In this document: piece after piece, positions 1 to 56,232 of the stretch | How the letters are laid out: each line of letters begins with the position of its first letter | How positions within the stretch are numbered: position 1 is the first letter of the stretch | Assembly: GCA_040756315.1 (NCBI GenBank) | Contig: JBFLZI010000003.1 | Span: 1-56,232, forward strand | Origin: Thermodesulfobacteriota bacterium | GTDB lineage: Bacteria; Desulfobacterota; Desulfobaccia; Desulfobaccales; 0-14-0-80-60-11 | Length of the DNA stretch: 56,232 nucleotides | Direction of reading: 5' to 3' | The notes under the pieces: model-generated | Databases searched by the model: none | The model's input: the letters and a program-made list of their open reading frames with translations, nothing else | What the model was told of the DNA's origin: nothing | Program-made: the position numbers and the translations under genes

Positions 1-107
1 TCCCCCGCCCTCCCCTCAAACTCCCCTCCCACTCCCCTATAAGGGATTGGGGGTGGGGGTCTGGGGGAGGGGCTGATGGGCACAGTCCCTTACCCCCTCC
101 CCCCAGA
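1..107. repeat. G/C-run palindromic intergenic repeat (REP-like, GGGGGAGGG(G)C family), truncated by window edge
   Basis: C-run arm (tcccctcaaactcccctcccactcccc) is followed by a G-run arm (gggggtgggggtctgggggagggg), then ccccctcccccaga. Related GGGGGAGGGCC arms occur at ~7093, ~7376 (inverted) and ~56205. Confidence 0.55.
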
Positions 108-237
108 TATTAATTTTATTATAGCGGCCTAAGCAATGGTTATGCCATGATAAAAAGAAAAGGGATGGCCTCAAAGTCGTGCTGTTGGGCTGAGGCTGAT
201 CTTTGGGGTCCTGGAAGACCCTTTCTCAGGCAAGTTA

Positions 238-1745
238 ATGAAATCTGAACCCATACTGGTGACCGGGGCCACCGGCTACGTGGGGGGGCGCCTGGTGCCC
301 CAATTGTTGGAGGCCGGCTACCGGGTCCGGGCCTTGGGGCGGTCCGTGGCTAAATTACAAGGGCGGCCCTGGGCCAAACATCCCCGGATAGAGTTGGCCA
401 CGGGAGACGTGCTGGACGAGGCATCTTTACAAAAGGCGGCTCAAGGCTGTAGCGCCGCCTTTTATCTGGTCCACTCCATGCTGGCGGACCCCAAAGATTT
501 TAGCGCTACGGATCGGGCTGCGGCTCAGAATATGGCTCGGGCCGCGGCCGCGGCCCGACTGGACCGGATCATTTATTTAGGCGGTCTGGGGGGGTGGACG
601 ACCCGCATCTGAGCGAGCACCTCCGCTCCCGCCATGAAGTAGCCCGCATTCTTCAGTCCGGCCCGGTACCCGCCACTTTTCTTAGGGCCGCCATGATCCT
701 GGGGTCCGGCAGCGCCTCTTTTGAAATTCTGCGTTATCTGGTGGACCGCCTGCCGGTGATGCTCACCCCCAGATGGGTGCACAACCCGGTGCAGCCCATT
801 GCCATCAGTAACGTCCTCAATTATTTGCAGGGTTGTCTGGAGACGGAGGCAGTCAAAGGGGAGACCTTTGACATCGGGGGGCCGGAAGTGGTCACTTACC
901 GCCGCCTGTTTGACATCTATGCCGAAGAAGCCCGTCTGCCCCGGCGCCTCATAATCCCTGTGCCGTTTCTGACGCCCCGGCTAAGTTCCTATTGGATTCA
1001 CCTGGTCACCCCGGTGCCAGCCTCCATTGCCCGGCCCCTGGCTGAGGGGTTGCGGAACCCGGTGGTTTGCCAGGATAATCGTATCCGCGGCCTAATTCCA
1101 CAAGAACTCCTAAACTGCCGCCAAACCATCCGGCTGGCCCTGGAAAAAATCCAGCAACAACGGATTGACACCTGTTGGACCGACGCCGGGGCCGCCATTC
1201 CCCCGGAATGGGTGCATTGCCTGGACGCGGAGTATGCCGGCGGCACTATCCTGGAATGCGCCTACCGTATTATCCTGGCGGCCGCGCCGGAGGATATCTG
1301 GCCGACCCTGGCCCGGATCGGCGGCAAGAAAGGCTATTATTACGGCGACAAATTATGGCGTCTCAGAGGCTGGTTGGACCGCCTTCTGGGGGGCATCGGT
1401 TTTCGGGGAGGCCGACGTCAGGCCGCCGAGCTTTATCCGGGCGACGCCCTGGATTTTTGGCGGGTCTTGGAAGTCACTCCGCCCAAGCGCCTACAATTGC
1501 TGGCGGAAATGAAACTACCCGGAGAAGCTATCCTGGAATGGCGGCTGACGCCGCGGACCGAGGGGCAGACGGAACTGCGGCAGGTGGCCCGTTTTCTCCC
1601 CCGGGGTTTGGGAGGCCTGCTTTATTGGTACAGCCTCAAGCCGTTCCACCAGTGGATTTATACCGGCATGTTGCGAGCCATGGCGAAAGCGGTGGGAAGA
1701 CCTATAATCAGAGGGCCGGAACCAATAACGACCCAAAAGACCTAA
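238..1745 (+). pseudogene. YbjT-like NAD(P)-binding atypical SDR/epimerase with C-terminal DUF2867-like domain, split by a frameshift at a G7 run (588-594)
   Basis: ORF 238-612 has the Rossmann motif VTGATGYVGG. ORF 594-1745 continues with SEHLRSRHEV, LRAAMILGSGSASFE and GDALDFWRV...LLAEMKLPGEA. One extra G in the run joins them into a single ~500 aa protein. Confidence 0.8.
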
Positions 1746-1748
1746 GTT

Positions 1749-1790
1749 AAAAAAGTTGAGTTGGTCCAGGCATGCTGCCGCCTGACCAAC
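1749..1790 (-). terminator. Probable intrinsic terminator downstream of fliS (between convergent genes)
   Basis: Hairpin GTTGGT(C)CAGGC-loop-GCCTGACCAAC at 1760-1790, with an A-run at 1749-1754 that reads as a U-tail on the minus strand. Confidence 0.45.
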
Positions 1791-1830
1791 CCCTCAGCAC
1801 CCCCTGAGCGCCAGGTGTGGGGATTTTAGA

Positions 1831-2280
1831 TCAGACTTTCAGGGAGCCGATGAAATTTTTGGGAGGCTCGGTGGAGAGGTCCGGGTTTTCTTTGAGTTCC
1901 CCGGTCTTCTCCTTCTTGGAGACTTGCAGCCAGGCATCCCGGAGTTGGCTCAGCATGCCGATGGCCTGATCCACCGCGTCCACGTCCCAATTGAGATTGG
2001 CCCGGGTCAGGTGACCGGTCAGGAAGTTATAGAGATGAAACAGGTTGACCGCCATTTCCCGGCCCTCCTGGAAGTTCAGGGAAGCGTTAAGTTCCGCGAT
2101 GATATCCAGGGACTTGCCGATGTATAGACCTTTGCCGGGTGCATCCTTATTGGCCATTTTCTCTTTGGCCCGGTTTAAAAAGGAAATGGCCCCCTCGTAG
2201 AGCATGACCACGATTTGCAGCCGGTCGGCGGTGCTCACCTGGGTGGACATATACTGCTGATGCACAACTTGGGAATTCAT
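1831..2280 (-). CDS. fliS: Flagellin export chaperone FliS
   Basis: Y..TQVSTADRLQIVVMLYEGAI, IIAELNASLN, NLFHLY, L..LRDAW motifs; lies directly downstream of fliD; GAGGAGG SD. Confidence 0.93.
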   Translation of the reverse strand: MNSQVVHQQYMSTQVSTADRLQIVVMLYEGAISFLNRAKEKMANKDAPGKGLYIGKSLDIIAELNASLNFQEGREMAVNLFHLYNFLTGHLTRANLNWDVDAVDQAIGMLSQLRDAWLQVSKKEKTGELKENPDLSTEPPKNFIGSLKV

Positions 2281-2306
2281 GAGCCATTGACCTCCTCTGT
2301 GGCTTT

Positions 2307-2334
2307 AAATCGGCTTCATTAAAAAGTTTCGTTA
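2307..2334 (-). promoter_or_regulatory. Possible weak sigma28 promoter for fliS
   Basis: Minus strand reads TAAC-N16-GCCGATTT, versus consensus TAAA-N15-GCCGATAA. Confidence 0.4.
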
Positions 2335-2439
2335 ATGGGCTTGGATTTTTTCCCGGCAATTTCCTTAAATCCGGGTAGAACTTACCTTCTTACTGACTTA
2401 TTCCTTCGGAAAACCGCCTGACCTGAACGGATTCCCTGC

Positions 2440-4797
2440 CTAGCCGCTCGAACTGCCAGCGGTAAGTTTCAATTTGTCTAATTGGCCGATAAGATAATCA
2501 GCCTGGTCATTGAGTTCGGCCAACGTCGCCTCCAGCCGGGCAAATTGTTGGACGAGGCGGTTCTGGTATTGTTCCAGGCGTCGCTCTTCGAAGGCAATTT
2601 TGCCATCGATGCTGTCCACAATATCCTGGTAGTTGTTAATCAGGATATTGATGGGGCCGGAAGTGGTATCCAGGAGGTCGTCCAGTTTATCACTGAACTG
2701 GCCGTTTTTCCCCAACTGCAATCTGATCTGGCCGGTATGGGTGCCGTCCACTAGGTTGACGCGGACGGACAGGCCGTATTCCGGATAGCCGCTGGCGCCG
2801 GTGAGGGTGTCGCCGGAGACCGTGGCGGTATGTCCGTCAATGGTGCCCGACGTCAAGACGCCCCCCGACACCGTGGCCGAAATGGCATAAGTGCCGGCCT
2901 CGGTGACCCCGGGGACATAGCTGTAGTAAGAGATATTTCCGGTGGAATCATCGGCGATACCTTGAAAATAGTTGGACATGAGCTTCGCCACCCCTTGGGG
3001 ATCGGTAACGAAGGCCTCGGTCAGGGCCGCGTCGTCTATCAGCAACTGCCCGAAAGTATCGGAGGCCTGATCCACATCGGTGGTAATACCGATCTGGGCC
3101 AGGTTGATATAGGGGTCGCTGGTATAAGGGTCATTGGGGTTTTTGAATCCCGGGGCATTGCCGGTGCCGATGGCGTTAAGTTCGCTTTTGACGATCTGCA
3201 GGGCATAATTGCCTAAAAGAATGCCGGCCTCCCCGGTCTCCGAGTCATATTTGGTCTGATCTTTAATATAGGCAATAACGTCATTGTAAGCCGTCACCGT
3301 CTCCCCCACCTTTTCCTGCATGGTCGAGGTATCGTCACTCACCGTGATCTGCACCGGGGTGTTGCCCCCCACCGGGGTGACGTCATAGGTGAAGCTGGCC
3401 CCGTCCACCAAAGAGCCGGCGCTGAAGCGGAGTTTGGTGCCTTCCGCCACCTCCACCCAGTCGCCGTTGTAAGTGCTGTCCAGGGTAATATCGCCGGAAT
3501 TGGTGCCGTCGGTCCAGTGCAGGGTGATATCCCCGGCCGCGGGGGTGACGGAGCCGCCTTCGGTGACGGAGACCGTGAAAGTTTTACTGGAGTTCCCCGT
3601 ATAAATGCCTCCTACCGTAGGAGTGGTCGATGAGGAGTTGGACCAGGCTGAAGGCGCCTCCGGGGTGCCGGTGCCGTCTATGGCCAGGGTGAAACTGTTG
3701 CCGGCCACCAGGGTGCCGGCGCCGAAGGCCATGGTGAGAGACCCCTCCACCGTGTTGGCGCTGGTATCGGTAACACTGATCACGCCGCTGGCGCCGGTGG
3801 TGTTGTTCAGCCATTTGACGGATTGGGTGCCGGTCCCCACCGAACCCCCGGTCTCTACGGTAAAAGTATATTGATCGTTGGCAGTCCCGGTTCCTCCGGC
3901 GGTCTGGGCCGAGGTGGAGGTACTGGGCGCGCCTCCCCAGGAACTGGCCGCGGGCGGGGAAAAGGACGGGGATTTAAGGGTCAGGCTCAGACCCGTAACC
4001 ACATCGGCGACGACGTTGCTGGAGCGCTCGATCCAGGTGTCCGGGGGATAGCCGTCGACGCGGATACAGGCATTCTGGGCCGCTTGGGTGACGCTGAAGG
4101 TGGCCGTGCGGAAATCCGTAGTATTACCGGTGCCGTCCAACGTGGTGGTGGCATCGTCAATGACAATGGTATTATCCGCTCCCGAGTCGTTGCCCTGGAG
4201 GAGCAAGCGGTAACGGGTGCTGCCGGCCGCGGCCCCCAGGTCCAAGACCGAGGCGGTGACTCCGGGGTTGGCGCCGCTGTTATTGATGGCCGTAGCCAGG
4301 TCGGACAGGGTGGCCTGGTCCGGCACGGCAATGGACACCGTGGCCCCCCCGGCATAACTGAAGGCAAAGACCTTGGAAGAGCCGCTGTTATTGATCACGG
4401 TGGTGCTGGCGCTCAGGCCCCGGTGGGCCTCCATGGCGTTTTGGGCCAATTGCCCCACCAAGACCTGGTGGCTGCCGGCCGCGGCGGTGGAAGCAGCGCT
4501 GGCGGTGACCACGGTGGTGTCGCTGGAACTGGCGGTTTTGGCCTGAAACTTCGCCGCGGTGTCCATGGCCGCCACGGTGGACTTAAAGTCGGTCATTTTG
4601 GTGTTCAGGGTTTGCAAGGCGGTAATTTTTGCCGTCCATTCCGCCTTCCAGGTCTCCATGCGCTGCATCTGGACGCTTTCCGCCTCTACCAGAGCCTCAA
4701 TGATACTGGCGCTGTCAAGATCGGACCCCAGCCCGCTAAAGCTGATGGTGGGCGTGTAATATAAGGAAGTTATGCTGGAAACAGTGGCGTCAGTCAT
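2440..4797 (-). CDS. fliD: Flagellar filament cap protein FliD (HAP2), enlarged by an internal duplicated insertion
   Basis: N-terminal ISFSGLGSDLDSASIIEALV; central AQNACIRVDG and SSNVVADVVTGLSLTL; C-terminal RLVQQFARLE..LAELN.Q; located between fliC and fliS. Confidence 0.93.
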   Translation of the reverse strand: MTDATVSSITSLYYTPTISFSGLGSDLDSASIIEALVEAESVQMQRMETWKAEWTAKITALQTLNTKMTDFKSTVAAMDTAAKFQAKTASSSDTTVVTASAASTAAAGSHQVLVGQLAQNAMEAHRGLSASTTVINNSGSSKVFAFSYAGGATVSIAVPDQATLSDLATAINNSGANPGVTASVLDLGAAAGSTRYRLLLQGNDSGADNTIVIDDATTTLDGTGNTTDFRTATFSVTQAAQNACIRVDGYPPDTWIERSSNVVADVVTGLSLTLKSPSFSPPAASSWGGAPSTSTSAQTAGGTGTANDQYTFTVETGGSVGTGTQSVKWLNNTTGASGVISVTDTSANTVEGSLTMAFGAGTLVAGNSFTLAIDGTGTPEAPSAWSNSSSTTPTVGGIYTGNSSKTFTVSVTEGGSVTPAAGDITLHWTDGTNSGDITLDSTYNGDWVEVAEGTKLRFSAGSLVDGASFTYDVTPVGGNTPVQITVSDDTSTMQEKVGETVTAYNDVIAYIKDQTKYDSETGEAGILLGNYALQIVKSELNAIGTGNAPGFKNPNDPYTSDPYINLAQIGITTDVDQASDTFGQLLIDDAALTEAFVTDPQGVAKLMSNYFQGIADDSTGNISYYSYVPGVTEAGTYAISATVSGGVLTSGTIDGHTATVSGDTLTGASGYPEYGLSVRVNLVDGTHTGQIRLQLGKNGQFSDKLDDLLDTTSGPINILINNYQDIVDSIDGKIAFEERRLEQYQNRLVQQFARLEATLAELNDQADYLIGQLDKLKLTAGSSSG

Positions 4798-4840
4798 ACC
4801 TGACTCCTGAATTTTTTATGGCGCTATGGGCAGACTTGAA

Positions 4841-4856
4841 TGCAACGCTTATACCA
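4841..4856 (-). promoter_or_regulatory. sigma54 (-24/-12) promoter of fliD
   Basis: Minus strand TGGTATAAGCGTTGCA = GG-N10-GC, ~45 nt upstream of the fliD start. Confidence 0.75.
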
Positions 4857-4895
4857 GGCTGAAGATAGCGGTATCTCTGAGATTCAGGAATTGAG

Positions 4896-4942
4896 GGGAA
4901 AAGAGGGGGGCAGGGCAGGGAAGTTTTTACCTCCCTGCCCCG
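4896..4942 (-). terminator. Probable intrinsic terminator after fliC
   Basis: GGGCAGGGA...TCCCTGCCC stem just past the fliC stop, followed on the minus strand by a pyrimidine/U-rich tract (CTCTTTTCCCC). Confidence 0.55.
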
Positions 4943-4956
4943 GAAAGAAGTGTACG

Positions 4957-5844
4957 TTAACCACCGATGAGCTGCAGAGCCAGTTGGGGCAGGCTGTTGG
5001 CCTGGGCCAACATGGCTACCGCGGCCTGGGTCAGAATCTGGTTGCGCACGAATTCCGTCATCTCCGTGGCCACGTCCACGTCCGAAATACGGGATTCCGC
5101 CGCTTGCAGATTTTCCGCCTGGATGGTCAGGTTGGAGACGGTGTTGGCCAGGCGGTTGGACAGGGCGCCCAGGCTGGCCCGGATGTTGTCCTTGGTATTG
5201 ATGGCGCTGTCGATGGCCGCCAGAGAACCCTGGGCCGCAGCCTGGGTACTGATGGTCCGGCCGGCAGTGCCTACGCCGATGGAATTGCCCACGCCCAGAG
5301 CGGAAGCAGTGGAAGCATTGATGGCAATGTAGTAGTAGTCTTCCGCGGAGGCGTTGCCGGTGCCGAAGTGGATCTTCAGCCGCTGGCCGGTGGCGCCGGG
5401 AGTGCCGGCGGTGCCGGACAGGGAGCCGTCCAACAGCTTGACGCCGTTGAAGTCGGTGGCTCTGGCGATTCGGGTGATTTCCGAGGCCATGGCCTGATAC
5501 TCGCTGTCCATGATCAGGCGCTGGGCCGTGGTGTAGGTGCCGGTGGCGGCCTGTTCCGCCAGCTCTTTCATCCGGGTGAGTTTTTCGTCGATGACCGACA
5601 AGGCCCCGTCCGCGGTTTGGATGAGGGACATGGCGTCGTTGGCGTTACGCACCCCCTGGTTTAAGACCCGGATATCGGTGCGCATCGTCTCACGAATGGC
5701 CAGTCCGGCGGCGTCATCCGCCGCGGAATTAATTCGCAAACCCGAGGCCAGGCGGGAGACCGAGGTAGCCAGGCGACCGTAGGAGATGCTCAGATACCTC
5801 GATGCGCTCATCGCCATAAGGTTGTGGTTAATTACCAAACTCAT
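4957..5844 (-). CDS. fliC: Flagellin (short, ~295 aa)
   Basis: MSLVINHN start; RLASGLRINSAADDAAGLAI; C-terminal AESRISDVDVATEM...ILTQAAVAMLAQAN. ATG at 5844 has an AAGGAGG SD, so the ORF-track start at 5877 is probably too long. Confidence 0.97.
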   Translation of the reverse strand: MSLVINHNLMAMSASRYLSISYGRLATSVSRLASGLRINSAADDAAGLAIRETMRTDIRVLNQGVRNANDAMSLIQTADGALSVIDEKLTRMKELAEQAATGTYTTAQRLIMDSEYQAMASEITRIARATDFNGVKLLDGSLSGTAGTPGATGQRLKIHFGTGNASAEDYYYIAINASTASALGVGNSIGVGTAGRTISTQAAAQGSLAAIDSAINTKDNIRASLGALSNRLANTVSNLTIQAENLQAAESRISDVDVATEMTEFVRNQILTQAAVAMLAQANSLPQLALQLIGG

Positions 5845-5848
5845 AGGC

Positions 5849-5883
5849 ACATCCTCCTTGATGGATACAGACTGCATCCTTGC
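5849..5883 (-). promoter_or_regulatory. Two CsrA-type GGA hairpins in the fliC leader
   Basis: Minus strand GCA-AGGA-TGC (5883-5874) and CATC-AAGGAG-GATG, the second overlapping the SD. Confidence 0.6.
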
Positions 5884-5968
5884 TTAACTGAGACCGTCTT
5901 GCGCGGGGTTAAAAAAAATCCCACCTCCTTTTCCCGCAGATTCAAGGAATTTCCCAGTTCCGTTAAAT

Positions 5969-5995
5969 TTATCGGCACTTAATCATGAAACTTTA
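5969..5995 (-). promoter_or_regulatory. sigma28 (FliA) promoter of fliC
   Basis: Minus strand TAAAGTTT...GCCGATAA with exact TAAA-N15-GCCGATAA spacing. Confidence 0.9.
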
Positions 5996-6092
5996 ACTTT
6001 TCGTCTAATTGCTTTATTTTGGGGAAAACTTTTGCGGTGCATTTGCTTAAAAACCTTAAAAGGGTTAAAATTTTCTTTACCCCGGTTGGAAC

Positions 6093-7076
6093 ATGAAGCT
6101 CACACTCCAGCGACTCTACCAGCTCTTCTCCCACGAGGATCGCCTTCTGATCCTGATTGATGCCGACCCTGACTCCATTGCCAGCGCCCTGGCCTTAAAA
6201 CGTCTCCTATGGCGCCGGCTTTCCGGCTGCGTCATCTCCCATGTCCGGCCCATCACCCGGCCCCAGAACGAGCGCATGGTGCGTCTTCTGGGGATCCGCA
6301 GCACCCCCTTTGCGGAGGTTCACCCGGAGGACTTCAACCGCCTGGCCCTGGTGGATTCCCAACCGGGCCATCACGCGGCTTTTGCCGACCGCAGCTATGA
6401 CTTAATCATCGACCATCACCCCCGCCTTCCCGAGAGCCAGGCCCACCTGGTGGATATACGCCCGGAATACGGCGCCACCGCCAGCATTATGACCGAATAC
6501 CTGCGGGCGGCCCGGATCAAACCTTCTCTCAAGTTGGCCACGGCCTTGTATTACGGTATTAAAACCGACACCGCCAACTTTGAGCGCCCCGCCATTGAAG
6601 CGGATATGCGGGCTTTCCACTATCTCTTCAACTTCACCCGCCGGGCCCTAGTGCGCCGCCTGGAATTCGCCGAACTGACTCTGCCTATGTTGAAATATTT
6701 CCAGGAAGGGCTCCGGCGTTTTCGCCAGCGCCACCACCGGGCCTATGTCTTCCTGGGCGCGGTGCCCAACCCGGACGTGCTGGTGATCCTGGCGGATTTT
6801 TTCCTGCGCCTGGAAGAGATTCACTGGACCATCGTGGGGGGAATCTTCGAGGACAACCTGGTAGTGATCTTTCGGAATGACGGCTTGCGCAAAAACGCCG
6901 GGCGGCTGGCGGAGCTGGCCTTCGGCAAACTGGGCTCAGCCGGCGGCCATGCCGCCAGCGCCCGGGCCGAAGTTCCTCTAGCCAACCTTAAGAATCAGAT
7001 GCCCCAGAAATCAACCCAGTGGCAACTGTGGCAGGACTTCCTCATGCAACAGGTGGAACGCCGGGGGCGTCTGTGA
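6093..7076 (+). CDS. DHH family phosphoesterase (NrnA/nanoRNase-like)
   Basis: DADPDSIASA, VDSQP, IIDHH, GIKTDT and AGGH motifs. Confidence 0.88.
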   Translation: MKLTLQRLYQLFSHEDRLLILIDADPDSIASALALKRLLWRRLSGCVISHVRPITRPQNERMVRLLGIRSTPFAEVHPEDFNRLALVDSQPGHHAAFADRSYDLIIDHHPRLPESQAHLVDIRPEYGATASIMTEYLRAARIKPSLKLATALYYGIKTDTANFERPAIEADMRAFHYLFNFTRRALVRRLEFAELTLPMLKYFQEGLRRFRQRHHRAYVFLGAVPNPDVLVILADFFLRLEEIHWTIVGGIFEDNLVVIFRNDGLRKNAGRLAELAFGKLGSAGGHAASARAEVPLANLKNQMPQKSTQWQLWQDFLMQQVERRGRL

Positions 7077-7091
7077 GCTAGGGAGAAGATT

Positions 7092-7392
7092 TGGGGGGAG
7101 GGCCGGGGGGTGATCAGTGATCAGTAAGCAGTTCCTCATGGGCCTTTGGCCCACCCATAAATTATGAAAGGCGGTAGGGCGGGCGTCCCGCCCGCCATCA
7201 TCACTGTAACGATGCCCGAAGGGCGCACCCACCGGAACTGGTGCGCAGTGCGCACCCTACATTAACTTTGAACCTTGAACCTTGAACCTTGAACTTTGGA
7301 CTTTTCAGGACAGGACACTAAGCAGTCTCACCAGGTATTGTTCCCCTTTTCACTGATCACTGATTACTGATTACTGGCCCTCCCCCTCCCCT
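7092..7392. repeat. Composite nested repeat cluster: GGGAGGGCC arms, ATCAGTR heptamer arms, GTAG-type REP pair, (TTGAACC)n
   Basis: REP GTAGGGCGGGCGTCCCGCCCGCC at 7174-7196; inverted REP GGTGCGCAGTGCGCACCCTAC at 7240-7260; TTGAACC x3 plus 2 variants at 7268-7302; (YACTGAT)3 at 7351-7371, inverted relative to (ATCAGTR)2 at ~7113-7126. Confidence 0.8.
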
Positions 7393-7405
7393 AAAAAACC
7401 TGCCG

Positions 7406-8917
7406 CTATTCCCCTCCGCCTTGCCGGATGCGGTTGATGAGGCCGGTACTGGAGATGGCTTCCCGGACGGGTAGGAGGACAACCCGGCCGCCGTAGTTCT
7501 GGACGATCTCCCGACCGCTCACTGCCGCTTCCGGGTAGTTGCTGCCTTTGGTGAGAATATCCGGCTCCAGGCTTGTCAGGATCTCGGGCAACTGCTCGCT
7601 GGCGAAGGGGGTGACATAGTCCACGGCCTCCAGTGCGGCCAGCATGCGCAGGCGCTGCTTCTCTCCCATCACCGGCCGCCCTTCCCCTTTTACCCGGCGC
7701 ACCGAGTCATCGGAATCCACGGCCACCACCAGGATATCACCCAGTTGGCGGGAATCTTCGAGAAATTTGATATGGCCGATGTGGAGCAGATCAAAACAGC
7801 CGTTGGTAAAGACCACTCTCTTGCCCTGGGCTTTAAGCGCCGGGACCAGTAAAGCTAATTCCTGGAGAGAGGTGATTTTATCCTCCAGGCCACCGCCCCG
7901 TTGGCGCATCTCCCGCTCCAATTCGGCCCGGAAAATGGGCTGGGTGCCCACCTTGCCCACCACCACCCCCGCTGCCAGGTTGGCCAGGGCCGCGGCCAAC
8001 CAGGGGTCCCCCCATTGGGCCAGGCTTAAGGCCATCAGGGCCACCACCGTGTCTCCGGCGCCGGAGACGTCAAAGACCTCCCGGGCCTGGGTGGGAATAT
8101 GAACCTCGGCCCCGTCCCGGGTGATGAGGAGCATGCCTTCCGGGCCCAGGGTGATGAGGAGGGCGTCCAGGGAAAGGCTATCCCGCAAGCGGCGTCCGGC
8201 CTCCCCCAACTCTGGCCGGTCCTTTAAGGCGCGGCCCGCCACCAGTTCCATTTCCCGGCGATTGGGGGTTACCACCGTGGCCCCGGCGTAGGGGGAGTAA
8301 TCCCGCCCCTTGGGGTCCACTACCACCGGCAGCCCGGCCTGGCGGCCCAGGCGAATGATCTCCCGGACCAGTTCCGGAGTGAGGGTGCCCTTGGCGTAAT
8401 CCGAGAGCACCAGGGCCTGAAGAGAAGGCAGGCGGGACTTAATATACGGCAACGCGGTTTCGCCGAAGCCGGCAGGGGAGGGCACCGGGGTCTCCCGGTC
8501 GATGCGCACCACTTGCTGGGACTCCCCGATCACCCGGGTCTTCCGGGTGGTGCGGCGTCCCGCTTCCGAGAACAGGCCCTCCGGGTCCACCCCCAGGCGG
8601 GTCAGTTCCCGGCGCAGAACGGCGGCGGGGTGGTCATCTCCCACCAAACCCAGGACTTCACACTCGGCGCCCAGGGCCAGGAGGTTGTTCACCACATTGC
8701 CGGCGCCGCCCAGGGTCTGGGTCTCCCGGCGCACGTCCACGATGAGTACCGGAGCTTCCGGGGAGATGCGGTTCACCTGTCCCCAGATGTACTCGTCCAG
8801 CATGAAGTCTCCGGCCACCAGGACCCGCAAGGCGGAAAACCCCGCCAGGTCCAACTGCCGTAGGCGCTCCCAGGGGAGTTCCCCTGGGGGAGCTGAAGTC
8901 TTCTCTTCCGGGGACAT
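7406..8917 (-). CDS. hldE: Bifunctional D-glycero-beta-D-manno-heptose-7-phosphate kinase / heptose-1-phosphate adenylyltransferase
   Basis: RISPEAPV, GGAGNV, SDYAKG, VDPKG, DVSGAGDT (PfkB kinase), plus FTNGCFDLLHIGH (cytidylyltransferase-like domain). Confidence 0.93.
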   Translation of the reverse strand: MSPEEKTSAPPGELPWERLRQLDLAGFSALRVLVAGDFMLDEYIWGQVNRISPEAPVLIVDVRRETQTLGGAGNVVNNLLALGAECEVLGLVGDDHPAAVLRRELTRLGVDPEGLFSEAGRRTTRKTRVIGESQQVVRIDRETPVPSPAGFGETALPYIKSRLPSLQALVLSDYAKGTLTPELVREIIRLGRQAGLPVVVDPKGRDYSPYAGATVVTPNRREMELVAGRALKDRPELGEAGRRLRDSLSLDALLITLGPEGMLLITRDGAEVHIPTQAREVFDVSGAGDTVVALMALSLAQWGDPWLAAALANLAAGVVVGKVGTQPIFRAELEREMRQRGGGLEDKITSLQELALLVPALKAQGKRVVFTNGCFDLLHIGHIKFLEDSRQLGDILVVAVDSDDSVRRVKGEGRPVMGEKQRLRMLAALEAVDYVTPFASEQLPEILTSLEPDILTKGSNYPEAAVSGREIVQNYGGRVVLLPVREAISSTGLINRIRQGGGE

Positions 8918-8923
8918 GGTGGT

Positions 8924-9131
8924 TATACCTTTTTCGGTTTTCGGTTTTCAGTTAAAAGATTGTAGCTTATCAATAAGTTGCAAGCCTGATTGGTAATATT
9001 TGAAAGTGAAAATGGTATTAGTCGGTTTTATGTCAATTTTCGATTCAAATCGAGCCAATTATCGCAGTAACTCATAGATATTACGATCAATTTAACCAAT
9101 AACCGAAAACTGAAAACCGAAAACGGTATTA
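8924..9131. repeat. AT-rich MITE-like element with ATACC/GGTAT ends, inverted heptamer arms and an IHF consensus
   Basis: (TTTTCGG)2-TTTTCAG on the left, CCGAAAA-CTGAAAA-CCGAAAA on the right, TATCAATAAGTTG at 8968-8980. Segment 8924-9020 recurs inverted at ~46438-46527. Confidence 0.7.
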
Positions 9132-10460
9132 CCTATCCACCTTTTGGCCGATATGGAAGTATTGGAAGCCCAATTGGGCCATTTTGCTGGGTTTATAAAG
9201 ATTGCGGCCGTCGAAGATGACCGGCTTCTGCATCAAGGCCAGCATGCGCTCAAAATCAGGTTCCCGGAACCTGGTCCATTCAGTGATGATCAAGAGGGCT
9301 TCGGCGCCTTCCAGGGCCTCGTAGCTGGAGGAGGCAAAAGAGAGGCCGGGCTTTTCCCCGAAATATTGCTGCACCGCGGGCATGGCCTGGGGATCATAGG
9401 CCCTCACTTGCGCGCCCCTCTCCAGCAAGTGGGAGATGATGGTGAGAGACGGGGCTTCCCGGATATCATCGGTTAAGGGCTTGAAAGACAGGCCCCAGAC
9501 GGCCAGGTTCCGGCCCTTCAGGTCATCCCGGAAATACCCTCGCACCCGGTCGATGAACCGGCGGCGCTGGTCCAGGTTGATGGCCTCCGCGGCCTCCAGC
9601 AGGCGAGGGTCATAACCTAGGGATTTGGCGGTATGGATCAGGGCCTGCATGTCTTTGGGGAAACAGGAGCCGCCGTAGCCCACCCCGGGGAACAGAAAAA
9701 GGTGGCCGATGCGGGGGTCCGAACCGATGCCCTGGCGGATCATGGACACGTCCGCGCCGGTCAGGGCGCAGATATTGGCCATTTCGTTGATAAAGGAAAT
9801 CTTGGTGGCTAAAAAGGCATTGGCGGCATATTTGGTGAGTTCGGCGGAGACCACGTCCATAATGATGATGGGATGGTGGGTCCTGACAAAGGGGGCGTAA
9901 AGCTCCTTCATCAACTCCGCCACCCGCACGTCGTCACAGCCGCAAACCACCCGGTCCGGCTTCATGAAGTCCTCCACCGCGGTGCCTTCTTTCAGGAATT
10001 CCGGGTTGGAGACCACGTCAAACTCATGGCTCACTCCCCGGGCCTGAAGTTCCTCAGTGATGACCTGGCGCACCTTGGCCGCGGTGCCCACCGGCACCGT
10101 GGATTTTTCCACGATCACCTTATAGCCGTTCATCAGGCTGCCGATTTCCCTAGCCACCTCCAGGACCGCGGACAGGTCGGCGGAGCCGTCCCGGTCCTGG
10201 GGGGTGCCCACCGCAATGAAACAGAAGAGGCTGGGCTGCACCGCGGCCGCCAAGTCAGTGGTGAATAACAGACGCTTCTCGGCGCTGTTGCGCCGCACAT
10301 AATCTTCCAATCCCGGTTCGTAGATGGGAATGTGGCCCTCCTCCAGGGCCTTGATCTTGTCCGCGTCCTTGTCCACGCAGATCACTTCATTGCCCATCTC
10401 GGCAAAACAGGCCGCGGTCACCAGACCCACGTAGCCGGTGCCAATAATCGCCAATTTCAT
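9129..10460 (-). CDS. ugd: UDP-glucose 6-dehydrogenase
   Basis: IGTGYVG, IAVGTP, KSTVPVGT, SNPEFLKEG, GYGGSCFPKD, FKP.TDDIREAP and DGRN motifs. Confidence 0.95.
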   Translation of the reverse strand: MKLAIIGTGYVGLVTAACFAEMGNEVICVDKDADKIKALEEGHIPIYEPGLEDYVRRNSAEKRLLFTTDLAAAVQPSLFCFIAVGTPQDRDGSADLSAVLEVAREIGSLMNGYKVIVEKSTVPVGTAAKVRQVITEELQARGVSHEFDVVSNPEFLKEGTAVEDFMKPDRVVCGCDDVRVAELMKELYAPFVRTHHPIIIMDVVSAELTKYAANAFLATKISFINEMANICALTGADVSMIRQGIGSDPRIGHLFLFPGVGYGGSCFPKDMQALIHTAKSLGYDPRLLEAAEAINLDQRRRFIDRVRGYFRDDLKGRNLAVWGLSFKPLTDDIREAPSLTIISHLLERGAQVRAYDPQAMPAVQQYFGEKPGLSFASSSYEALEGAEALLIITEWTRFREPDFERMLALMQKPVIFDGRNLYKPSKMAQLGFQYFHIGQKVDR

Positions 10461-10588
10461 CGGTTGTCTTTACCTCCCGGTTTATCTGCCTGGTCGCTTA
10501 GTGATTAAATCAGGAAATTGTCAGGAAGAGAAGAGATTCCCCCGGTGTTGTTAACAAATTTCCGGCCAATCCTCAACCCCGGAAGCCA

Positions 10589-12826
10589 TTAGAAAGTATT
10601 TTCCCGACCCTCCGGCATGATGATGGGCGGCCGCTTGAATTTCTCCGCCAACCCGGGAATGATGATGGTAAAGCCGATTCTCTTGTCATCCGGCCTCTCG
10701 GTGTAGGACAGGGCGACCCCCCAACACTGGCGTTGAAAAACCAGGCCGTACCGGCTTTCCAGTTTTTTGTTGGTGAGAAAGGTATGGGCGCTGGTGACCC
10801 AGGTCTTCACCGAGGGCAACAGGTCCAGATAAGTGGTGACGTTCACCTGGTTGGCGGACTCCTTAATAAAGAGGTAGCCCACGTTCAGATAATTTTTCCG
10901 GGCCGGGTCGTAGATGGTTAACTTGGTGTTGGCCCTGGTAAAACCTTCATTGTAGGGCGAGGCCCCCAGGTCCAGCCCCAGGGTGAGTTGGCGGAAAGGA
11001 GAAAACTCCGATTCCCCCAAAAAATCGGAAAAGCGGTTTTGGTGGTGGGAGAGGCCGTCCAGCCACATGCTGGTGGAAGTGAAGAAGGCGCTCTGGGAGA
11101 AACGGAGCCACAGCAGATCCCGGACCACGGCCTGGCCCTGGCGATTTTCACCGCGCCGGAGCAGGTTGCTGCTAAAGCCGTAGGTGACGGCGTTCACGCC
11201 CCCCAGGGGGTCGTCCCCATCCCGGATGGGCAGATTGCGGCTGGTGACCTCCCGCCAGCCCAGGTCGAAGGGGTCGAAGTCAGGATAGCGGGAGGCGTTG
11301 TACCGGGGCATGTTCCAGTAGGAGACTTCCGGGCGCAGGGTGTGGCGGTAATAGGTCTGATCAGCGTCGCCCCGGCCATAGTCCTTAAACCACTTGCTGG
11401 CCACGGACACTTTGGCGTCATAGAGCTGGCGGGTCAGATAATTATCCGGGGGTCCCTGGGAGATGTGCTTATCGATGCGGAAGGCCGTCTGCCGATAACC
11501 GATCCGGGAATCCAGGGAGACCCCCGGCAGCGGCTGTAGTTGCCCCCAGAGTTGGGGATGCAGGTCCAGCCGATGCCCGGTCTGCCCCGGTTCGTGATAG
11601 TAATGAATATAGGAGGAATTAAGGCCTATCAGGAAGGGGGTTTTACCAATAGGGTAGGTGACGGTCTCCAGGGACAGGCCGGGAAGCTTATGGTACGGGT
11701 TGGGATCATCGGCCCGGAGTCTTTGATAATAACGGCCATAAGCCGAGAGGTTAAACCAGGGCAGATTGCCGCTGTTCACCAGAGTGGAGACCCGGGTGTT
11801 CACTTCCTCCTGCTCCAGGTCCCGTCCGAATTCCTGGACCAGTTCCCGGGAGTAGCGGTTCAGGCCCAGGTAGCCGAAATTAAAATTTTTCAGGTAGTTG
11901 ATGTCACTGACCCGATCCAGGGTGAGGCGCGTGTGCCAATCCGGAGACCAGGCTTGAGTCAACATCCCGGCCACCAGATAGCGGTGGTTGGTGAGGGCCT
12001 GCTCGTCCCGGTCATTCAAGTAGGCGAAATGGAAATTACCGGCGGAGTCCCCGTGGCCCCGCCAGCGATATTCCACCCCCTGCTGGTAGCCCCGGTTGGT
12101 GATGATATTCTGGTAGAGAGTGGCGTCCATCTGATTGTTGATGGCCCAGTAAAGAGGGATCTCCAAGATGGTGCCCCCGGCCTTGTGCTGGCCGAAGTTG
12201 GGCATCAGGAAGCCGGACTGCCGCACGGTCATGGCCGGCAGAATGACGTAAGGCAGGTAGAAGACCGGCACCCCGGCCAGGCGGAGAAAGGTATTGGGGC
12301 TGGTGGCATAGCCCTCCAGGACCACGTTCAACTTTTGGGCGGAAAAGCTCCACACCGGCAAGTCGGCGTCGCAGGTGGTGATTACGGCCTTCTCCGTATA
12401 ATAGGAGTGTTCGCCGGTCTTGCGGATCAGGGGGCTGTCCACATGAAAGTGGTTTCTTTTCAAAAAGAGGCGGGCGCCCCGGAGTTCCCCGCAGCGGGTG
12501 GCCAGATTGAAGTAACCCGCCTGGCCCGCCAGGATGTCCTCCCCCAGAACGAATAAGACGTGGCCCTGGACCTGGGCGATCTTGGTGATTTCATTCACCT
12601 GCACCTGGTCCGCGGTGATGCGCCGCTCCCCCTGGCGGATTTCCACCTGGCCCACGGCGCTGTAAGTGTGGGTGGTGGCTTCATAGATGATCTGATCGGC
12701 CCGGATGCGCCAGGGCCCGCCTTGGAAGCGTTCCCCGGAGAAGAGTTCCATTTCTTCCGCGCCGGCGCTGGCGGCGGCAAAAAACAGACAGATCAACACC
12801 CAGACCCAGACCCCGCGTCTGCCCAT
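10589..12826 (-). CDS. lptD: LPS-assembly outer membrane protein LptD (OstA)
   Basis: Signal peptide; OstA-like N-terminus (I.ADQI.Y, ITADQV); TTCD..P.W; GVPVFYLPY, RQSGFLMP and PLYWAI motifs; C-terminal QCWG strand. Start taken at ATG 12826 (the ORF track uses 12850). Confidence 0.88.
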   Translation of the reverse strand: MGRRGVWVWVLICLFFAAASAGAEEMELFSGERFQGGPWRIRADQIIYEATTHTYSAVGQVEIRQGERRITADQVQVNEITKIAQVQGHVLFVLGEDILAGQAGYFNLATRCGELRGARLFLKRNHFHVDSPLIRKTGEHSYYTEKAVITTCDADLPVWSFSAQKLNVVLEGYATSPNTFLRLAGVPVFYLPYVILPAMTVRQSGFLMPNFGQHKAGGTILEIPLYWAINNQMDATLYQNIITNRGYQQGVEYRWRGHGDSAGNFHFAYLNDRDEQALTNHRYLVAGMLTQAWSPDWHTRLTLDRVSDINYLKNFNFGYLGLNRYSRELVQEFGRDLEQEEVNTRVSTLVNSGNLPWFNLSAYGRYYQRLRADDPNPYHKLPGLSLETVTYPIGKTPFLIGLNSSYIHYYHEPGQTGHRLDLHPQLWGQLQPLPGVSLDSRIGYRQTAFRIDKHISQGPPDNYLTRQLYDAKVSVASKWFKDYGRGDADQTYYRHTLRPEVSYWNMPRYNASRYPDFDPFDLGWREVTSRNLPIRDGDDPLGGVNAVTYGFSSNLLRRGENRQGQAVVRDLLWLRFSQSAFFTSTSMWLDGLSHHQNRFSDFLGESEFSPFRQLTLGLDLGASPYNEGFTRANTKLTIYDPARKNYLNVGYLFIKESANQVNVTTYLDLLPSVKTWVTSAHTFLTNKKLESRYGLVFQRQCWGVALSYTERPDDKRIGFTIIIPGLAEKFKRPPIIMPEGRENTF

Positions 12827-13158
12827 GACCTCTTTTCCCCAAGTTTTCAAAAACGAGGCATGATACCACAGAGACCGGTCTCGTTCAAGCAGCCAGAGCA
12901 GGATTTAACCGTCAATCAGGGGCCTACGTAAGTTACTGGCTTAATTACCAATAAATAATAAGTATCAAGGTATTTTATCTATCATTATTATGAAAGTTAT
13001 CTGACTGTCCTAAATCACCGGAAGCGGTGTATTCTTTTGGTTTCGCCGGGAAAGGTACCCCCCCCAATCTGCTCCGGGACGGCTTCTTTTTGACAGGGCT
13101 TGGTCAACCATACGACGGGCTCGCCAGGTCCGGAGATTTTTAGAAGATGATCCTTCCA

Positions 13159-13214
13159 CTCGTTCCCAAGCTTCTGCTGGGGAACGCACCTAAAGCCCAA
13201 GCTCTGCTTGGGCA
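13159..13214. repeat. REP-like palindromes (CTCGTTCCCAAGCT...GGGAACG and GCCCAAGCTCTGCTTGGGC)
   Basis: Two adjacent related hairpins in intergenic DNA; a partial CTCGTTCCCA copy lies at ~25170. Confidence 0.55.
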
Positions 13215-13254
13215 AAATGACCGTCAGACAAAACCAAAAGGGGTAAAATATGAA

Positions 13255-13288
13255 TTGACACGAAATTATTGTTACACTAAAATTGTGT
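13255..13288 (+). promoter_or_regulatory. sigma70 promoter with overlapping operator palindrome for the TA operon
   Basis: TTGACA (13255-60)-N17-TAAAAT (13278-83); ACAC-N7-GTGT palindrome at 13274-13288. Confidence 0.8.
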
Positions 13289-13289
13289 T

Positions 13290-13520
13290 ATGAAGAATGT
13301 GACGATAACTTTGGACGAGGAAGTAGCCCGGTGGGCCAGAATTCGGGCGGCGGAGCGGAACACCAGCGTCTCCCGTCTGGTGGGAGAACTGCTCCGGGAA
13401 AAGATGCAGGCGGAGGAGGATTACCGTCGGGCCAAAGAGGATTATCTGGCGAGAGGGCCTCAGGTTCTGAAGAAGGCCGGGGCGCGCTACCCCAGGCGTG
13501 AGGCGCTCCATGACCGTTAG
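13290..13520 (+). CDS. Ribbon-helix-helix (CopG-like) antitoxin, VapB-type
   Basis: 76 aa, MKNVTITLDEEVARWARIRAAERNTSVSRLV, C-terminal R..LHDR; overlaps the PIN gene start. Confidence 0.85.
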   Translation: MKNVTITLDEEVARWARIRAAERNTSVSRLVGELLREKMQAEEDYRRAKEDYLARGPQVLKKAGARYPRREALHDR

Positions 13521-13956
13521 GGTCTTTGTGGACACGAATGTCCTGGTGTACAGTAGGGACGCGTCCGAGCCGAAGAAGCAGGCCCAGGCCATGGCCTGGA
13601 TGACCGCTCTCTGGGAAAAGCAGGCGGGGAGGTTGAGCTATCAAGTGCTCCAGGAATTTTACGTCACCGTTACCGTCAAGCTGGACCCGGGACTGCCCCC
13701 GGAAATGGCCCGGCGGGACGTGCGGGCGCTTCTGGCCTGGCAGCCGCTGGCCGTGGAGGCCCGCCTCCTGGAAGGGGCCTGGCTCCTCCAGGAGCGTTAC
13801 CGTCTCCCCTGGTGGGACGCTTTCATCGTGGCCGCGGCCCAGGCGGCCGGGTGTGGGTATCTCCTCAGCGAGGATTTCCAGGAGCACCAGAGCCTGGGAG
13901 ACCTCACCCTTGTTAACCCCTTCCGCACCCTTCCCGAGGCCCTGGACCTGGCCTAA
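13510..13956 (+). CDS. PIN-domain toxin (VapC family)
   Basis: VFVDTNVLVY, QVLQEFY, WDAFIVAAA and LLSEDF acidic PIN motifs; ATG at 13510. Confidence 0.9.
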   Translation: MTVRVFVDTNVLVYSRDASEPKKQAQAMAWMTALWEKQAGRLSYQVLQEFYVTVTVKLDPGLPPEMARRDVRALLAWQPLAVEARLLEGAWLLQERYRLPWWDAFIVAAAQAAGCGYLLSEDFQEHQSLGDLTLVNPFRTLPEALDLA

Positions 13957-14091
13957 ACCAAGCCGTCATCTTTTCGCCCTGGCGGCACCGGCCCCTGGCC
14001 GGTGGACCTGGCGGCGCCGGCTTTCCAGCCGAGGCTCCGTGCCCCGGCCCTCTCCTCCACCAGCCAATTCCGTTAAGAAAGGAGTATCCGG

Positions 14092-14607
14092 ATGGATAAA
14101 GGCAAACTCAACTTTGTCATTGACGCCTTGATGTTCCTCTGTCTCATGGGCATCGCCGGCCTGGGCTTTCTGATGAAATATGTCTTGCTCCCGGGCCGGG
14201 AGGCCCGGATGAAATACGGGGGCCCGGTGGAACTCTCCTGGCTGGGCTGGGACCGCCACGATTGGGGCCAGATCCACCTCTACCTGGCTTTCTTTCTCCT
14301 TGGTCTCTTACTTCTCCATATTATCCTTGATTGGCAAGTAATCCTGGGACTGTGGGAAAAATTGATTCCTAATCCCCGGATGCGCACCAGGATCGCCTTC
14401 GCCTTTTTGCTGATCACGGTGCTGTTGCTCTATGTTCCTTTTCTGGTGACCCCGGAGGCCCAGGAGCGGGGGCGGCGCGGCCGGGGCCTGCGCTCGGAGG
14501 CAGGCGGATATGAGAAATCGCTGGCCCAGGGAACCGTAATCGCCGGGGAGACCTATTATTGCCGGTCAAAACAGGAGCATCCTGAGGGAGGCAAGGCGGA
14601 ATTTTAA
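14092..14607 (+). CDS. DUF4405-like small membrane protein (His-containing, cytochrome b-like)
   Basis: Three hydrophobic segments; LGWDRHDWGQIH...LLLHIIL.W pattern; AAGGAG SD. Confidence 0.65.
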   Translation: MDKGKLNFVIDALMFLCLMGIAGLGFLMKYVLLPGREARMKYGGPVELSWLGWDRHDWGQIHLYLAFFLLGLLLLHIILDWQVILGLWEKLIPNPRMRTRIAFAFLLITVLLLYVPFLVTPEAQERGRRGRGLRSEAGGYEKSLAQGTVIAGETYYCRSKQEHPEGGKAEF

Positions 14608-16994
14608 CGGGTCGTCCGGGAGGTGGCGGCACTTGGGGGCTTGGGGATAACTTCCTGATTTACCTCTTTAAGCCGGTAAATTACATAGTCAGAATAGACC
14701 ACCCGGCGGAAAGGAGACCGGCTGTTCTCCCACCAATAATCAATGAACCAATCCATATAGCCCGGAAAGGAGAGCCAATACCGGGGAGTGAAATACTTGG
14801 CGGGGTCGGCATAATAATAAGACTGCTTCAGGGAAAAGGTGGCCAATTTCTCCAGTTCTCCGGGAGGGTTTTTCACCCATTTATGCGTATGATAGTTCTT
14901 TTGGGGAGACATATAGGGATGCTCCGCCTCAAGCAAATAAATATTTCTGAGTCCCTGATTCCGTTTAAGAAGATTCTGCATCTGAGTTTCGGTATGGATA
15001 ACCTTCTTGGGAAAGGGATTGTTCTCCACCGATTCATAGGGGTCGAAATGCCGGCCGGAATAATAGAATAAGTCAGCATAGTAATAGAAGTTGGCAATGA
15101 CGATGCTGTGTCTCGGGACATTGTCTTTGATCCAGACGCCCAACTCCTGGTTTTTTTTCACCAATTCCCTCTGAACCAGGATGCTGGCGGGCAGATTGAG
15201 GGCTTGATCCAGCATGCCGAGGCCGCAGAGGAGCACCACCCCGGCCATTAAGGTCCGTCTCCCCCGTCCCGCCGCACTTTTCCTCAAAATACTAAAGAGT
15301 TCCCTGATCTCCAACGTGAGCATGATGGCCAGGGGGGGAAGCAGGAAGGTGAGATGCACTTCGGCTACTCGGACGATCATCATTCCCACCAGCATGGCCA
15401 GGAAATAGATGGGCGGCAGCACGTGGAAGCGCAGGGACGCGGCGGCCACCATCGCCAAAAAGAGAAAAAGCACCCACCCCAGCCTGATGCTGGGATGCCA
15501 TTGAAGGTTGGCGTTGAACACATAGAAGGTAAGCACAAATAAGGCCGCCAGGGCGACGACCAGCCCTTCGGCCCAGATTCCCAGGCGGCGCCGGTCCCTT
15601 GCCGAAGCGGAGGCAATTCTGGCGAGAAGTCCGGTGCCAGAGTGCAGATAGCTCCCTGGCCCCCAGTCCCCTCCTTCCCTCCAGCGCCTGAGGGCCAGCA
15701 GGATGGAGATGACGGCCAGCAGCCACAACACCGGGGGAAACTGCACATAGACGAAACCGTCCAGGTCCCAGTTGGGTCTCAAGGTGGCATGAGACTGGGT
15801 CTTACTCATGGACAGGAGGCTGAACACCTGCCCCTGGTTCCACCCCAACAGCCAGGGCAGAAAGGTGGGGTAAAGGCAAAGGCCCATCAGCGCCACCGAT
15901 GCCGCCAGAATCATCAAGGAGCGTTTTCCCTTATAAGTGAGGGCCTCGGAGACGGCGACGATAAAGGGGGTCGCCGCGGGAAACTCCCTGACCCAGGACC
16001 CCAGAATCACCAGGAGGATATACGCGGCCAACCAGGGTAGCGCCCCGGAATCTTGGTATTGCAGATAGGCATATAGAGCCGCAGCCATAACGATGGTCAC
16101 CAACAGGTAGGGTAAGGAAAAAAGGGTGTAGACGGAGACGATGGTGGCGCCGGCGGCCTGAAAGAGGAAGGTGGCCACCAGAGCCCAGGCCGTTGAGCCG
16201 ATAATTTTACCAGCCAGCAGAAAAACACTGGTGGCTAAACAGGCATAAAGAAAGGCCATCTGGATCACCGCCGCGGGAATCCGCCGGGGATTATTGGCGA
16301 GGAAACATCCCATGTAAGTCGCATAAATAGAGGTGAGGGGCGTATAACGCAAGGGAGTCTGCAAAGTGAAATACATCCGGGCCATGGCTGGGAGCGTCTT
16401 GAGAAGCCCGGGAACCGCATAGGTGAAGTCATCGTGCCGGATATAGCGGGGAAATAGTTGGGACAAGAGCAGGAGATTGCCTTGGGGCGGCGCCATTTTC
16501 GCCTGGGCCTGGGTTTTTGGGTCCAAGCGGTTCAGGAACGCCGGGGGCCAGTGAACTTCCGGGTCCACCAGGCTGCGGTTGAATTCCAGGAGAAAAAACT
16601 CCCAATCCCGCTCCCGGCCCGAGCCGGCGGCTAACCTCTGCAGGGCCGCCCGTCCCGGCTCTGACAGGCGGGAGTAAACAAAAGCCCCGGGACTGAGGTT
16701 GGGGTCGAGTTCCCGTTCGGCCAGAATTTCCCGGAAAAAGGCCGGCCGATTCTGGATCATGTCCTCGCCCAGGAAGTAGGAGTAGGGTTTGCCGCAGGCC
16801 AGATTGACGATATCGCCGCCGAAGACGTCGCCGGAGAGGGAATACCAGAACAGGGTATATCCCGCCAGATTCAGCAGGAAGACAAGCAGAGCTATCATTA
16901 CGGCGGAGAGGGAGGCCCGGCCGGAACCCGGCCGCGGGTGCGGCGAGGTTTCTTGTTCAGGCCTGGTATCAGGATTTACCCGGGGTTGAGACAT
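14604..16994 (-). CDS. Polytopic membrane protein, putative GT-C-fold (polyprenyl-phosphate-sugar dependent) glycosyltransferase, paralog 1
   Basis: About 12 TM segments; N-terminal TM followed by GDVFGGD acidic loop; LRYTPL and W.RE.PAA motifs; soluble C-terminal domain; neighbours a GT2. Confidence 0.55.
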   Translation of the reverse strand: MSQPRVNPDTRPEQETSPHPRPGSGRASLSAVMIALLVFLLNLAGYTLFWYSLSGDVFGGDIVNLACGKPYSYFLGEDMIQNRPAFFREILAERELDPNLSPGAFVYSRLSEPGRAALQRLAAGSGRERDWEFFLLEFNRSLVDPEVHWPPAFLNRLDPKTQAQAKMAPPQGNLLLLSQLFPRYIRHDDFTYAVPGLLKTLPAMARMYFTLQTPLRYTPLTSIYATYMGCFLANNPRRIPAAVIQMAFLYACLATSVFLLAGKIIGSTAWALVATFLFQAAGATIVSVYTLFSLPYLLVTIVMAAALYAYLQYQDSGALPWLAAYILLVILGSWVREFPAATPFIVAVSEALTYKGKRSLMILAASVALMGLCLYPTFLPWLLGWNQGQVFSLLSMSKTQSHATLRPNWDLDGFVYVQFPPVLWLLAVISILLALRRWREGGDWGPGSYLHSGTGLLARIASASARDRRRLGIWAEGLVVALAALFVLTFYVFNANLQWHPSIRLGWVLFLFLAMVAAASLRFHVLPPIYFLAMLVGMMIVRVAEVHLTFLLPPLAIMLTLEIRELFSILRKSAAGRGRRTLMAGVVLLCGLGMLDQALNLPASILVQRELVKKNQELGVWIKDNVPRHSIVIANFYYYADLFYYSGRHFDPYESVENNPFPKKVIHTETQMQNLLKRNQGLRNIYLLEAEHPYMSPQKNYHTHKWVKNPPGELEKLATFSLKQSYYYADPAKYFTPRYWLSFPGYMDWFIDYWWENSRSPFRRVVYSDYVIYRLKEVNQEVIPKPPSAATSRTTR

Positions 16995-17059
16995 GCTGAT
17001 GGACCTTGGCGCCGGCCGGGTTATTAAGGCCCCCTGAGAAGGGCCTTATGGCCGCGGCA

Positions 17060-19366
17060 TTAAATTTTCAGCCGGTAGAGCTGATAGTCACAGTAGATTT
17101 CCCGCCGGAAGAAAGAACTGCTGTTGTCCCACCAGTAATCAATGAACCAGTCCATATAGCCGGGAAAGGAGATCCAATAACGGGGAGTAAAAAACTTGAG
17201 AGGATCGGCATAATAATAGGATTGCCTCAGGGAGAAACCGGCCACCTTCTCTAATTTTCCCGGCGGGTTTCTTACCCACTTATGGGAATGGTAATTTTGG
17301 TACCCGGAAAGATAAGGGTGTTCCGCTTCCATAAGAAAGACAGGCCGGATGCCCTCATTCCTTTTCAGCAAGTTCTCCATCTGGTTATCGGTAAAAATGA
17401 CCTTAGCCGGGCCGAAGGGATTATTTTCCACCGATTCGTAGGGGTCAAAATGCCGGTCGGAATAATAATACAGGTCGGTATAGTAGAAAAAGTTGGCAAT
17501 AAGGATGCTGTGTTTGGGGAGATGGTTTTTCAACCAGAGGCCCATCTCCTGGTTTTTCTTCACCAGTTCTTTCTGGATAAGGGAAGTGGCGGGCAGGTTA
17601 AGCAATTGGTCCGCCAGCCCTATGCCAAACAGGAGAGCCACTGCGGTCAAAGCCAGCCTTCTCGGCCAGATGTCCCGATTTTCCTTCAGCATCAGAAAAA
17701 GTTCCCGGACCCATTGCGTCAGCATAATGGCCAGGGGAGGCAGCAGAAAGGTGAGGTGGATTTCCGCCACCCGGACCCGCATCACCCCCAGGAGCAGAGC
17801 CAGGAAGTACACCGGCGCCAAGACCTGGAAGCGCAGGGAGGCCAGCGCCACCATGACCGGAAACAGCAAGAAGGCCGGCCCCCAGCGGAGATACATAAAG
17901 TGTTGCAGGCCGGCGTTGCCGACGTAAAAAACGTAGATAAAGGCCAGAGTGACAGCCCCCGTCAGCCAGATTGCCAGTATTTTTAAGACCTGGCGGGCTT
18001 TTTCCGAGGCGGGAACCATTCTCAAGAGGAGCCCGGCCCACCAGGACAGGCTGGCATTCCGGGTCCCTTCCGCGGTTCCCTGCCAGCGCCAAATGGACAG
18101 GAGGATAGCCATGACGGTGAGCAGCCACAACACCGGGGGGAACTGCACATAGACAAAGCCGCTCAGGTCCCAGTTGGGAATGGCCACGGTATGAAACTGG
18201 GTTTTTCCCATAGCCAACAGGCCGAACACCCGTCCCTGGTTCAATCCCACCAGCCAGGGTAGAAAGGCGGGATACAGGCAATGGGCTGACAGCAGCGCGG
18301 AGGCCGCCAGAGTGATTAGGGAACGCCTGCCTTGATAGGTAAGAATCTCGGCGGCCCCGACAATGAAGGGGACCGCCGCGGGAAATTCCCTGGTCCAGGA
18401 GCCGAGAACGCCCAGGAGCAGATAGGCGGCGAGCCAGACCCATTTTCCCGAATCCTTGTATTGTAAATAGGCATAGAGAGCCGTCACCATGAATATGGTG
18501 ACGAGAAGATAGGGCAGCGAGAACAGGGTGTACACGGAGACGATGGTGGCCATGGCGCTCTGATACAGAACCGCGGCCACCAAAGCCCAGGGCCATGGTC
18601 CGATAAGCCTGGCGGCCAGCAAGAAAACGCCGGTTCCCAGACAGGCATAGAGAAATCCCATCAGCAGCACCGCCACCGGGATGCGCCGGGGACTATCAAA
18701 CAGATAAGCCCCCATAAAAGTTGTATAAATGTTGGTGATGGGGGTGTAACGCAGGGGAGTTCGGAGAGTAAAGGAGCTGATAACGGTTTCCGGCAAGGTC
18801 TGCCAAAGCTGGTAGAACTCCCAGACCGGCTTATAGTTCCCGAAATGCCGGGGGAAGAGTTTGGCCAGGACCAGGAGATTTCTTTTCGGGGTCGCCATTT
18901 TCCCCTGTACGGGGGGAGGTAGGCCCCCTTGTTTCAACAGCGCCGCCGGCCAGTCCAGGGGCGGGTCAATTAGGGCGCGATTGGCCTCCAGGAAGAAAAT
19001 ATTCTGTTCCCGCTTCAGGGCAGGGTCGGCGGCCAGGGCCTTTAAGGCCCGGCGTCCGGCCGGCGTCAGGCGGGCATAGACAAAGGCCGCGGCAGAGGTT
19101 TTAGGGTCGGATTTCTCTCCGGCCAGGATTTCCCGGTAAAACGCGCCGGGATTCTTTATCAGACTTTCATTGAGCAGAAAGGAGGATGGCTCCCCCCAAT
19201 AAGAGACCTGGACGTCCCCCCCAAAGAGGTCGCCCCCCAGGGAATACCAGAACAGATTATATCCTACTAGATTTATCAAGAAAATAATAGCGACTAGTTT
19301 GAGGCTGGGGCCGGCGGCACCGTGTGAAGCATTCCCGGGGTTCAACAGAGCGGTCCTCTTAGGCAC
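17060..19366 (-). CDS. Polytopic membrane protein, putative GT-C-fold glycosyltransferase, paralog 2
   Basis: Collinear with 14604-16994 (shared ATIVSVYTLFSLPYLLVTI, FVYVQFPPVLWLL, HFDPYESVENNPF, SFPGYMDWFIDYWW). GTG start is uncertain. Confidence 0.55.
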   Translation of the reverse strand: MPKRTALLNPGNASHGAAGPSLKLVAIIFLINLVGYNLFWYSLGGDLFGGDVQVSYWGEPSSFLLNESLIKNPGAFYREILAGEKSDPKTSAAAFVYARLTPAGRRALKALAADPALKREQNIFFLEANRALIDPPLDWPAALLKQGGLPPPVQGKMATPKRNLLVLAKLFPRHFGNYKPVWEFYQLWQTLPETVISSFTLRTPLRYTPITNIYTTFMGAYLFDSPRRIPVAVLLMGFLYACLGTGVFLLAARLIGPWPWALVAAVLYQSAMATIVSVYTLFSLPYLLVTIFMVTALYAYLQYKDSGKWVWLAAYLLLGVLGSWTREFPAAVPFIVGAAEILTYQGRRSLITLAASALLSAHCLYPAFLPWLVGLNQGRVFGLLAMGKTQFHTVAIPNWDLSGFVYVQFPPVLWLLTVMAILLSIWRWQGTAEGTRNASLSWWAGLLLRMVPASEKARQVLKILAIWLTGAVTLAFIYVFYVGNAGLQHFMYLRWGPAFLLFPVMVALASLRFQVLAPVYFLALLLGVMRVRVAEIHLTFLLPPLAIMLTQWVRELFLMLKENRDIWPRRLALTAVALLFGIGLADQLLNLPATSLIQKELVKKNQEMGLWLKNHLPKHSILIANFFYYTDLYYYSDRHFDPYESVENNPFGPAKVIFTDNQMENLLKRNEGIRPVFLMEAEHPYLSGYQNYHSHKWVRNPPGKLEKVAGFSLRQSYYYADPLKFFTPRYWISFPGYMDWFIDYWWDNSSSFFRREIYCDYQLYRLKI

Positions 19367-19429
19367 TTACCGATCCACCGGCATTTTTGGCGGCCAGGTC
19401 TTCTGGCCGGCGGTCACTGGGGTTGCACG

Positions 19430-20167
19430 TTAAGGGGCAAGGTTGATTTTTGCCATGACCAGTAGAACCCGAAACGCGGCCAGGCGCGTCAACCACGGGG
19501 CCAAAGCCCTCTCCAGACGCAAGATCAACTTGATTAAGCGCTCGGAACGGAGGCCGACCCCCTGAAAGCCGCCGGTCAAGGGATAGGCCAGGGTGGAGAA
19601 GGGGGTGACGGCCATTAAGGCCAGATCGGGATAATGGGCGAGGAAGCGCCTGGCCTGGCCCTTTTTGAAAATCTGGTAGGGTATCATGGCGTTTCCCTGC
19701 CAGGGGTCCTTTGCCCCGCCAAAGGGATTAAAGAGCGGATCAGCCACCTCCCGGCAGTCTTCATGGTGCAGAAAGGTATAAACCCAGCGGCTCACCGGTG
19801 AGATCCAGGGTTCGATAAAGATCAGCCTTCCCTCCGGCCTGAGGACCCGGACGCCTTCCTGAAAAAAGAGTCCCGGGCTGGCAAAATGATGAATGACGTC
19901 CACCCCCACCACATTGGCGAGAGAGGCGTCGGCAAAAGGCAGTCTCTGGGAATCGCAGACCAGATCCAAATGTTTTAGGGGAGTAATATCTGAGGAAATC
20001 AGCCCGGTTAAGGTCTGTTTGAGAAACCCCGGTCCCGCGCCGATTTCTAACGCCGGCCCGGGAACCAGATGTTCTTGAATCCGCTGAAAAATATCCTCCC
20101 GATAGAGCAGACGTAAGGCGGGTTTTTTCTGCCAAACCTCACAGTGCTTAGAGATGATAGGGTCCAA
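19430..20167 (-). CDS. Class I SAM-dependent methyltransferase
   Basis: LEIGAGPG, CDSQRLPFAD, DVIHH and RVLRPEGRLIFIEP motifs. Confidence 0.85.
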   Translation of the reverse strand: MDPIISKHCEVWQKKPALRLLYREDIFQRIQEHLVPGPALEIGAGPGFLKQTLTGLISSDITPLKHLDLVCDSQRLPFADASLANVVGVDVIHHFASPGLFFQEGVRVLRPEGRLIFIEPWISPVSRWVYTFLHHEDCREVADPLFNPFGGAKDPWQGNAMIPYQIFKKGQARRFLAHYPDLALMAVTPFSTLAYPLTGGFQGVGLRSERLIKLILRLERALAPWLTRLAAFRVLLVMAKINLAP

Positions 20168-20263
20168 ATCTTACAATTGGCTCCGCGCACTAAAAAAACT
20201 CAGGCGTTTTTCCGGGGATTTATTACATCTGGCTGAATTAGTAAGGTTTCTCTAATCATCACC

Positions 20264-21697
20264 TTAATCAGCATCCCGCAGCCAGTTGAATTTCAGTTTG
20301 ATGAGGCCGAAAATGACCATCTTTAATAAGATATAACCGTGTCGCCACCGGTCGATATTGGTATTGCCGTAGGTTCTTTCCGTGTAGCGCACCGGCAGGT
20401 CCACAATCTTTAGGTTCAGGTTGGTGGCCCCGAAGAGCAAATCGAAGTCCCCAAAGGGGTCCCAGCCCCGAAAAGACCGGAAACTTTCCTCCATGCGCAG
20501 ATAGTCCCGGCGCCACAATACTTTGGTGCCGCACAAGGTGTCCCGGACGGGTTGATCCAAAATATAGGCAAAACACTTGCCGAAGAAGATATTCCCCAAC
20601 AGGTTCAGGAACCGCATGGCTTTGCCCCGCATGGGATAGACCAGGCGGCTGCCGTTGATGAATTCCGCCTTACCCTGGACCAGGGGCTCCACGAACCTCA
20701 GCAAGGATTCCGGGGGCACCGTCATATCCGCGTCCAGGATCAGGAGGATCTCCCCGCGGGCCTGGGAGAAACCTTTTAACACCGCGTTCTTTTTGCCGTT
20801 GCCGTCCTGGGTCAAAAAGAGAATATTTTTACCCGGGTTGGCCGCCATCACCTGTTGAATGGCCCCCCGGGTATTGTCGGTGGAGCCCCCTTCCACAAAG
20901 ATAATTTCCTGGCCTCCGGGGAACTCCGGTATCCTTTTAATGATTTCCGGGATGTTGCCTTCTTCATTCCTGGCCGGGATGACGATGGAAACCAGGGGAT
21001 AAGGCCTGGCCCCGGCCCCCTGGTTATGGTTCAGCATGGGACGCCCCACCACCATGGAGAGGACTCCCAGGGAGCGGATCAAAGGCAGGTTGGCGATGTA
21101 TTTGTTGATGAAATTGGCGAGGAAGGGAATTCTTAAGGGCATGAGACAGAACATGAAATCCTTGATGATCTGAAAATCGGCCAGTTGCAGGAAGTTTTCG
21201 ATTTCTTTGGGGGGCACCCAGTTCATTTCGGAGGACTTGTTCTTGACGCCGATCAGTTCCGCCAGTTTTATGAAGGGTTGCCAAAGCTTGCGGTAGTAGG
21301 TGACGATCAGGCGGGTATGTTCGTGGCAGAAACGTCTGATCTCCAGCAGGGATTCCAGGATATCCTCCATGAAGCCGATGGAGAAGGAGAGGAGGATATA
21401 ATCAAATTTTTCCCGGCAATCGGCCAGGCCATTATATTCCGAATGAATTCGGATATTAGGGGGATAGGCCACATCGATTACGGGGGCGAAGGGGTCCACG
21501 CCGACGGCCGTCTCACAGTCCAACTTATGGAGAAAGGTGGAAACCCAGGGGCCGATGGCCAGGACTTTGGACCGGGGTGGCACCAGGGATTTGATGCGGT
21601 AATAGTTAATGCTGTGAATATATTGCCCCCACTCCTGCTTTTCCTTTATCTGGGGCAGGTTGGTGGCCACATATTCCTTAAATTCCGGGGTGAACAT
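20264..21697 (-). CDS. GT2 polyprenyl-phosphate glycosyltransferase (Dpm1/GtrB-like) with an N-terminal degenerate methyltransferase-like domain
   Basis: SIVIPARNEEGNI, FVEGGSTDNT, ILDADMTV, GSRLVYPM, DTLCGTK and PVRY.ERTYG motifs. Confidence 0.85.
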   Translation of the reverse strand: MFTPEFKEYVATNLPQIKEKQEWGQYIHSINYYRIKSLVPPRSKVLAIGPWVSTFLHKLDCETAVGVDPFAPVIDVAYPPNIRIHSEYNGLADCREKFDYILLSFSIGFMEDILESLLEIRRFCHEHTRLIVTYYRKLWQPFIKLAELIGVKNKSSEMNWVPPKEIENFLQLADFQIIKDFMFCLMPLRIPFLANFINKYIANLPLIRSLGVLSMVVGRPMLNHNQGAGARPYPLVSIVIPARNEEGNIPEIIKRIPEFPGGQEIIFVEGGSTDNTRGAIQQVMAANPGKNILFLTQDGNGKKNAVLKGFSQARGEILLILDADMTVPPESLLRFVEPLVQGKAEFINGSRLVYPMRGKAMRFLNLLGNIFFGKCFAYILDQPVRDTLCGTKVLWRRDYLRMEESFRSFRGWDPFGDFDLLFGATNLNLKIVDLPVRYTERTYGNTNIDRWRHGYILLKMVIFGLIKLKFNWLRDAD

Positions 21698-21806
21698 GGA
21701 TGTCTCTCTTGGCGTATTTGCTGACTAGATTCCCTCTGAGCCGTTAACTTAAAGATTTCCCCGCTTTTACCTCAATAGCGGCGGGCCAAAGTGTCTGGGG
21801 TCCCGC

Positions 21807-23291
21807 TCACTGCCTCACCCCGCCCCGGTGCTCCTTAAACATGCCCGCTTCCTTCATAACTTCATACATGCGCTCGGCCACGATGGTGTTCCCCGGTGTC
21901 TGTCGGTAATGGACCACGTCCACGAATAAATCCGCCATTTCCTCCCGCATAGAGGAGAGATCTTGGAAGACCCGCAGGCTATTATTTCCTCGGGAGAGTT
22001 TCTGGAAGCGCAAAGCCGCTTCGTTATAGAGTTTGAGTAGGAGCTTTACATCAGGCCTGGCAGGATCGTTATGCTTGGGGGAAAAGGGCTGGAGGAACAG
22101 GGCGGCCTTAATATTGTAGGCGTTGGCGATGACCGCCATCTTTTGGATATTTTCGAAATAATTGTCCAAGATCATGGGCATGACCTTATCCACACTGGGA
22201 ACCTGGATATTCAACTCTCGATAATACTCATCCACCACCCAACTTGGCCGGACCCTTTTCAAAAACTCCCAAAAAGGAGATAAGAGGGCGTCAACCAGAT
22301 GAGGCTTGGAAGCAAATTTGTAGTACCGGTATTCTTCCACGATATAATCAGAGGGATATCCCGGGCGCCGATCATAGCCGTTTATGGGCAGGAACAAATC
22401 GTTGAATCCGTCAAAAACCACCAACAAGTCTATATTCCGGGGAAGAACATGCCAGATGAGCTGCGCCAATTCCTGTCCGGAAACCCCGGAAGGGAGCCCG
22501 GCGTTAAGGTAAGTCACGGTCTTGTTTCTCAGACTGGGTTCGCGGTTCTTCAATACCTGGGCAAGATGAGCCGGCGTGGTGTCAACATGCGTGTCGCCGC
22601 AGAATACCATAGAGCCACCCAGCATGGCGATCCTAAATTCTCCTGGTTTCTTCTCTTGGGGAATCTCAGGGGAAAAGAATCCCCAGGAGTTGATAATATT
22701 AGATTCCCCTATGAACCGGGGGAAGGCTGCCAGCAATAAATATAGGTTCAAACTGGCTGTCTCGTCGGGGGAAAGCTTCTTGGGGCTAGTTTCTACCATT
22801 TCTACCAGACAGCGAAATTTTTCTGGCAACTCCACGCCGGAGAAATATTCTCTCTTATAAAATTCGGGGAGGAAAATAATCCGGTTGAACCAACCTATAA
22901 ACTCTCTGGGATCGCTTTCTTGTAACTTGGATTCCTTGGCAATTACGTCGATGCGCCCTTGCAGCTTTGCAGGCATTAGTTCCAAAAGCCTGAGACCTGG
23001 ATTGGGGTGGGGATTCCCCCGAGATGCAGAAAGATCTTGACATAAACCTATGAAGTCTTTGAAACCAGTAATCCGATTGGGCACAGGGCGGAACATTACA
23101 TAGGGACTCCGAGCCTTGTAGTCATTAATATGCATTCCCCCCTGCTTTTCCATGTCCCTTTCCCAATCCGACTTGGGGCTGGGCATAACCCGGTGAAAGA
23201 TAATCAACCCGGCCACCAAACACACGACCAGGAGGATATTTTCAAAAATAATCAGCAGGACGTAAAACCAGGTTTGGCGTTTATCCGTCAA
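21807..23291 (-). CDS. Membrane-anchored SGNH/GDSL hydrolase-fold protein (possible glycan O-acyl transferase or esterase)
   Basis: N-terminal TM; INSWGF...K.PGEFRIAMLGGS, NAGLP, FDGFND and FVDVVH blocks. Confidence 0.75.
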   Translation of the reverse strand: MTDKRQTWFYVLLIIFENILLVVCLVAGLIIFHRVMPSPKSDWERDMEKQGGMHINDYKARSPYVMFRPVPNRITGFKDFIGLCQDLSASRGNPHPNPGLRLLELMPAKLQGRIDVIAKESKLQESDPREFIGWFNRIIFLPEFYKREYFSGVELPEKFRCLVEMVETSPKKLSPDETASLNLYLLLAAFPRFIGESNIINSWGFFSPEIPQEKKPGEFRIAMLGGSMVFCGDTHVDTTPAHLAQVLKNREPSLRNKTVTYLNAGLPSGVSGQELAQLIWHVLPRNIDLLVVFDGFNDLFLPINGYDRRPGYPSDYIVEEYRYYKFASKPHLVDALLSPFWEFLKRVRPSWVVDEYYRELNIQVPSVDKVMPMILDNYFENIQKMAVIANAYNIKAALFLQPFSPKHNDPARPDVKLLLKLYNEAALRFQKLSRGNNSLRVFQDLSSMREEMADLFVDVVHYRQTPGNTIVAERMYEVMKEAGMFKEHRGGVRQ

Positions 23292-23493
23292 AATTCCCCA
23301 CCGCCTCCAATAATCCTAACCTTTAACCCAATCCTCCTAGCCAAGTCAAGAGCAGCATATCCTAAAATACTTGCAGGTTCTTTATCACCAATCTTGCCCC
23401 GGAACCGGCCAGGGAGAGATATGTTTGCCTCAGTCCGGCAGCACAATCCAGAGTGGCGGGGTGGTCACACGGACCTGAAGGTTTCAGGGAGGA

Positions 23494-24933
23494 TCAGTGC
23501 GTGGTGACATCTTTGTCCCGGGCCATCAGGGAGTTGGCCAGGATGCCCAGCGCGCCTTTGGCCAGGCGCTGGAATTCATGGAGGGATTGCAGCTTCTTAA
23601 AACGCTTCCAGATAATTCGGGGGCGAAAGAAGAACCGGCGGTAAGCTTCAGCCACCAGGCCGGAGGCCTCGGCCCGGTCGATCTCCGTATCGATGAGCTC
23701 AATCAACCGTTCCTTAGCCGGGTCCTTGGTGTATTCCCCCCAATAGTCTTCCAAACCCCGCTCCCGGTAATAATCATAGATTGCCGTTTCCGTCACCGGC
23801 AAGAGCACGGTGAATTGGGCGTAATCCAGGGGCAGTTTCAGGGCAAAGCGGATGGTCTCCCGGGCCGTCTGGTGGGTTTCCCCCGGAAAACCGAACATGA
23901 AGAAGCCCAGGATATCTATGCCGATTTTCTTGGTATATTCCACCACTTCTATCACCCGGGCAATGGAGATCCCTTTGTTCATGCGTTTCAGAATCTCTGG
24001 GTTGCTGGATTCGATGCCGTACATAATGGTGTGGCAACCTGCCGCCTTGAGGGCGTCCAGCATATCTTTGCTGACCACGTCCACCCGGCTTCTGGCGCTA
24101 AAGCCGATGTCCAGGTTCTGTCGCTGCAGTTCTTCACAGACCCGGAGCACCAACTTTTTGTTGGCCGTGAAGGTCGAGTCGTAAATATCAAAATCTCTGA
24201 TCTTAAATTCCTGATAATTCCGGACCACCTCCTCAATAAAATTTTGGGGAGACCGGGTCCGGTAGGCTTGCAGGTTCTGGTTGCAGAAGGCGCACTTAAA
24301 CGGGCATCCCCGGGTGGAAATAAACGCGGTAAAATTCTTTTTCCGGGTGAGGATATTTTCATAGAGTTCGTTTTTGATGAGGTGGCGGGCCGGGAAGGGC
24401 ACGGTATCGATATCCTTGATGGCCTGCCGGGTTTTGTCGATGACCACCCGGCCATTCTCCCGGTAGCCCAGAGATTTGATTCCCTGAAATTTTCCCCCCT
24501 GCTTGAAGGCCCGGATAAATTGGGGCAGGGGAATCTCGGCCTCGCCGACGATGCAGAAATCGATCTCGGGGTGGACCATGCTTTCTTCGGGATATAACTT
24601 GATATGTTCACCCCCCACCAGTATGGGCAGGCCGGTATCCTTTTTGAATTGCTTGATCCAGCGGAGCACGGGATGGAAACTTGGAGTGGTGGTGGTGAAG
24701 CCCAGCAGATCCGGGGAAAAGGCCCTGAGCCGGTCCAGGGCTTGCGGATACGTCAGTTGTTCGGCGGCCATGTCGATGAGCTCAACCTGCACCTTCTCTT
24801 GTTCCAAGAGAGCCGCCACATAGAGCAAGCTTAAAGGTGGAATGGAACCGATGCTCTCATCCCGGAAAACCAGCTCTCTAAAATTGGGATTTAGCTGATT
24901 CGGGGTGAAGACCAGGGTTACTTTCAACGCCAC
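23494..24933 (-). CDS. Cobalamin-binding domain radical SAM protein
   Basis: PPLSLLYVAA, ILVGGEH, IVGEAE (B12-binding domain); TRGCPFKCAFC; GIES; FMFGFPGET. Confidence 0.9.
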   Translation of the reverse strand: MALKVTLVFTPNQLNPNFRELVFRDESIGSIPPLSLLYVAALLEQEKVQVELIDMAAEQLTYPQALDRLRAFSPDLLGFTTTTPSFHPVLRWIKQFKKDTGLPILVGGEHIKLYPEESMVHPEIDFCIVGEAEIPLPQFIRAFKQGGKFQGIKSLGYRENGRVVIDKTRQAIKDIDTVPFPARHLIKNELYENILTRKKNFTAFISTRGCPFKCAFCNQNLQAYRTRSPQNFIEEVVRNYQEFKIRDFDIYDSTFTANKKLVLRVCEELQRQNLDIGFSARSRVDVVSKDMLDALKAAGCHTIMYGIESSNPEILKRMNKGISIARVIEVVEYTKKIGIDILGFFMFGFPGETHQTARETIRFALKLPLDYAQFTVLLPVTETAIYDYYRERGLEDYWGEYTKDPAKERLIELIDTEIDRAEASGLVAEAYRRFFFRPRIIWKRFKKLQSLHEFQRLAKGALGILANSLMARDKDVTTH

Positions 24934-25456
24934 TCTCCGTAAACCAATGGCAATATCAGGGTTAATTATAAAAAAGATTAAATGGCAATTAACGACACAA
25001 TATATTAAAACAATATAACTGCTCTTTTAATACCCGACGCTGGACATTCTTGTCCTCTCATCTTAAAGCGATTATTCAACGGAACCGGAGTAAGTAGAAA
25101 ACACCCAGAGGAAGTCAAAACGCTTTAGGAGTTTTATTTTGCTTCAGGTATTCCGAAACAATTAGAAAGCTCGTTCCCAGGCAGCTTAGCCAGAGGCAAA
25201 GATTCCCGGAAAGTTTGTCTGCCAGCCCGCCGGAGCAAAATTATTATAGCAAAAAAATATTTTTCTAGACTAAAATAAATTTGTTTTTGAGCCATCCTGC
25301 CTTGACTGGCTCTTCGCCGGGGGAAATTCGCGGTACGCCGCGGCCGAGAGTCACTCTTTTGCGCTGGCTCTAACAAGCTGACGCAGCAAGCAGTCTCCCT
25401 CCCCCAGGGTGCAGACTTGGTAAGACTAATTCTGAGAAGACCTTAGAACCACGGGA

Positions 25457-26215
25457 ATGCCCGAATCACTCCAAGCAGAACAGGAAATCGCCCATGGCCG
25501 GATGCTGGCTCAAGGCGATACGGAACTGACCTGGGGTTGGGGGACCCCGGCCGGCCAAATCCGGGCCAGACGCCGGGCGGCTCTAATTGCACAATATGCC
25601 GGACTGGGGCCGGGGGTGCGGGCCCTGGAAATCGGCTGCGGCACCGGGCTGTTTACCGAGATGTTCGCCCAGACCGGAGCCCGATTGGTGGCCCTGGATA
25701 TCTCAGAGGATTTGCTGGAGAAAGCCTTCTCCCGTAATCTTCCCCCTGAGAGGGTAAAATTTATCGCCGGCCGCCTGGAGGATTACCGGGGAGAGGCTCT
25801 CTTTGATGCGGTTATCGGCTCCTCCATCCTGCATCACCTTGACCTAAGGTTAGCCCTGCCCCGGATTTATGCCTTGCTCAAGCCCGGAGGGCGGATAGGT
25901 TTTGCTGAGCCTAACCTGCTTAATCCCCAGGTGTTTATCGAACGCCGATTCGCCTGGTATCGGCCCTGGTTCTGGTATGTGTCTCCGGACGAGACCGCGT
26001 TCGTGCGGTGGCGCCTGGCCGGTCGTTTGCAGCAAGCCGGGTTCGCCGATCTGGCCATAACCCCCTTCGATTGGCTGCACCCGGCCATCCCGGAGTCCCT
26101 GATTGCGCCAGCCATGTCCCTGGGCCGTCTTCTGGAGAAATTGCCCCTGATCAAGGAATTTGCCGGGTCTTTGTGCATCTCCGGACGCCGGCCCCCGGGG
26201 AGGGGAGGCAAGTAG
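25457..26215 (+). CDS. Class I SAM-dependent methyltransferase
   Basis: LEIGCGTG, ALDIS, SILHHL and LKPGGR.GFAEPN motifs. Confidence 0.88.
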   Translation: MPESLQAEQEIAHGRMLAQGDTELTWGWGTPAGQIRARRRAALIAQYAGLGPGVRALEIGCGTGLFTEMFAQTGARLVALDISEDLLEKAFSRNLPPERVKFIAGRLEDYRGEALFDAVIGSSILHHLDLRLALPRIYALLKPGGRIGFAEPNLLNPQVFIERRFAWYRPWFWYVSPDETAFVRWRLAGRLQQAGFADLAITPFDWLHPAIPESLIAPAMSLGRLLEKLPLIKEFAGSLCISGRRPPGRGGK

Positions 26216-26482
26216 GGGGGCGGCGGAACCGGGGGTTCTAACACCTCCTCCCTCAATCCCTTCAGGGGTTTTCAAGGTCGGTCGGGGCCGGAGCCTTAGG
26301 CTCCCGGCCCCATCCAACCCCTAAGCGGGTGGGGAGGGGATAATTGTATTTAACGATTACTCTTGACAATCGCCCCGGTCAAGGTAATAGCTAAGACCAG
26401 GCATGACTCCGGAGATGATCAGCCGTGATGCTTGGGGGCGTCGCCCAGGAAGGGTGGCCGCGGCAAAGGGCGTGGGTTCAGG

Positions 26483-29248
26483 ATGATTACCAAAGTATTG
26501 CAAGAGGTTGACCCGGCCAAATGGCAGGAGCATCTTTATGGTCTGCCCCCGGGGCGCTGGGCGTCACTTCGGGGGAAGAGTTTCTGGGTAACCGGGGCCG
26601 GCACCGGTTATGGCCGGGCCCTGGCCTGCGCCTTGGCCGCGGCCGGCTGCCAGGTCTTTTTAACCGGCCGGCGGCAAGACAAGTTGTTGGAAACGATTAA
26701 AGAGATATCCGCCTTACAGATTGATCCCAGCCATTGTCAGATAATTGCCGCGGATCTTACCAACCCTGAAGAGATCAACAGGGCTTGCGACCGGGTTAAG
26801 GAATTATGCCAGGGGTTGCATGGCCTGATCAACAATGCCGCTATTCCCGGGCGACCGGGGAGCCTCCACCCTTTGCAGGAGGACCCTCTGGAATATTGGC
26901 AGAAAATGGTGGCTATCAACGTTACCGCGCCCTGGCTGATCACCCGGGAGATCTTCCCCCACCTCCTGGCCAGCGGCCAGGTCCGGGTGCTCTTTATCAC
27001 CTCCGGGGCCGGTTGGGCCGCCACTCCCGGTTACGGTCTCTATAATGTCTCCAAGGCCGCGCTGAACAGCCTGGCCCATTCCCTGGCCCAAGAATACGCG
27101 AGCTCATACCGGGAAGCGGACATTCAGATCAATGCCTTGGATCCGGGGGAAGCCAGAACCGAAATGAACCAGGGCTCCAACCAAAGCCCCTACGCCGTGG
27201 CGAGCATGGCCCTGCTCTTGTTGTCTCAGCCTCCCGGGGGCCCCAATGGCCGGTTCTTTCACCGGGACGGACGGCATCTGGAATTTGGAGACACGGCCCC
27301 GTATCGACTGCCTTTAACCGAGGCCCGGCGAGAGGAAGCCAAGGACTTCGCCGACCTGGTGGATTCCTGGGATAACCGAGCCGGGATGCAGCTTCCCACC
27401 CTGGTGAAAGAGGGTTATCTCGGCTATAACATAGTTCTCTGTAATTCGGTTTATTATGCCATTTCCCAGAACATCGGGCGGATAGACCTGCACCTGCTTA
27501 ATTTGGCGGAGTATCAGCGACTTAGAGAGAACAAGCATCTGCTGGTTGCCCCGTCCCGGCGGGGAATCAATAATGAGATCCGGAAAGAAGCGCTGCGCCG
27601 GAATAAAGCTAAGTTAAATTTGCTGGTTAGCCGACTGCTGACCTCCTTGCCGTCATCTTTGCAATTTAAGTTGCATAGAGTTATCCATCGACTTGATTCA
27701 TCGTTTTATCCCGTTATCATTCCCGGGATTGATTTTCGCCCGCACCAGGACCTGATCCTGCTGGAACTTCCCCCCCGGTACATGCCCATGATGCCCAACG
27801 GGGTGGGTTATGTTCATAATATCCTCAAGGGCACCGGCATCCAATTTCAGACCCTGGACCTGAATATCATTTGCTATCATCGGTTCCATGCCCGGAGGAT
27901 TCAAGGCAACCAGGAAGAGATCACTCTCCCCTCCGGTTATGTGGTGCCGAAGGACCCCTGGGACCTGGTAAACACGGAGAAATGGAGCGAACCGGAAATG
28001 ATCGCCTATTTCCGGCCCCAAATTGAGGAGATCGTCAAGGCCTTAATTGAGGCCAAACCCAAGATCATCGGTCTCTCCCTGAACGGCCTCAATTTAAAGG
28101 TGGCGGCAGAGGTGGTCAAGGGGGTCAGGGCCGGATTGCCGGAGGTCATTATCCTGGTGGGCGGCCATTCCTGTGTTTATCCCACAGTGGGCCCCTGGCT
28201 CTTTCCCCACTTTGATTATATGGTGATCGGGGAAGCGGAACTCACTTTAGAGCCGCTGCTGAAAGAGTTGCTGGCCGGGAAGCGGCCCCGGGACCTGCCG
28301 GGGATAATTTCCCGGTACGACACTCCCGGGCGGGTCTGGGACCCCGGGCCGCTCTTAGAAGACCTGGACTCCCTTGACTTCCCCCGCTATGATTGGACAA
28401 ATCTTAACGTTTATCGCTCGTACGACGGCTATCAACTCACGCCCATTGCCGCCAGCCGGGGCTGCCGTTGGTCTAAGTGCAATTTTTGCGGGGAATGTTT
28501 TCGCTGGCGCGGGCGCTCCCCCAAGAAGGTGGCGGATGAGATTGAGTGGCTGGCCCACCGGGGCTGCTACCTCTTCCACTTCAATGAGAGCGACGCTAAT
28601 GGCGATCCTCAAGCCCTGATGGAAATTTGCGATGAAATTATCAGGCGCCGGCTTAAGGTGTCGCTTGTGGGTCAGTTACGCATCGACAAGCGGAGCAATT
28701 GGGAATTCTTCCAAAAATTGCGCCAGGGGGGGTTCGTCTCCTTGCGCTTTGGGGTGGACGGCTGGTCCAGCCACACCCTGCGCTTGCAGCGGAAGGGTTA
28801 TACCATGGCCATGGTGAAGCAGAACCTCCGGGACTGCTATGAGGCGGGCATCTCCGTGGCGGTTAACGTCCTGATCGGCGTTCCGGGGGAAACGGAAGAG
28901 GACATCCAGGAGACCATTGAAAACCTCCTTCGGTGCAAAAACCATATCCATTTGGTGGAAGGCATCAATTCCTTGCTACTGGTGCATGGCAGCGAGTACT
29001 ACAACCACCCGGAGAAGCACAACATTCATTTTCGCGGCAATAAAGAGGAAATCTATCAACAGCACCGCAACGCCATCCCCCCCGAACTCTGGTACAGCAC
29101 TGGTCCCTATATCGACCACGAAATTCGCGTGCAGCGCCTGAAGACCATTCATGCCGCGTTAATCGAAAACGGGATGATCACTTCTCCTTATGTAGAGTTC
29201 ACCGTGGATAAGAGAAAGAGCGAAGTCGAATGTCTGGCCCCTGGATGA
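26483..29248 (+). CDS. Fusion of a short-chain dehydrogenase/reductase with a cobalamin-dependent radical SAM enzyme
   Basis: SDR motifs TGAGTGYG, NNAA, Y...SK and DPG; then a B12 domain (ILVGGH, IGEAE) and ASRGCRWSKCNFC, LIGVPGET. Start taken at ATG 26483 (the ORF track uses TTG 26432). Confidence 0.85.
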   Translation: MITKVLQEVDPAKWQEHLYGLPPGRWASLRGKSFWVTGAGTGYGRALACALAAAGCQVFLTGRRQDKLLETIKEISALQIDPSHCQIIAADLTNPEEINRACDRVKELCQGLHGLINNAAIPGRPGSLHPLQEDPLEYWQKMVAINVTAPWLITREIFPHLLASGQVRVLFITSGAGWAATPGYGLYNVSKAALNSLAHSLAQEYASSYREADIQINALDPGEARTEMNQGSNQSPYAVASMALLLLSQPPGGPNGRFFHRDGRHLEFGDTAPYRLPLTEARREEAKDFADLVDSWDNRAGMQLPTLVKEGYLGYNIVLCNSVYYAISQNIGRIDLHLLNLAEYQRLRENKHLLVAPSRRGINNEIRKEALRRNKAKLNLLVSRLLTSLPSSLQFKLHRVIHRLDSSFYPVIIPGIDFRPHQDLILLELPPRYMPMMPNGVGYVHNILKGTGIQFQTLDLNIICYHRFHARRIQGNQEEITLPSGYVVPKDPWDLVNTEKWSEPEMIAYFRPQIEEIVKALIEAKPKIIGLSLNGLNLKVAAEVVKGVRAGLPEVIILVGGHSCVYPTVGPWLFPHFDYMVIGEAELTLEPLLKELLAGKRPRDLPGIISRYDTPGRVWDPGPLLEDLDSLDFPRYDWTNLNVYRSYDGYQLTPIAASRGCRWSKCNFCGECFRWRGRSPKKVADEIEWLAHRGCYLFHFNESDANGDPQALMEICDEIIRRRLKVSLVGQLRIDKRSNWEFFQKLRQGGFVSLRFGVDGWSSHTLRLQRKGYTMAMVKQNLRDCYEAGISVAVNVLIGVPGETEEDIQETIENLLRCKNHIHLVEGINSLLLVHGSEYYNHPEKHNIHFRGNKEEIYQQHRNAIPPELWYSTGPYIDHEIRVQRLKTIHAALIENGMITSPYVEFTVDKRKSEVECLAPG

Positions 29249-29335
29249 GCCGGGTGCTCCCTTTTTTTTTCGCCGGGTCCGGGACCGCGCTCCCTTGAAG
29301 CCGGCGCCCGGGGGAGGGCGCCCAAGGTCTAGCTT

Positions 29336-30148
29336 ATGGCGGTATTTCTGAAGAAATCCCTTAACTTTTTAAAAAATATCTATATTCATCGCCAGATGAT
29401 CCGGGTTATGGCCTTGCGGGAAATCCAGTCCCGCTATGCCGGGACCCTGATGGGCGTCTTCTGGTCCGTGATCCATCCCTTTTTGATGGCCCTGATCTAT
29501 GCCTTTGTTTTTTCCGTGGGATTAAAGATCCAGAGTCAGGGGCAGATACCTTTTGTGGTCCTGTTCTTCTGTCCCCTGGTGGCCTGGAATTTATTCGCCG
29601 ACACCTTGATAAACAGCGCCAACGCGGTTATCGCCAATCCCCATCTGGTCAAGAAAATGGTATTTCCGGTGGAGATACTGCCGGTGGTGAGCCTGACCTC
29701 CAGCCTGATGATCCACGGCATCTCCCTGGTGGTCCTGGGGGGGTTGATGGGCTTCTACGGGGTGGCCTTCTCCCTTTATAACCTGCAATTCCTGTATTAT
29801 GCCTTCGGCCTGGCCTTATTGGCCCTGGGCTTGGGGTGGCTGGTGGCCGCGGTCAACGTCTTTCACCGGGATCTGGGGCAGATCCTCAACATCCTGCTGC
29901 AAGCCTGGTTCTGGCTGACGCCCATCATTTGGAGTTTGGACATGGTGCCGGAAAAATACCGGGCGATTCTGAAATTAAACCCCCTGTCCTACATCGCCGA
30001 GGGCTATAAGTCCTCTTTTTTGTTCCGCCAACCCTTTTGGGAAGATTTCGGCTATGGCCTTTATTTTTGGGCTTTCATCTCCGTGGTGCTCTGCATCGGG
30101 GCGGTGGTGTTCATCCGCCTTAAGCCCGAATTCGCCGATGTGTTATAG
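29336..30148 (+). CDS. wzm: ABC-2 polysaccharide export permease
   Basis: REIQSRYAGTLMG.FW, LVKKMVFP, RDLGQI, WFWLTPIIW, LNPL and F.DVL motifs. Confidence 0.92.
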   Translation: MAVFLKKSLNFLKNIYIHRQMIRVMALREIQSRYAGTLMGVFWSVIHPFLMALIYAFVFSVGLKIQSQGQIPFVVLFFCPLVAWNLFADTLINSANAVIANPHLVKKMVFPVEILPVVSLTSSLMIHGISLVVLGGLMGFYGVAFSLYNLQFLYYAFGLALLALGLGWLVAAVNVFHRDLGQILNILLQAWFWLTPIIWSLDMVPEKYRAILKLNPLSYIAEGYKSSFLFRQPFWEDFGYGLYFWAFISVVLCIGAVVFIRLKPEFADVL

Positions 30149-30150
30149 AA

Positions 30151-31500
30151 ATGACTGACTCCCTGGCGGTGGCCGTCCAAAACGTTTCGAAGATGTATCG
30201 GCTCTTTGACTCTCCCCAACAGAGGCTGCTGGAGGCCCTTCACCCCTTGCGCCGGAAATACCATCGGGAGTTCTGGGCCTTGCGGGACATTAGTTTTGAG
30301 GTGCCCCAGGGCGCGACTCTGGGGATCATCGGCCGCAACGGCAGCGGCAAATCCACCCTGCTGCAAATAATCTGCTCGGTGCTGTCCCCTACCCTGGGAA
30401 CGGTGGAAGTGCATGGCAAGACGGCGGCGATCCTGGAGCTGGGCATAGGTTTTCATCCGGAATTCACCGGACGGGAAAATGTGCTCATGACCAGCTATCT
30501 CCAGGGGTATGCTAAAAAGGAAATGCTGGGCCGCCTGGCTTTGGTGGAGGAATTTGCCGATATCGGCGAGTTTATTGACCAACCGGTTAAGACCTATTCT
30601 TCAGGCATGGTTATGCGCTTGGCCTTTGCCGCGGCCATTAATGTGGAACCCGATGTGCTGGTCATCGATGAGGCCTTGGCGGTGGGAGATGCAAAGTTCC
30701 AATATAAATGCTACAAAAAAATAATGGAATTACGCCGGGAAGGAAAGACTATTATCCTGGTTACCCATGATATCAACGCTATCCTCAGGCATTGCAGCCA
30801 GGCCATGTGGCTTAACGACGGCAGGATTGTTCAGATGGGCGATCCCAGGGAAGTGGCCGATCGATATCATAGGTTTATTGTTACCGGAATAATTGATTCT
30901 GACTTGTATGAACCCTCAATGAATGAGGCTGCCAATTACAGAGATAACCTTTCATTACTTGCTGCAACGAATGCTAGAAGCCCTTTAGAGGAATTTCTCG
31001 AAGACACGCCCGATGAGGATCGGTGTCCAAAAAGAAACAATTATAATCCGAATGAGTATCGCTTCGGAGAGAGGCAGGCCGAAATCATCGACTATCTTAT
31101 CATCTGCGGCGATCAATACGATCCCGCCGTAATTCGCTCCGGTGAGCGGATTGACATTTATCTTAAGGTTCTGAGCCACCAGCCTTGCCTGTCACCTACG
31201 TATGGCTTCTCATTGCATACTAAAGACGGATTAATGGTTTATGGGGATAATACCTGGTTAAAGAAGGTTCAACTTAAACCTACCAAGCAAGGAGAGATGA
31301 CCGTCTATCGTCTTTCTCTAGAGATGAAGTTGGCCGGTGGGGATTACTTCATAAGCCAGGGGATTACGGAAAAAACCGCGGATGACTATCGTCCGCTGGA
31401 TATCCGCAATGGCTTGATCCACCTCTTTGTCCAGCAGAATATACCCTTCTCGGGTATAGTAAATATTGAGAGTAAAGTGGAGGAAATTTCTGTAAATTAA
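30151..31500 (+). CDS. wzt: Polysaccharide ABC transporter ATPase with C-terminal Wzt_C carbohydrate-binding domain
   Basis: GRNGSGKST, YSSGM, IDEALAVGDAKF and VTH motifs; ~190 aa C-terminal extension (RFG...AEI, L..G.YF). Confidence 0.92.
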   Translation: MTDSLAVAVQNVSKMYRLFDSPQQRLLEALHPLRRKYHREFWALRDISFEVPQGATLGIIGRNGSGKSTLLQIICSVLSPTLGTVEVHGKTAAILELGIGFHPEFTGRENVLMTSYLQGYAKKEMLGRLALVEEFADIGEFIDQPVKTYSSGMVMRLAFAAAINVEPDVLVIDEALAVGDAKFQYKCYKKIMELRREGKTIILVTHDINAILRHCSQAMWLNDGRIVQMGDPREVADRYHRFIVTGIIDSDLYEPSMNEAANYRDNLSLLAATNARSPLEEFLEDTPDEDRCPKRNNYNPNEYRFGERQAEIIDYLIICGDQYDPAVIRSGERIDIYLKVLSHQPCLSPTYGFSLHTKDGLMVYGDNTWLKKVQLKPTKQGEMTVYRLSLEMKLAGGDYFISQGITEKTADDYRPLDIRNGLIHLFVQQNIPFSGIVNIESKVEEISVN

Positions 31501-31551
31501 TTAACCATAATCGCCGGGCGATTTAATCGTCAACAACTTTTCTAAGACGCA

Positions 31552-34215
31552 ATGGCGGAACCGATAACTTACAGGATTGACTGGAATAATTTTTTTAGAA
31601 GCGGTGAGAGAAACTCGCCGGTGAAAGCTTATCGTCTGCGGTTCAGCCCTTTCCGCTGTTTTGCCTATGACGCGGGGCTGGAAGATCTGGCTTGCCTGAG
31701 AGCATTGCGTGACTTCTTAATGACCCAATCCGCTCCTCTGGCTCTGTACCAAGGCGGCAGATTTTTCGATTATTTCCTGGATAACCTGCCGGAAATAGTC
31801 CCCTTAGTCAAATATATCATTGTTGATGACCCGGCCGGGAAGGGTAAGATAAAAGACATCCCGATTATTTCACCCCGAGAGATACCCCATAATAACTATG
31901 TAATTTTTCTCTGTGAGACTGAAGCATTTCCGTTGCAACGCATGGAAAAGCAGGTCGCTTCTCTTGGGACGGTCATAACCCCCCGTATTCTCCCGGAAAT
32001 CGCTGGGGCGGCGATCCCTTTGCGGGCCTGGATCCCGGCCTATCACACCATCTACCCCCTGGAGATTCCGGAGGTGGAGATCTTTCCTGACCAGGACCTG
32101 GTTATCTTAAATTGCCCCGCCCTGGAGGGGGACTTCCTGCCCATCGGTCTGGGTTATCTGGCCAATGCCTTGAAAAGAGCCGGTGTCCATTATCAAATTC
32201 TGGACCTGAATATCCTGGCCTACCATCGCTACCATACCCACCGACTGCTTGACGGACCGGCCCGGATTGTCGCGCCCAATGGCAGCATAATGCCCCCAGA
32301 CCCTTGGCGCAACGATTCGGTCCTGATCTGGCAAGATCAAAGCCGGGTGCAATATTTTTCCCCCCTGTTGCAGGAAACGATAAGAGCTCTGATCAAGGCT
32401 AAACCGAAGATTCTGGGGTTGTCCGTGCAAGAATGCAACATAACTTTTTGTCGGGAGATTGCCCAAGCGGTTAGACAAGAGTTACCGGACACCATCATTT
32501 TGGCCGGGGGTTATTCTTGTTATTATCCCGAGATCGGCAGGAGCCTGTTCCCGGATTATGACTATATGGTCATTGGGGAAGCCGATCTGACGGTAGGTCC
32601 CCTGGTCCAAAGGCTCTTGGCCGGTGAGCGACCGGCAAATTTACCGGGGATATTGTCCAGAGATGATTCCCCCTCTCAAGAGTATGTTCCCGGACCCAGG
32701 CCGGAAGATTTGGACGCTTTAGGCAGCCCCGATTATGACTGGACCGCCTGGGAGCTTTACAGACATTACAACCACTATCAATGCCTTCCCGTAATCGCCA
32801 GCCGGGGCTGCAAATGGTCCCGGTGTAAGTTTTGCAATGAGAGATTCCCCTGGCGCAGCCGTACCCCGAAAAATTTCGTAGATGAATTAGAATGGTTATT
32901 AAATAAGGGTGGCGACCTTTTCATGTTCTACGAAAGTGACATGAATGGAGATCCGGAGATCCTGGAGGCCATCTGTGATGAGATCATTAAGCGCAACTTG
33001 GTGGTAAGGCTGGTGGGCCAACTGAGAATAAACAAGAGAAACACCAGGGATTTCTTTGAGAAACTTCGCCGGGCCGGATTCAAAGCCCTGCGCTTTGGGG
33101 TGGATGGTTGGTCCCCCCATACTCTCAGGCTCATGAATAAGGGCTATACGATAAGAACCATCGAAGAGAATCTCCGGAATTCTTTTGCCGCCGGGTTGCC
33201 GGCAGAGATCAACGTGGTCATTGGGGTGCCCGGGGAAACGGAAGCAGATGTGGCTGAAACCATCGAGATCATCAAGGCCAACAAACCCTATATCTGGCGC
33301 CTGGGCAACGTCAACCCCATAATGCTCCTCCACGGCAGTGTCTTTTGGCAGGAACCGGAAAAGTACGGCATTAAATTTGTGGGTAATAAAGAGGAATTGT
33401 ATCGCCGCTTCCCCCTGGCTATCCCCGCCGACCTCTGGTACAGCGTTGACCCGTTGATCGATCACCACCTTAGAAGTGAGCGCTTCTTGCGCCTGGTAAG
33501 AGAGTTGCGCGAATACGGCTTTGAAATTGGCGAGATGGTGGAATATATTGAACATTTAGCTTCAGGGCAACGCTATGGAGGTAATTACCAACTGGCGCTT
33601 TTCGGTCATTCCCAGAAAGAACACCTGAGTGAGGCGGAATCAGCCGGGTCCCCTTTCAGTAAACCGGAGGATTGGGACTGGGGGGACACTAAGATAGGGC
33701 AAGAACCCGAGGGGGGAATCTCCTTGGTTTTCCAGGCCCAAGGGGAGTCTTACGGCCTTCCTGCCGGTGAAGTCAAGAGACTTGCCCATCTGCTTTACCG
33801 CAATGGGCCGAAGGAAATATGGCCGGTGCTGGCCAAGGGAATGATTGGCAAGCTAGCTCATCCCCAGCTCTTGTATCGTTATTTAGAGCAAGGGATCACG
33901 CTATTAAAAAGTTTTTGGCGAAATCGCGCCAGAGAATCAGGAAAATCCGACTCACTGCCGGACCTGCTGGAGTTGATGTTGGAAAATAATTGGTTAAGGC
34001 TAAAGATCGATACTTCCGGCACTTCTTTCCATGTGGTGGCCGAGAGCTTTCAAGGATACAAGATATTTCAGTTATATCGGGACTTTTACGGCATCCGGCA
34101 GGGCATACCGTTTGACCTGGAGGCCTTGGAAGCCGGCAAGTCACCTCCCGGTACTTTTTTCCACGGCCAGACCTTGGCGGAAGTGACCGGCATGATCAAA
34201 AACCGGGTAAATTGA
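31552..34215 (+). CDS. Large cobalamin-dependent radical SAM protein (paralog of the rSAM part of 26483-29248)
   Basis: PIGLGYLA, ILAGGY, IGEAD, ASRGCKWSRCKFC, RFGVDGWS and VIGVPGETE motifs; extra N- and C-terminal domains. Confidence 0.87.
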   Translation: MAEPITYRIDWNNFFRSGERNSPVKAYRLRFSPFRCFAYDAGLEDLACLRALRDFLMTQSAPLALYQGGRFFDYFLDNLPEIVPLVKYIIVDDPAGKGKIKDIPIISPREIPHNNYVIFLCETEAFPLQRMEKQVASLGTVITPRILPEIAGAAIPLRAWIPAYHTIYPLEIPEVEIFPDQDLVILNCPALEGDFLPIGLGYLANALKRAGVHYQILDLNILAYHRYHTHRLLDGPARIVAPNGSIMPPDPWRNDSVLIWQDQSRVQYFSPLLQETIRALIKAKPKILGLSVQECNITFCREIAQAVRQELPDTIILAGGYSCYYPEIGRSLFPDYDYMVIGEADLTVGPLVQRLLAGERPANLPGILSRDDSPSQEYVPGPRPEDLDALGSPDYDWTAWELYRHYNHYQCLPVIASRGCKWSRCKFCNERFPWRSRTPKNFVDELEWLLNKGGDLFMFYESDMNGDPEILEAICDEIIKRNLVVRLVGQLRINKRNTRDFFEKLRRAGFKALRFGVDGWSPHTLRLMNKGYTIRTIEENLRNSFAAGLPAEINVVIGVPGETEADVAETIEIIKANKPYIWRLGNVNPIMLLHGSVFWQEPEKYGIKFVGNKEELYRRFPLAIPADLWYSVDPLIDHHLRSERFLRLVRELREYGFEIGEMVEYIEHLASGQRYGGNYQLALFGHSQKEHLSEAESAGSPFSKPEDWDWGDTKIGQEPEGGISLVFQAQGESYGLPAGEVKRLAHLLYRNGPKEIWPVLAKGMIGKLAHPQLLYRYLEQGITLLKSFWRNRARESGKSDSLPDLLELMLENNWLRLKIDTSGTSFHVVAESFQGYKIFQLYRDFYGIRQGIPFDLEALEAGKSPPGTFFHGQTLAEVTGMIKNRVN

Positions 34216-34261
34216 CGGCAAATTTTCAGCGCCATAATAAGAACCAGCAGACGGAGCTAAG

Positions 34262-35644
34262 ATGAACCTTGCCGAGCTTGAGCAACGTCTCCAGGAATTG
34301 GGGCCCTGGAATTTTCTCCTGGAGATGCAGCCAGGGGTCTTCACCATCCCCAGGATGCACTGGAAAGGACTGTGGCACAACATCGTGGTCCAGGACTATA
34401 TTGCCAAGACCTTGCCCCCCCTGCTCACCCGGTTTAGCGCGGCCCCGCCCGCCGAGACCAGCGTCATCGACATCGGCTGCAACGAAGGTTGGCTGTCCTG
34501 GCTGCTCTTCCGGTTGGGTTATCAAAGAATCCTGGGAATCGACAGCCATCCCGCCAATATTAACAAGGCCCTTTTCTTAAAAGACTATTACCGCATGACC
34601 AACGTGGACTTCCTCTGCGCCGATATCAACACCTTCAGACCGGAGGAGCAATTCGACCTGGCCCTGATGCTGGGAGTGATCAACCATATCCATAATCCCG
34701 TGGGCGTTTTAGAAAATATCCATGCCTGCACCCGGGGGTATCTGTTCCTGGATTTTGACGCCCTTTGTGCGGATTATATCGAGACCTCGCCGGAACCGAA
34801 ATTTGACACCGGCTTGTCATCGGTTTACGGCAATATGCGCTGTTATTTCGAGCGCTCCCACCAGATGACCAGCACCACCGACAACCACCTGGTGTTTCAG
34901 TATTCCCCCCGGGCCGTGTTAATGATGCTGAATTTCGCCGGGTTCTCCGAAGTGGTTCGGGTCCTGCCCCGGGTGGCCCTGCCGCCCCACTATAAGAACG
35001 ACAAGAGAGTCTTTTTTATTGCCCGGAAAAGCGACACCCCGGATTTCCTGGAAAGCGAGATCCTGCTGGACCGGGACTATGCGGAGTCCTTCGCCCAGCT
35101 GCCCGACGCGCTCCCGACCCTGATGGAAGAAGGCTACCGGGGGTTCAATCTGATCGGCTATGGGAACTTTCACTACGGCATCCCCCAGGGCGAGATGGAG
35201 GACTTTGACATCCTGGCCGTGGTGAACAATAAGAGATATGCCTGCGCCAAGACCTTGGCCCGGGTAAAACAGGTAATCGACCGGCACCTGTCCCCAGGCG
35301 GCATGGGTTGGCTCTCCCGGCAGAAAGACCTGGGTGACGATGCGGATCGGGACCTGGCGAAACTGGAGGTGGCCCGGGACCTGATCCGGCAGTCCCGGCT
35401 GGCCGAGGCCAGGGGTCTGTTGACGGAGGTCCTGGAAAGACCCGGCCGGCCGGGGTCTGACCAAGCGCCGTCGATCTATTACGAACTGGGCCGCATCGCC
35501 GGGAAGGAAGGCAAACTGGAGGAAGCCCGGAAATATTGGGAGAAATGTCTGGCCCTGGACCCGGATTTTCACCGGGCCAAAGGGCAATTGGCCCGACTGG
35601 CCGGTCCGCCCCCGGCGCTGGGATGCCACACCCTCTTCGATTAG
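34262..35644 (+). CDS. Class I methyltransferase (CmoB/DUF1698-like) with C-terminal TPR
   Basis: VIDIGCNEGW, LGID, FDLALMLGVINH..NP motifs; TPR-like YELGRIA..EG..EEA..YWEKCLALDP. Confidence 0.75.
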   Translation: MNLAELEQRLQELGPWNFLLEMQPGVFTIPRMHWKGLWHNIVVQDYIAKTLPPLLTRFSAAPPAETSVIDIGCNEGWLSWLLFRLGYQRILGIDSHPANINKALFLKDYYRMTNVDFLCADINTFRPEEQFDLALMLGVINHIHNPVGVLENIHACTRGYLFLDFDALCADYIETSPEPKFDTGLSSVYGNMRCYFERSHQMTSTTDNHLVFQYSPRAVLMMLNFAGFSEVVRVLPRVALPPHYKNDKRVFFIARKSDTPDFLESEILLDRDYAESFAQLPDALPTLMEEGYRGFNLIGYGNFHYGIPQGEMEDFDILAVVNNKRYACAKTLARVKQVIDRHLSPGGMGWLSRQKDLGDDADRDLAKLEVARDLIRQSRLAEARGLLTEVLERPGRPGSDQAPSIYYELGRIAGKEGKLEEARKYWEKCLALDPDFHRAKGQLARLAGPPPALGCHTLFD

Positions 35645-35669
35645 CTGATCCGCCAGAGTTCAGAAAATC

Positions 35670-37766
35670 ATGGCTAAAGTCGCGCTGATCTGCATGTATG
35701 ACAACTGGGCCTTGGGTCTCCGGACCATGGCCAACGCGCTTAAGTCCCACGGTCATGAGGTGAGCATCATTCATTTTAAGATGCCCTCGGTGGAGAAGCG
35801 GGACTTTTTTATGAGACATCCGTTGAATTATGAGAATTTGAACACCCAGGAATCCCGTTCCGAAGTGATCATCAATTCTTATAATATTGACGTCAATATG
35901 TGGACCAAGAATGAAATTCTACTCTTAGGGGATTTATTGGAGGACCTGCAACCTGACCTGATCGGCCTATCCACCCGAAGTGTCTATGAAGAATTCATGT
36001 CTCAGGTCTTGGAGCAGATGCAGAGAATTACCGGGGCGATAACCCTGGCCGGCGGACATGACGCCACCTTCAGACCGGAACTCTACCTTGATTTAATGGA
36101 CTTCGTCTGTCAGGGGGAGGGCGAAGCCGCCTTGTTGCACCTGGCCCGGGTGGTTGATCAGGGCGGGGAGAAGAAGAGCATCAATAATCTGGTTTATAAA
36201 GAGAACGGCAAATTAGTGTACAATCCCTTGGCCCCTCCCGTTGACTCCCAGGATTATTTTTTCGGGGAGGAGATGGACCAGGTTGCCCATTACGTGATAG
36301 AAGAGAATGCCTGCCGCCGCACGGATTTTCTCCTGAGAGATGTAAGTTTCTCTCCCTATACCAACGACGTGGACTATTACACCATGGCGGGGCGAGGCTG
36401 CCCGGGAAAGTGCACCTTCTGTTCCGCCGGCCAATTTCAGTGGCTCTATAATGAAGAAAAGGTCTTAGTAAAGGCCCGGCGGAACCGGCCCCTCAAAAAT
36501 ATTCTGGCAGAGTTGAAATTCGCCCGAGAGAAGGGGTTTCGCAAAATTTTCTTCATGGACTCCTTCCTCCTGGCCGAGCGGCGGTATCTCCTGGAATTTT
36601 TCGAGGCCTACCGGCAGGAAATCGGTATGCCTTTCTTCGCCCAACTCTATCCGGAGCAAGTCCTGGCCTGCCCGGAAATTTTGACCGCGGCCTGCCGGGC
36701 CGGCATGGTGCACACCGTGGTCGGGCTCCAGGGCGGCAGCGACCGGATCAACCGGGATGTTTTCCGCCGCAAGACCTCCCTGGCCAAGCTCCGGGAGTTT
36801 GCCGAGATGCTGACGGGGCAGGAAAACCTGGAGGTGGATTACCACCTCATTACTCATAATCCCTTTGAGACCGACGGCGACGTCCAGGAAACCCTGGAGC
36901 TGCTCCGGCAGTTGCCCAAGCGGGGCACCCATCTGGTGCTCCAAAGGCTCCGTCCCTTTCCCAACACCGCCATTGACCGGCTCATACCCGAGGTGCCGTT
37001 CCCGGAGTCCCGGCAAGACACCCATGACCGGCGGTTTCTCCTCTATTTGCTGAGATACGTGGCTGCGGATACTGAGTTCGACAGACTTTGGTCCCGGTTT
37101 GACGAACTCAGTTTTGACGATCTGAAGCGGGCTTATAAAGATCTCCGGAGCAGTTATCGGGACAGCACCGGCTGGGCCGACCAGGGATGGAAGCTTTATC
37201 ATGACCGGGACTTTAGCGGGGCCATCGCCGCCTTTCAGCGCGCCCTTAACCTCGACTCCCAGGTTTGGCGCGCCCTGGAAGGCCTGGGGTGGGCTTATTT
37301 TCAGAAACACCAGTACCGTCGGGCGGAGAAATACTTTTCCGACACCCTCAAGGGGTTACCTGCTTATGAGAAAAATGCCTGGCAGGAGACTCTGCGGGGC
37401 TTGGGCTGGACTTTATACCATCGAGGGAGATATGCCAAGGCCGTGGCTTGCTTTAACCAGGCCCTGGAGCATACCGATTTTTTGGCCAGACCCATCTTAA
37501 AGGAATTGTACACCGGGATGGGTTGGGCTAACTGCCGATTGGGCCGGTGGGCGGAAGCGAAAGCGGCCCTCTCCCGAGCCGGGGAATATTCGGCGGAAGA
37601 GGACCAGGCCCTGGCGGACAAATTAGCTTACGTTGAGAAGAATCTTCATCGGGCCCGAAGTAACCCCGGGAACCCCGGTCCCAACCGAGAGGGGAAATTC
37701 GGTAACTGGCTGGCCCTGGCCAAGTCGAGATGTCTCAGATTCATCAAGGTCATAAAATTTTCTTGA
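35670..37766 (+). CDS. Cobalamin-dependent radical SAM protein with C-terminal TPR repeats
   Basis: LGLRTMA, LAGGHDAT, GEGE and GRGCPGKCTFC motifs; four TPR-like units (GWK.Y, GLGWAYF, GLGWTLY, GMGWAN). Confidence 0.87.
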   Translation: MAKVALICMYDNWALGLRTMANALKSHGHEVSIIHFKMPSVEKRDFFMRHPLNYENLNTQESRSEVIINSYNIDVNMWTKNEILLLGDLLEDLQPDLIGLSTRSVYEEFMSQVLEQMQRITGAITLAGGHDATFRPELYLDLMDFVCQGEGEAALLHLARVVDQGGEKKSINNLVYKENGKLVYNPLAPPVDSQDYFFGEEMDQVAHYVIEENACRRTDFLLRDVSFSPYTNDVDYYTMAGRGCPGKCTFCSAGQFQWLYNEEKVLVKARRNRPLKNILAELKFAREKGFRKIFFMDSFLLAERRYLLEFFEAYRQEIGMPFFAQLYPEQVLACPEILTAACRAGMVHTVVGLQGGSDRINRDVFRRKTSLAKLREFAEMLTGQENLEVDYHLITHNPFETDGDVQETLELLRQLPKRGTHLVLQRLRPFPNTAIDRLIPEVPFPESRQDTHDRRFLLYLLRYVAADTEFDRLWSRFDELSFDDLKRAYKDLRSSYRDSTGWADQGWKLYHDRDFSGAIAAFQRALNLDSQVWRALEGLGWAYFQKHQYRRAEKYFSDTLKGLPAYEKNAWQETLRGLGWTLYHRGRYAKAVACFNQALEHTDFLARPILKELYTGMGWANCRLGRWAEAKAALSRAGEYSAEEDQALADKLAYVEKNLHRARSNPGNPGPNREGKFGNWLALAKSRCLRFIKVIKFS

Positions 37767-37988
37767 TTGGATAAATTGCCTAACCGCCACCACTAGAACA
37801 ATCTCCCGGTATTCAGGGGGCGTCCCCCTTTTTTTTAGCCGTCGCCGAGGCCCTTCTCGGACCGCCGGATAACCCCGGGGTTGGGAAGAACCCGGATCGG
37901 GCTGAGCCGTCAGGCTTGGTAAAGGCAAGATAATTTCAGGTAATCTCTTACCGAAGGCGGAATTTCGGGTACCTTAATGAACTAGAGC

Positions 37989-39143
37989 ATGAAATGGCCT
38001 AAGGAATTACTGTTAAGTTTTGCTCTGTTAATCGGCAGCCTGATCTTCCTCTTGGGGTTAATCGAGTTAGGTTGCCGGACCTATCTCTATTTCAAGCCGG
38101 CGCCGCCCGTATTATCCCGTTGGGAATTCCGGGCTACCGGTCCCCCTCCCTACCGGAACGCCGACTACTTCAACCGGGATTTCCTCAATGAATCTATGCG
38201 GTCCGTGGACGTTTACCGGCCCCCGGGAAAAGGCTATATTCTGTTCAAGGATTTCCAGGGCAAATATTTTAATATCACGGACGGCCGGCGCCGGACCACC
38301 GGCCAACCCGAAGATTTCCAACATCGAGTGCTGCTTTTCGGCGGGTCCGCCATGTTTGGCCAGGAAGTGCCGGACGGGCACACCATTGCCAGTTATTTGC
38401 AACAGATACTCAATGAACGGCTGGGTACCCGTTATAAGGTGGAGAATTATGGAACGGTGGCCATGAACGCGGCCCAACAAACGGAAAGGCTGTTAAACAC
38501 GCCCGTCCACCCCGGCGATATAGTTATTTTCTATGACGGGGTCAACGACGCTTACTATTCGTTGGCTATGGCCTATATCGACGGTTGGCGCCCCGGCCTG
38601 GAACATTTCCAGGTGAAAAGGTTAAATTGGTGGCAGAGACGCTTACACGAGTGGCATCTGCGCTACCAAAAGAACAGCGCCGCGGTGCGGCTCCTCTTTG
38701 ATATTTACGACCGCCGCCCGCCGGCAACTTTGGTGGATAAAGCCATCCTGGAACAAAATCTGGATAAAATGGCGGAAAAGTATCGGCAGTCATTAATCGA
38801 CGCGCAGCAATATGTCAGCAGCCGGGGGGGTAAATTTTACCATTTCCTGCAACCCAACCTTATCGCCGCGGGAGAACAGACGCCCTACGAAAGAGAATTA
38901 AGCCAAAACTATTTGGACAACCCTCCCGGGTTAGATTTATCTATAAAAATAGGCTATCCCGGATTAAGGAAGGCCAACAAGCTGGCTGAGGCGGAGGGGG
39001 TAAAATCTTTCGACCTGACGCAGGCCCTGGAAAAACGCCAGCCCGGAGAGGAATTTTATCTGGATCTCTGTCATATCAATCATGCCGGCAATAAGCGTAT
39101 CGCCCAAGCGATATTTGATCTGGTCTTCTCCAAAGGAAATTAA
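37989..39143 (+). CDS. Membrane-anchored SGNH/GDSL hydrolase-fold protein
   Basis: N-terminal TM (LIELGCR); VLLFGGSAMFG, VENYG, FYDGVND, LQP and YLDLCH.N..GN blocks. Confidence 0.78.
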   Translation: MKWPKELLLSFALLIGSLIFLLGLIELGCRTYLYFKPAPPVLSRWEFRATGPPPYRNADYFNRDFLNESMRSVDVYRPPGKGYILFKDFQGKYFNITDGRRRTTGQPEDFQHRVLLFGGSAMFGQEVPDGHTIASYLQQILNERLGTRYKVENYGTVAMNAAQQTERLLNTPVHPGDIVIFYDGVNDAYYSLAMAYIDGWRPGLEHFQVKRLNWWQRRLHEWHLRYQKNSAAVRLLFDIYDRRPPATLVDKAILEQNLDKMAEKYRQSLIDAQQYVSSRGGKFYHFLQPNLIAAGEQTPYERELSQNYLDNPPGLDLSIKIGYPGLRKANKLAEAEGVKSFDLTQALEKRQPGEEFYLDLCHINHAGNKRIAQAIFDLVFSKGN

Positions 39144-39158
39144 TAATTGACTAAAACC

Positions 39159-39188
39159 TTGCTTCCGCCGGGGCTTAGGGGTTACAAT
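39159..39188 (+). promoter_or_regulatory. Candidate sigma70 promoter for the 39381 gene (~185 nt 5' UTR)
   Basis: TTGCTT-N18-TACAAT. Confidence 0.45.
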
Positions 39189-39380
39189 GCCCACTTTCTC
39201 CGGCGCTCCTAAGCGCGATGGTTGTGGGTGTGAAGGGAGGCCAGGCGCCCGGGCGGTCTCGCCGGAGCTTTGGGAATTTCCGCCACCGGAAGAGGATTAT
39301 GACCAAGGAATCTCTTGGCGGCATAAAACTAGCCTCCTCTCAAGAGAAAGGAATCTAAGGGACCAGCGGTCCGGTCGGTT

Positions 39381-41636
39381 ATGAAGCAAGACGTGGCTTC
39401 ACCAGAATCCATTGAGGAACTGTTCGCTCAGGGCGATTACGTTACCGTGGCCCGCACCGGCAGCCGGGAGCACTGGCAAACCTATGCCGCCCTGGGGTTG
39501 ATCGGCAGGACTTCGGAGGCGGTGGCCGGCCTGGTTGATTTCCCTAAACCTGAGCCCCGCTTTTATCTGGCCGTGGCTCACTGGATGGGGGGCGAAGAGG
39601 AGTCGGCCCTAAAGATCCTGGAGAAAAATCCTCTGCCCCAGGCGCAGAACCTGGCGAAGCTTATCCGCAAACCCCGGATTCAGGTGCTGGCCCAACTGCC
39701 CTGGACCCGTTATCCGCCCCATGATTTATTGACGGCCATCCACCGGGACCAGAAGTTTAAAGTCCAAAACATCAGCTTCCATGAGGACGACCTGCCTAAC
39801 CGGCCTTATGCCGACATCACCAGGTTCTACGAGGCCGCTAATCCCCCGGATTTCTATGTCTGCGCCATGGTGGAGTGGCATGTCATTCCTCCCAATCTGC
39901 CCCGGTTACCCTGTCCCATTTTAGGCCAAACGGGCGACTATGACCTGCACATTCAGACGGTCTATCCCTGGCTGCGAATCTTTGATGAGATCCTCGTTAC
40001 CGACCAGACGGAGTGGCAAGACGTTAAACGATTAGTCCGGAATCCGGTGTCAACTTTTCCCAAAACCTTCGGTATTGATGAAAATCTCCCCTTATTCGGT
40101 TATAAACCCCGCCTGATTGACGTCTTCCATTCCGGTTCCTTATTGCACCCCTATTTCGATAAGACCGAGATCTTTCAACAGATTCTGCGTATTCCCGAGA
40201 TTAATCCCTTTTTTATTGACGGGTTTATTTCCAAGGAAGCGTATTTTGAGAACCTGGCCACCTCCAAAATGTGTGTCAATTATTTACGACACCCGGGAGC
40301 CACCTCGACCAGAGCTTTAGAGGCGCTGAGTATGGGCTGTGTTGCCCTGGTGCAGGATGGCAGTGTCTTGGAGCTTTATGTGGGAGAGCAGGAGGGGCTG
40401 TTAAGCTTTAAGTCGGCCGACCGTGACCTGGTGTCCACCATTCGCCGGGTGTTGGATAATTGGCCGGAATTTGAACAGCGGGCCCTCCGGGGGGCCGCCA
40501 TTATCCGCCGGGATTTTGTCTTACCCAGAGTGGCCTCGCAGTACATGCGGTTTATGACCTTCCTCGCGGCCAGGCCCCGTCCACCCCGCCAGGTGAAAGA
40601 GACCGGATTATTAAAGCAGAAGCGCAGCATCTTATGGAAGGGGTGGCTGCCGGCCCCAAAATCCACCCGGAAGATGCTGCTTCACAACCTGGCCAAATGG
40701 CAACCCCGATTAAAAAGCGAGACCACCCCAAATCTTTCCATCGATATGGCGCGAGAAGTAATTTTAGATCAGGCCCAGAGAACTCTGGACAATTCCTACA
40801 AAATCTCTGTCAAAGATTTCCTGAAAGATGTCATCACCCTTCTTTCTTTAATAAAGCGAACCATCATGCAGGTGCTCCTCATGGGCCGGCGTCTTCTGCC
40901 AATCCGCTATAATCTCTTAATCGGCAAACACTTGATGATCCCCCGGGTCCTCAAAGTCTATCAGGCCGGCCTGAAGCAGTTCCCCGACTCCTTGGTGCTG
41001 CGGTTTGATTTGATCAGGGGCATGCTGCACTTGGGTCGTCCCCAAGACGTCTCCTATGCCCTGGAACTCCTGGAGGAAACCATTAACGCGCCCCGGTCAA
41101 AATGGCAGATAGATGTCATGGAGGACGTCTATCCCTATGATTTTTGCAGCAGCTTTTTCAACTACCGCAAATATTTTGATTTAGTCACGGAGCATTTGAT
41201 GTCCGGCAGGCCGGTGCAGGATGATCTCGCCAGACTGATTCTGGCTTCCTTGTACTACTATCTGGGGCACTATTCCAACAGCGTGGATCATTTCCACCGG
41301 GCGACACAGCTCGATCCGGACTTCCCCTTCTACCAACTGGCTTATGCCCACCAATTAATCAAGGGGGGGGAACCCGGCGATTATGACCGGGCCGGCCGGC
41401 TCTTAACCCGGCTGGCCGAGAGTTCCATTCTTTTCCAAGAGGCCTTCGATCTGCTGAAGGAGCTTGATTCCCAAGACCTTTATACCTGCCCCCGGATGGC
41501 GGAGTTGACCGCGGTCATTAACAAGGCCCAGCGTAGCTTAAGGCGCCAGGAAGACTTGCGGTCAGTCCCCTTGCAGCCCAGGCTCGCCGCTGATCCTGCC
41601 GCGCCCGGGGCGAAGAAACTCTCCCAGCCGGAATAA
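39381..41636 (+). CDS. Putative GT-B glycosyltransferase (CgeB/Glyco_trans_1_2-like) with helical/TPR regions
   Basis: DV.HSG, Y.ENLA.SK..VN, R.LEALSMGC and ...IRRVL...E....A.RG motifs; C-terminal TPR-like segments. Confidence 0.6.
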   Translation: MKQDVASPESIEELFAQGDYVTVARTGSREHWQTYAALGLIGRTSEAVAGLVDFPKPEPRFYLAVAHWMGGEEESALKILEKNPLPQAQNLAKLIRKPRIQVLAQLPWTRYPPHDLLTAIHRDQKFKVQNISFHEDDLPNRPYADITRFYEAANPPDFYVCAMVEWHVIPPNLPRLPCPILGQTGDYDLHIQTVYPWLRIFDEILVTDQTEWQDVKRLVRNPVSTFPKTFGIDENLPLFGYKPRLIDVFHSGSLLHPYFDKTEIFQQILRIPEINPFFIDGFISKEAYFENLATSKMCVNYLRHPGATSTRALEALSMGCVALVQDGSVLELYVGEQEGLLSFKSADRDLVSTIRRVLDNWPEFEQRALRGAAIIRRDFVLPRVASQYMRFMTFLAARPRPPRQVKETGLLKQKRSILWKGWLPAPKSTRKMLLHNLAKWQPRLKSETTPNLSIDMAREVILDQAQRTLDNSYKISVKDFLKDVITLLSLIKRTIMQVLLMGRRLLPIRYNLLIGKHLMIPRVLKVYQAGLKQFPDSLVLRFDLIRGMLHLGRPQDVSYALELLEETINAPRSKWQIDVMEDVYPYDFCSSFFNYRKYFDLVTEHLMSGRPVQDDLARLILASLYYYLGHYSNSVDHFHRATQLDPDFPFYQLAYAHQLIKGGEPGDYDRAGRLLTRLAESSILFQEAFDLLKELDSQDLYTCPRMAELTAVINKAQRSLRRQEDLRSVPLQPRLAADPAAPGAKKLSQPE

Positions 41637-41706
41637 ATTTCGCCCCCAGCCCGCGCTCTCCCACCGGAAGAGATCCCATCCCGATTCGGTGCGCCCCGCC
41701 TCTTCA

Positions 41707-41853
41707 TGTCTCCTTTTTAGGATATTTGTCTCTTCCTCAAGACATTTGTCCTTTTCTCAAGAAAATCTCTGGTCCGCTTAATTCCCCCAAGAAGCATAAC
41801 TAATTGATATATTAGCTATTATTCTTTCTCACGCCAATGGCATAACCTTTGTA
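41707..41853 (+). promoter_or_regulatory. sigma54 promoter module: three tandem enhancer sites, an IHF site and a -24/-12 element
   Basis: 20-bp-period TGTC-N10-GA(C/T/A)A at 41707, 41727 and 41747; IHF consensus TATCAATTAGTTA (minus strand, 41797-41809); TGGCATAACCTTTGTA at 41838-41853 (GT instead of GC at -12). Confidence 0.65.
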
Positions 41854-41879
41854 TTATCAGGTCGGCGGGAGAGACCGAG

Positions 41880-42302
41880 ATGAGATTGCTTTTTTACACC
41901 AGCCAAGGCGACCGCCGGATGAAATGGCTGGAGCAGAGACTGACCGGCTTCAGGCCATTAAACATTGAAATTTGCCGGGACCTGGACACCCTGGAGGGGG
42001 GCCTCCGGCAACTAGGCGGGGAGATGGTCTTAGCCGTGCTCCTTACCATCAGTCAGGAAGAACTCCAGGAGGTGATGACGCTTAAGCCCTGGCTCCAGGG
42101 CAAACCCTTAATCCTTATCTTGCCGGATAGAAATAGAGACACCATTGCCAAAGGCCACGTCCTGGCGCCCAGGTATTTAGCCGGCCTTCAAGATGACTTT
42201 CAAGAGATCTACGAAGTTTTAAATAAGATGTTGGAAATCTATTTGCGGCAAGATGAAGGTCATGGGCGCAGGCAAGTTAACGGCTTGGCCCCCTATTTAT
42301 AA
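41880..42302 (+). CDS. Hypothetical protein, possible degenerate receiver-like alpha/beta fold
   Basis: Alternating beta/alpha pattern (MRLLFY, LAVLL, PLILILPD, LAPRYL) without the acidic phospho-pocket; first gene behind the sigma54 promoter. Confidence 0.55.
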   Translation: MRLLFYTSQGDRRMKWLEQRLTGFRPLNIEICRDLDTLEGGLRQLGGEMVLAVLLTISQEELQEVMTLKPWLQGKPLILILPDRNRDTIAKGHVLAPRYLAGLQDDFQEIYEVLNKMLEIYLRQDEGHGRRQVNGLAPYL

Positions 42303-42393
42303 TACCGCACTTCCAGCGAGGAGGTGGCAGCAATAAAAATAAATCATCTAATCGGTAATTTAATCCCAGATTAATTACTTGAAGGAGATCAGG

Positions 42394-44400
42394 ATGAAAA
42401 ACATGAAACTGGGAACCAAAATGCTTCTGTCGTTTTCAGTGGTGGCGTTAATCACCCTAATACTGGGCATCGTGGGGTTCTATAGCACCACCCAGGGAGT
42501 TAAGGCCATCAACGAGATCGGCAGCGTACAACTGGTCAGTGTGGACAACTTGCTCATCCTTAAGGAGAACGCCGAAAACATCCGGGGCACGGTGCGTACC
42601 CTGGCCATTCCCGGCCTACCGGTGGAAGTCCGCCAACGGCAGTATAAGAACCTGGAAAAGGCCCGGCAAGAGTATGGAAAGGCGTGGAAGCTCTATGAGG
42701 CGCTGCCCCAAACGCCGGAGGTGGCCGAGTTGTGGAAACGGTTCGTCCTCGTCTGGAACGCCTGGCGGGAAGAGAACCACAAAGCCATGGAAATGTCCAA
42801 ACAAATCGACCGCAACGGCATTGCCGATCCGGATGCCTTGTCGGCCCGGTTGGAACAGTTCGCCAAGGACCACTACATCCTCGTGCAACGGGTTCTCCAT
42901 CTGCTGTACGTCAAGGACGCCATGTTCCAGGGGGGTGAGGACCATACCGCCTGCAACGCCGGCAAATGGCTGCCGACGTTCAAGACCGACAACGACAGAC
43001 TGGCTAGGGAGGTACAGGCGATTGTTGAACCTCACCGGCATTTCCATGAGGCGGTGGGGAAGATCAAGCAGCTGGTCGGCAGCGGTAAGAAGGGGGAAGC
43101 CCAAGGCATCTATGAACGGGAAATGATTCCGGCCATGCAGGAGGTTTTCCAGCACTTCGACGCCATGCTGGGAGTGGCGCATGAGTCGAGAGCCCTTTTC
43201 AATCAAATGCAGGAGCTGATCCTCGGTCCGGTGATGCAGAAACAGGGAGAAGCCATCAGGATGCTGGATAAGCTTGTACAGATCAGCCAAGATAAGGCCG
43301 CCACCGAAGTCCAGCAGTCCACCACCCAAGGGGCGTTCCTGAAAGTCTTATCCCTGATCGCCATGCTGCTAGGGGTAGCCCTGGCCTTTGCCCTGGGGAT
43401 ATTCATCACCCGGTCCATCACCAAGCCCATCCAGCGGATCATTGCCGGCCTGACTGAAGGCGCCGGTCAAGTGGCCTCTGCGTCCATCCAGGTCTCCTCG
43501 GCCAGCCAGTCCCTGGCCCAAGGCTCCTCCCAGCAAGCCGCGTCTTTGGAAGAGACCTCCTCCTCCCTGGAGGAGATGGCCTCCATGACCCGGGCCAACG
43601 CGGAAAACGCCCGCCAGGCCGATGCCCTGGTGGGAGAGGCGGCTCGGGTGGTGGACACGGCCAACACTTCCATGCACGAGCTCACCGTCTCCATGCGGGA
43701 GGTGTCCGCGGCCAGCCAGGAGACCGCCAAGATCATCAAGACTATTGATGAAATCGCCTTCCAGACCAATCTTTTGGCCTTGAACGCCGCGGTGGAAGCG
43801 GCCCGGGCCGGAGAGGCCGGAGCGGGCTTCGCCGTGGTGGCGGATGAGGTGAGAAGTCTGGCCATGCGGGCCGCGGAAGCCGCCAAAAACACCGCTGACC
43901 TCATCGAAGGGACCGTGAACCGGGTTAAGGAGGGCTCAAGCTTGGTGGACCGCACTGCGGAAGCCTTCAGCCAGGTCTCAGCCAGCACCGGTAAAGTCAA
44001 GGAACTGGTGGCGGAGATCGCCGCGGCCTCCAACGAACAGTCCCAGGGAGTGGACCAGATCAATAAGGCGGTGGGCGAGATGAATAACGTCACCCAACAG
44101 GTGGCGGCCAACGCTGAAGAAAGCGCCAGCGCCTCCGAGGAACTCAACGCCCAGTCCGAGCAGATGAAAGGGGTGGTGGGAGAACTGGTAGCATTGGTGG
44201 GTGGCGGGAGCGACGGTTTTCTCGATGACGGTCACAAGGTTAAAAGGAGCCAGAAGCTCCTCCGGACGGGAATAGGCACCAAGCGCCGGAGCATCGATCT
44301 CTCTAAACCGGAGAGCAAGCTTCTGGTTCACGATCAGAAGACCAACGGCGTTACCCCGGAGCAGATCATTCCCCTGGAAAGGGATTTCAAAGAGTTCTAG
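42394..44400 (+). CDS. Methyl-accepting chemotaxis protein with 4HB plus CZB-type sensor region and C-terminal pentapeptide
   Basis: Two TMs; H...V...[10 protein letters not shown]...HRHFH; [34 protein letters not shown]; ends DFKEF; ATG at 42394 after GAAGGAG. Confidence 0.93.
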
Positions 44401-44523
44401 GCTCGGATTTGCACCTCTCACGGCTTAACGGTATAGAAGCTACCAGATCCGACCAGGTAGGGGACCCAGGCACTGGAGGTCTGGGTCTCGAATGCCTTTA
44501 GCAGTAGAGGAGGAGATTGACCA

Positions 44524-45039
44524 ATGGCCAAAACGGCAGCAACGCTGAACCAGGAAAGCAGTGCCCTCCAGGCCCAGGAGGGCAAATATCTTACCTTTAA
44601 CCTGGACCAGGAAGGTTATGGCATCGAGATCCTGAAGGTGCGGGAGATCATCGGCATCATGAACATCACTCAGATTCCCCAGATGCCGCCTTACGTCAAA
44701 GGCTTGATCAACCTTAGGGGTAAAGTCATACCGGTCATTGACCTGCGCCTCAAATTTGACTTGGCGGGCGCGGCTTATAACGACCGGACCTGCATCATCG
44801 TGGTGGAGGTGGAGAATAACGGCGGGGCCACGCTCATGGGAGTGGTGGTGGATTCAGTCTCGGAGGTGTTGAATATCAATGCCGAAGATATTGAACCATC
44901 GCCCCGTTTCGGCACCCTAGTGGCCACCGACTATATTATGGGAATGGCTAAAACCAAAGGGGGCTTAAAAACCTTGCTGGACCTGCATCGGGTGCTGACC
45001 ACCAATGAGTTGGCCGCTCTTAAGGAGTTGGCTACTTGA
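44524..45039 (+). CDS. cheW: Chemotaxis coupling protein CheW
   Basis: YLTF.L..E.YGIEILKVREI, GLINLRGKVIPVIDLR and G.VVDSVSEV motifs. Confidence 0.95.
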   Translation: MAKTAATLNQESSALQAQEGKYLTFNLDQEGYGIEILKVREIIGIMNITQIPQMPPYVKGLINLRGKVIPVIDLRLKFDLAGAAYNDRTCIIVVEVENNGGATLMGVVVDSVSEVLNINAEDIEPSPRFGTLVATDYIMGMAKTKGGLKTLLDLHRVLTTNELAALKELAT

Positions 45040-45198
45040 ATTAAAGGGTCTGCAGGACGTTATCTATCAGTTGACCAAAATTACGGGGCTGAAATAGCTG
45101 TTGATAGTGAAGATAAATTATTCAGGACGGGGGCTGCCGGCCGGATAAAGGCGGCGTGACCTTAACTTAGTAAAAACAATAAATGCCCCACAGGAGGA

Positions 45199-45660
45199 AT
45201 GGCTATGGCTACGGTGGAATGGCTGACTTTTTCCGAAATGGCCCGCAAAGCCGCCATGACTGAATCGGAAGTCAGAAAAATAGTCAGAGACTTTGGCCAC
45301 ATACTCTGCGCCCGGCAATTCGGCGATATCATGAAATATCCCCTGGAGGCGGTGGAATTGATATCTCTGATCAAAAGACGCGCCGAGGAAGGCTGGTCTC
45401 TGGAGAATTTGCGAAGTCTCATAACCAAAGGTTACCGGGAGACTTTCGAGGTTAAAATGCCCAGTCTCCAGTCACTCTACGGCGAATTATTGCTGATGAT
45501 TAATGCCTTGATGGGGAATCTGATCCCGGCTTTTCAGAAAATGCAGGAGACGATGCAATTTATGGAGGACTTTATCGACGGGGTGACCCCCTTGATTGCC
45601 AGGGTGACGGCTCAAGAAGATGAGATCAGGGCCTTAAAGGCCAGGATCGGTGTGATTTAG
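45199..45660 (+). CDS. Hypothetical protein with N-terminal MerR-like HTH and coiled-coil tail
   Basis: LTFSEMARKAAMTESEVRK...Y..EAVELI..IK....EGWSLENL pattern; AGGAGG SD. Confidence 0.55.
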   Translation: MAMATVEWLTFSEMARKAAMTESEVRKIVRDFGHILCARQFGDIMKYPLEAVELISLIKRRAEEGWSLENLRSLITKGYRETFEVKMPSLQSLYGELLLMINALMGNLIPAFQKMQETMQFMEDFIDGVTPLIARVTAQEDEIRALKARIGVI

Positions 45661-45816
45661 CCGAAAGGGCCGGGAAAAACTGCCGGCTTTTGCCCTGGCC
45701 GTTCTCCGGTGGGTTCGCCGCGCCTCAGGGGCAGAAGTCTTGCGCCCGGGTACTGCCAGGCCAGCTCTGTATTAAACTGCTGGTCGGATTAAACTAAGAA
45801 ACTAAAGGAACGCACT

Positions 45817-46215
45817 ATGGACACCAAGATTGATTTCCGGACAAAAATATTGGTGGTGGACCATTTCTCCGCCATGAGAAAGATAATCCGCAATATTCTT
45901 AAGCAGATCGGCTTTAATGAGATCGCCGAGGCGGACGACGGTTCTTCCGCCCTGACGATCATCGACCAGGAAAACATCGGCTTGGTGCTGACTGACTGGC
46001 ATCTGCCCCAGATAAGTGGCCTTGAATTACTCAGGAGAATCCGTCACAACGACGCCACCCACCATATTCCGGTATTGATGGTGACCGCGGACGGCAAAAA
46101 AGAAAATATTGTGGAAGCGGTTAAGGCCGGAGTGGACAATTTCGTGGTCAAACCTTTCACCGCCAGTACCGTCAAGGAGAAGGTCGAGCAGGTCTTAGCC
46201 AAACGCCACCCTTAA
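45817..46215 (+). CDS. cheY: CheY-like single-domain response regulator
   Basis: KILVVDHFSAMRKII, LTDWHLP.ISGLELL, PVLMVTA and VKPFTA motifs; near MCP and cheW. Confidence 0.85.
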   Translation: MDTKIDFRTKILVVDHFSAMRKIIRNILKQIGFNEIAEADDGSSALTIIDQENIGLVLTDWHLPQISGLELLRRIRHNDATHHIPVLMVTADGKKENIVEAVKAGVDNFVVKPFTASTVKEKVEQVLAKRHP

Positions 46216-46267
46216 GTGGTGGAGAGACAGCACCGGATGGAAGTAAATGATCTCAAGTTATTAAAGA

Positions 46268-46399
46268 AGCGAGATTCTTCGCTCTATATGGAAATGTAGC
46301 GCCGCCGCCTCGGCGGCGCCTAAACCGCCAAGGGCGGCGGTTCTACAATTTCATGGTCTGTGGCGAGCTTTAGGTCGTGGTGGTTTGCTCAGGATGACA
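46268..46399. repeat. Nested REP-like cluster: GTAG...CTAC palindrome pair inside a split GAGATTCTTCGC...GCTCAGGATGACA repeat
   Basis: GTAGCGCCGCCGCCTCGGCGGCGC at 46296 through GGCGGCGGTTCTAC ending 46346; flanking halves at 46271 and 46387. Confidence 0.55.
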
Positions 46400-46437
46400 T
46401 TGAAAGCGTCCAAGAGGTTTTGCCCTAGCTTCCAAAT

Positions 46438-46527
46438 TACACCATTTTTACTTTCAAATGTTACAAATCATGCTTGCAACTTATTGATAAACTTTAATTT
46501 TTTAACCGAAAACTGAAAACGGTATTA
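46438..46527. repeat. Second (inverted) copy of the MITE-like element at 8924-9020
   Basis: ACCATTTTTACTTTCAAATGTTACAAATCATGCTTGCAACTTATTGATAA...AACCGAAAACTGAAAACGGTATTA aligns to the reverse complement of 8924-9020 with scattered mismatches. Confidence 0.75.
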
Positions 46528-46592
46528 GAGCGGCCGGTCCGGATCAGAAGCGGGTATCTCAAGGCCGTTCTTAAGGGGGATGATAAAAAATT

Positions 46593-46621
46593 TTGCTTTG
46601 TCAGATTAATTGACTTATAAT
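46593..46621 (+). promoter_or_regulatory. sigma70 promoter of the leader-mvhD-fdh operon
   Basis: TTGCTT (46593-98)-N17-TATAAT (46616-21). Confidence 0.75.
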
Positions 46622-46653
46622 TGCGAAAATTTTCCCAAAGGAGGTGATCCCAG

Positions 46654-46788
46654 GTGCATCGGCTCATAGCCATGGTTCGCAGAAAATCCTGAAGCCCAGG
46701 TATACGGGGGGTCTTGGCAAGACCCGCATTACCCAGCCGCTGGATGAGGCCGGGGCAGATCGCCTGGGATAAGGACCGCCAGAATTAA
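46654..46788 (+). CDS. Unannotated leader ORF with in-frame UGA (putative Sec at codon 13): MHRLIAMVRRKS(U)SPGIRGVLARPALPSRWMRPGQIAWDKDRQN
   Basis: Full anti-SD complement AAAGGAGGTGATCC at 46637-50; GTG at 46654; TGA at 46690-92; frame open to TAA at 46786-88. Confidence 0.6.
46709..46725 (+). promoter_or_regulatory. Bacterial SECIS-like hairpin
   Basis: GGGTCTT-GGC-AAGACCC, a perfect 7-bp stem with a G-first loop starting 23 nt after the UGA. Confidence 0.55.
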
Positions 46789-47045
46789 GTTCCTTTAAAC
46801 CTCGCTTTTTCCCCTTCCTCAGGCAAACCTCCGTTACCCGTCTTCACTCCAGCTTCTTTCATGGGACCAGCATACCTGGAGCCGGTTCCCGGCGGAAGAC
46901 CGTCCTTTTTCCCTGGTCAGGCGGTATTCGCCGGCTGTTCCCAGTTTACCTTTTGGCGGCGTTGAGGGTGATACAGCTCCCCTGACCCTTCTGCTTCAGC
47001 TTCCGGGGTGAAGTGTCTCATCTCCTCGCCATGAAGGAGTAGCGG

Positions 47046-47510
47046 ATGACTAAAGAATATTATCCCAAAGTTATCGGCTTCTGCTGCCGCTGGTGCTCCT
47101 ATGCCGGCGCGGACCTGGCCGGGGCCATGCGTCTGCAATATCCCGCCAATATCCGGATCGTCAAAGTGCCCTGCACCGGGCGGGTGGAAACTCTCAATTT
47201 GTTGCAAGCCTTTGAGGCCGGGGCCGACGCCGTCTTTGTTTCAGGCTGTCATGAAGGGGATTGCCATTATCTCACCGGCAACCTCTTTGCCCGGAAACGG
47301 GTGGCCCGGGTAAAAGAAATTCTGGCGGAGATAGGCCTGGAGCCGGAACGCCTGGAAATGTTTCACGTCTCGGCCTCGGAGGGGCCGAAATTCGCCGCCG
47401 TGGCTCGGGAGATGACCGAGCGGGCTTATAAGCTGGGGCCGAACCCGGCGAGGCGGGAAGCCAGACTAGCCTGGCGGGCCGGCGAACCGGCGGTTATTAT
47501 CACCGCCTGA
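47046..47510 (+). CDS. mvhD: Hydrogenase/Hdr-associated [2Fe-2S] subunit MvhD (FlpD), Cys form, copy 1
   Basis: FCCRWCSYAGADLAG, VPCTGRV, GADAVFVSGCHEGDCHY..GN and GLEPERLEM motifs. Confidence 0.92.
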   Translation: MTKEYYPKVIGFCCRWCSYAGADLAGAMRLQYPANIRIVKVPCTGRVETLNLLQAFEAGADAVFVSGCHEGDCHYLTGNLFARKRVARVKEILAEIGLEPERLEMFHVSASEGPKFAAVAREMTERAYKLGPNPARREARLAWRAGEPAVIITA

Positions 47511-47532
47511 AGCAATAGGGAAAGGAGAAGCA

Positions 47533-47997
47533 ATGGGTTCAGACTATTACCCGAAGATCTTGGGATTTTGTTGCCGCTGGTGCTCCTATGCCGGCGCGGA
47601 CCTGGCCGGGGCCATGCGCCTGCAATATCCTCCCTCCGTAAAAATCATGATGGTGCCCTGCACCGGGCGGGTGGACATCCTGCACCTGGTCAAGGCCTTT
47701 GAGGCGGGGGCGGACGCGGTCTTTGTCTCCGGTTGCCATGAGGGCGACTGCCACTATCTCACCGGCAATATCCAGGCCCGCAAGCGGGTGGACAAACTGA
47801 AAAAGGACCTGGCGGCCTTAGGCATTGAACCGGAGCGCCTGGAGATGTTCCACGTCAGTTCCGGGGAAGGCCCCAAATTCGCGGCGGTGTGCCGGGAGAT
47901 GACGGAGCGGGCCTTGAAGCTGGGTCCCAGCCCGGTGAGACGGGAAGCCCGCAAAGCCTGGGAAGCGGCGCAGCCAGCCGCGGCCACGGCTGGGTGA
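47533..47997 (+). CDS. mvhD: MvhD (FlpD), Cys form, copy 2
   Basis: Same motifs as copy 1; AAGGAG SD. Confidence 0.92.
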   Translation: MGSDYYPKILGFCCRWCSYAGADLAGAMRLQYPPSVKIMMVPCTGRVDILHLVKAFEAGADAVFVSGCHEGDCHYLTGNIQARKRVDKLKKDLAALGIEPERLEMFHVSSGEGPKFAAVCREMTERALKLGPSPVRREARKAWEAAQPAAATAG

Positions 47998-48072
47998 AGG
48001 CCAAACCCAGGTCGTAGGTTCGTATTGAGCTGGCTTTGAAAAGAAACTCAGAGAGTGAGGGGGACTTACCCT

Positions 48073-49347
48073 ATGCCGACGCCGTATGACGACATGTGGG
48101 AAAAATTGAACCTGGATTTGCCGGCCCACGAGGGGTTACTGCAAGTATTGGGCAGGTTTTACGGAGACATCTACCTGAGCCAGGAAGGCCGCCTGAAGGG
48201 TATGGAATACCTGGACTTTGTGCTCTCGGAGGTGCACGGCCTGCGCATCAAGGAACTCCAGGAGGCCAAGGCCCAAGGCCGTAAGATCATCGGCACCTTC
48301 TGCGTCTTTGTGCCGGAGGAACTGGTTCTGGCCGCGGACGCCGTCTGCGTGGGCCTCTGCGCCGGGGCCGAGATCGGCGCGGACGCGGCGGAAAAGATCC
48401 TGCCCCGGAACACCTGCGCCCTGATCAAGTCCTTCGTGGGCTTCAAACTGGCCCGCCTCTGCCCCTTCATCGAGTCCTGCGACCTGGTGGTGGGGGAGAC
48501 CACCTGCGACGGCAAAAAGAAGGCCTACGAAATCTTTGCCGACTACGCACCGGTGTACGTCATGGAGATTCCCCAAATGAAGCAGGCCTGCGACCGGGAC
48601 CTGTGGAAGGCGGAGATGGGGCGCTTTCAGGCCAAGATCGAAGAGATCACCGGCAAGACCATCACCGCCGCCAAACTGAAGGAAGCCATCCGGCTGGTGA
48701 ACGCCCGGCGACAGGTCTTACAGCGCCTGAACCGGCTCAGGGCCGTGGTGCCCACCCCCATCTCCGGGCGGGACGTGCTCCTTATCAATCAGATCAGCTT
48801 TTATGACGATCCGGTGCGCTTCACCGCCAAGATGGGGGAACTCTGCGACGAACTGGAAGAGAAGGTCAAGGCGGGCCGGGGTATAGTCCAGGCCGGGACG
48901 CCGCGTCTCATGCTTTCCGGCTGCCCCATGGCCGTGCCCAACTGGAAGCTGCCCTTCCTCATCGAGTCTTCCGGCGCGGTCATCGTGGGGGAAGAGTCTT
49001 GTATCGGCAGCCGCAATATCCGGGACCTGGTGGATGAAACCCCCGACACCCTAGAGGGGCTGTTGGACGCCCTGGTGGACCGTTACTTCAAGATTGACTG
49101 CGCCTGTTTCACCCCCAACGCGGAGCGCCTCACCCATATCGTGGACATGGCCCGGGACCTGAAAGTGAACGGCGTGGTCCACTACGGCCTCTCCTTCTGT
49201 CAGCCCTATGCCATCGAGGCTTTCAAGGTGGCGAAGGCCCTGGAAGCCGCCAAAATTCCGATGTTGGCCATCGAGACGGACTACAGCATGGAGGACGTGG
49301 AGCAGCTCAAGACTCGGGTGGAGGCCTTTCTGGAGATGCTGCACTGA
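48073..49347 (+). CDS. Double-cubane-cluster protein-like anaerobic reductase (2-hydroxyacyl-CoA dehydratase D/HgdB family)
   Basis: GTFCVFVPEE, VGLCAG, PRNTCALIKS, GETTCDGKKK, EESC.G.R, CACFTPN, FCQPY and IETDYS motifs; ATG at 48073. Confidence 0.82.
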   Translation: MPTPYDDMWEKLNLDLPAHEGLLQVLGRFYGDIYLSQEGRLKGMEYLDFVLSEVHGLRIKELQEAKAQGRKIIGTFCVFVPEELVLAADAVCVGLCAGAEIGADAAEKILPRNTCALIKSFVGFKLARLCPFIESCDLVVGETTCDGKKKAYEIFADYAPVYVMEIPQMKQACDRDLWKAEMGRFQAKIEEITGKTITAAKLKEAIRLVNARRQVLQRLNRLRAVVPTPISGRDVLLINQISFYDDPVRFTAKMGELCDELEEKVKAGRGIVQAGTPRLMLSGCPMAVPNWKLPFLIESSGAVIVGEESCIGSRNIRDLVDETPDTLEGLLDALVDRYFKIDCACFTPNAERLTHIVDMARDLKVNGVVHYGLSFCQPYAIEAFKVAKALEAAKIPMLAIETDYSMEDVEQLKTRVEAFLEMLH

Positions 49348-49359
49348 GGTGACGCTGCC

Positions 49360-49596
49360 ATGATTTCTGATAAGGCACCGGTCATTCCCCTGCACCTGCA
49401 CCCGGTATTTCAAGAGCGCCACCGGGTGAATGAACTGAAAAACGCATTGATGGCGGAAACCCTGGCTTACGTCCAGGTGGCCCTGGACAACGCGGCCGGA
49501 CCCGGCGGCGCTTCGCCCCGGGCAGTAAAAATCCTGGAACGGGCTCGCGCCCTTTTGGGAGAAGCCCGAGATCGGCTGGTGCTCGAGTTGTTGTAA
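49360..49596 (+). CDS. Small helical hypothetical protein
   Basis: 78 aa, GAGGTG SD, packed between the reductase and its activator. Confidence 0.5.
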   Translation: MISDKAPVIPLHLHPVFQERHRVNELKNALMAETLAYVQVALDNAAGPGGASPRAVKILERARALLGEARDRLVLELL

Positions 49597-49613
49597 CGGG
49601 TAAAAGGGCATTG

Positions 49614-50390
49614 ATGGGAAACAAGAGCCTGGTAGCCGGTTTGGACATCGGCTCCCGTTCCATTGAACTGGCGGTCTTGGAGGGAGACCGCCTGGTGGAT
49701 TGGGCCAAGGTGCCCACCACCTTCGACCCTCTGGCCCAGTGCCGTCGCCTGTTGAAAGACGTGCGGGCGGAGAGAATGGTAGCCACGGGCTATGGCCGCA
49801 AGCTGGCGCTGGAAAGTCTGAAAGAGCATAGAGTTACGGCCATTACAGAAATTCAGGCTTACGCCCTGGGCGCCCGGCGTCTGGCTCCGGAAACCAGGAC
49901 CGTCCTGGACATCGGCGGCCAGGACACCAAGGTCATCGCCCTGGCCCCGGACGGCAAGGTGGCCAGGTTTGAAATGAACGACCGTTGCGCCGCGGGCACC
50001 GGCAAATTCCTGGAATTCATGGCCCTGGCCCTGCACCTTCCTTTGGAGGAGTTCGGCAGCTTTGCCCTCCAGGGGGAGAGGCGCATCCAGATCAGCAGCA
50101 TGTGCACGGTATTTGCCGAAAGCGAGGCTACCAGCCTCATGGCCCGGGGGGAGGCTCCGGCCAACATCGCCCTGGGGCTGCACCTGGCCATTGTCCAGCG
50201 CACCCTGGCCATGCTCCGGCGGATGGGGGAGGAGCCGCCTCTCCTCTTTGCCGGGGGAGTGGCTCACAACGTCTGCGTCCGGGCCTTGCTGGAAGAGGGG
50301 CTGGGCCAAGAGGTCATCGTGCCCCCCAACCCCGACTTGGTGGGGGCTTTGGGCGCGGCGCTTTATGGGAAAAATCGACAGTCAACCTGA
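49614..50390 (+). CDS. ATP-dependent [4Fe-4S] activator/reductase (HgdC/BadF-BcrAD ASKHA family)
   Basis: GLDIGS, ATGYGR, LDIGGQDTK, MNDRCAAGTGKFLE, SSMCTVFAESE, GGVA.N and GALGAAL motifs. Confidence 0.92.
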   Translation: MGNKSLVAGLDIGSRSIELAVLEGDRLVDWAKVPTTFDPLAQCRRLLKDVRAERMVATGYGRKLALESLKEHRVTAITEIQAYALGARRLAPETRTVLDIGGQDTKVIALAPDGKVARFEMNDRCAAGTGKFLEFMALALHLPLEEFGSFALQGERRIQISSMCTVFAESEATSLMARGEAPANIALGLHLAIVQRTLAMLRRMGEEPPLLFAGGVAHNVCVRALLEEGLGQEVIVPPNPDLVGALGAALYGKNRQST

Positions 50391-50466
50391 GGGAAGACCC
50401 TCAGATAATCGAGACAGAGCAACAAAATTCCGAAAAATTTCTCGTTTTTCGAAAGGAGATCTCGAC

Positions 50467-50685
50467 ATGCCTCTGATCACCGTCAAATTAATTGAAGGCG
50501 TCTATTCCGGGGAGCAGAAGAAGGAAATGATCAAACGGCTTACCGACACCATGGTGGCTCTGGAGGGAGAGCACATGCGCCCGGTCACCTGGGTGGTCAT
50601 CGAAGAAGTCAAGAGCGGCGACTGGGGTGTAGGGGGCAAGGCCTTTTCCTGTGCGGACGTCAAAGCCCTGGCAGGGGATAAGTAA
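50467..50685 (+). CDS. 4-oxalocrotonate tautomerase family protein
   Basis: MPLITVKLIEG (Pro-1), QKKEMI..LTD.M and V.IEEV..GDWGVGG motifs; AAAGGAG SD before ATG 50467. Confidence 0.88.
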   Translation: MPLITVKLIEGVYSGEQKKEMIKRLTDTMVALEGEHMRPVTWVVIEEVKSGDWGVGGKAFSCADVKALAGDK

Positions 50686-52725
50686 GTGGAATCCCGCTTT
50701 GTCCTCACCACTTGCCCCTACTGCGGCTGCGGCTGCGGCATCCTCCTGGAAGTCATGGATGGCCGGCTCGCCGGCTCCTGGCCGGTAAAAACCCATGGGG
50801 TGAGCCAGGGGAGCCTCTGCCTCAAGGGCTGGAGTTCCCATGAGTTCGTGCAGAGCGAGCCGCGCCTTAAGCAGCCGCTCACGCGCCAAAACGGCGACCT
50901 GGTTCCCGCCACCTGGGAGGAAGCCCTGGACCGGGCGGCCCAAGGGTTAAAAGGGGTTTTGGACCGCCACGGGCCGGCCGCGGTGCAGGTATTGTCCTCC
51001 GCCAAGATCACCAATGAAGAAAACTTTCTCATGAACAAATTTGCCCGGGCGGTCATCGGCACCAACAATATCGACCATTGCGCCCGCCTCTGTCACGCCT
51101 CCACCGTCGTGGGTCTGGCCGGGGCCTTCGGTTCCGGGGCCATGACCAACTCCATCGTGGACCTGGAGAATGCCGGGACCATCCTGGTCATCGGCTCCAA
51201 TACCACCGAGGGCCACCCTGTTGCCGCCAAGTGGATTTTCCGGGCTATTGAGCAGGGCGCAAAATTGCTGGTGGCCGATCCCCGCCGGATTCAATTGTCG
51301 GACCTGGCGGAAGTGGTGGTGCAGCAGCGCCCGGGCACTGACGTGGCCCTGATTAACGGCATGATGCATCTCATTATCAAGGAAGGCTGGCACGACCGGG
51401 TGTACGTCAAGGAGCGCACCGAGGGCTTTGAGGCCCTGGCCGCCAAACTGGAGGAGTATCCGCCGGCGAAGGTGGCGGCCATTACCGGGGTGGAGCCCGC
51501 CGAGTTGCGCCGCCTGGCGGAAATTTACGCCACCCACAAGCCCAGCGCCATTGTCTACTCCATGGGCATCACCCAACACATCACCGGGGTGGACAACGTC
51601 AAGTCCCTGGCGAATTTGGCCATGCTCACCGGCAACGTGGGCGTCTCGGGGGGCGGGGTGAACGCGCTCCGGGGACAGAACAACGTCCAGGGCGCCTGCG
51701 ACATGGGCGCGCTGCCCAATGTCTTTTCCGGCTATCAGGCGGTGGCGGACGAGGCGGCCAACGCCAAGTTCTCCCAGGCCTGGGGCCGGGACCTCCCCAA
51801 ACAGCCGGGCCTGACCCTGACGGACATGTTCAACGCCATTGATGCCGGTAAGATCAAGGCCTTGTATATCGTGGGGGAGAACCCCATGGTCACCGAGCCG
51901 GACCTGCATCACGCCGGGGCCGCGCTGAAGAAGCTGGAAGTGCTCATCGTCCAGGATATTTTTCTTTCCGAAACGGCCCGGTTGGCCCAGGTGGTGCTGC
52001 CGGGCGCTTCCTTTGCGGAAAAGAGCGGCACCTTCACCAACACGGAACGGCGGGTGCTGTTGGTGCGCCAGGCCATCCCGCCGGTGGGGGGCGCCCGCCC
52101 GGACTGGCAAATCATCCAGGACCTGGCCGCCCGCCTGGGCTATCCCATGAATTACGCCGGGCCGGAGGAGATTTTTGAGGAAATCCGCACCCTCACCCCC
52201 AGCTACGCGGGCATGACTTACGAAAGGCTTAAAGCCCAAGGGTTGCAGTGGCCCTGTCCCACCCCGGAACATCCCGGCACGCCGTATCTCCACAAAGACC
52301 GCTTCACCCGGGGGAAGGGGCTGTTTCAGGCCATCGACTACAAGCCGCCGGCGGAAGTTGAAGACAAGGAATACCCCATGCTGCTCAGCACCGGGCGCTC
52401 CTTCGCCCATTTCCATTCCGGCACCATGACCCGGGTCTCACCCACCCTGCACCATGAGGTGAAGACGGGGTATGTGGAAATCAACCCGGAAGACGCGGAG
52501 CGGCTGGGAGTGGAAGACGGGGAGCCGGTGCAGGTCAGCTCCCGCCGGGGAAACATCCGCATTCCGGCCAAAATCAGCCAGCGGGTGAACCGGGGCGTGG
52601 TTTTCATTCCCTTTCATTTTGCCGAGTGCGCCGCCAACGTCCTCACCAACCCGGCCCTGGACCCGGTGGCCAAGATTCCGGAATTCAAGGTCTGCGCCGT
52701 CAAGGTGGAAAAAATGGCGGCATAA
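50686..52725 (+). CDS. fdhF: Cytoplasmic Mo/W-bisPGD formate dehydrogenase alpha subunit (FdhF-like), Cys form, copy 1
   Basis: TTCPYCGCGC...LCLKG, DHCARLCHAST, LRGQNNVQGACDMG and PEFKVCAV motifs; no Tat signal. Confidence 0.9.
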   Translation: MESRFVLTTCPYCGCGCGILLEVMDGRLAGSWPVKTHGVSQGSLCLKGWSSHEFVQSEPRLKQPLTRQNGDLVPATWEEALDRAAQGLKGVLDRHGPAAVQVLSSAKITNEENFLMNKFARAVIGTNNIDHCARLCHASTVVGLAGAFGSGAMTNSIVDLENAGTILVIGSNTTEGHPVAAKWIFRAIEQGAKLLVADPRRIQLSDLAEVVVQQRPGTDVALINGMMHLIIKEGWHDRVYVKERTEGFEALAAKLEEYPPAKVAAITGVEPAELRRLAEIYATHKPSAIVYSMGITQHITGVDNVKSLANLAMLTGNVGVSGGGVNALRGQNNVQGACDMGALPNVFSGYQAVADEAANAKFSQAWGRDLPKQPGLTLTDMFNAIDAGKIKALYIVGENPMVTEPDLHHAGAALKKLEVLIVQDIFLSETARLAQVVLPGASFAEKSGTFTNTERRVLLVRQAIPPVGGARPDWQIIQDLAARLGYPMNYAGPEEIFEEIRTLTPSYAGMTYERLKAQGLQWPCPTPEHPGTPYLHKDRFTRGKGLFQAIDYKPPAEVEDKEYPMLLSTGRSFAHFHSGTMTRVSPTLHHEVKTGYVEINPEDAERLGVEDGEPVQVSSRRGNIRIPAKISQRVNRGVVFIPFHFAECAANVLTNPALDPVAKIPEFKVCAVKVEKMAA

Positions 52726-52826
52726 ATGCATGTGGCTAATCAAACTAACAACAAATGTTTGAATCACCTAAGTAGCGGATTCATTTTTGCCGCTTCTTTC
52801 AAAGGATAACGGATAAGGAGACTGAC

Positions 52827-54863
52827 ATGGATTTCCGCTCGGTTGTCACCACCTGCCCCTATTGCGGCGTAGGTTGCAACTTAATCTTCCAGGTGCTGGA
52901 CGGGCAGATCATCGACACCCTGGCCGCGAAGACCGGACCGTCCAATGAAGGGAGGCTCTGTATCAAGGGTTGGAGCGTGCATGAATTTATCCAGCATAAA
53001 GACCGCCTCACCAAACCCCTCATCCGGCGGGGCGGCTCTTTGCAGGAAGCCACCTGGGATCAGGCTTTGGATTTGGCTGCGTCCGAGTTGACCAGGCTCA
53101 AAGAGACCTATGGGCCGGAGAGCGTCGCGTTTGTGGGGTCGGCCCGCTGTCCCAATGAAGAGACCTATGTCTTTCAAAAATTCGCCCGGGCTGTTTTCGG
53201 CCACAATCATGTGGATCACTGCGCCCGTCTCTGTCACGCCCCTACGGTGGCCGGGTTGGCTGTCTCCTTTGGGAGCGGAGCCATGACCAACTCCTTTGCC
53301 GAACTGGAACAGGCCAAGTGCATTTTAGTAATCGGCTCCAACACCACCGTCTCCCACCCTATGGCGGGCATGCGCCTAATGCGGGCCCAGGCCAACGGCG
53401 GCAAGCTCATGGTGGCCGACCCCCGGAAGACCCAGATCGCGAAGTTGGCCGACCTGCACGTGCAGCAGAATCTGGGGACGGACGTGGCCCTGATCAACGG
53501 CCTGATGCACGTCATCTATAAGAACGGCTGGCATAACCAGGCCTTTATCGAAGAGCGCACGGAAAACTTCCCCGCCCTGGTGGAGATAATCGAACAATTC
53601 CCTCCTGAGCGGGTCTCGGAGATCACCGGCGTAGCCGTAGCGGATATCGTCCAGATGGCCGAATGGTACGCCAAGTCGCCGGCCAGCGCCATTGTTTACG
53701 TCTTGGGGATCACCCAGCACAGCACCGGCACGGACAACGTCAAGAGTCTGGCCAACCTGGCCATGCTCTGCGGCCAGATCGGCAGGCCCTCCACCGGAGT
53801 CAATCCCATCCGGGGCCAGAACAACGTGCAGGGGGCCTGCGACATGGGCGCACTGCCCAATGCCTTCCCCGGCTATCAATACGTGAGTGCGCCGGAGTGT
53901 GTGGAGAAATTTGAAAAAGCCTGGAACGCCAAGCTTTCCGGTTCTCCGGGACTCACCATGGTGGAGCAGATCGAAGCCATCCATCAAGGTAAATTCAAGG
54001 GCCTGGTGGTCTTCGGGGCCAACCCGGCGGTGAGCTACCCCAACGTCAACCGGGTGCAGGAGGCTCTGGAATCCTTGGAATTCTTGCTGGTCCTGGATAT
54101 TTTCCCCACATCCACCACGGCCCTGGCCCACGTGGTGCTCCCCGGCGCCTCATTTGCGGAAACGGACGGCACCTTCAGCAGCTCGGAACGCCGGGTGCAG
54201 CGGGTGCGGCAGGCCATCGAGCCTATCGCCGGCAAGGCCAACTGGCAGATTATCCCGGAACTCTCCAGTCGGTTAGGTTATCCCATGCACTATCGGTCCG
54301 CAGAGGAAATTTTCGACGAGATGGCCAGCCTGACTCCGGCTTACGGGGGCATGAGTTACCCTCGCCTGGAGGAGAAAGGACTCTGCTGGCCCTGTCCTAC
54401 TCCGGACCATCCCGGCACTCAGTATTTGCACAAAGACAGGTTTACCCGGGGCCTGGGACTCTTTCAAGCCATCGACTACCGCCCGCCCGCGGAAGGCCCG
54501 GACGCCGACTATCCTTTCTGGCTGACCACCGGGCAAATCTTCTCCCAGTATCTTACCGGCACTATGACCCGGCGCTGCCCCACCCTGCACCAGGAAAACC
54601 CTGAGGTCTTCATCGAAATCAACCCCCAGGATGCCGAACGTCTGCAGATTGAACCGGGAGAAAGTATTCGGGCCAGGAGTCGCCGGGGCAGCATTGAGGT
54701 CAAGGCCTGGGTAACCGACGCGATAAAGCCCGGCGTGGTTTTTATCCCCATGCACTATCTGGAGAACGCCGCCAACCGTCTGACCAACGCGGCCTTGGAC
54801 CCCATCACGAAAACGCCGGAATATAAGGTCTGCGCCGTGAAATTAGAGCGCTTAGCCGCTTAA
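52827..54863 (+). CDS. fdhF: Cytoplasmic formate dehydrogenase alpha subunit (FdhF-like), Cys form, copy 2
   Basis: TTCPYCGVGC...LCIKG, DHCARLCHAPT, IRGQNNVQGACDMG and PEYKVCAV motifs; AAGGAG SD. Confidence 0.9.
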   Translation: MDFRSVVTTCPYCGVGCNLIFQVLDGQIIDTLAAKTGPSNEGRLCIKGWSVHEFIQHKDRLTKPLIRRGGSLQEATWDQALDLAASELTRLKETYGPESVAFVGSARCPNEETYVFQKFARAVFGHNHVDHCARLCHAPTVAGLAVSFGSGAMTNSFAELEQAKCILVIGSNTTVSHPMAGMRLMRAQANGGKLMVADPRKTQIAKLADLHVQQNLGTDVALINGLMHVIYKNGWHNQAFIEERTENFPALVEIIEQFPPERVSEITGVAVADIVQMAEWYAKSPASAIVYVLGITQHSTGTDNVKSLANLAMLCGQIGRPSTGVNPIRGQNNVQGACDMGALPNAFPGYQYVSAPECVEKFEKAWNAKLSGSPGLTMVEQIEAIHQGKFKGLVVFGANPAVSYPNVNRVQEALESLEFLLVLDIFPTSTTALAHVVLPGASFAETDGTFSSSERRVQRVRQAIEPIAGKANWQIIPELSSRLGYPMHYRSAEEIFDEMASLTPAYGGMSYPRLEEKGLCWPCPTPDHPGTQYLHKDRFTRGLGLFQAIDYRPPAEGPDADYPFWLTTGQIFSQYLTGTMTRRCPTLHQENPEVFIEINPQDAERLQIEPGESIRARSRRGSIEVKAWVTDAIKPGVVFIPMHYLENAANRLTNAALDPITKTPEYKVCAVKLERLAA

Positions 54864-54920
54864 GGCGCCAATTGTTTGACCTAAAATTTCCGAGAACCCG
54901 TAGGAAAAGGAGAAATCGCC

Positions 54921-56189
54921 ATGCAACCACTGGATCTCTCTGATCTGCCTGAGAGGCGCCGGAAGAGCATCTTTCGGGACATTATTTCCGAATCTCACTT
55001 GACCGCCTGCTTTACCTGCGGCACCTGCTCCGGGGGCTGCCCCTTGACCGGCATGGAAAGCAGCAAGGATGAGGGCCTGGACGCCCGCAAAGTCATTCGT
55101 ATGGCCGCGTTCGGCCTGGACCAGGAAGTCATCGACTCCCGCTTCGTCTGGTTCTGCACCGGCTGCCAACGCTGCGAGATGGGCTGCCCCATGGGGGTCA
55201 AGCTGGTAAAGGTGTGGATGGCGGCCAAGGCGGCCCGGCCCCGGGACAAGGTGCCCGGCGTCCTCCACAAGGGCGTGGATATGTGTATCCGCACCGGGAA
55301 CAACATGGGCATTCCGGAGGAAGATTACGTCACCCTGCTGGAGGAACTGGGGGAAGAATTGGCGGAGGAGTGCTGCCCCGGTTTCGTTACGCCGGTGGAG
55401 AAGGTGGGCGCGGACTATATCCATTTTCAGAATTCCAAGGAAGCCTATGCCGAACCCGACGACATGAAGTGGTGGTGGAAGATCTTTTACGCGGCTAAAG
55501 CGGACTGGACCACTTCCTCGAAAAACTGGGAGTCGGTGGATTGGGGGATTTTTACTGCCAACATGGAGGCCAGCAAAGAGATCGCCCGGCGCAAGGTGGA
55601 GAACATGAAGCGCCTGAAGGCCAAAACCTTTATTCTGCCGGACTGCGGCGGGGCTTCCTACGGCACCCGCATCAACCTGGAGAAATACTTTAAAGATGAG
55701 TTCGGTCCCAAGACCGGCCACAACTACGTGTATTTCTTTGATGTGCTGCTTAAGTGGCTGGAAGAGGGCCGCATCAAGGTGGACAAGAGCGTCCACGCGG
55801 ACCGCATCGTCACCTGGCACGACTCCTGTAAACACATGCGCTCGGTGTACCTGACCTTCGGGGACGACTCCAACCTGGAGAAGCCCCGGAAGATTCTCTC
55901 ATACCTCATAGATATGAACAACTATCGGGAAATGCCCCACAACCGGTTGGAAAGCTACTGTTGCGGCGCCGGCTCCGGGAACTGGCCCGGACCCTTTGAG
56001 GCCGAAAAGACCGAACACGGCGGCTTCAAGGCCCGGGACATCCAGGCCACCGGCGCGGACCTGGTGGTGGCCGGCTGCTCCAACTGCCGGGACCAGATTA
56101 TGAAGAACCTGAAGGTGAAGTATAAGTTGGACATCGAAGTGAAATATATCTGGGAAATGGTGGCGGACGCCTTGATCCTGGAGAGTTGA
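54921..56189 (+). CDS. HdrC/HdrD(GlpC)-like Fe-S protein: 2x[4Fe-4S] ferredoxin domain plus CCG domain
   Basis: CFTCGTCSGGCP, CTGCQRCEMGCP, PDCGG, WHDSC, CCGAGSG and CSNC motifs. Confidence 0.85.
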   Translation: MQPLDLSDLPERRRKSIFRDIISESHLTACFTCGTCSGGCPLTGMESSKDEGLDARKVIRMAAFGLDQEVIDSRFVWFCTGCQRCEMGCPMGVKLVKVWMAAKAARPRDKVPGVLHKGVDMCIRTGNNMGIPEEDYVTLLEELGEELAEECCPGFVTPVEKVGADYIHFQNSKEAYAEPDDMKWWWKIFYAAKADWTTSSKNWESVDWGIFTANMEASKEIARRKVENMKRLKAKTFILPDCGGASYGTRINLEKYFKDEFGPKTGHNYVYFFDVLLKWLEEGRIKVDKSVHADRIVTWHDSCKHMRSVYLTFGDDSNLEKPRKILSYLIDMNNYREMPHNRLESYCCGAGSGNWPGPFEAEKTEHGGFKARDIQATGADLVVAGCSNCRDQIMKNLKVKYKLDIEVKYIWEMVADALILES

Positions 56190-56202
56190 AGGAAGCATGC
56201 TT

Positions 56203-56232
56203 GTGGGGGGAGGGCCAGGGACCTGAGGTCCC
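56203..56232. repeat. Start of another GGGGGAGGGCC intergenic repeat, truncated by window end
   Basis: GGGGGGAGGGCCAGGGACCTGAGGTCCC matches the arm at ~7093. Confidence 0.45.

Follow-up and report, generated by a model that had tools for sequence, protein, structure and literature searches.

Closest described systems

Ribosome-mediated transcription attenuation at a leader peptide is known from trpL and hisL of enteric bacteria, and in leaders of the tnaC and mgtL/corL type the translation of an upstream open reading frame (uORF) governs the access of Rho to a rut site. For selenium, other arrangements have been described. The available text of one study, which also summarises trp attenuation, reports that in Treponema primitia selenium controls fdhF(Sec) by translation-transcription coupling, the UGA and SECIS being located inside the selenoprotein gene, and that lack of selenium truncates this gene's own transcript (PMC3892789). 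In the 5' untranslated region of Escherichia coli selAB, according to the accessible part of a preprint, a SECIS-like element located 3 nt from the selA Shine-Dalgarno (SD) sequence blocks translation initiation, and no UGA is decoded (bioRxiv 10.64898/2026.03.03.709296). Excerpts of two further papers describe HrsM, a LysR-type DNA-binding repressor of Cys isogenes in Methanococcus whose effector is unknown (PMC11097638, PMC5322559); in M. maripaludis, selenium starvation raised yedE by 5.28 log2 units, and Cys-containing isoforms replaced selenoproteins (PMC11097638). HrsM and a predicted bacterial LysR_Se subfamily are the named selenium regulators in the portions of the literature available to us, and these do not account for bacterial selenium sensing or for the exchange between selenoenzymes and cysteine backups. 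We found no description of a leader with a selenocysteine (Sec) uORF in the open full-text literature, and a term search of a review on prokaryotic selenoproteins published in 2026 gave neither "leader" nor "riboswitch" (PMC13188914).

The leader analysed here lies upstream of an mvhD-fdhA operon in the window, by which we mean the whole stretch of DNA examined, 56,232 nt from a Thermodesulfobacteriota bacterium. Like trpL and hisL, it has a strong ribosome-binding site followed by a short leader ORF, a regulatory codon that would depend on the supply of one charged tRNA, and mutually exclusive helices relative to which the position of the leader stop would matter; an ample supply of the amino acid would probably turn the operon off here as well. 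Unlike in trpL and hisL, however, the regulatory codon is a UGA that would need SelB and a SECIS hairpin, the choice would be one of recoding versus termination and not of fast versus slow elongation, a C-rich rut-like arm takes the place of a conserved intrinsic terminator, and the putative regulon consists of uptake genes and Sec-free isoenzymes, not of an amino-acid biosynthesis operon. With tnaC and mgtL/corL the leader shares a uORF beside a C-rich, G-poor stretch, where the position of the ribosome may decide Rho loading, but the signal would be Sec-tRNA instead of tryptophan, proline or Mg2+, and Rho is suggested by base composition alone.

The likeness to E. coli selAB, as far as the available text describes that system, would lie in a SECIS-type hairpin serving as a sensor of SelB-GTP-Sec-tRNA for gene regulation and not for selenoprotein synthesis. 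In a selAB-type operator the hairpin adjoins the SD of the regulated gene and no UGA is decoded, whereas the leader has its hairpin behind the in-frame UGA of a uORF, about 320 nt upstream, and would control starvation-response genes. With T. primitia, as reported in the accessible text, it would share the principle that an undecoded Sec UGA uncouples translation from transcription and alters the amount of downstream transcript; the proposed differences are a dedicated leader uORF, the opposite sign and an action on other genes. HrsM, as described in the excerpts, follows the same physiological logic with a similar regulon, Cys isoforms and yedE being raised when selenium is scarce, but it is an archaeal DNA-binding protein, whereas the leader would be a cis-acting RNA with a uORF in bacteria.

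Architecture of the leader

Our sequence analyses confirmed the leader at 46593-46905, with its SD, uORF, UGA and hairpin, as a real feature. Its elements, in 5' to 3' order, are as follows.

46593-98 and 46616-21, + strand: promoter, -35 box TTGCTT and -10 box TATAAT with a 17-nt spacer, read from the sequence
46637-46650, + strand: Shine-Dalgarno sequence AAAGGAGGTGATCC, 14 nt, about 10-20 nt from the predicted RNA 5' end
46647-56, + strand: segment A, ATCCCAGGTG, start codon included, partner of segment C
46654-46692, + strand: uORF, GTG (46654-56) and 11 codons (MHRLIAMVRRKS), then TGA (46690-92), the candidate Sec codon
46659-63, + strand: 5' strand of helix P2, TCGGC, partner of GCTGG (P2 93.9% paired)
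46693-46788, + strand: read-through extension, 31 sense codons and TAA (46786-88), in frame with the uORF
46695-46702, + strand: segment B, CCCAGGTA, in which the A motif recurs 2 nt past the TGA, alternative partner of C
46709-46725, + strand: SECIS-like hairpin GGGTCTT-GGC-AAGACCC, first loop G at 46716
46739-46776, + strand: G-rich arm, comprising GCTGG (46739-43, 3' strand of P2), CGCCTGGGAT (46761-70, segment C) and AAGGAC
46789-46853, + strand: C-rich, G-poor arm, a candidate rut site, its last 6 nt being TCCAGC (46848-53)
46873-46913, + strand: segment F, TACCTGGAG, partner of B; a weak terminator-like hairpin (46891-46904), then CTTTTTCCCT

Most of this layout agrees with the initial annotation, which had claimed the promoter TTGCTT-N17-TATAAT at 46593-46621, the in-frame TGA, the hairpin with a G-first loop 23 nt further on and the open frame to a TAA ending at 46788, all of which can be read directly from the sequence. 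The promoter was not listed in a consensus promoter scan of the window because TTGCTT agrees with TTGACA at 3 of 6 positions; in 19 aligned relatives, -35 (TTGATT/TTGACT) and -10 (TATAAT) boxes are located in matching columns, and a TAYAMT box is present at -60 to -20 in 38 of 61 leaders. The SD sequence, AAAGGAGGTGATCC, a putative perfect complement of the 16S rRNA 3' end, had been called the strongest of the window. AGGAGGTGAT has exactly two copies in the window, at 42067 within an ORF and at 46639 in the leader, and the one in the leader is alone in continuing to 14 nt. Among the 62 leaders analysed in detail, GGAGG is found at -18 to -4 of the GTG in 57 and AGGAGGTGAT in 45. One count had to be corrected, in that the twelve codons said to follow the GTG are 12 sense codons with the GTG included and 11 after it. 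The first loop G (46716), separated from the TGA by 23 nt, is nt 27 counting from the U of UGA. From the in-frame TAA to the mvhD ATG (47046), a distance previously put at about 260 nt, there are 257 nt, and from the end of the hairpin to the same ATG 320 nt. An ORF of 42 aa in another frame (46644-46772) is also present, its start falling within the SD.

Homologous leaders in related genomes

The homologous leaders that we identified number about 70, of which 62, all distinct, were analysed in detail and 8 more, divergent ones, were recovered by BLAST or a covariance model; they were distributed over one uncultured Desulfobaccales family, at 1-5 copies per genome, and one genome from another family. 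The stretch 46615-46905 has matches at 70-78% identity in the genomes of 19 of 60 relatives (E<=1e-5), all from one family and often at several sites within one genome. A strict pattern, with fixed GGTG, 30-nt spacing, TC-TGA, a gap of 19-21 nt and CTTGGYAAG, was present in 50 of the 83 genomes of the order, namely 49 of the 68 of family f1 and the window's own genome, and in none of the 14 of family f2, and the reversed pattern, used as a control, had no match. The covariance model detected the element in all four f1 genomes sampled, at one more site of the genome from which the window comes and, outside the family, in one of 146 genomes of other families.

The order SD-uORF-UGA-hairpin was kept in 62/62 distinct, 20/20 BLAST-derived and 8/8 divergent leaders. 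For most of the 62, invariance at the pattern-fixed positions is partly circular, because the search pattern had fixed them; the 8 divergent leaders were found without the pattern, and the 20 BLAST-derived ones are likewise free of its bias. A single TGA followed by such a hairpin is only mildly unusual, because 467 of the 89,647 TGA triplets in the genome (0.52%) precede a hairpin if this is loosely defined (7 bp or more in the stem, and a loop of 3-5 nt that has GG first and lies 22-30 nt from the T). Conservation across genomes is the decisive evidence that the leader is real. It had been suggested initially that related leaders would conserve the arrangement with covariation in the stem and poor conservation of the peptide after the UGA, and the roughly 70 leaders have this combination.

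The uORF and its read-through frame

The uORF has 10 or 12 codons, the short form, in genus g5, being due to an in-frame deletion of 6 nt. In the 62 leaders, residue 3 is Arg in 58 and residue 4 is Pro in 43, with four synonymous Pro codons; codon 11 specifies Lys in 61 (AAA 42, AAG 19) and codon 12 Ser in all 62 (TCC 57, TCT 3, TCG 2). The synonymous variation at Pro4, Lys11 and Ser12 and the in-frame deletion in g5 support translation of the uORF. A TGA ends the uORF in every one of the 62 distinct, 20 BLAST-derived and 8 divergent leaders, and in none of the approximately 70 is it swapped for UAA or UAG, whereas the second stop uses all three codons.

This second in-frame stop follows the UGA by 84-129 nt in 62/62 leaders. 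The openness of the frame is in part due to the G-rich composition, since 34 of the 62 also have 84 nt or more without a stop in frame +2, and 12 have this in frame +1. In 18 of 20 relatives the second stop occupies a single alignment column, in which TAA, TAG and TGA interchange, and the indels within the read-through region of these relatives are compensated (-1/+1, +3); the remaining 2 of the 20 carry an uncompensated +1 indel and have their stop 12 nt later. In the divergent leader of one further genome, the frame runs for 68 codons. The peptide after the hairpin is unrelated between leader subgroups, and covarying changes in the stem exchange unrelated residues, for example GG for LR, and P for F or L. 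Arg, Gly and Pro abound in the predicted read-through product, as translation of a GC-rich structured RNA would give.

The hairpin and the selenocysteine machinery

In the bSECISearch model, the apical-loop G of a bacterial SECIS element is 16-37 nt from the UGA. The leader has a hairpin just 3' of an in-frame UGA and an apical-loop G at a set distance, as bacterial SECIS elements do, with the loop GG at nt 27-28 from the U of UGA; in the 8 divergent leaders the first loop G, counted by eye, is 26-27 nt from that U. Across leaders the apex, C(C/T)TTGG(C/T)AAG(G/A), hardly varies, and there is covariation in the lower stem (AU 33, GC 24 and GU 5 at one pair). The native SECIS of the MvhD selenoprotein genes in the same genome read ACCU-GGC-AGGU or ACCU-GGA-(A/C)GGU, with GG at nt 24-28 from the U, and all 7 native SECIS of the genome have GG at nt 22-28. 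The apex of the leader hairpin resembles the true SECIS of the same-genome MvhD genes, and the comparison with the organism's own elements, which the initial annotation had proposed, came out in its favour for both apex and spacing in the MvhD-Sec set.

The Rfam SECIS models gave no match to the leader at E<=10, a result that is uninformative because 5 of the 7 native SECIS were missed as well; SECIS_3 matched only the two FdhA SECIS (44.7 and 39.6 bits), both under its cut-off of 63. No Rfam family reached its gathering score in the window, and at E<=10 nothing relevant was found in 45500-47600. We also considered the leader as a fragment of an MvhD selenoprotein gene and rejected this, the uORF peptide being without the MvhD motif and the genes downstream being unrelated.

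The genome contains selB (359 bits), selA (593 bits) and selD (381 bits, with an in-frame TGA), a tRNA-Sec candidate with a UCA anticodon and an odd 5' half that scores 46.6 bits, under the Rfam cut-off of 47, and at least 7 selenoprotein genes with an in-frame TGA. The Sec machinery on which the original proposal depended is therefore present as far as selA, selB and selD are concerned, the tRNA scoring just below the cut-off. Because selB occurs in every genus of the order and in 74 of its 83 genomes, leader carriers and non-carriers alike, its presence cannot separate the two.

Genes downstream of the leaders

The following genes were identified downstream of the leader in the window on the basis of Pfam and NCBIfam.

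47046-47510 and 47533-47997, + strand: two mvhD genes
48055-49347, + strand: double-cubane reductase gene
49611-50390, + strand: activase gene
50686-52725 and 52827-54863, + strand: two fdhA genes
54921-56189, + strand: hdrD/hmcF-like gene

This operon (47046-56189) encodes Cys at all Sec-equivalent sites, and paralogs with an in-frame TGA at the same positions are present on other contigs of the genome (C100, C13, C43, C39, C65 and C181). In the genes downstream of the leaders in general, Cys was found at the Sec-equivalent sites of MvhD in 29/29 and 27/27 cases, of FdhA in 4/4, of the HdrD-like protein in 7/7 and of HdrA in 5/5. Other copies of the leader precede genes for YedE (TIGR04112, 481 bits), YedF (TIGR03527, 201 bits) and a Se_S_carrier domain, and further genes so placed encode rhodaneses, HdrA and the small subunit of a NiFe hydrogenase; in the genome from which the window comes, the other copy stands in front of yedF. 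The leader was directly upstream of its target genes, on the same strand, in 59 of 62 stretches, the other three being too short or unmatched. These data bear out the earlier view that the leader fronts an operon of Cys homologs; the Sec paralogs are located elsewhere in the genome, and other copies of the leader front YedE and YedF genes.

Alternative helices

RNAalifold, applied to the 62 sequences, predicted both an A:C helix and P2 (UCGGC:GCUGG). The A:C helix is 97.3% paired, with AU 29, GU 12, UG 9 and CG 6 at one column pair, and the B:C helix is 82.1% paired, with covariation of AU 33, CG 15 and GU 8. Both share strand C and covary with the same C column (148), and the leader has A:C and B:C as mutually exclusive helices. 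In group-wise folds, segment C has a downstream partner in each subgroup, and segment B also pairs with TACCTGG (46873-79). The G-arm pairs with the C-arm in the RNAalifold folds of every subgroup; in group I this helix has 29 pairs and is 95.5% paired overall, with double changes in only 4 pairs, a number equalled by 14 of 500 shuffles, the structure having been derived from the same sequences that were used to test it. A helix UCGGCC:GGCCGG from an early RNAalifold run was dropped on inspection, the 62-sequence fold having given UCGGC:GCUGG, and constrained minimum free energy folds with "ribosome footprints" were too noisy to pick a model and only pointed to G-arm:C-arm pairing.

Proposed mechanism and alternative explanations

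The mvhD-fdhA operon has this region as its 5' leader, one of a conserved family of cis-regulatory leaders. The leader probably acts as a Sec-decoding leader-peptide attenuator that is repressed by selenium, and it most likely senses whether the cell is still able to make selenocysteine. Transcription would start just 5' of the very strong SD, and a ribosome would translate the 12-codon uORF up to the UGA, with the SECIS-like hairpin behind it. When selenium is sufficient and SelB-GTP-Sec-tRNA(Sec) is present, the UGA would be read as selenocysteine, and the ribosome would continue for about 31 further codons across the G-rich arm to stop at the apex of the long G-arm:C-arm hairpin; with the G-arm occupied by ribosomes, the C-rich arm would stay unpaired, Rho would load and the operon would be off. 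When Sec-tRNA is short, translation would terminate or stall at the UGA, the G-arm would pair with and mask the C-arm, and transcription would reach the selenium-uptake genes and the Cys backup enzymes. In a third state, the start-codon region (A and UCGGC) would pair with the G-arm and close the start of the uORF. Sec insertion, SelB binding, the sign of the regulation and the role of Rho are what we infer from comparison of sequences.

We lean towards the fuller reading in which the leader is an attenuator keyed to the 21st amino acid, termination versus read-through on the uORF switching a whole selenium-starvation regulon via Rho-dependent termination. The recoding capacity measured is proposed to be that of SelB and Sec-tRNA(Sec), hence of selenophosphate, and the proposed regulon would include the YedE/YedF uptake genes, rhodaneses, the double-cubane reductase, and Cys isoforms of MvhD, HdrA, FdhA and a hydrogenase. 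Conservation, covariation, the Sec machinery, the Cys-homolog operon and the YedE/YedF targets all support the idea of a Sec-sensing leader-peptide attenuator with which the initial annotation had begun, and none of the refuting tests it had named that can be run on sequence data went against it. If true, the leader would be the first selenium sensor known to us in bacteria that acts in cis, and Sec recoding would here, to our knowledge for the first time, serve regulation; a direct readout of Sec-decoding capacity would offer a concrete, testable mechanism and bring a recoded stop codon within the scope of classic attenuation. The leader would also delimit a selenium-starvation regulon computationally and so suggest candidate selenium roles for poorly understood genes, such as YedE/YedF, DUF3343, MauE/DoxX-rhodanese pairs, the double-cubane reductase with its activase and an ApgM-like enzyme, and, being compact, it might be of use in engineering as a genetic switch that responds to selenium or SelB.

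Several of the observations could be accommodated otherwise. A leader of about 300 nt, highly structured and with covarying alternative helices, may be a riboswitch or the site of another factor, binding a protein or a small molecule such as a metabolite of selenium or sulfur, with the uORF and an ordinary UGA stop as part of the expression platform, and UCCUGA may be fixed for RNA structure because it is able to pair with the following CCAGG. We regard this as unlikely, given a UGA that is never UAA or UAG in about 70 leaders (62 distinct and 8 divergent) although each of the three codons occurs as the second stop, an apex and a spacing that are both SECIS-like and a conserved read-through frame; moreover, there was no match to an Rfam family or known aptamer family, which would point to a new aptamer if to any. 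It is quite unlikely that the hairpin is a SelB operator without decoding, at which SelB-GTP-Sec-tRNA would bind like a repressor and shift the fold, the UGA being a plain leader-peptide stop. The native-like apex, the selenium-related regulon and the SelB-binding regulatory element known at E. coli selAB from the accessible part of the preprint (bioRxiv 10.64898/2026.03.03.709296) all suit such an operator, but it leaves unexplained the in-frame open extension in 62/62 leaders, the compensated indels, the interchange of stop codons in one column and the constant distance of 26-27 nt between UGA and loop, in agreement with decoding geometry. Furthermore, the hairpin is about 320 nt from the ribosome-binding site of the regulated gene and does not adjoin it.

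That the leader has no part in selenium sensing and is a 5' mRNA stabiliser, its strong SD and short ORF holding a ribosome and guarding a long transcript from 5' decay, is highly improbable. STAB-SD elements in Bacillus are a like case, and the 14-nt SD, which the predicted 5' end precedes by about 10-20 nt, would fit, as would GGAGG in 57/62 leaders, but about 250 nt of conserved covarying structure past the uORF, the invariant UGA and hairpin and the confinement to selenium-related operons would then be left unexplained; such a role could be compatible with a Sec-decoding attenuator. Least probable of all is a small selenoprotein gene, co-transcribed with the operon and encoding a peptide of 44-52 residues with a function of its own. 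Its parts, an SD, a start codon, an in-frame UGA, a SECIS-like hairpin and an open frame to a stop, are all there; however, beyond the residues that the hairpin encodes, each subgroup has a peptide unrelated to those of the others, covariation of the stem swaps unrelated residues (GG to LR, P to F or L), 2/20 relatives tolerate an uncompensated frameshift, and the Arg/Gly/Pro-rich product is of the kind expected from GC-rich structured RNA.

Termination signals

For the output of the Sec-decoding attenuator, we scanned the 62 leaders for terminator-like hairpins and found none at a conserved position. A C-containing hairpin with a weak U-rich tail was present in only 4 members, all of group II, and the terminator-like hairpin at 46891-46904 of the window was absent at that position in the other leaders scanned. 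Base composition, in contrast to the genome background (C 29.1%, G 29.3%), was uneven along the leaders: averaged over the 62, 40-nt windows starting at +60 to +80, in the G-arm, had 37-44% G, and those starting at +120 to +180, in the C-arm, had 33-40% C and 13-18% G, the C-rich, G-poor stretch covering +120 to +200. Over the 100 nt past the stop, C was at least 1.5 times as frequent as G in 48 of 61 leaders. This composition is the sole basis on which a Rho-dependent output is suggested, and a rho gene (718.5 bits) is present in the genome.

The leader in the window

Direct reading of window positions 46400-47300 confirmed the promoter, SD, GTG, TGA, hairpin, TAA and gap to mvhD that the initial annotation had interpreted as a selenocysteine-sensing attenuator. 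Its uORF has the GTG start and in-frame TGA described there, but comprises 12 sense codons with the GTG counted, rather than twelve following it.

Parts of the leader in the window
46593-98 and 46616-21, + strand, promoter, TTGCTT and TATAAT with a 17-nt spacer
46637-50, + strand, SD, AAAGGAGGTGATCC
46654 to 46690-92, + strand, uORF, GTG to TGA
46709-25, + strand, hairpin GGGTCTT-GGC-AAGACCC
46786-88, + strand, in-frame TAA ending the read-through frame
47046, + strand, mvhD ATG, 257 nt 3' of the read-through TAA

In this hairpin the first loop G is separated from the TGA by 23 nt. The promoter was not called by a consensus promoter scan because its -35 box agrees at only 3 of 6 positions, and no Rfam family matched the leader. 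Since such a hairpin follows 467 of the 89,647 TGA triplets in the window's genome (0.52%), a rate expected by chance, a single instance proves little. Directly 5' of the leader, positions 42379-46215 carry chemotaxis-type genes, encoding a methyl-accepting protein (4HB_MCP, CZB), CheW, a protein of 153 aa that matched no family and a CheY-like receiver.

Conservation and distribution

A DNA search (E<=1e-5) with positions 46615-46905 gave matches of 70-78% identity in 19 of 60 relatives' genomes, all from one family and several with two or three leader copies. In the resulting alignment of 20 sequences, the promoter boxes (-35 and -10) and the SD are conserved, the uORF keeps its length, and the TGA is invariant, with a second copy of the CCCAGGTG motif right behind it. 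The apex of the hairpin barely varies and its stem covaries, and a conserved CGCCTGGGA box comes before a stretch rich in pyrimidines. Scanning a single genome of each species with a sequence pattern gave at least 119 stretches, of which many were matches by chance, and at least 56 further usable elements; among the matches listed, these came from MAGs whose labels read Desulfobaccales, Syntrophobacterales, 'Deltaproteobacteria' or Thermodesulfobacteriota. The pooled set, again among the matches listed, held 76 elements, 62 of them distinct, and is the base for most counts below. Within the order, the pattern was present in 50 of 83 genomes, comprising the window's own and 49 of the 68 in family f1, with 1-5 copies in each; it was found in none of the 14 genomes of family f2, and a reversed-pattern control had no matches. 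A covariance model (R1) detected the element in all four f1 genomes sampled and as one copy in 1 of 146 genomes of other families. As judged from these comparisons, the leader element is real and well conserved.

The uORF and its putative read-through frame

The distinct elements all have TGA preceded by Ser12 (62/62; TCC 57, TCT 3, TCG 2), and most have Lys11 (61/62; AAA 42, AAG 19), Arg3 (58/62) and Pro4 (43/62, encoded by four synonymous codons). Because GGTG, the 30-nt spacing, TC-TGA and the hairpin apex were prescribed by the search pattern, that invariance in the 62 is partly circular. Three sets were obtained independently of the pattern, namely 20 BLAST-derived sequences, four divergent homologs of other genera detected by BLAST alone and four covariance-model matches. 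GTG, TGA and hairpin were kept in all of them, bearing out the expectation that the arrangement would persist in related leaders; the residue preceding the UGA was Ser, Cys or Pro, and the first loop G in the eight members of the last two sets lay 26-27 nt from the U of UGA (counted by eye). Twelve codons preceded the TGA, except in genus g5 (stretches L169 and L177), where an in-frame 6-nt deletion shortened the uORF to 10 codons and left the UGA-hairpin spacing unaltered. From this codon-level conservation, we infer that the uORF is translated.

With the TGA read as a sense codon, all 62 elements reach their next in-frame stop after 84-129 nt; the other two frames stay free of stops over 84 nt or more in 12 (+1) and 34 (+2) elements. 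In 18 of 20 close relatives this stop occupies one alignment column, at which TAA, TAG and TGA interchange. A -1/+1 indel pair restores the frame in L031 and a +3 insertion keeps it in L035, and two of the 20 relatives have an uncompensated +1 indel with the stop 12 nt later. The read-through peptide is not conserved between subgroups, and covarying stem changes exchange unrelated residues in it, the combination of poor peptide conservation and stem covariation that had been anticipated, so selection appears to act on translating the extension and not on the peptide product. The openness of the frame is partly due to G-richness, and a single copy from a different family of the phylum (L176; genome G218, C183:695-832, - strand, 79.5 bits) has a 68-codon frame extending into the C-rich arm, so the frame constraint is not absolute.

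The hairpin and the selenocysteine machinery

The window's genome encodes its own selenoproteins, and its SelD gene also has an in-frame TGA.

Selenoprotein genes with in-frame TGA in the window's genome
MvhD-type, contigs C100, C13 (two) and C43
FdhA-type, contigs C39 and C65
HdrD-like, contig C181

In the native MvhD elements, which read ACCU-GGC-AGGU or ACCU-GGA-(A/C)GGU, the GG falls at nt 24-28 counting from the U of UGA; in the FdhA elements the loop is GGUCU or GGGCU, at nt 22-26. The leader hairpin, UCUU-GGC-AAGA with GG at nt 27-28, looks like these SECIS elements in sequence, its apex and GG position resembling those of MvhD, as the proposed comparison with true SECIS elements would have it. 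The Rfam model SECIS_3 matched only the two FdhA elements, both below threshold, and its silence on the leader is uninformative because the other five of the seven native elements were also missed. The sole tRNA-Sec candidate of this genome (C5:23765-23855, UCA anticodon, long variable arm) scored 46.6 bits (cut-off 47), has an aberrant A/U-rich 5' half and was not called by ARAGORN, whereas those of three relatives (G015, G019 and G070) scored 75-77 bits; it may represent an assembly problem or a 3' remnant.

RNA structure and proposed mechanism

RNAalifold of the 62 sequences predicted the hairpin (93.0% paired; one pair AU 33, GC 24, GU 5), a long-range helix of the start-codon region A (CCAGGUG) with box C of the G-arm (CGCCUGG; 97.3% paired, one column pair AU 29, GU 12, UG 9, CG 6), and a helix of UCGGC (codons 2-4) with GCUGG (93.9%). 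All five whole-structure measures exceeded 500/500 shuffles, and slid registers paired at 29-59%. An alternative helix between C and B, the second copy of the A motif after the TGA, was 82.1% paired, and the partner of the same C column covaries (AU 33, CG 15, GU 8). Judging by these pairing data, the mutually exclusive helices A:C and B:C are both evolutionarily maintained, which is the signature of a switch.

Averaged over elements in 40-nt windows (genome background 29% for G and 29% for C), G rises to 37-44% in those starting at +60 to +80, and C to 33-40%, with G at 13-18%, in those starting at +120 to +180, the C-rich part beginning at the read-through stop. The read-through frame, apparently selected, spans exactly the G-arm. 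In group-wise RNAalifold predictions, the G-arm pairs with the C-arm, the stop codon lies near the apex, and B closes the domain with its downstream partner F. In group I these pairs were 95.5% compatible, with double changes in four pairs, equalled by 14 of 500 shuffles, giving weak covariation support for a G-arm:C-arm helix. No intrinsic terminator is conserved across the leaders, and a rho gene is present in the window's genome.

The attenuator reading of the initial annotation passed every computational test proposed with it, conservation, covariation and SECIS comparison among them. The element is very probably a selenium-related cis-regulatory leader, and sensing through Sec decoding of the uORF UGA is the reading we moderately favour; the following details of Rho and the G-arm are tentative. 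With Sec-tRNA and SelB available, ribosomes would read through the UGA and cover the G-arm, leaving the C-arm, a candidate rut site, single-stranded, so that Rho would terminate transcription and the operon would be off. Without Sec, translation would end or stall at the UGA, and the G-arm would pair with and mask the C-arm, turning the operon on. The state with A:C and UCGGC:GCUGG would close the start codon and compete with the C-arm for the G-arm; it might tie the decision to the first, transcription-coupled ribosome, or give the off state when the start site is unoccupied. Release versus a long stall may relate to the conserved Lys-Ser ahead of the UGA and to the constant length of the uORF.

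Relation to known systems

The leader, predicted here from sequence, resembles classic leader-peptide attenuators in its proposed working and is plausibly a form of ribosome-mediated attenuation; it differs in that its regulatory codon would be a recoded stop needing SelB and a SECIS, and in having no conserved intrinsic terminator. The E. coli selAB 5'-UTR element likewise uses a SECIS-type hairpin as sensor, but lies beside the SD and acts without decoding (bioRxiv 10.64898/2026.03.03.709296). In Treponema primitia, transcription of fdhF(Sec) is described as tied to UGA decoding within fdhF(Sec) itself, and the authors there state that natural attenuation on a rare amino acid was unreported, citing a synthetic example (PMC3892789). 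The Methanococcus regulator is a protein, HrsM, in contrast to the cis-acting RNA proposed here (PMC11097638, PMC5322559). We found no description of a Sec-uORF leader in the full-text literature, supplements and subscription journals being outside this coverage, or by a term search of a 2026 review (PMC13188914).

Genes downstream of the leaders

The window leader is followed by a pair of MvhD/VhuD-like genes, genes for a double-cubane-cluster reductase and the activase that goes with it, two genes for Fdh-alpha and one HmcF/DsrK-like gene. In agreement with the proposed Cys-homolog operon, every one of them carries Cys at a site that is TGA in a paralog elsewhere in the genome; the window FdhA proteins share 72% and 77% identity with the Sec forms encoded on C39 and C65.

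First gene downstream of the 62 distinct leaders
MauE/DoxX, 19/62, next usually a rhodanese lipoprotein, YedF, MsbA-like ABC protein or double-cubane pair
MvhD, 14/62
Double-cubane reductase, 6/62
HdrA, 6/62
YedE, 5/62
CbiR-like TIM barrel, then ApgM-like enzyme, 3/62
HdrD-like, 2/62
YedF, 2/62
NiFe hydrogenase small subunit, 1/62
Tat-signal solute-binding protein, 1/62
Stretch too short or without match, 3/62

NCBIfam assigned YedE (TIGR04112, 481 bits, cut-off 200) and YedF (TIGR03527, 201 bits, cut-off 110), and Pfam confirmed the Se_S_carrier domain. Sec-equivalent sites covered by the alignments were all Cys in MvhD (29/29 and 27/27), FdhA (4/4) and HdrD-like proteins (7/7), as was that of the HdrA NDCSMC motif (5/5). 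This gene set mirrors the experimentally defined selenium-starvation response of M. maripaludis, in which yedE is induced by 5.28 log2, a binding protein of the molybdate type is also up and Cys isoforms take over from selenoproteins (PMC11097638).

The double-cubane reductase (NF040772) and activase (TIGR00241), at window positions 48055-50390, occur in 14 of the 62 downstream stretches; this frequency, together with an agreeing passage of Lin et al., suggests an unrecognised part for the pair in selenium handling. The commonest first target, a MauE/DoxX membrane protein with a rhodanese lipoprotein (L076 2125-3280 and 18 other loci), includes a rhodanese similar to domains found in TsoB-family selenoproteins (NF045694, 107 bits, far under the family cut-off), in which no in-frame TGA was seen. 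The CbiR-like TIM barrel and ApgM-like metalloenzyme (TIGR00306, 329 bits) were found in L072 (973-3485), L075 and L108; we know of no selenium link for these enzymes.

Individual copies show further arrangements. A second, divergent leader in the window's genome (C44:13488-13629, - strand, 80.1 bits with R1) has the uORF MRPRLIKTQAKS-UGA, the apex CCUGGACCAGG and a 44-codon read-through frame, and lies directly 5' of yedF, whose product shares 64% identity with L076 YedF. One g5 copy precedes yedE-yedF, and the contig of L176 is too short for a downstream gene to be seen. In L099, a back-to-back pair of leaders occupies opposite strands, at 6386-6454 (-) and 6724-6792 (+), about 340 nt apart, one 5' of a NiFe hydrogenase small subunit and the other 5' of a Tat-signal solute-binding protein and rhodanese; the same arrangement is present twice on contig C2 of G070.

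Follow-up and report, generated by a model that had tools for sequence, protein, structure and literature searches.

A conserved leader with an in-frame UGA precedes an operon of cysteine-type formate dehydrogenase and Hdr-related subunits that is probably controlled by selenium status

The window analysed here, 56,232 nucleotides from a member of the Thermodesulfobacteriota, is the whole of contig C3, and its last gene ends 43 bases before the contig end. The right-hand part of the window contains the following features:

46636–46772, forward strand: conserved leader RNA element (covariance model R1, 130 bits)
46654–46788, forward strand: leader ORF (GTG and 11 further codons, in-frame UGA at 46690–46692, 31 more codons, TAA)
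46709–46725, forward strand: SECIS-like hairpin GGGUCUU-GGC-AAGACCC, beginning 16 nt past the UGA
47046–47510, forward strand: MvhD1, Cys at both known Sec sites (PF02662, 173.9 bits)
47533–47997, forward strand: MvhD2, Cys at both known Sec sites (PF02662, 170 bits)
48055–49347, forward strand: double-cubane reductase, DCCP (NF040772, 488.8 bits; cut-off 350)
49360–49596, forward strand: orf78, 78 aa, between DCCP and activase
49611–50390, forward strand: ATP-dependent activase, the reductase partner of DCCP (TIGR00241, 207.4 bits; cut-off 125.4)
50467–50685, forward strand: 4-oxalocrotonate tautomerase family protein (PF01361, 46.8 bits; below NCBIfam cut-offs)
50686–52725, forward strand: FdhA1, Cys-type formate dehydrogenase alpha subunit (TIGR01591, 840 bits; cut-off 666)
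52827–54863, forward strand: FdhA2, Cys-type formate dehydrogenase alpha subunit (TIGR01591, 821 bits; same cut-off)
54921–56189, forward strand: HdrD/DsrK/HmcF-like protein, Cys-type, with two [4Fe-4S] motifs and a CCG domain (CCG and Fer4_8 domains)
56190–56232, no strand assigned: half of a dispersed REP-like palindrome at the end of contig C3

The UGA leader proposed in the first-pass annotation proved to be real and conserved, with the layout SD (GGAGG, 46640–46644), GTG, 12 codons, UGA, and hairpin. A long-range helix, P1, joins the GUG start region to a 3' arm at approximately 46754–46768, and a hairpin lies inside the element; the TAA of the leader ORF falls just beyond this arm. Of the cells in the structure, 93.9% are paired vs 89.0% for shuffled alignments (none of 500 reached the observed value), pairing falls to 28–56% once the partner is slid, and nine pairs changed on both sides provide covariation support; these counts refer to an alignment fitted to the model and to relatives that are not independent. 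The element had no match in Rfam.

A GTG and an in-frame TGA were present in all 35 unique leader copies, with a spacing of 36 nt in 34 of them and 30 nt in one. Ahead of the UGA, frame 0 of these copies contains no stops, as compared with 34 and 9 in frames +1 and +2; past the UGA, it stays open as far as the model end, against 42 and 12 stops for the other two frames, and the actual stop is located 5–48 nt beyond the element. The peptide stretch K-S-U-S-x-G-x-R-G-A-L is conserved, and the 3' arm is kept as RNA across three different reading frames. The leader is a conserved and apparently translated element. Its SECIS-like hairpin displays compensatory changes (one pair, for example, is AU 18 times and GC 17 times) and resembles the hairpin GGACCU-GGC-AGGUUC of the Sec-type MvhD; in this genome, genuine selenoprotein genes have a YUGG motif 18–24 nt past their UGA. 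Neither a terminator nor any other expression platform could be identified convincingly at the leader, the single weak terminator-like site being neither above shuffle expectation nor conserved; the mode and direction of action given below are, therefore, proposals. A look for RNA runs that contain this stretch returned none. The leader, with the structure and reading frame computed here, probably senses selenium supply and switches the operon accordingly.

The two MvhD, two FdhA and one CCG-domain protein named in the first-pass annotation were recovered by matches to PF02662, TIGR01591 and the CCG domain. None of these genes contains an in-frame stop, and all have Cys where Sec is common; in paralogs encoded by this genome, exactly those sites are TGA. 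In MvhD, whose C17 and C68 do not vary among 20 cluster-type sequences, the counterparts on contigs C100 and C13 carry TGA at CCRW-C, and those on C13 and C43 carry it at G-C-HEGDC; MvhD2 shares 66% identity with the Sec form on C100. FdhA1 (HCARL-C-HA) is 73% identical to a TGA-containing form on C39, and FdhA2 is 77% identical to one on C65. Among FdhA1 orthologs, the Cys type was seen in 2 of 40 relatives, the Sec type in 14 genomes. The HdrD-like protein (LPD-C-GG; C242 invariant in 18 orthologs) shares 47% identity with a paralog on C181, which has one TGA; its scores for HmcF (163 bits) and DsrK (138 bits) are both far below the respective cut-offs. The genome also encodes SelB and a SelD that itself contains Sec, as well as a UCA candidate for tRNA-Sec. 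The expectation that each Cys protein would have a UGA-containing paralog in a complete operon was borne out for the paralogs in every case and for complete Hdr-type operons in some, such as HdrL-MvhD(Sec)-MetV-MetF on C13. Cys status by itself says little, because further paralogs of this kind, Cys/Cys for MvhD and Cys-type for HdrA, lie outside the island.

The operon had been described as gathering only Sec-dependent subunits. This part of the description fails, because four mid-operon genes at 48055–50685, encoding DCCP, orf78, the activase and the tautomerase, had been overlooked. DCCP, for which no paralog was found in this genome, contains seven Cys at spacings of 18, 18, 29, 164, 32 and 32; translation may in fact begin at the ATG of residue 7. 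The activase adjoins DCCP in 69 of 80 loci. The product of orf78 had no Pfam or NCBIfam match, and the gene occupies the same position in 10 of the 80 DCCP loci. Tautomerase orthologs were located within the clusters of loci L011, L164, L169 and L170. SelD-containing genomes are reported to hold 955 of 970 strong NF040772 proteins (Haft & Gwadz 2022, bioRxiv 10.1101/2022.07.06.499078), and the STRING partners that Lin et al. (2015; PMC5322559) give for YedE/YedF/DUF3343 include genes of the HgdB-like and activase types.

Genes for FdhB, the NADH module, hdrBC and mvhAG were absent from the window, as the first-pass annotation had stated. Since the window is an entire contig, its further statements that the CCG protein is 'lone' and that hdrA is missing are true for the contig only. 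The REP-like motif occurs within 60 nt of 154 of the 648 contig ends. The head of contig C42 carries the other type of palindrome arm, followed by genes for a Cys-type HdrA (77% identity to the Sec form on C23), YedE (TIGR04112, 483 bits; cut-off 200) and a Se/S carrier, in this order; the ends of C3 and C42 have no exact overlap. In relatives, genes for HdrA, the YedE selenium transporter and the Se/S carrier are located directly behind the HdrD-like gene. A further Cys homolog such as HdrA, predicted to lie past position 56232, does exist, and it very probably sits just beyond the end of C3, an adjacency that rests on synteny in other organisms. Partner subunits downstream within one complex, an arrangement contrary to the first-pass reading, are probably what is present in the case of HdrA.

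Metagenome contig L165 carries, on one strand, the array leader-MvhD-FdhA-HdrD-HdrA-YedE-Se/S carrier-CarbK. Among 34 metagenome loci with a Cys-type HdrD-like gene, MvhD was found in 24, the leader in 20, DCCP in 11, FdhA and YedE in 4 each, and HdrA in 3. MvhD and the HdrD-like gene, with or without FdhA and HdrA, form a single neighbourhood that recurs in many genomes, its order being reshuffled with DCCP/activase, YedE, the Se/S carrier, SelD and rhodanese. The leader and the operon genes are linked in relatives with YedE, YedF, the DUF3343 Se/S carrier, SelD and rhodanese; SelD lies within the cluster of relative G004 (locus L108), and a second AIRS-domain gene, scanned with Pfam only, within that of G027 (locus L106). 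The YedE, TusA, rhodanese and DsrK-like families serve sulfur chemistry too.

Of 68 genomes from the same family, 59 carry the leader (1–7 copies each), as against none of 14 from the sister family. The genome studied here has two copies, the second directly upstream of the selenium-metabolism gene YedF (TIGR03527, 202 bits; cut-off 110). The first gene past 34 leader copies was MvhD (11), MauE/DoxX (10), HdrA-like (5), DCCP (4), the [NiFe] hydrogenase small subunit (1) or TusA/YedF (1); the leader also stands ahead of YedF, MauE/rhodanese, DCCP alone, or HdrA/MvhD/FdhA/HdrD sets.

The operon comprises Cys versions of enzymes made with selenocysteine elsewhere in the same genome, together with an ATP-driven iron-sulfur reductase. 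The explanation that we favour, and regard as somewhat probable when taken as a whole, is that the region represents the larger, upstream part of an operon controlled by selenium status. It belongs to a conserved island, probably induced by selenium starvation if the direction of regulation is as proposed, which combines an all-Cys formate/Hdr-type module with DCCP and selenium-trafficking genes and is no kit of loose spare parts. Such a kit, in which each Cys subunit replaces its Sec counterpart in a separate complex (MetVF-Hdr, Flox/Hdr, FDH and others) under selenium limitation, was the first-pass reading, and the leader is consistent with it. The Sec paralogs are spread over at least five contigs, some in complete complexes; this dispersal says little, because FdhA genes of the Sec type, too, occur singly and lack partner genes. 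The Cys copies of FdhA and HdrA are nearer to their Sec copies (73%, 77% and 77%, as given above) than are operon neighbours to each other (FdhA1/FdhA2, 56%), but the identities of the HdrD-like protein (47%) and MvhD (61–66%) to Sec paralogs are distant for drop-in replacement. Moreover, MvhD and the HdrD-like gene, with or without FdhA and HdrA, co-travel in many genomes and might make up a complex by themselves, and four operon genes are outside any selenoprotein family. We consider replacement in separate complexes unlikely. The first-pass observation was largely right in its gene calls; of its interpretation, a swap-in role agrees with the Sec paralogs, the Sec machinery and the UGA leader, while the loose kit does not stand.

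Two other readings give selenium a lesser part. An ordinary catabolic or detoxifying pathway, with formate-driven DCCP acting on a non-selenium substrate, the tautomerase handling the product, incidental Cys residues, and a leader that is a small selenoprotein gene or a selenium-unrelated regulator, would fit the DCCP-activase core, which mostly occurs without MvhD/HdrD neighbours, and the conserved leader peptide; physiological DCCP substrates are described as unknown (Haft & Gwadz 2022). Conservation of the 3' arm as RNA, multiple leader copies per genome ahead of different operons, a leader regulon that includes YedF, with YedE downstream in L165, and the tight tie between DCCP and SelD across genomes (Haft & Gwadz 2022) make this pathway quite improbable. 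Still more doubtful is uptake and reduction of thiosulfate or persulfide via YedE/TusA/rhodanese and a DsrK-like reductase, with the UGA leader coupled to general translation status. The Pfam names are those of sulfur proteins (Sulf_transp, TusA, Rhodanese) and the best HdrD-like scores are for HmcF and DsrK, but the NCBIfam equivalogs are YedF and YedE of the selenium type (for the latter 483 bits, with TsuA at 40 bits), a UGA followed by a SECIS-like hairpin belongs specifically to Sec decoding, and SelD is present in the G004 cluster.

In methanogens, formate dehydrogenase, MvhD and HdrABC constitute electron-bifurcating complexes (partly PMC10805699). The selenium-controlled operon favoured here likewise combines FdhA, MvhD, HdrA and a CCG-domain subunit, with formate as low-potential donor. 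It differs from the methanogen system in having an HdrD/DsrK-like fusion instead of FdhB or separate HdrB/HdrC, the complex being putative. The trp and his operons are regulated by attenuation, in which a short translated leader peptide senses charged-tRNA supply, and a SECIS-like element is used in regulation in the 5' region of E. coli selAB. The leader described here would resemble both, as a short translated ORF that responds to a charged tRNA and as a SECIS-like RNA with a regulatory role. Unlike in trp/his attenuation, the sensed codon here would be UGA/Sec, no terminator/antiterminator pair was identified, and the leader's own start is locked by the long-range helix.

Selenium-repressed Cys-isoenzyme operons, vhc and frc, with the regulator HrsM/LysR_Se, are known from Methanococcus (Lin et al. 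2015, PMC5322559). There, too, an organism equipped with Sec enzymes has dedicated operons that encode Cys paralogs, among them an MvhD-type subunit, for use when selenium is lacking; control is, however, exerted by a LysR-type protein and not by a cis-acting UGA/SECIS leader ORF, and the present set adds FdhA, HdrA, HdrD-like, DCCP and selenium-trafficking genes. Treponema primitia possesses fdhF(Sec) and fdhF(Cys) paralogs under selenium control (PMC3892789); it resembles our organism in having both FdhA-type forms in one genome, and its selenium control, like the one proposed here, acts via translation at UGA, but its UGA lies inside the enzyme gene, whereas here a separate leader ORF precedes UGA-free enzyme genes. 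The double-cubane cluster protein of Carboxydothermus hydrogenoformans, which has an ATP-dependent reductase (PMC9351452, PMC7317905), shares with DCCP the NF040772 membership, an almost identical spacing of its seven Cys and an adjoining activase; only here does the gene belong to an FdhA/MvhD/HdrD-like operon behind a UGA leader. The SAO locus and the co-occurrence of DCCP with SelD (Haft & Gwadz 2022) also tie NF040772 to selenium use and neighbouring selenium genes. No SAO genes were seen here, the link being the regulatory element and the YedE/YedF/SelD neighbours; the word 'leader' does not appear in that paper.

A ribosome decoding UGA as Sec would run through the 3' arm of the helix that otherwise locks the leader's own start, and one terminating at UGA would leave this helix intact, so that the leader would report Sec-decoding capacity. 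Behind it, two FdhA, two MvhD and the HdrD-like protein, with HdrA very probably next on C42, would constitute a selenium-independent, all-Cys module for electron input, and the double-cubane reductase with its activase an ATP-driven second part. Switched on when selenium is scarce, the island would supply formate-derived low-potential electrons without selenoproteins and keep Hdr/FDH-type metabolism running. Via the HdrD-like protein and DCCP, it may also aid selenium uptake or reduction for SelD.

The source genome (3.30 Mb in 324 contigs, 99.98% complete) carries the genes examined here at the 3' end of contig C3 (56,232 bases). They form a run of nine genes on the + strand with intergenic gaps of 0-101 bases:

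47046-47510, +, MvhD1
47533-47997, +, MvhD2
48055-49347, +, double-cubane reductase DCCP (NF040772)
49360-49596, +, orf78
49611-50390, +, activase (TIGR00241)
50467-50685, +, tautomerase-family protein
50686-52725, +, FdhA1 (TIGR01591)
52827-54863, +, FdhA2 (TIGR01591)
54921-56189, +, HdrD/DsrK/HmcF-like CCG protein (CCG and Fer4_8 domains), here termed HdrD-like

MvhD1 is preceded by a leader, that is, a UGA-containing reading frame combined with an RNA element. Upstream of the leader region lies an unrelated chemotaxis operon (MCP, CheW, response regulator). Downstream of the response-regulator gene, a GC-rich inverted repeat (GCGCCGCCGCCTCGGCGGCGC ... GGGCGGCGG) at positions 46290-46345 looks like the terminator of that operon, and would mark the start of the leader's transcription unit.

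FdhA1 and FdhA2 match TIGR01591 over its full length (profile positions 1-672) with 840.4 and 821.0 bits, respectively (cut-off 666.25). The HxARxU/CH ligand motif is present in both as HCARLCHA; in the paralogs on contigs C39 and C65, the corresponding codon is TGA. MvhD1 and MvhD2 score 173.9 and 170 bits with PF02662 (profile 1-123), and 155 and 151 bits with the VhuD equivalog, which is under its cut-off of 215. An alignment of 20 cluster-type MvhD sequences shows no variation at residues C14, C17, C43, C68, and C73; the Sec-site Cys residues are likewise invariant in these 20 sequences and in 18 HdrD-like ones. The HdrD-like protein falls below the equivalog cut-offs of HmcF (162.8 bits; cut-off 750), DsrK (137.9; 400), and TmcB (112.9; 735), and is assignable at the level of its two domains only. 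Complex prediction for HdrD-like and MvhD (alignments A10 and A9) returned a score of 0.00, which gives no verdict either way. DCCP matches NF040772 with 488.8 bits (cut-off 350). Its seven cysteines, spaced by 18, 18, 29, 164, 32, and 32 residues, come near the motif printed by Haft & Gwadz (CX19CX18-19CX29CX166-170CX32-34CX32C) with no literal match. The adjoining activase scores 207.4 bits with TIGR00241 (cut-off 125.4).

A tblastn survey of the whole genome with each Cys protein revealed paralogs with an in-frame TGA exactly at the aligned Cys codon (Sec type).

Cys-type proteins of the cluster and their Sec-type paralogs in the source genome (C, contig)
FdhA1: C39, 73% identity
FdhA2: C65, 77% identity
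MvhD, site CCRW-C: C100 and C13, 59-66% identity
MvhD, site G-C-HEGDC: C13 and C43
HdrD-like, site LPD-C-GG: C181, 47% identity, one TGA

The first-pass annotation had placed Cys at sites of Sec in FdhA, MvhD, and the CCG protein, and had predicted a UGA-containing paralog elsewhere for each of them. Both statements are confirmed by the paralogs on C39, C65, C100, C13, C43, and C181. Its expectation that these paralogs reside in complete operons agrees with the situation on C13, where a 1486-aa HdrA-like fusion is followed by MvhD(Sec), MetV, and MetF, but not with that of the Sec-type FdhA gene on C65, which stands alone beside an FmdE-MoCF fusion and an ABC transporter. The Sec-type FdhA gene on C39 is located at the contig edge. 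On contig C23 (locus L114, 10730-11656), a gene for a NotI-family restriction endonuclease (PF12183, 217 bits) was found just 3' of an HdrA(Sec)-MvhD-Fer4 trio.

Origin of the FdhA1/FdhA2 pair by tandem duplication was rejected. The two proteins are 56% identical to each other versus 73-77% to the Sec copies elsewhere, so that each FdhA pairs with its Sec copy and not with its neighbour. Sec-type HdrD-like genes are nearly universal among 41 related genomes (about 32, as counted from the table), while the Cys type (at least 77% identity) occurs in 10 of them. For FdhA1, the Sec type was detected in 14 of these genomes and the Cys type in two besides the source genome. Being rare among relatives in which the Sec forms are common, the Cys forms are best seen as accessory paralogs that travel with the island.

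The source genome can decode Sec. SelB is present (359 bits, above cut-off), and the SelD gene itself contains one TGA. A tRNA-Sec-like gene with the anticodon loop CUUCAAA scored 46.6 bits with the Rfam model, just under the cut-off of 47; ARAGORN did not find tRNA-Sec in this genome.

The leader upstream of MvhD1 consists of the following elements:

46640-46644, +, SD sequence GGAGG, 9 nt before the GTG
46654, +, GTG start, followed by 11 further codons
46690-46692, +, in-frame UGA
46709-46725, +, hairpin GGGUCUU-GGC-AAGACCC, beginning 16 nt past the UGA
3' of the hairpin, +, 3' arm, pairing with the GTG region (long-range helix P1)
46786-46788, +, TAA stop

A covariance model for which 12 copies were used matched two sites in the source genome, 14 of the 80 DCCP loci and 20 of the 34 metagenome loci surveyed. 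Within the same family, the leader occurs in 59 of 68 genomes with 1-7 copies each, and in the sister family in 0 of 14. The reading frame is conserved. All 35 distinct copies start with GTG, and TGA follows 36 nt on in 34 of them and 30 nt on in the remaining one. Between GTG and UGA, the two alternative frames contain 34 and 9 stops and frame 0 contains none; after the UGA, the corresponding numbers are 42 and 12 versus 0, and the reading frame ends 5-48 nt past the 3' arm. This arm is conserved as nucleotides across three different reading frames, which marks it as an RNA element that a read-through ribosome must cross.

The two leader helices are 93.9% paired in the 35 copies, compared with 89.0% after shuffling (none of 500 shuffles reached the observed value) and 28-56% with the partner slid, in an alignment that was fitted to the model and comprises related sequences. 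Nine helix pairs change on both sides. The energy of the whole-leader MFE fold is no better than that of shuffled sequences (z = -0.10), and only the comparative structure is informative here. A Moco/Tuco riboswitch was considered as another identity of this element and rejected in view of the conserved reading frame and the Rfam scan of positions 46200-47100 (E up to 1), which gave two chance-level matches, both outside the element, and no Moco or other riboswitch.

Features characteristic of SECIS elements were identified, namely an in-frame UGA and a hairpin 16 nt downstream with the loop GGC or GGU. The loop GGC is shared with the MvhD(Sec) hairpin. In the selenoprotein genes of the source genome, a YUGG motif is located 18-24 nt downstream of the UGA; the leader has UUGG at +22. 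The predicted ORF also displays the attributes of a leader peptide, i.e., an SD sequence, a start codon, and short length. We conclude from these sequence features that the leader is a predicted translated ORF whose extension would depend on Sec insertion; it would presumably bind SelB and exert a regulatory effect.

The gene immediately downstream was identified for 34 leader copies and encodes MvhD (11 copies), MauE/DoxX (10), an HdrA-like protein (5), DCCP (4), a [NiFe]-hydrogenase small subunit (1), or a TusA-domain protein (1). In the cases checked, MauE/DoxX is followed by rhodanese. The second leader of the source genome (contig C44, 13494-13631, - strand; locus L118, 9495-9632; 68.5 bits) is located directly 5' of the TusA-domain gene, which was identified as YedF (TIGR03527, 202 bits, cut-off 110), and of a gene for a 262-aa protein that belongs to no known family. 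The putative regulon thus combines DCCP with Cys-type members of selenoprotein families and with genes for selenium uptake and selenium carriers. Since both kinds of cargo would make sense when selenium is scarce, the leader-linked genes are probably expressed at low selenium.

Several other arrangements were seen in relatives. In locus L123 (relative G018, contig C127), two leaders at 1501-1638 (-) and 1795-1930 (+) stand back to back, facing outward and about 160 nt apart; this pair apparently controls divergent operons, HdrA-like on one side and MvhD-like on the other. Locus L011 has a second leader in the same cluster, directly 3' of the activase gene (12396-12532; L104 6995-7131, - strand). 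The two genes behind this leader encode a TIM-barrel protein resembling xylose isomerase and a protein of the apgM subfamily (333 bits) resembling cofactor-independent phosphoglycerate mutase; the pair also follows HdrD-like in genome G004 and in loci L158 and L172. The [NiFe]-hydrogenase small-subunit gene found after one leader copy in a relative belongs to PF01058.

The genomic neighbourhood was surveyed in 80 loci with DCCP orthologs at 71-86% identity. Activase adjoins DCCP in 69 of these; 7 contain cluster-type MvhD, 5 HdrD-like, and 1 FdhA. Among the 34 metagenome loci, chosen by a Cys-type HdrD-like gene (at least 69% identity), MvhD occurs in 24, DCCP in 11, FdhA and YedE in 4 each, and HdrA in 3. 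Gene order varies between loci:

L011: MvhD-MvhD-HdrD-taut-DCCP-orf78-activase
L156, L172, and L180: MvhD-DCCP-orf78-activase-HdrD
relative G008: HdrA-MvhD-x-FdhA2-MvhD-MvhD-FdhA1-HdrD, without DCCP

Genes that are shuffled and yet co-occur display the pattern of functional linkage. Some islands contain further genes. A transglutaminase-like gene lies between HdrD-like and DCCP in locus L018 (8822-9841); Table 1 of Lin et al. (2015, PMC5322559) also names a transglutaminase-like enzyme as a STRING partner of YedF. The island of one relative (G004, contig C13; L108, 7481-8404) includes a SelD gene (TIGR00476, 342 bits), whose ORF call is without the first ~40 profile positions and may have an in-frame TGA near the N-terminus. 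A second AIRS/AIRS_C-domain gene, known at the Pfam level only, is present in relative G027 (L106, 14508-15482).

Contig C3 ends 43 bases past the HdrD-like gene, within a dispersed REP-like palindrome (56190-56232; GGGGGGAGGGCCAGGGACC-TGA-GGTCCCTGCCCTCCCCCC). The source genome contains 1462 occurrences of the core motif of this palindrome, which lies at most 60 nt from 154 of the 648 contig ends (e.g., the tail of C100 and the heads of C65 and C39); evidently, this palindrome breaks the assembly. The closest homolog in the source genome of the HdrA-like gene that heads the L011 cluster is located at bases 65-3148 of contig C42. Its Cys codon (PTNDCSM-C-ILSPK) corresponds to TGA in three paralogs, of which one is on C23 and two are on C13. 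Downstream of it are genes for a putative selenium transporter of the YedE family (TIGR04112, 482.7 bits, cut-off 200), an Se/S-carrier protein (PF11823), and a Carb_kinase-like protein. The head of C42 bears the REP arm opposite in kind to that at the tail of C3. The longest exact overlap between the C3 tail and a contig head was 17 nt, and C42 showed none; when the metagenome contigs were scanned for exact matches to the final 37 nt of the gene for HdrD-like, there were 0 hits. The join is supported by synteny: metagenome contig L165 carries, on one strand, leader-MvhD-FdhA-HdrD-HdrA-YedE-SeS carrier-CarbK; L153 and L155 carry HdrD-YedE-SeS carrier-CarbK; and G004 has DCCP-orf78-activase-HdrD-...-YedE-...-SelD-SeS carrier-CarbK. 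On this basis, C3 and C42 are somewhat likely to be neighbours in the genome.

These results modify the picture drawn by the first-pass annotation, which had noted five of the nine genes. The operon is not composed of Sec-family subunits only, as it also includes DCCP, orf78, activase, and the tautomerase. Nor are partner subunits absent, since a Cys-type HdrA heads C42 and belongs to the same cluster in relatives. The Cys homolog of HdrA sought beyond position 56232 was thus located, on a contig whose join to C3 is likely. The idea of a kit of Cys subunits from several complexes, swapped in under selenium limitation, is about half correct: the proteins are Cys counterparts of Sec proteins, and a link to selenium supply by way of the leader is very likely for them. 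The Cys set is, however, a conserved island with DCCP and selenium-trafficking genes and not a collection of unrelated spare parts.

The comparative structure indicates that P1 masks the leader's own start. A conserved CCUCC-rich box 3' of the leader could mask the SD sequence of either the leader or the following gene. In one possible scheme, ongoing translation of the leader in the presence of selenium would occupy the leader SD and free the box, which would then be available to cover that of the first structural gene. When selenium is absent, termination at the UGA would allow P1 and the pairing of SD and box to shut the leader, and the structural gene would be freed. A promoter scan revealed no promoter-like site, and a terminator scan yielded one weak site (46891-46904), which is not above shuffle expectation and not conserved in loci L012 or L008. 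The starvation regulon would comprise YedE, YedF, and rhodanese, the all-Cys stand-ins of FdhA, MvhD, HdrA, and HdrD, and DCCP. We tentatively propose that the UGA/SECIS leader may act as a ribosome-mediated in-cis selenium sensor, present in 1-7 copies per genome in one Desulfobaccales-like family, which governs this regulon, and that the long-sought physiological role of DCCP may be reductive selenium mobilisation for SelD.

Cys stand-ins are known from a few organisms. Methanococcus possesses the selenium-repressed Cys isoenzyme operons vhc and frc, controlled via HrsM, as described in the text of Lin et al. (2015, PMC5322559), and selenium-controlled Sec and Cys fdhF paralogs are described for Treponema primitia (PMC3892789). 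Control in the known cases is exerted via protein regulators or a UGA within the enzyme gene, whereas the source genome has a separate conserved leader ORF, with UGA and SECIS-like hairpin, and such leaders precede several operons per genome. In our full-text literature search, which covered article texts, no report of a regulatory leader ORF of the UGA/SECIS kind was encountered, and the word 'leader' is absent from the text of Haft & Gwadz (2022).

If the leader works as we infer, selenium status would for the first time be seen to be sensed by a cis-acting RNA/ribosome device. Structural work has characterised DCCP together with its ATP-dependent reductase (PMC9351452), while the physiological substrate is not known according to the text of Haft & Gwadz (2022, bioRxiv 10.1101/2022.07.06.499078). 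These authors, who propose a link to selenium, found SelD in the genomes of 955 of the 970 strong NF040772 proteins. The leader would tie DCCP to selenium by regulation as well as by gene neighbourhood, which fits this unexplained genome-wide correlation between DCCP and SelD. Two questions are thereby made experimentally accessible, namely how bacteria sense selenium and what purpose DCCP serves.
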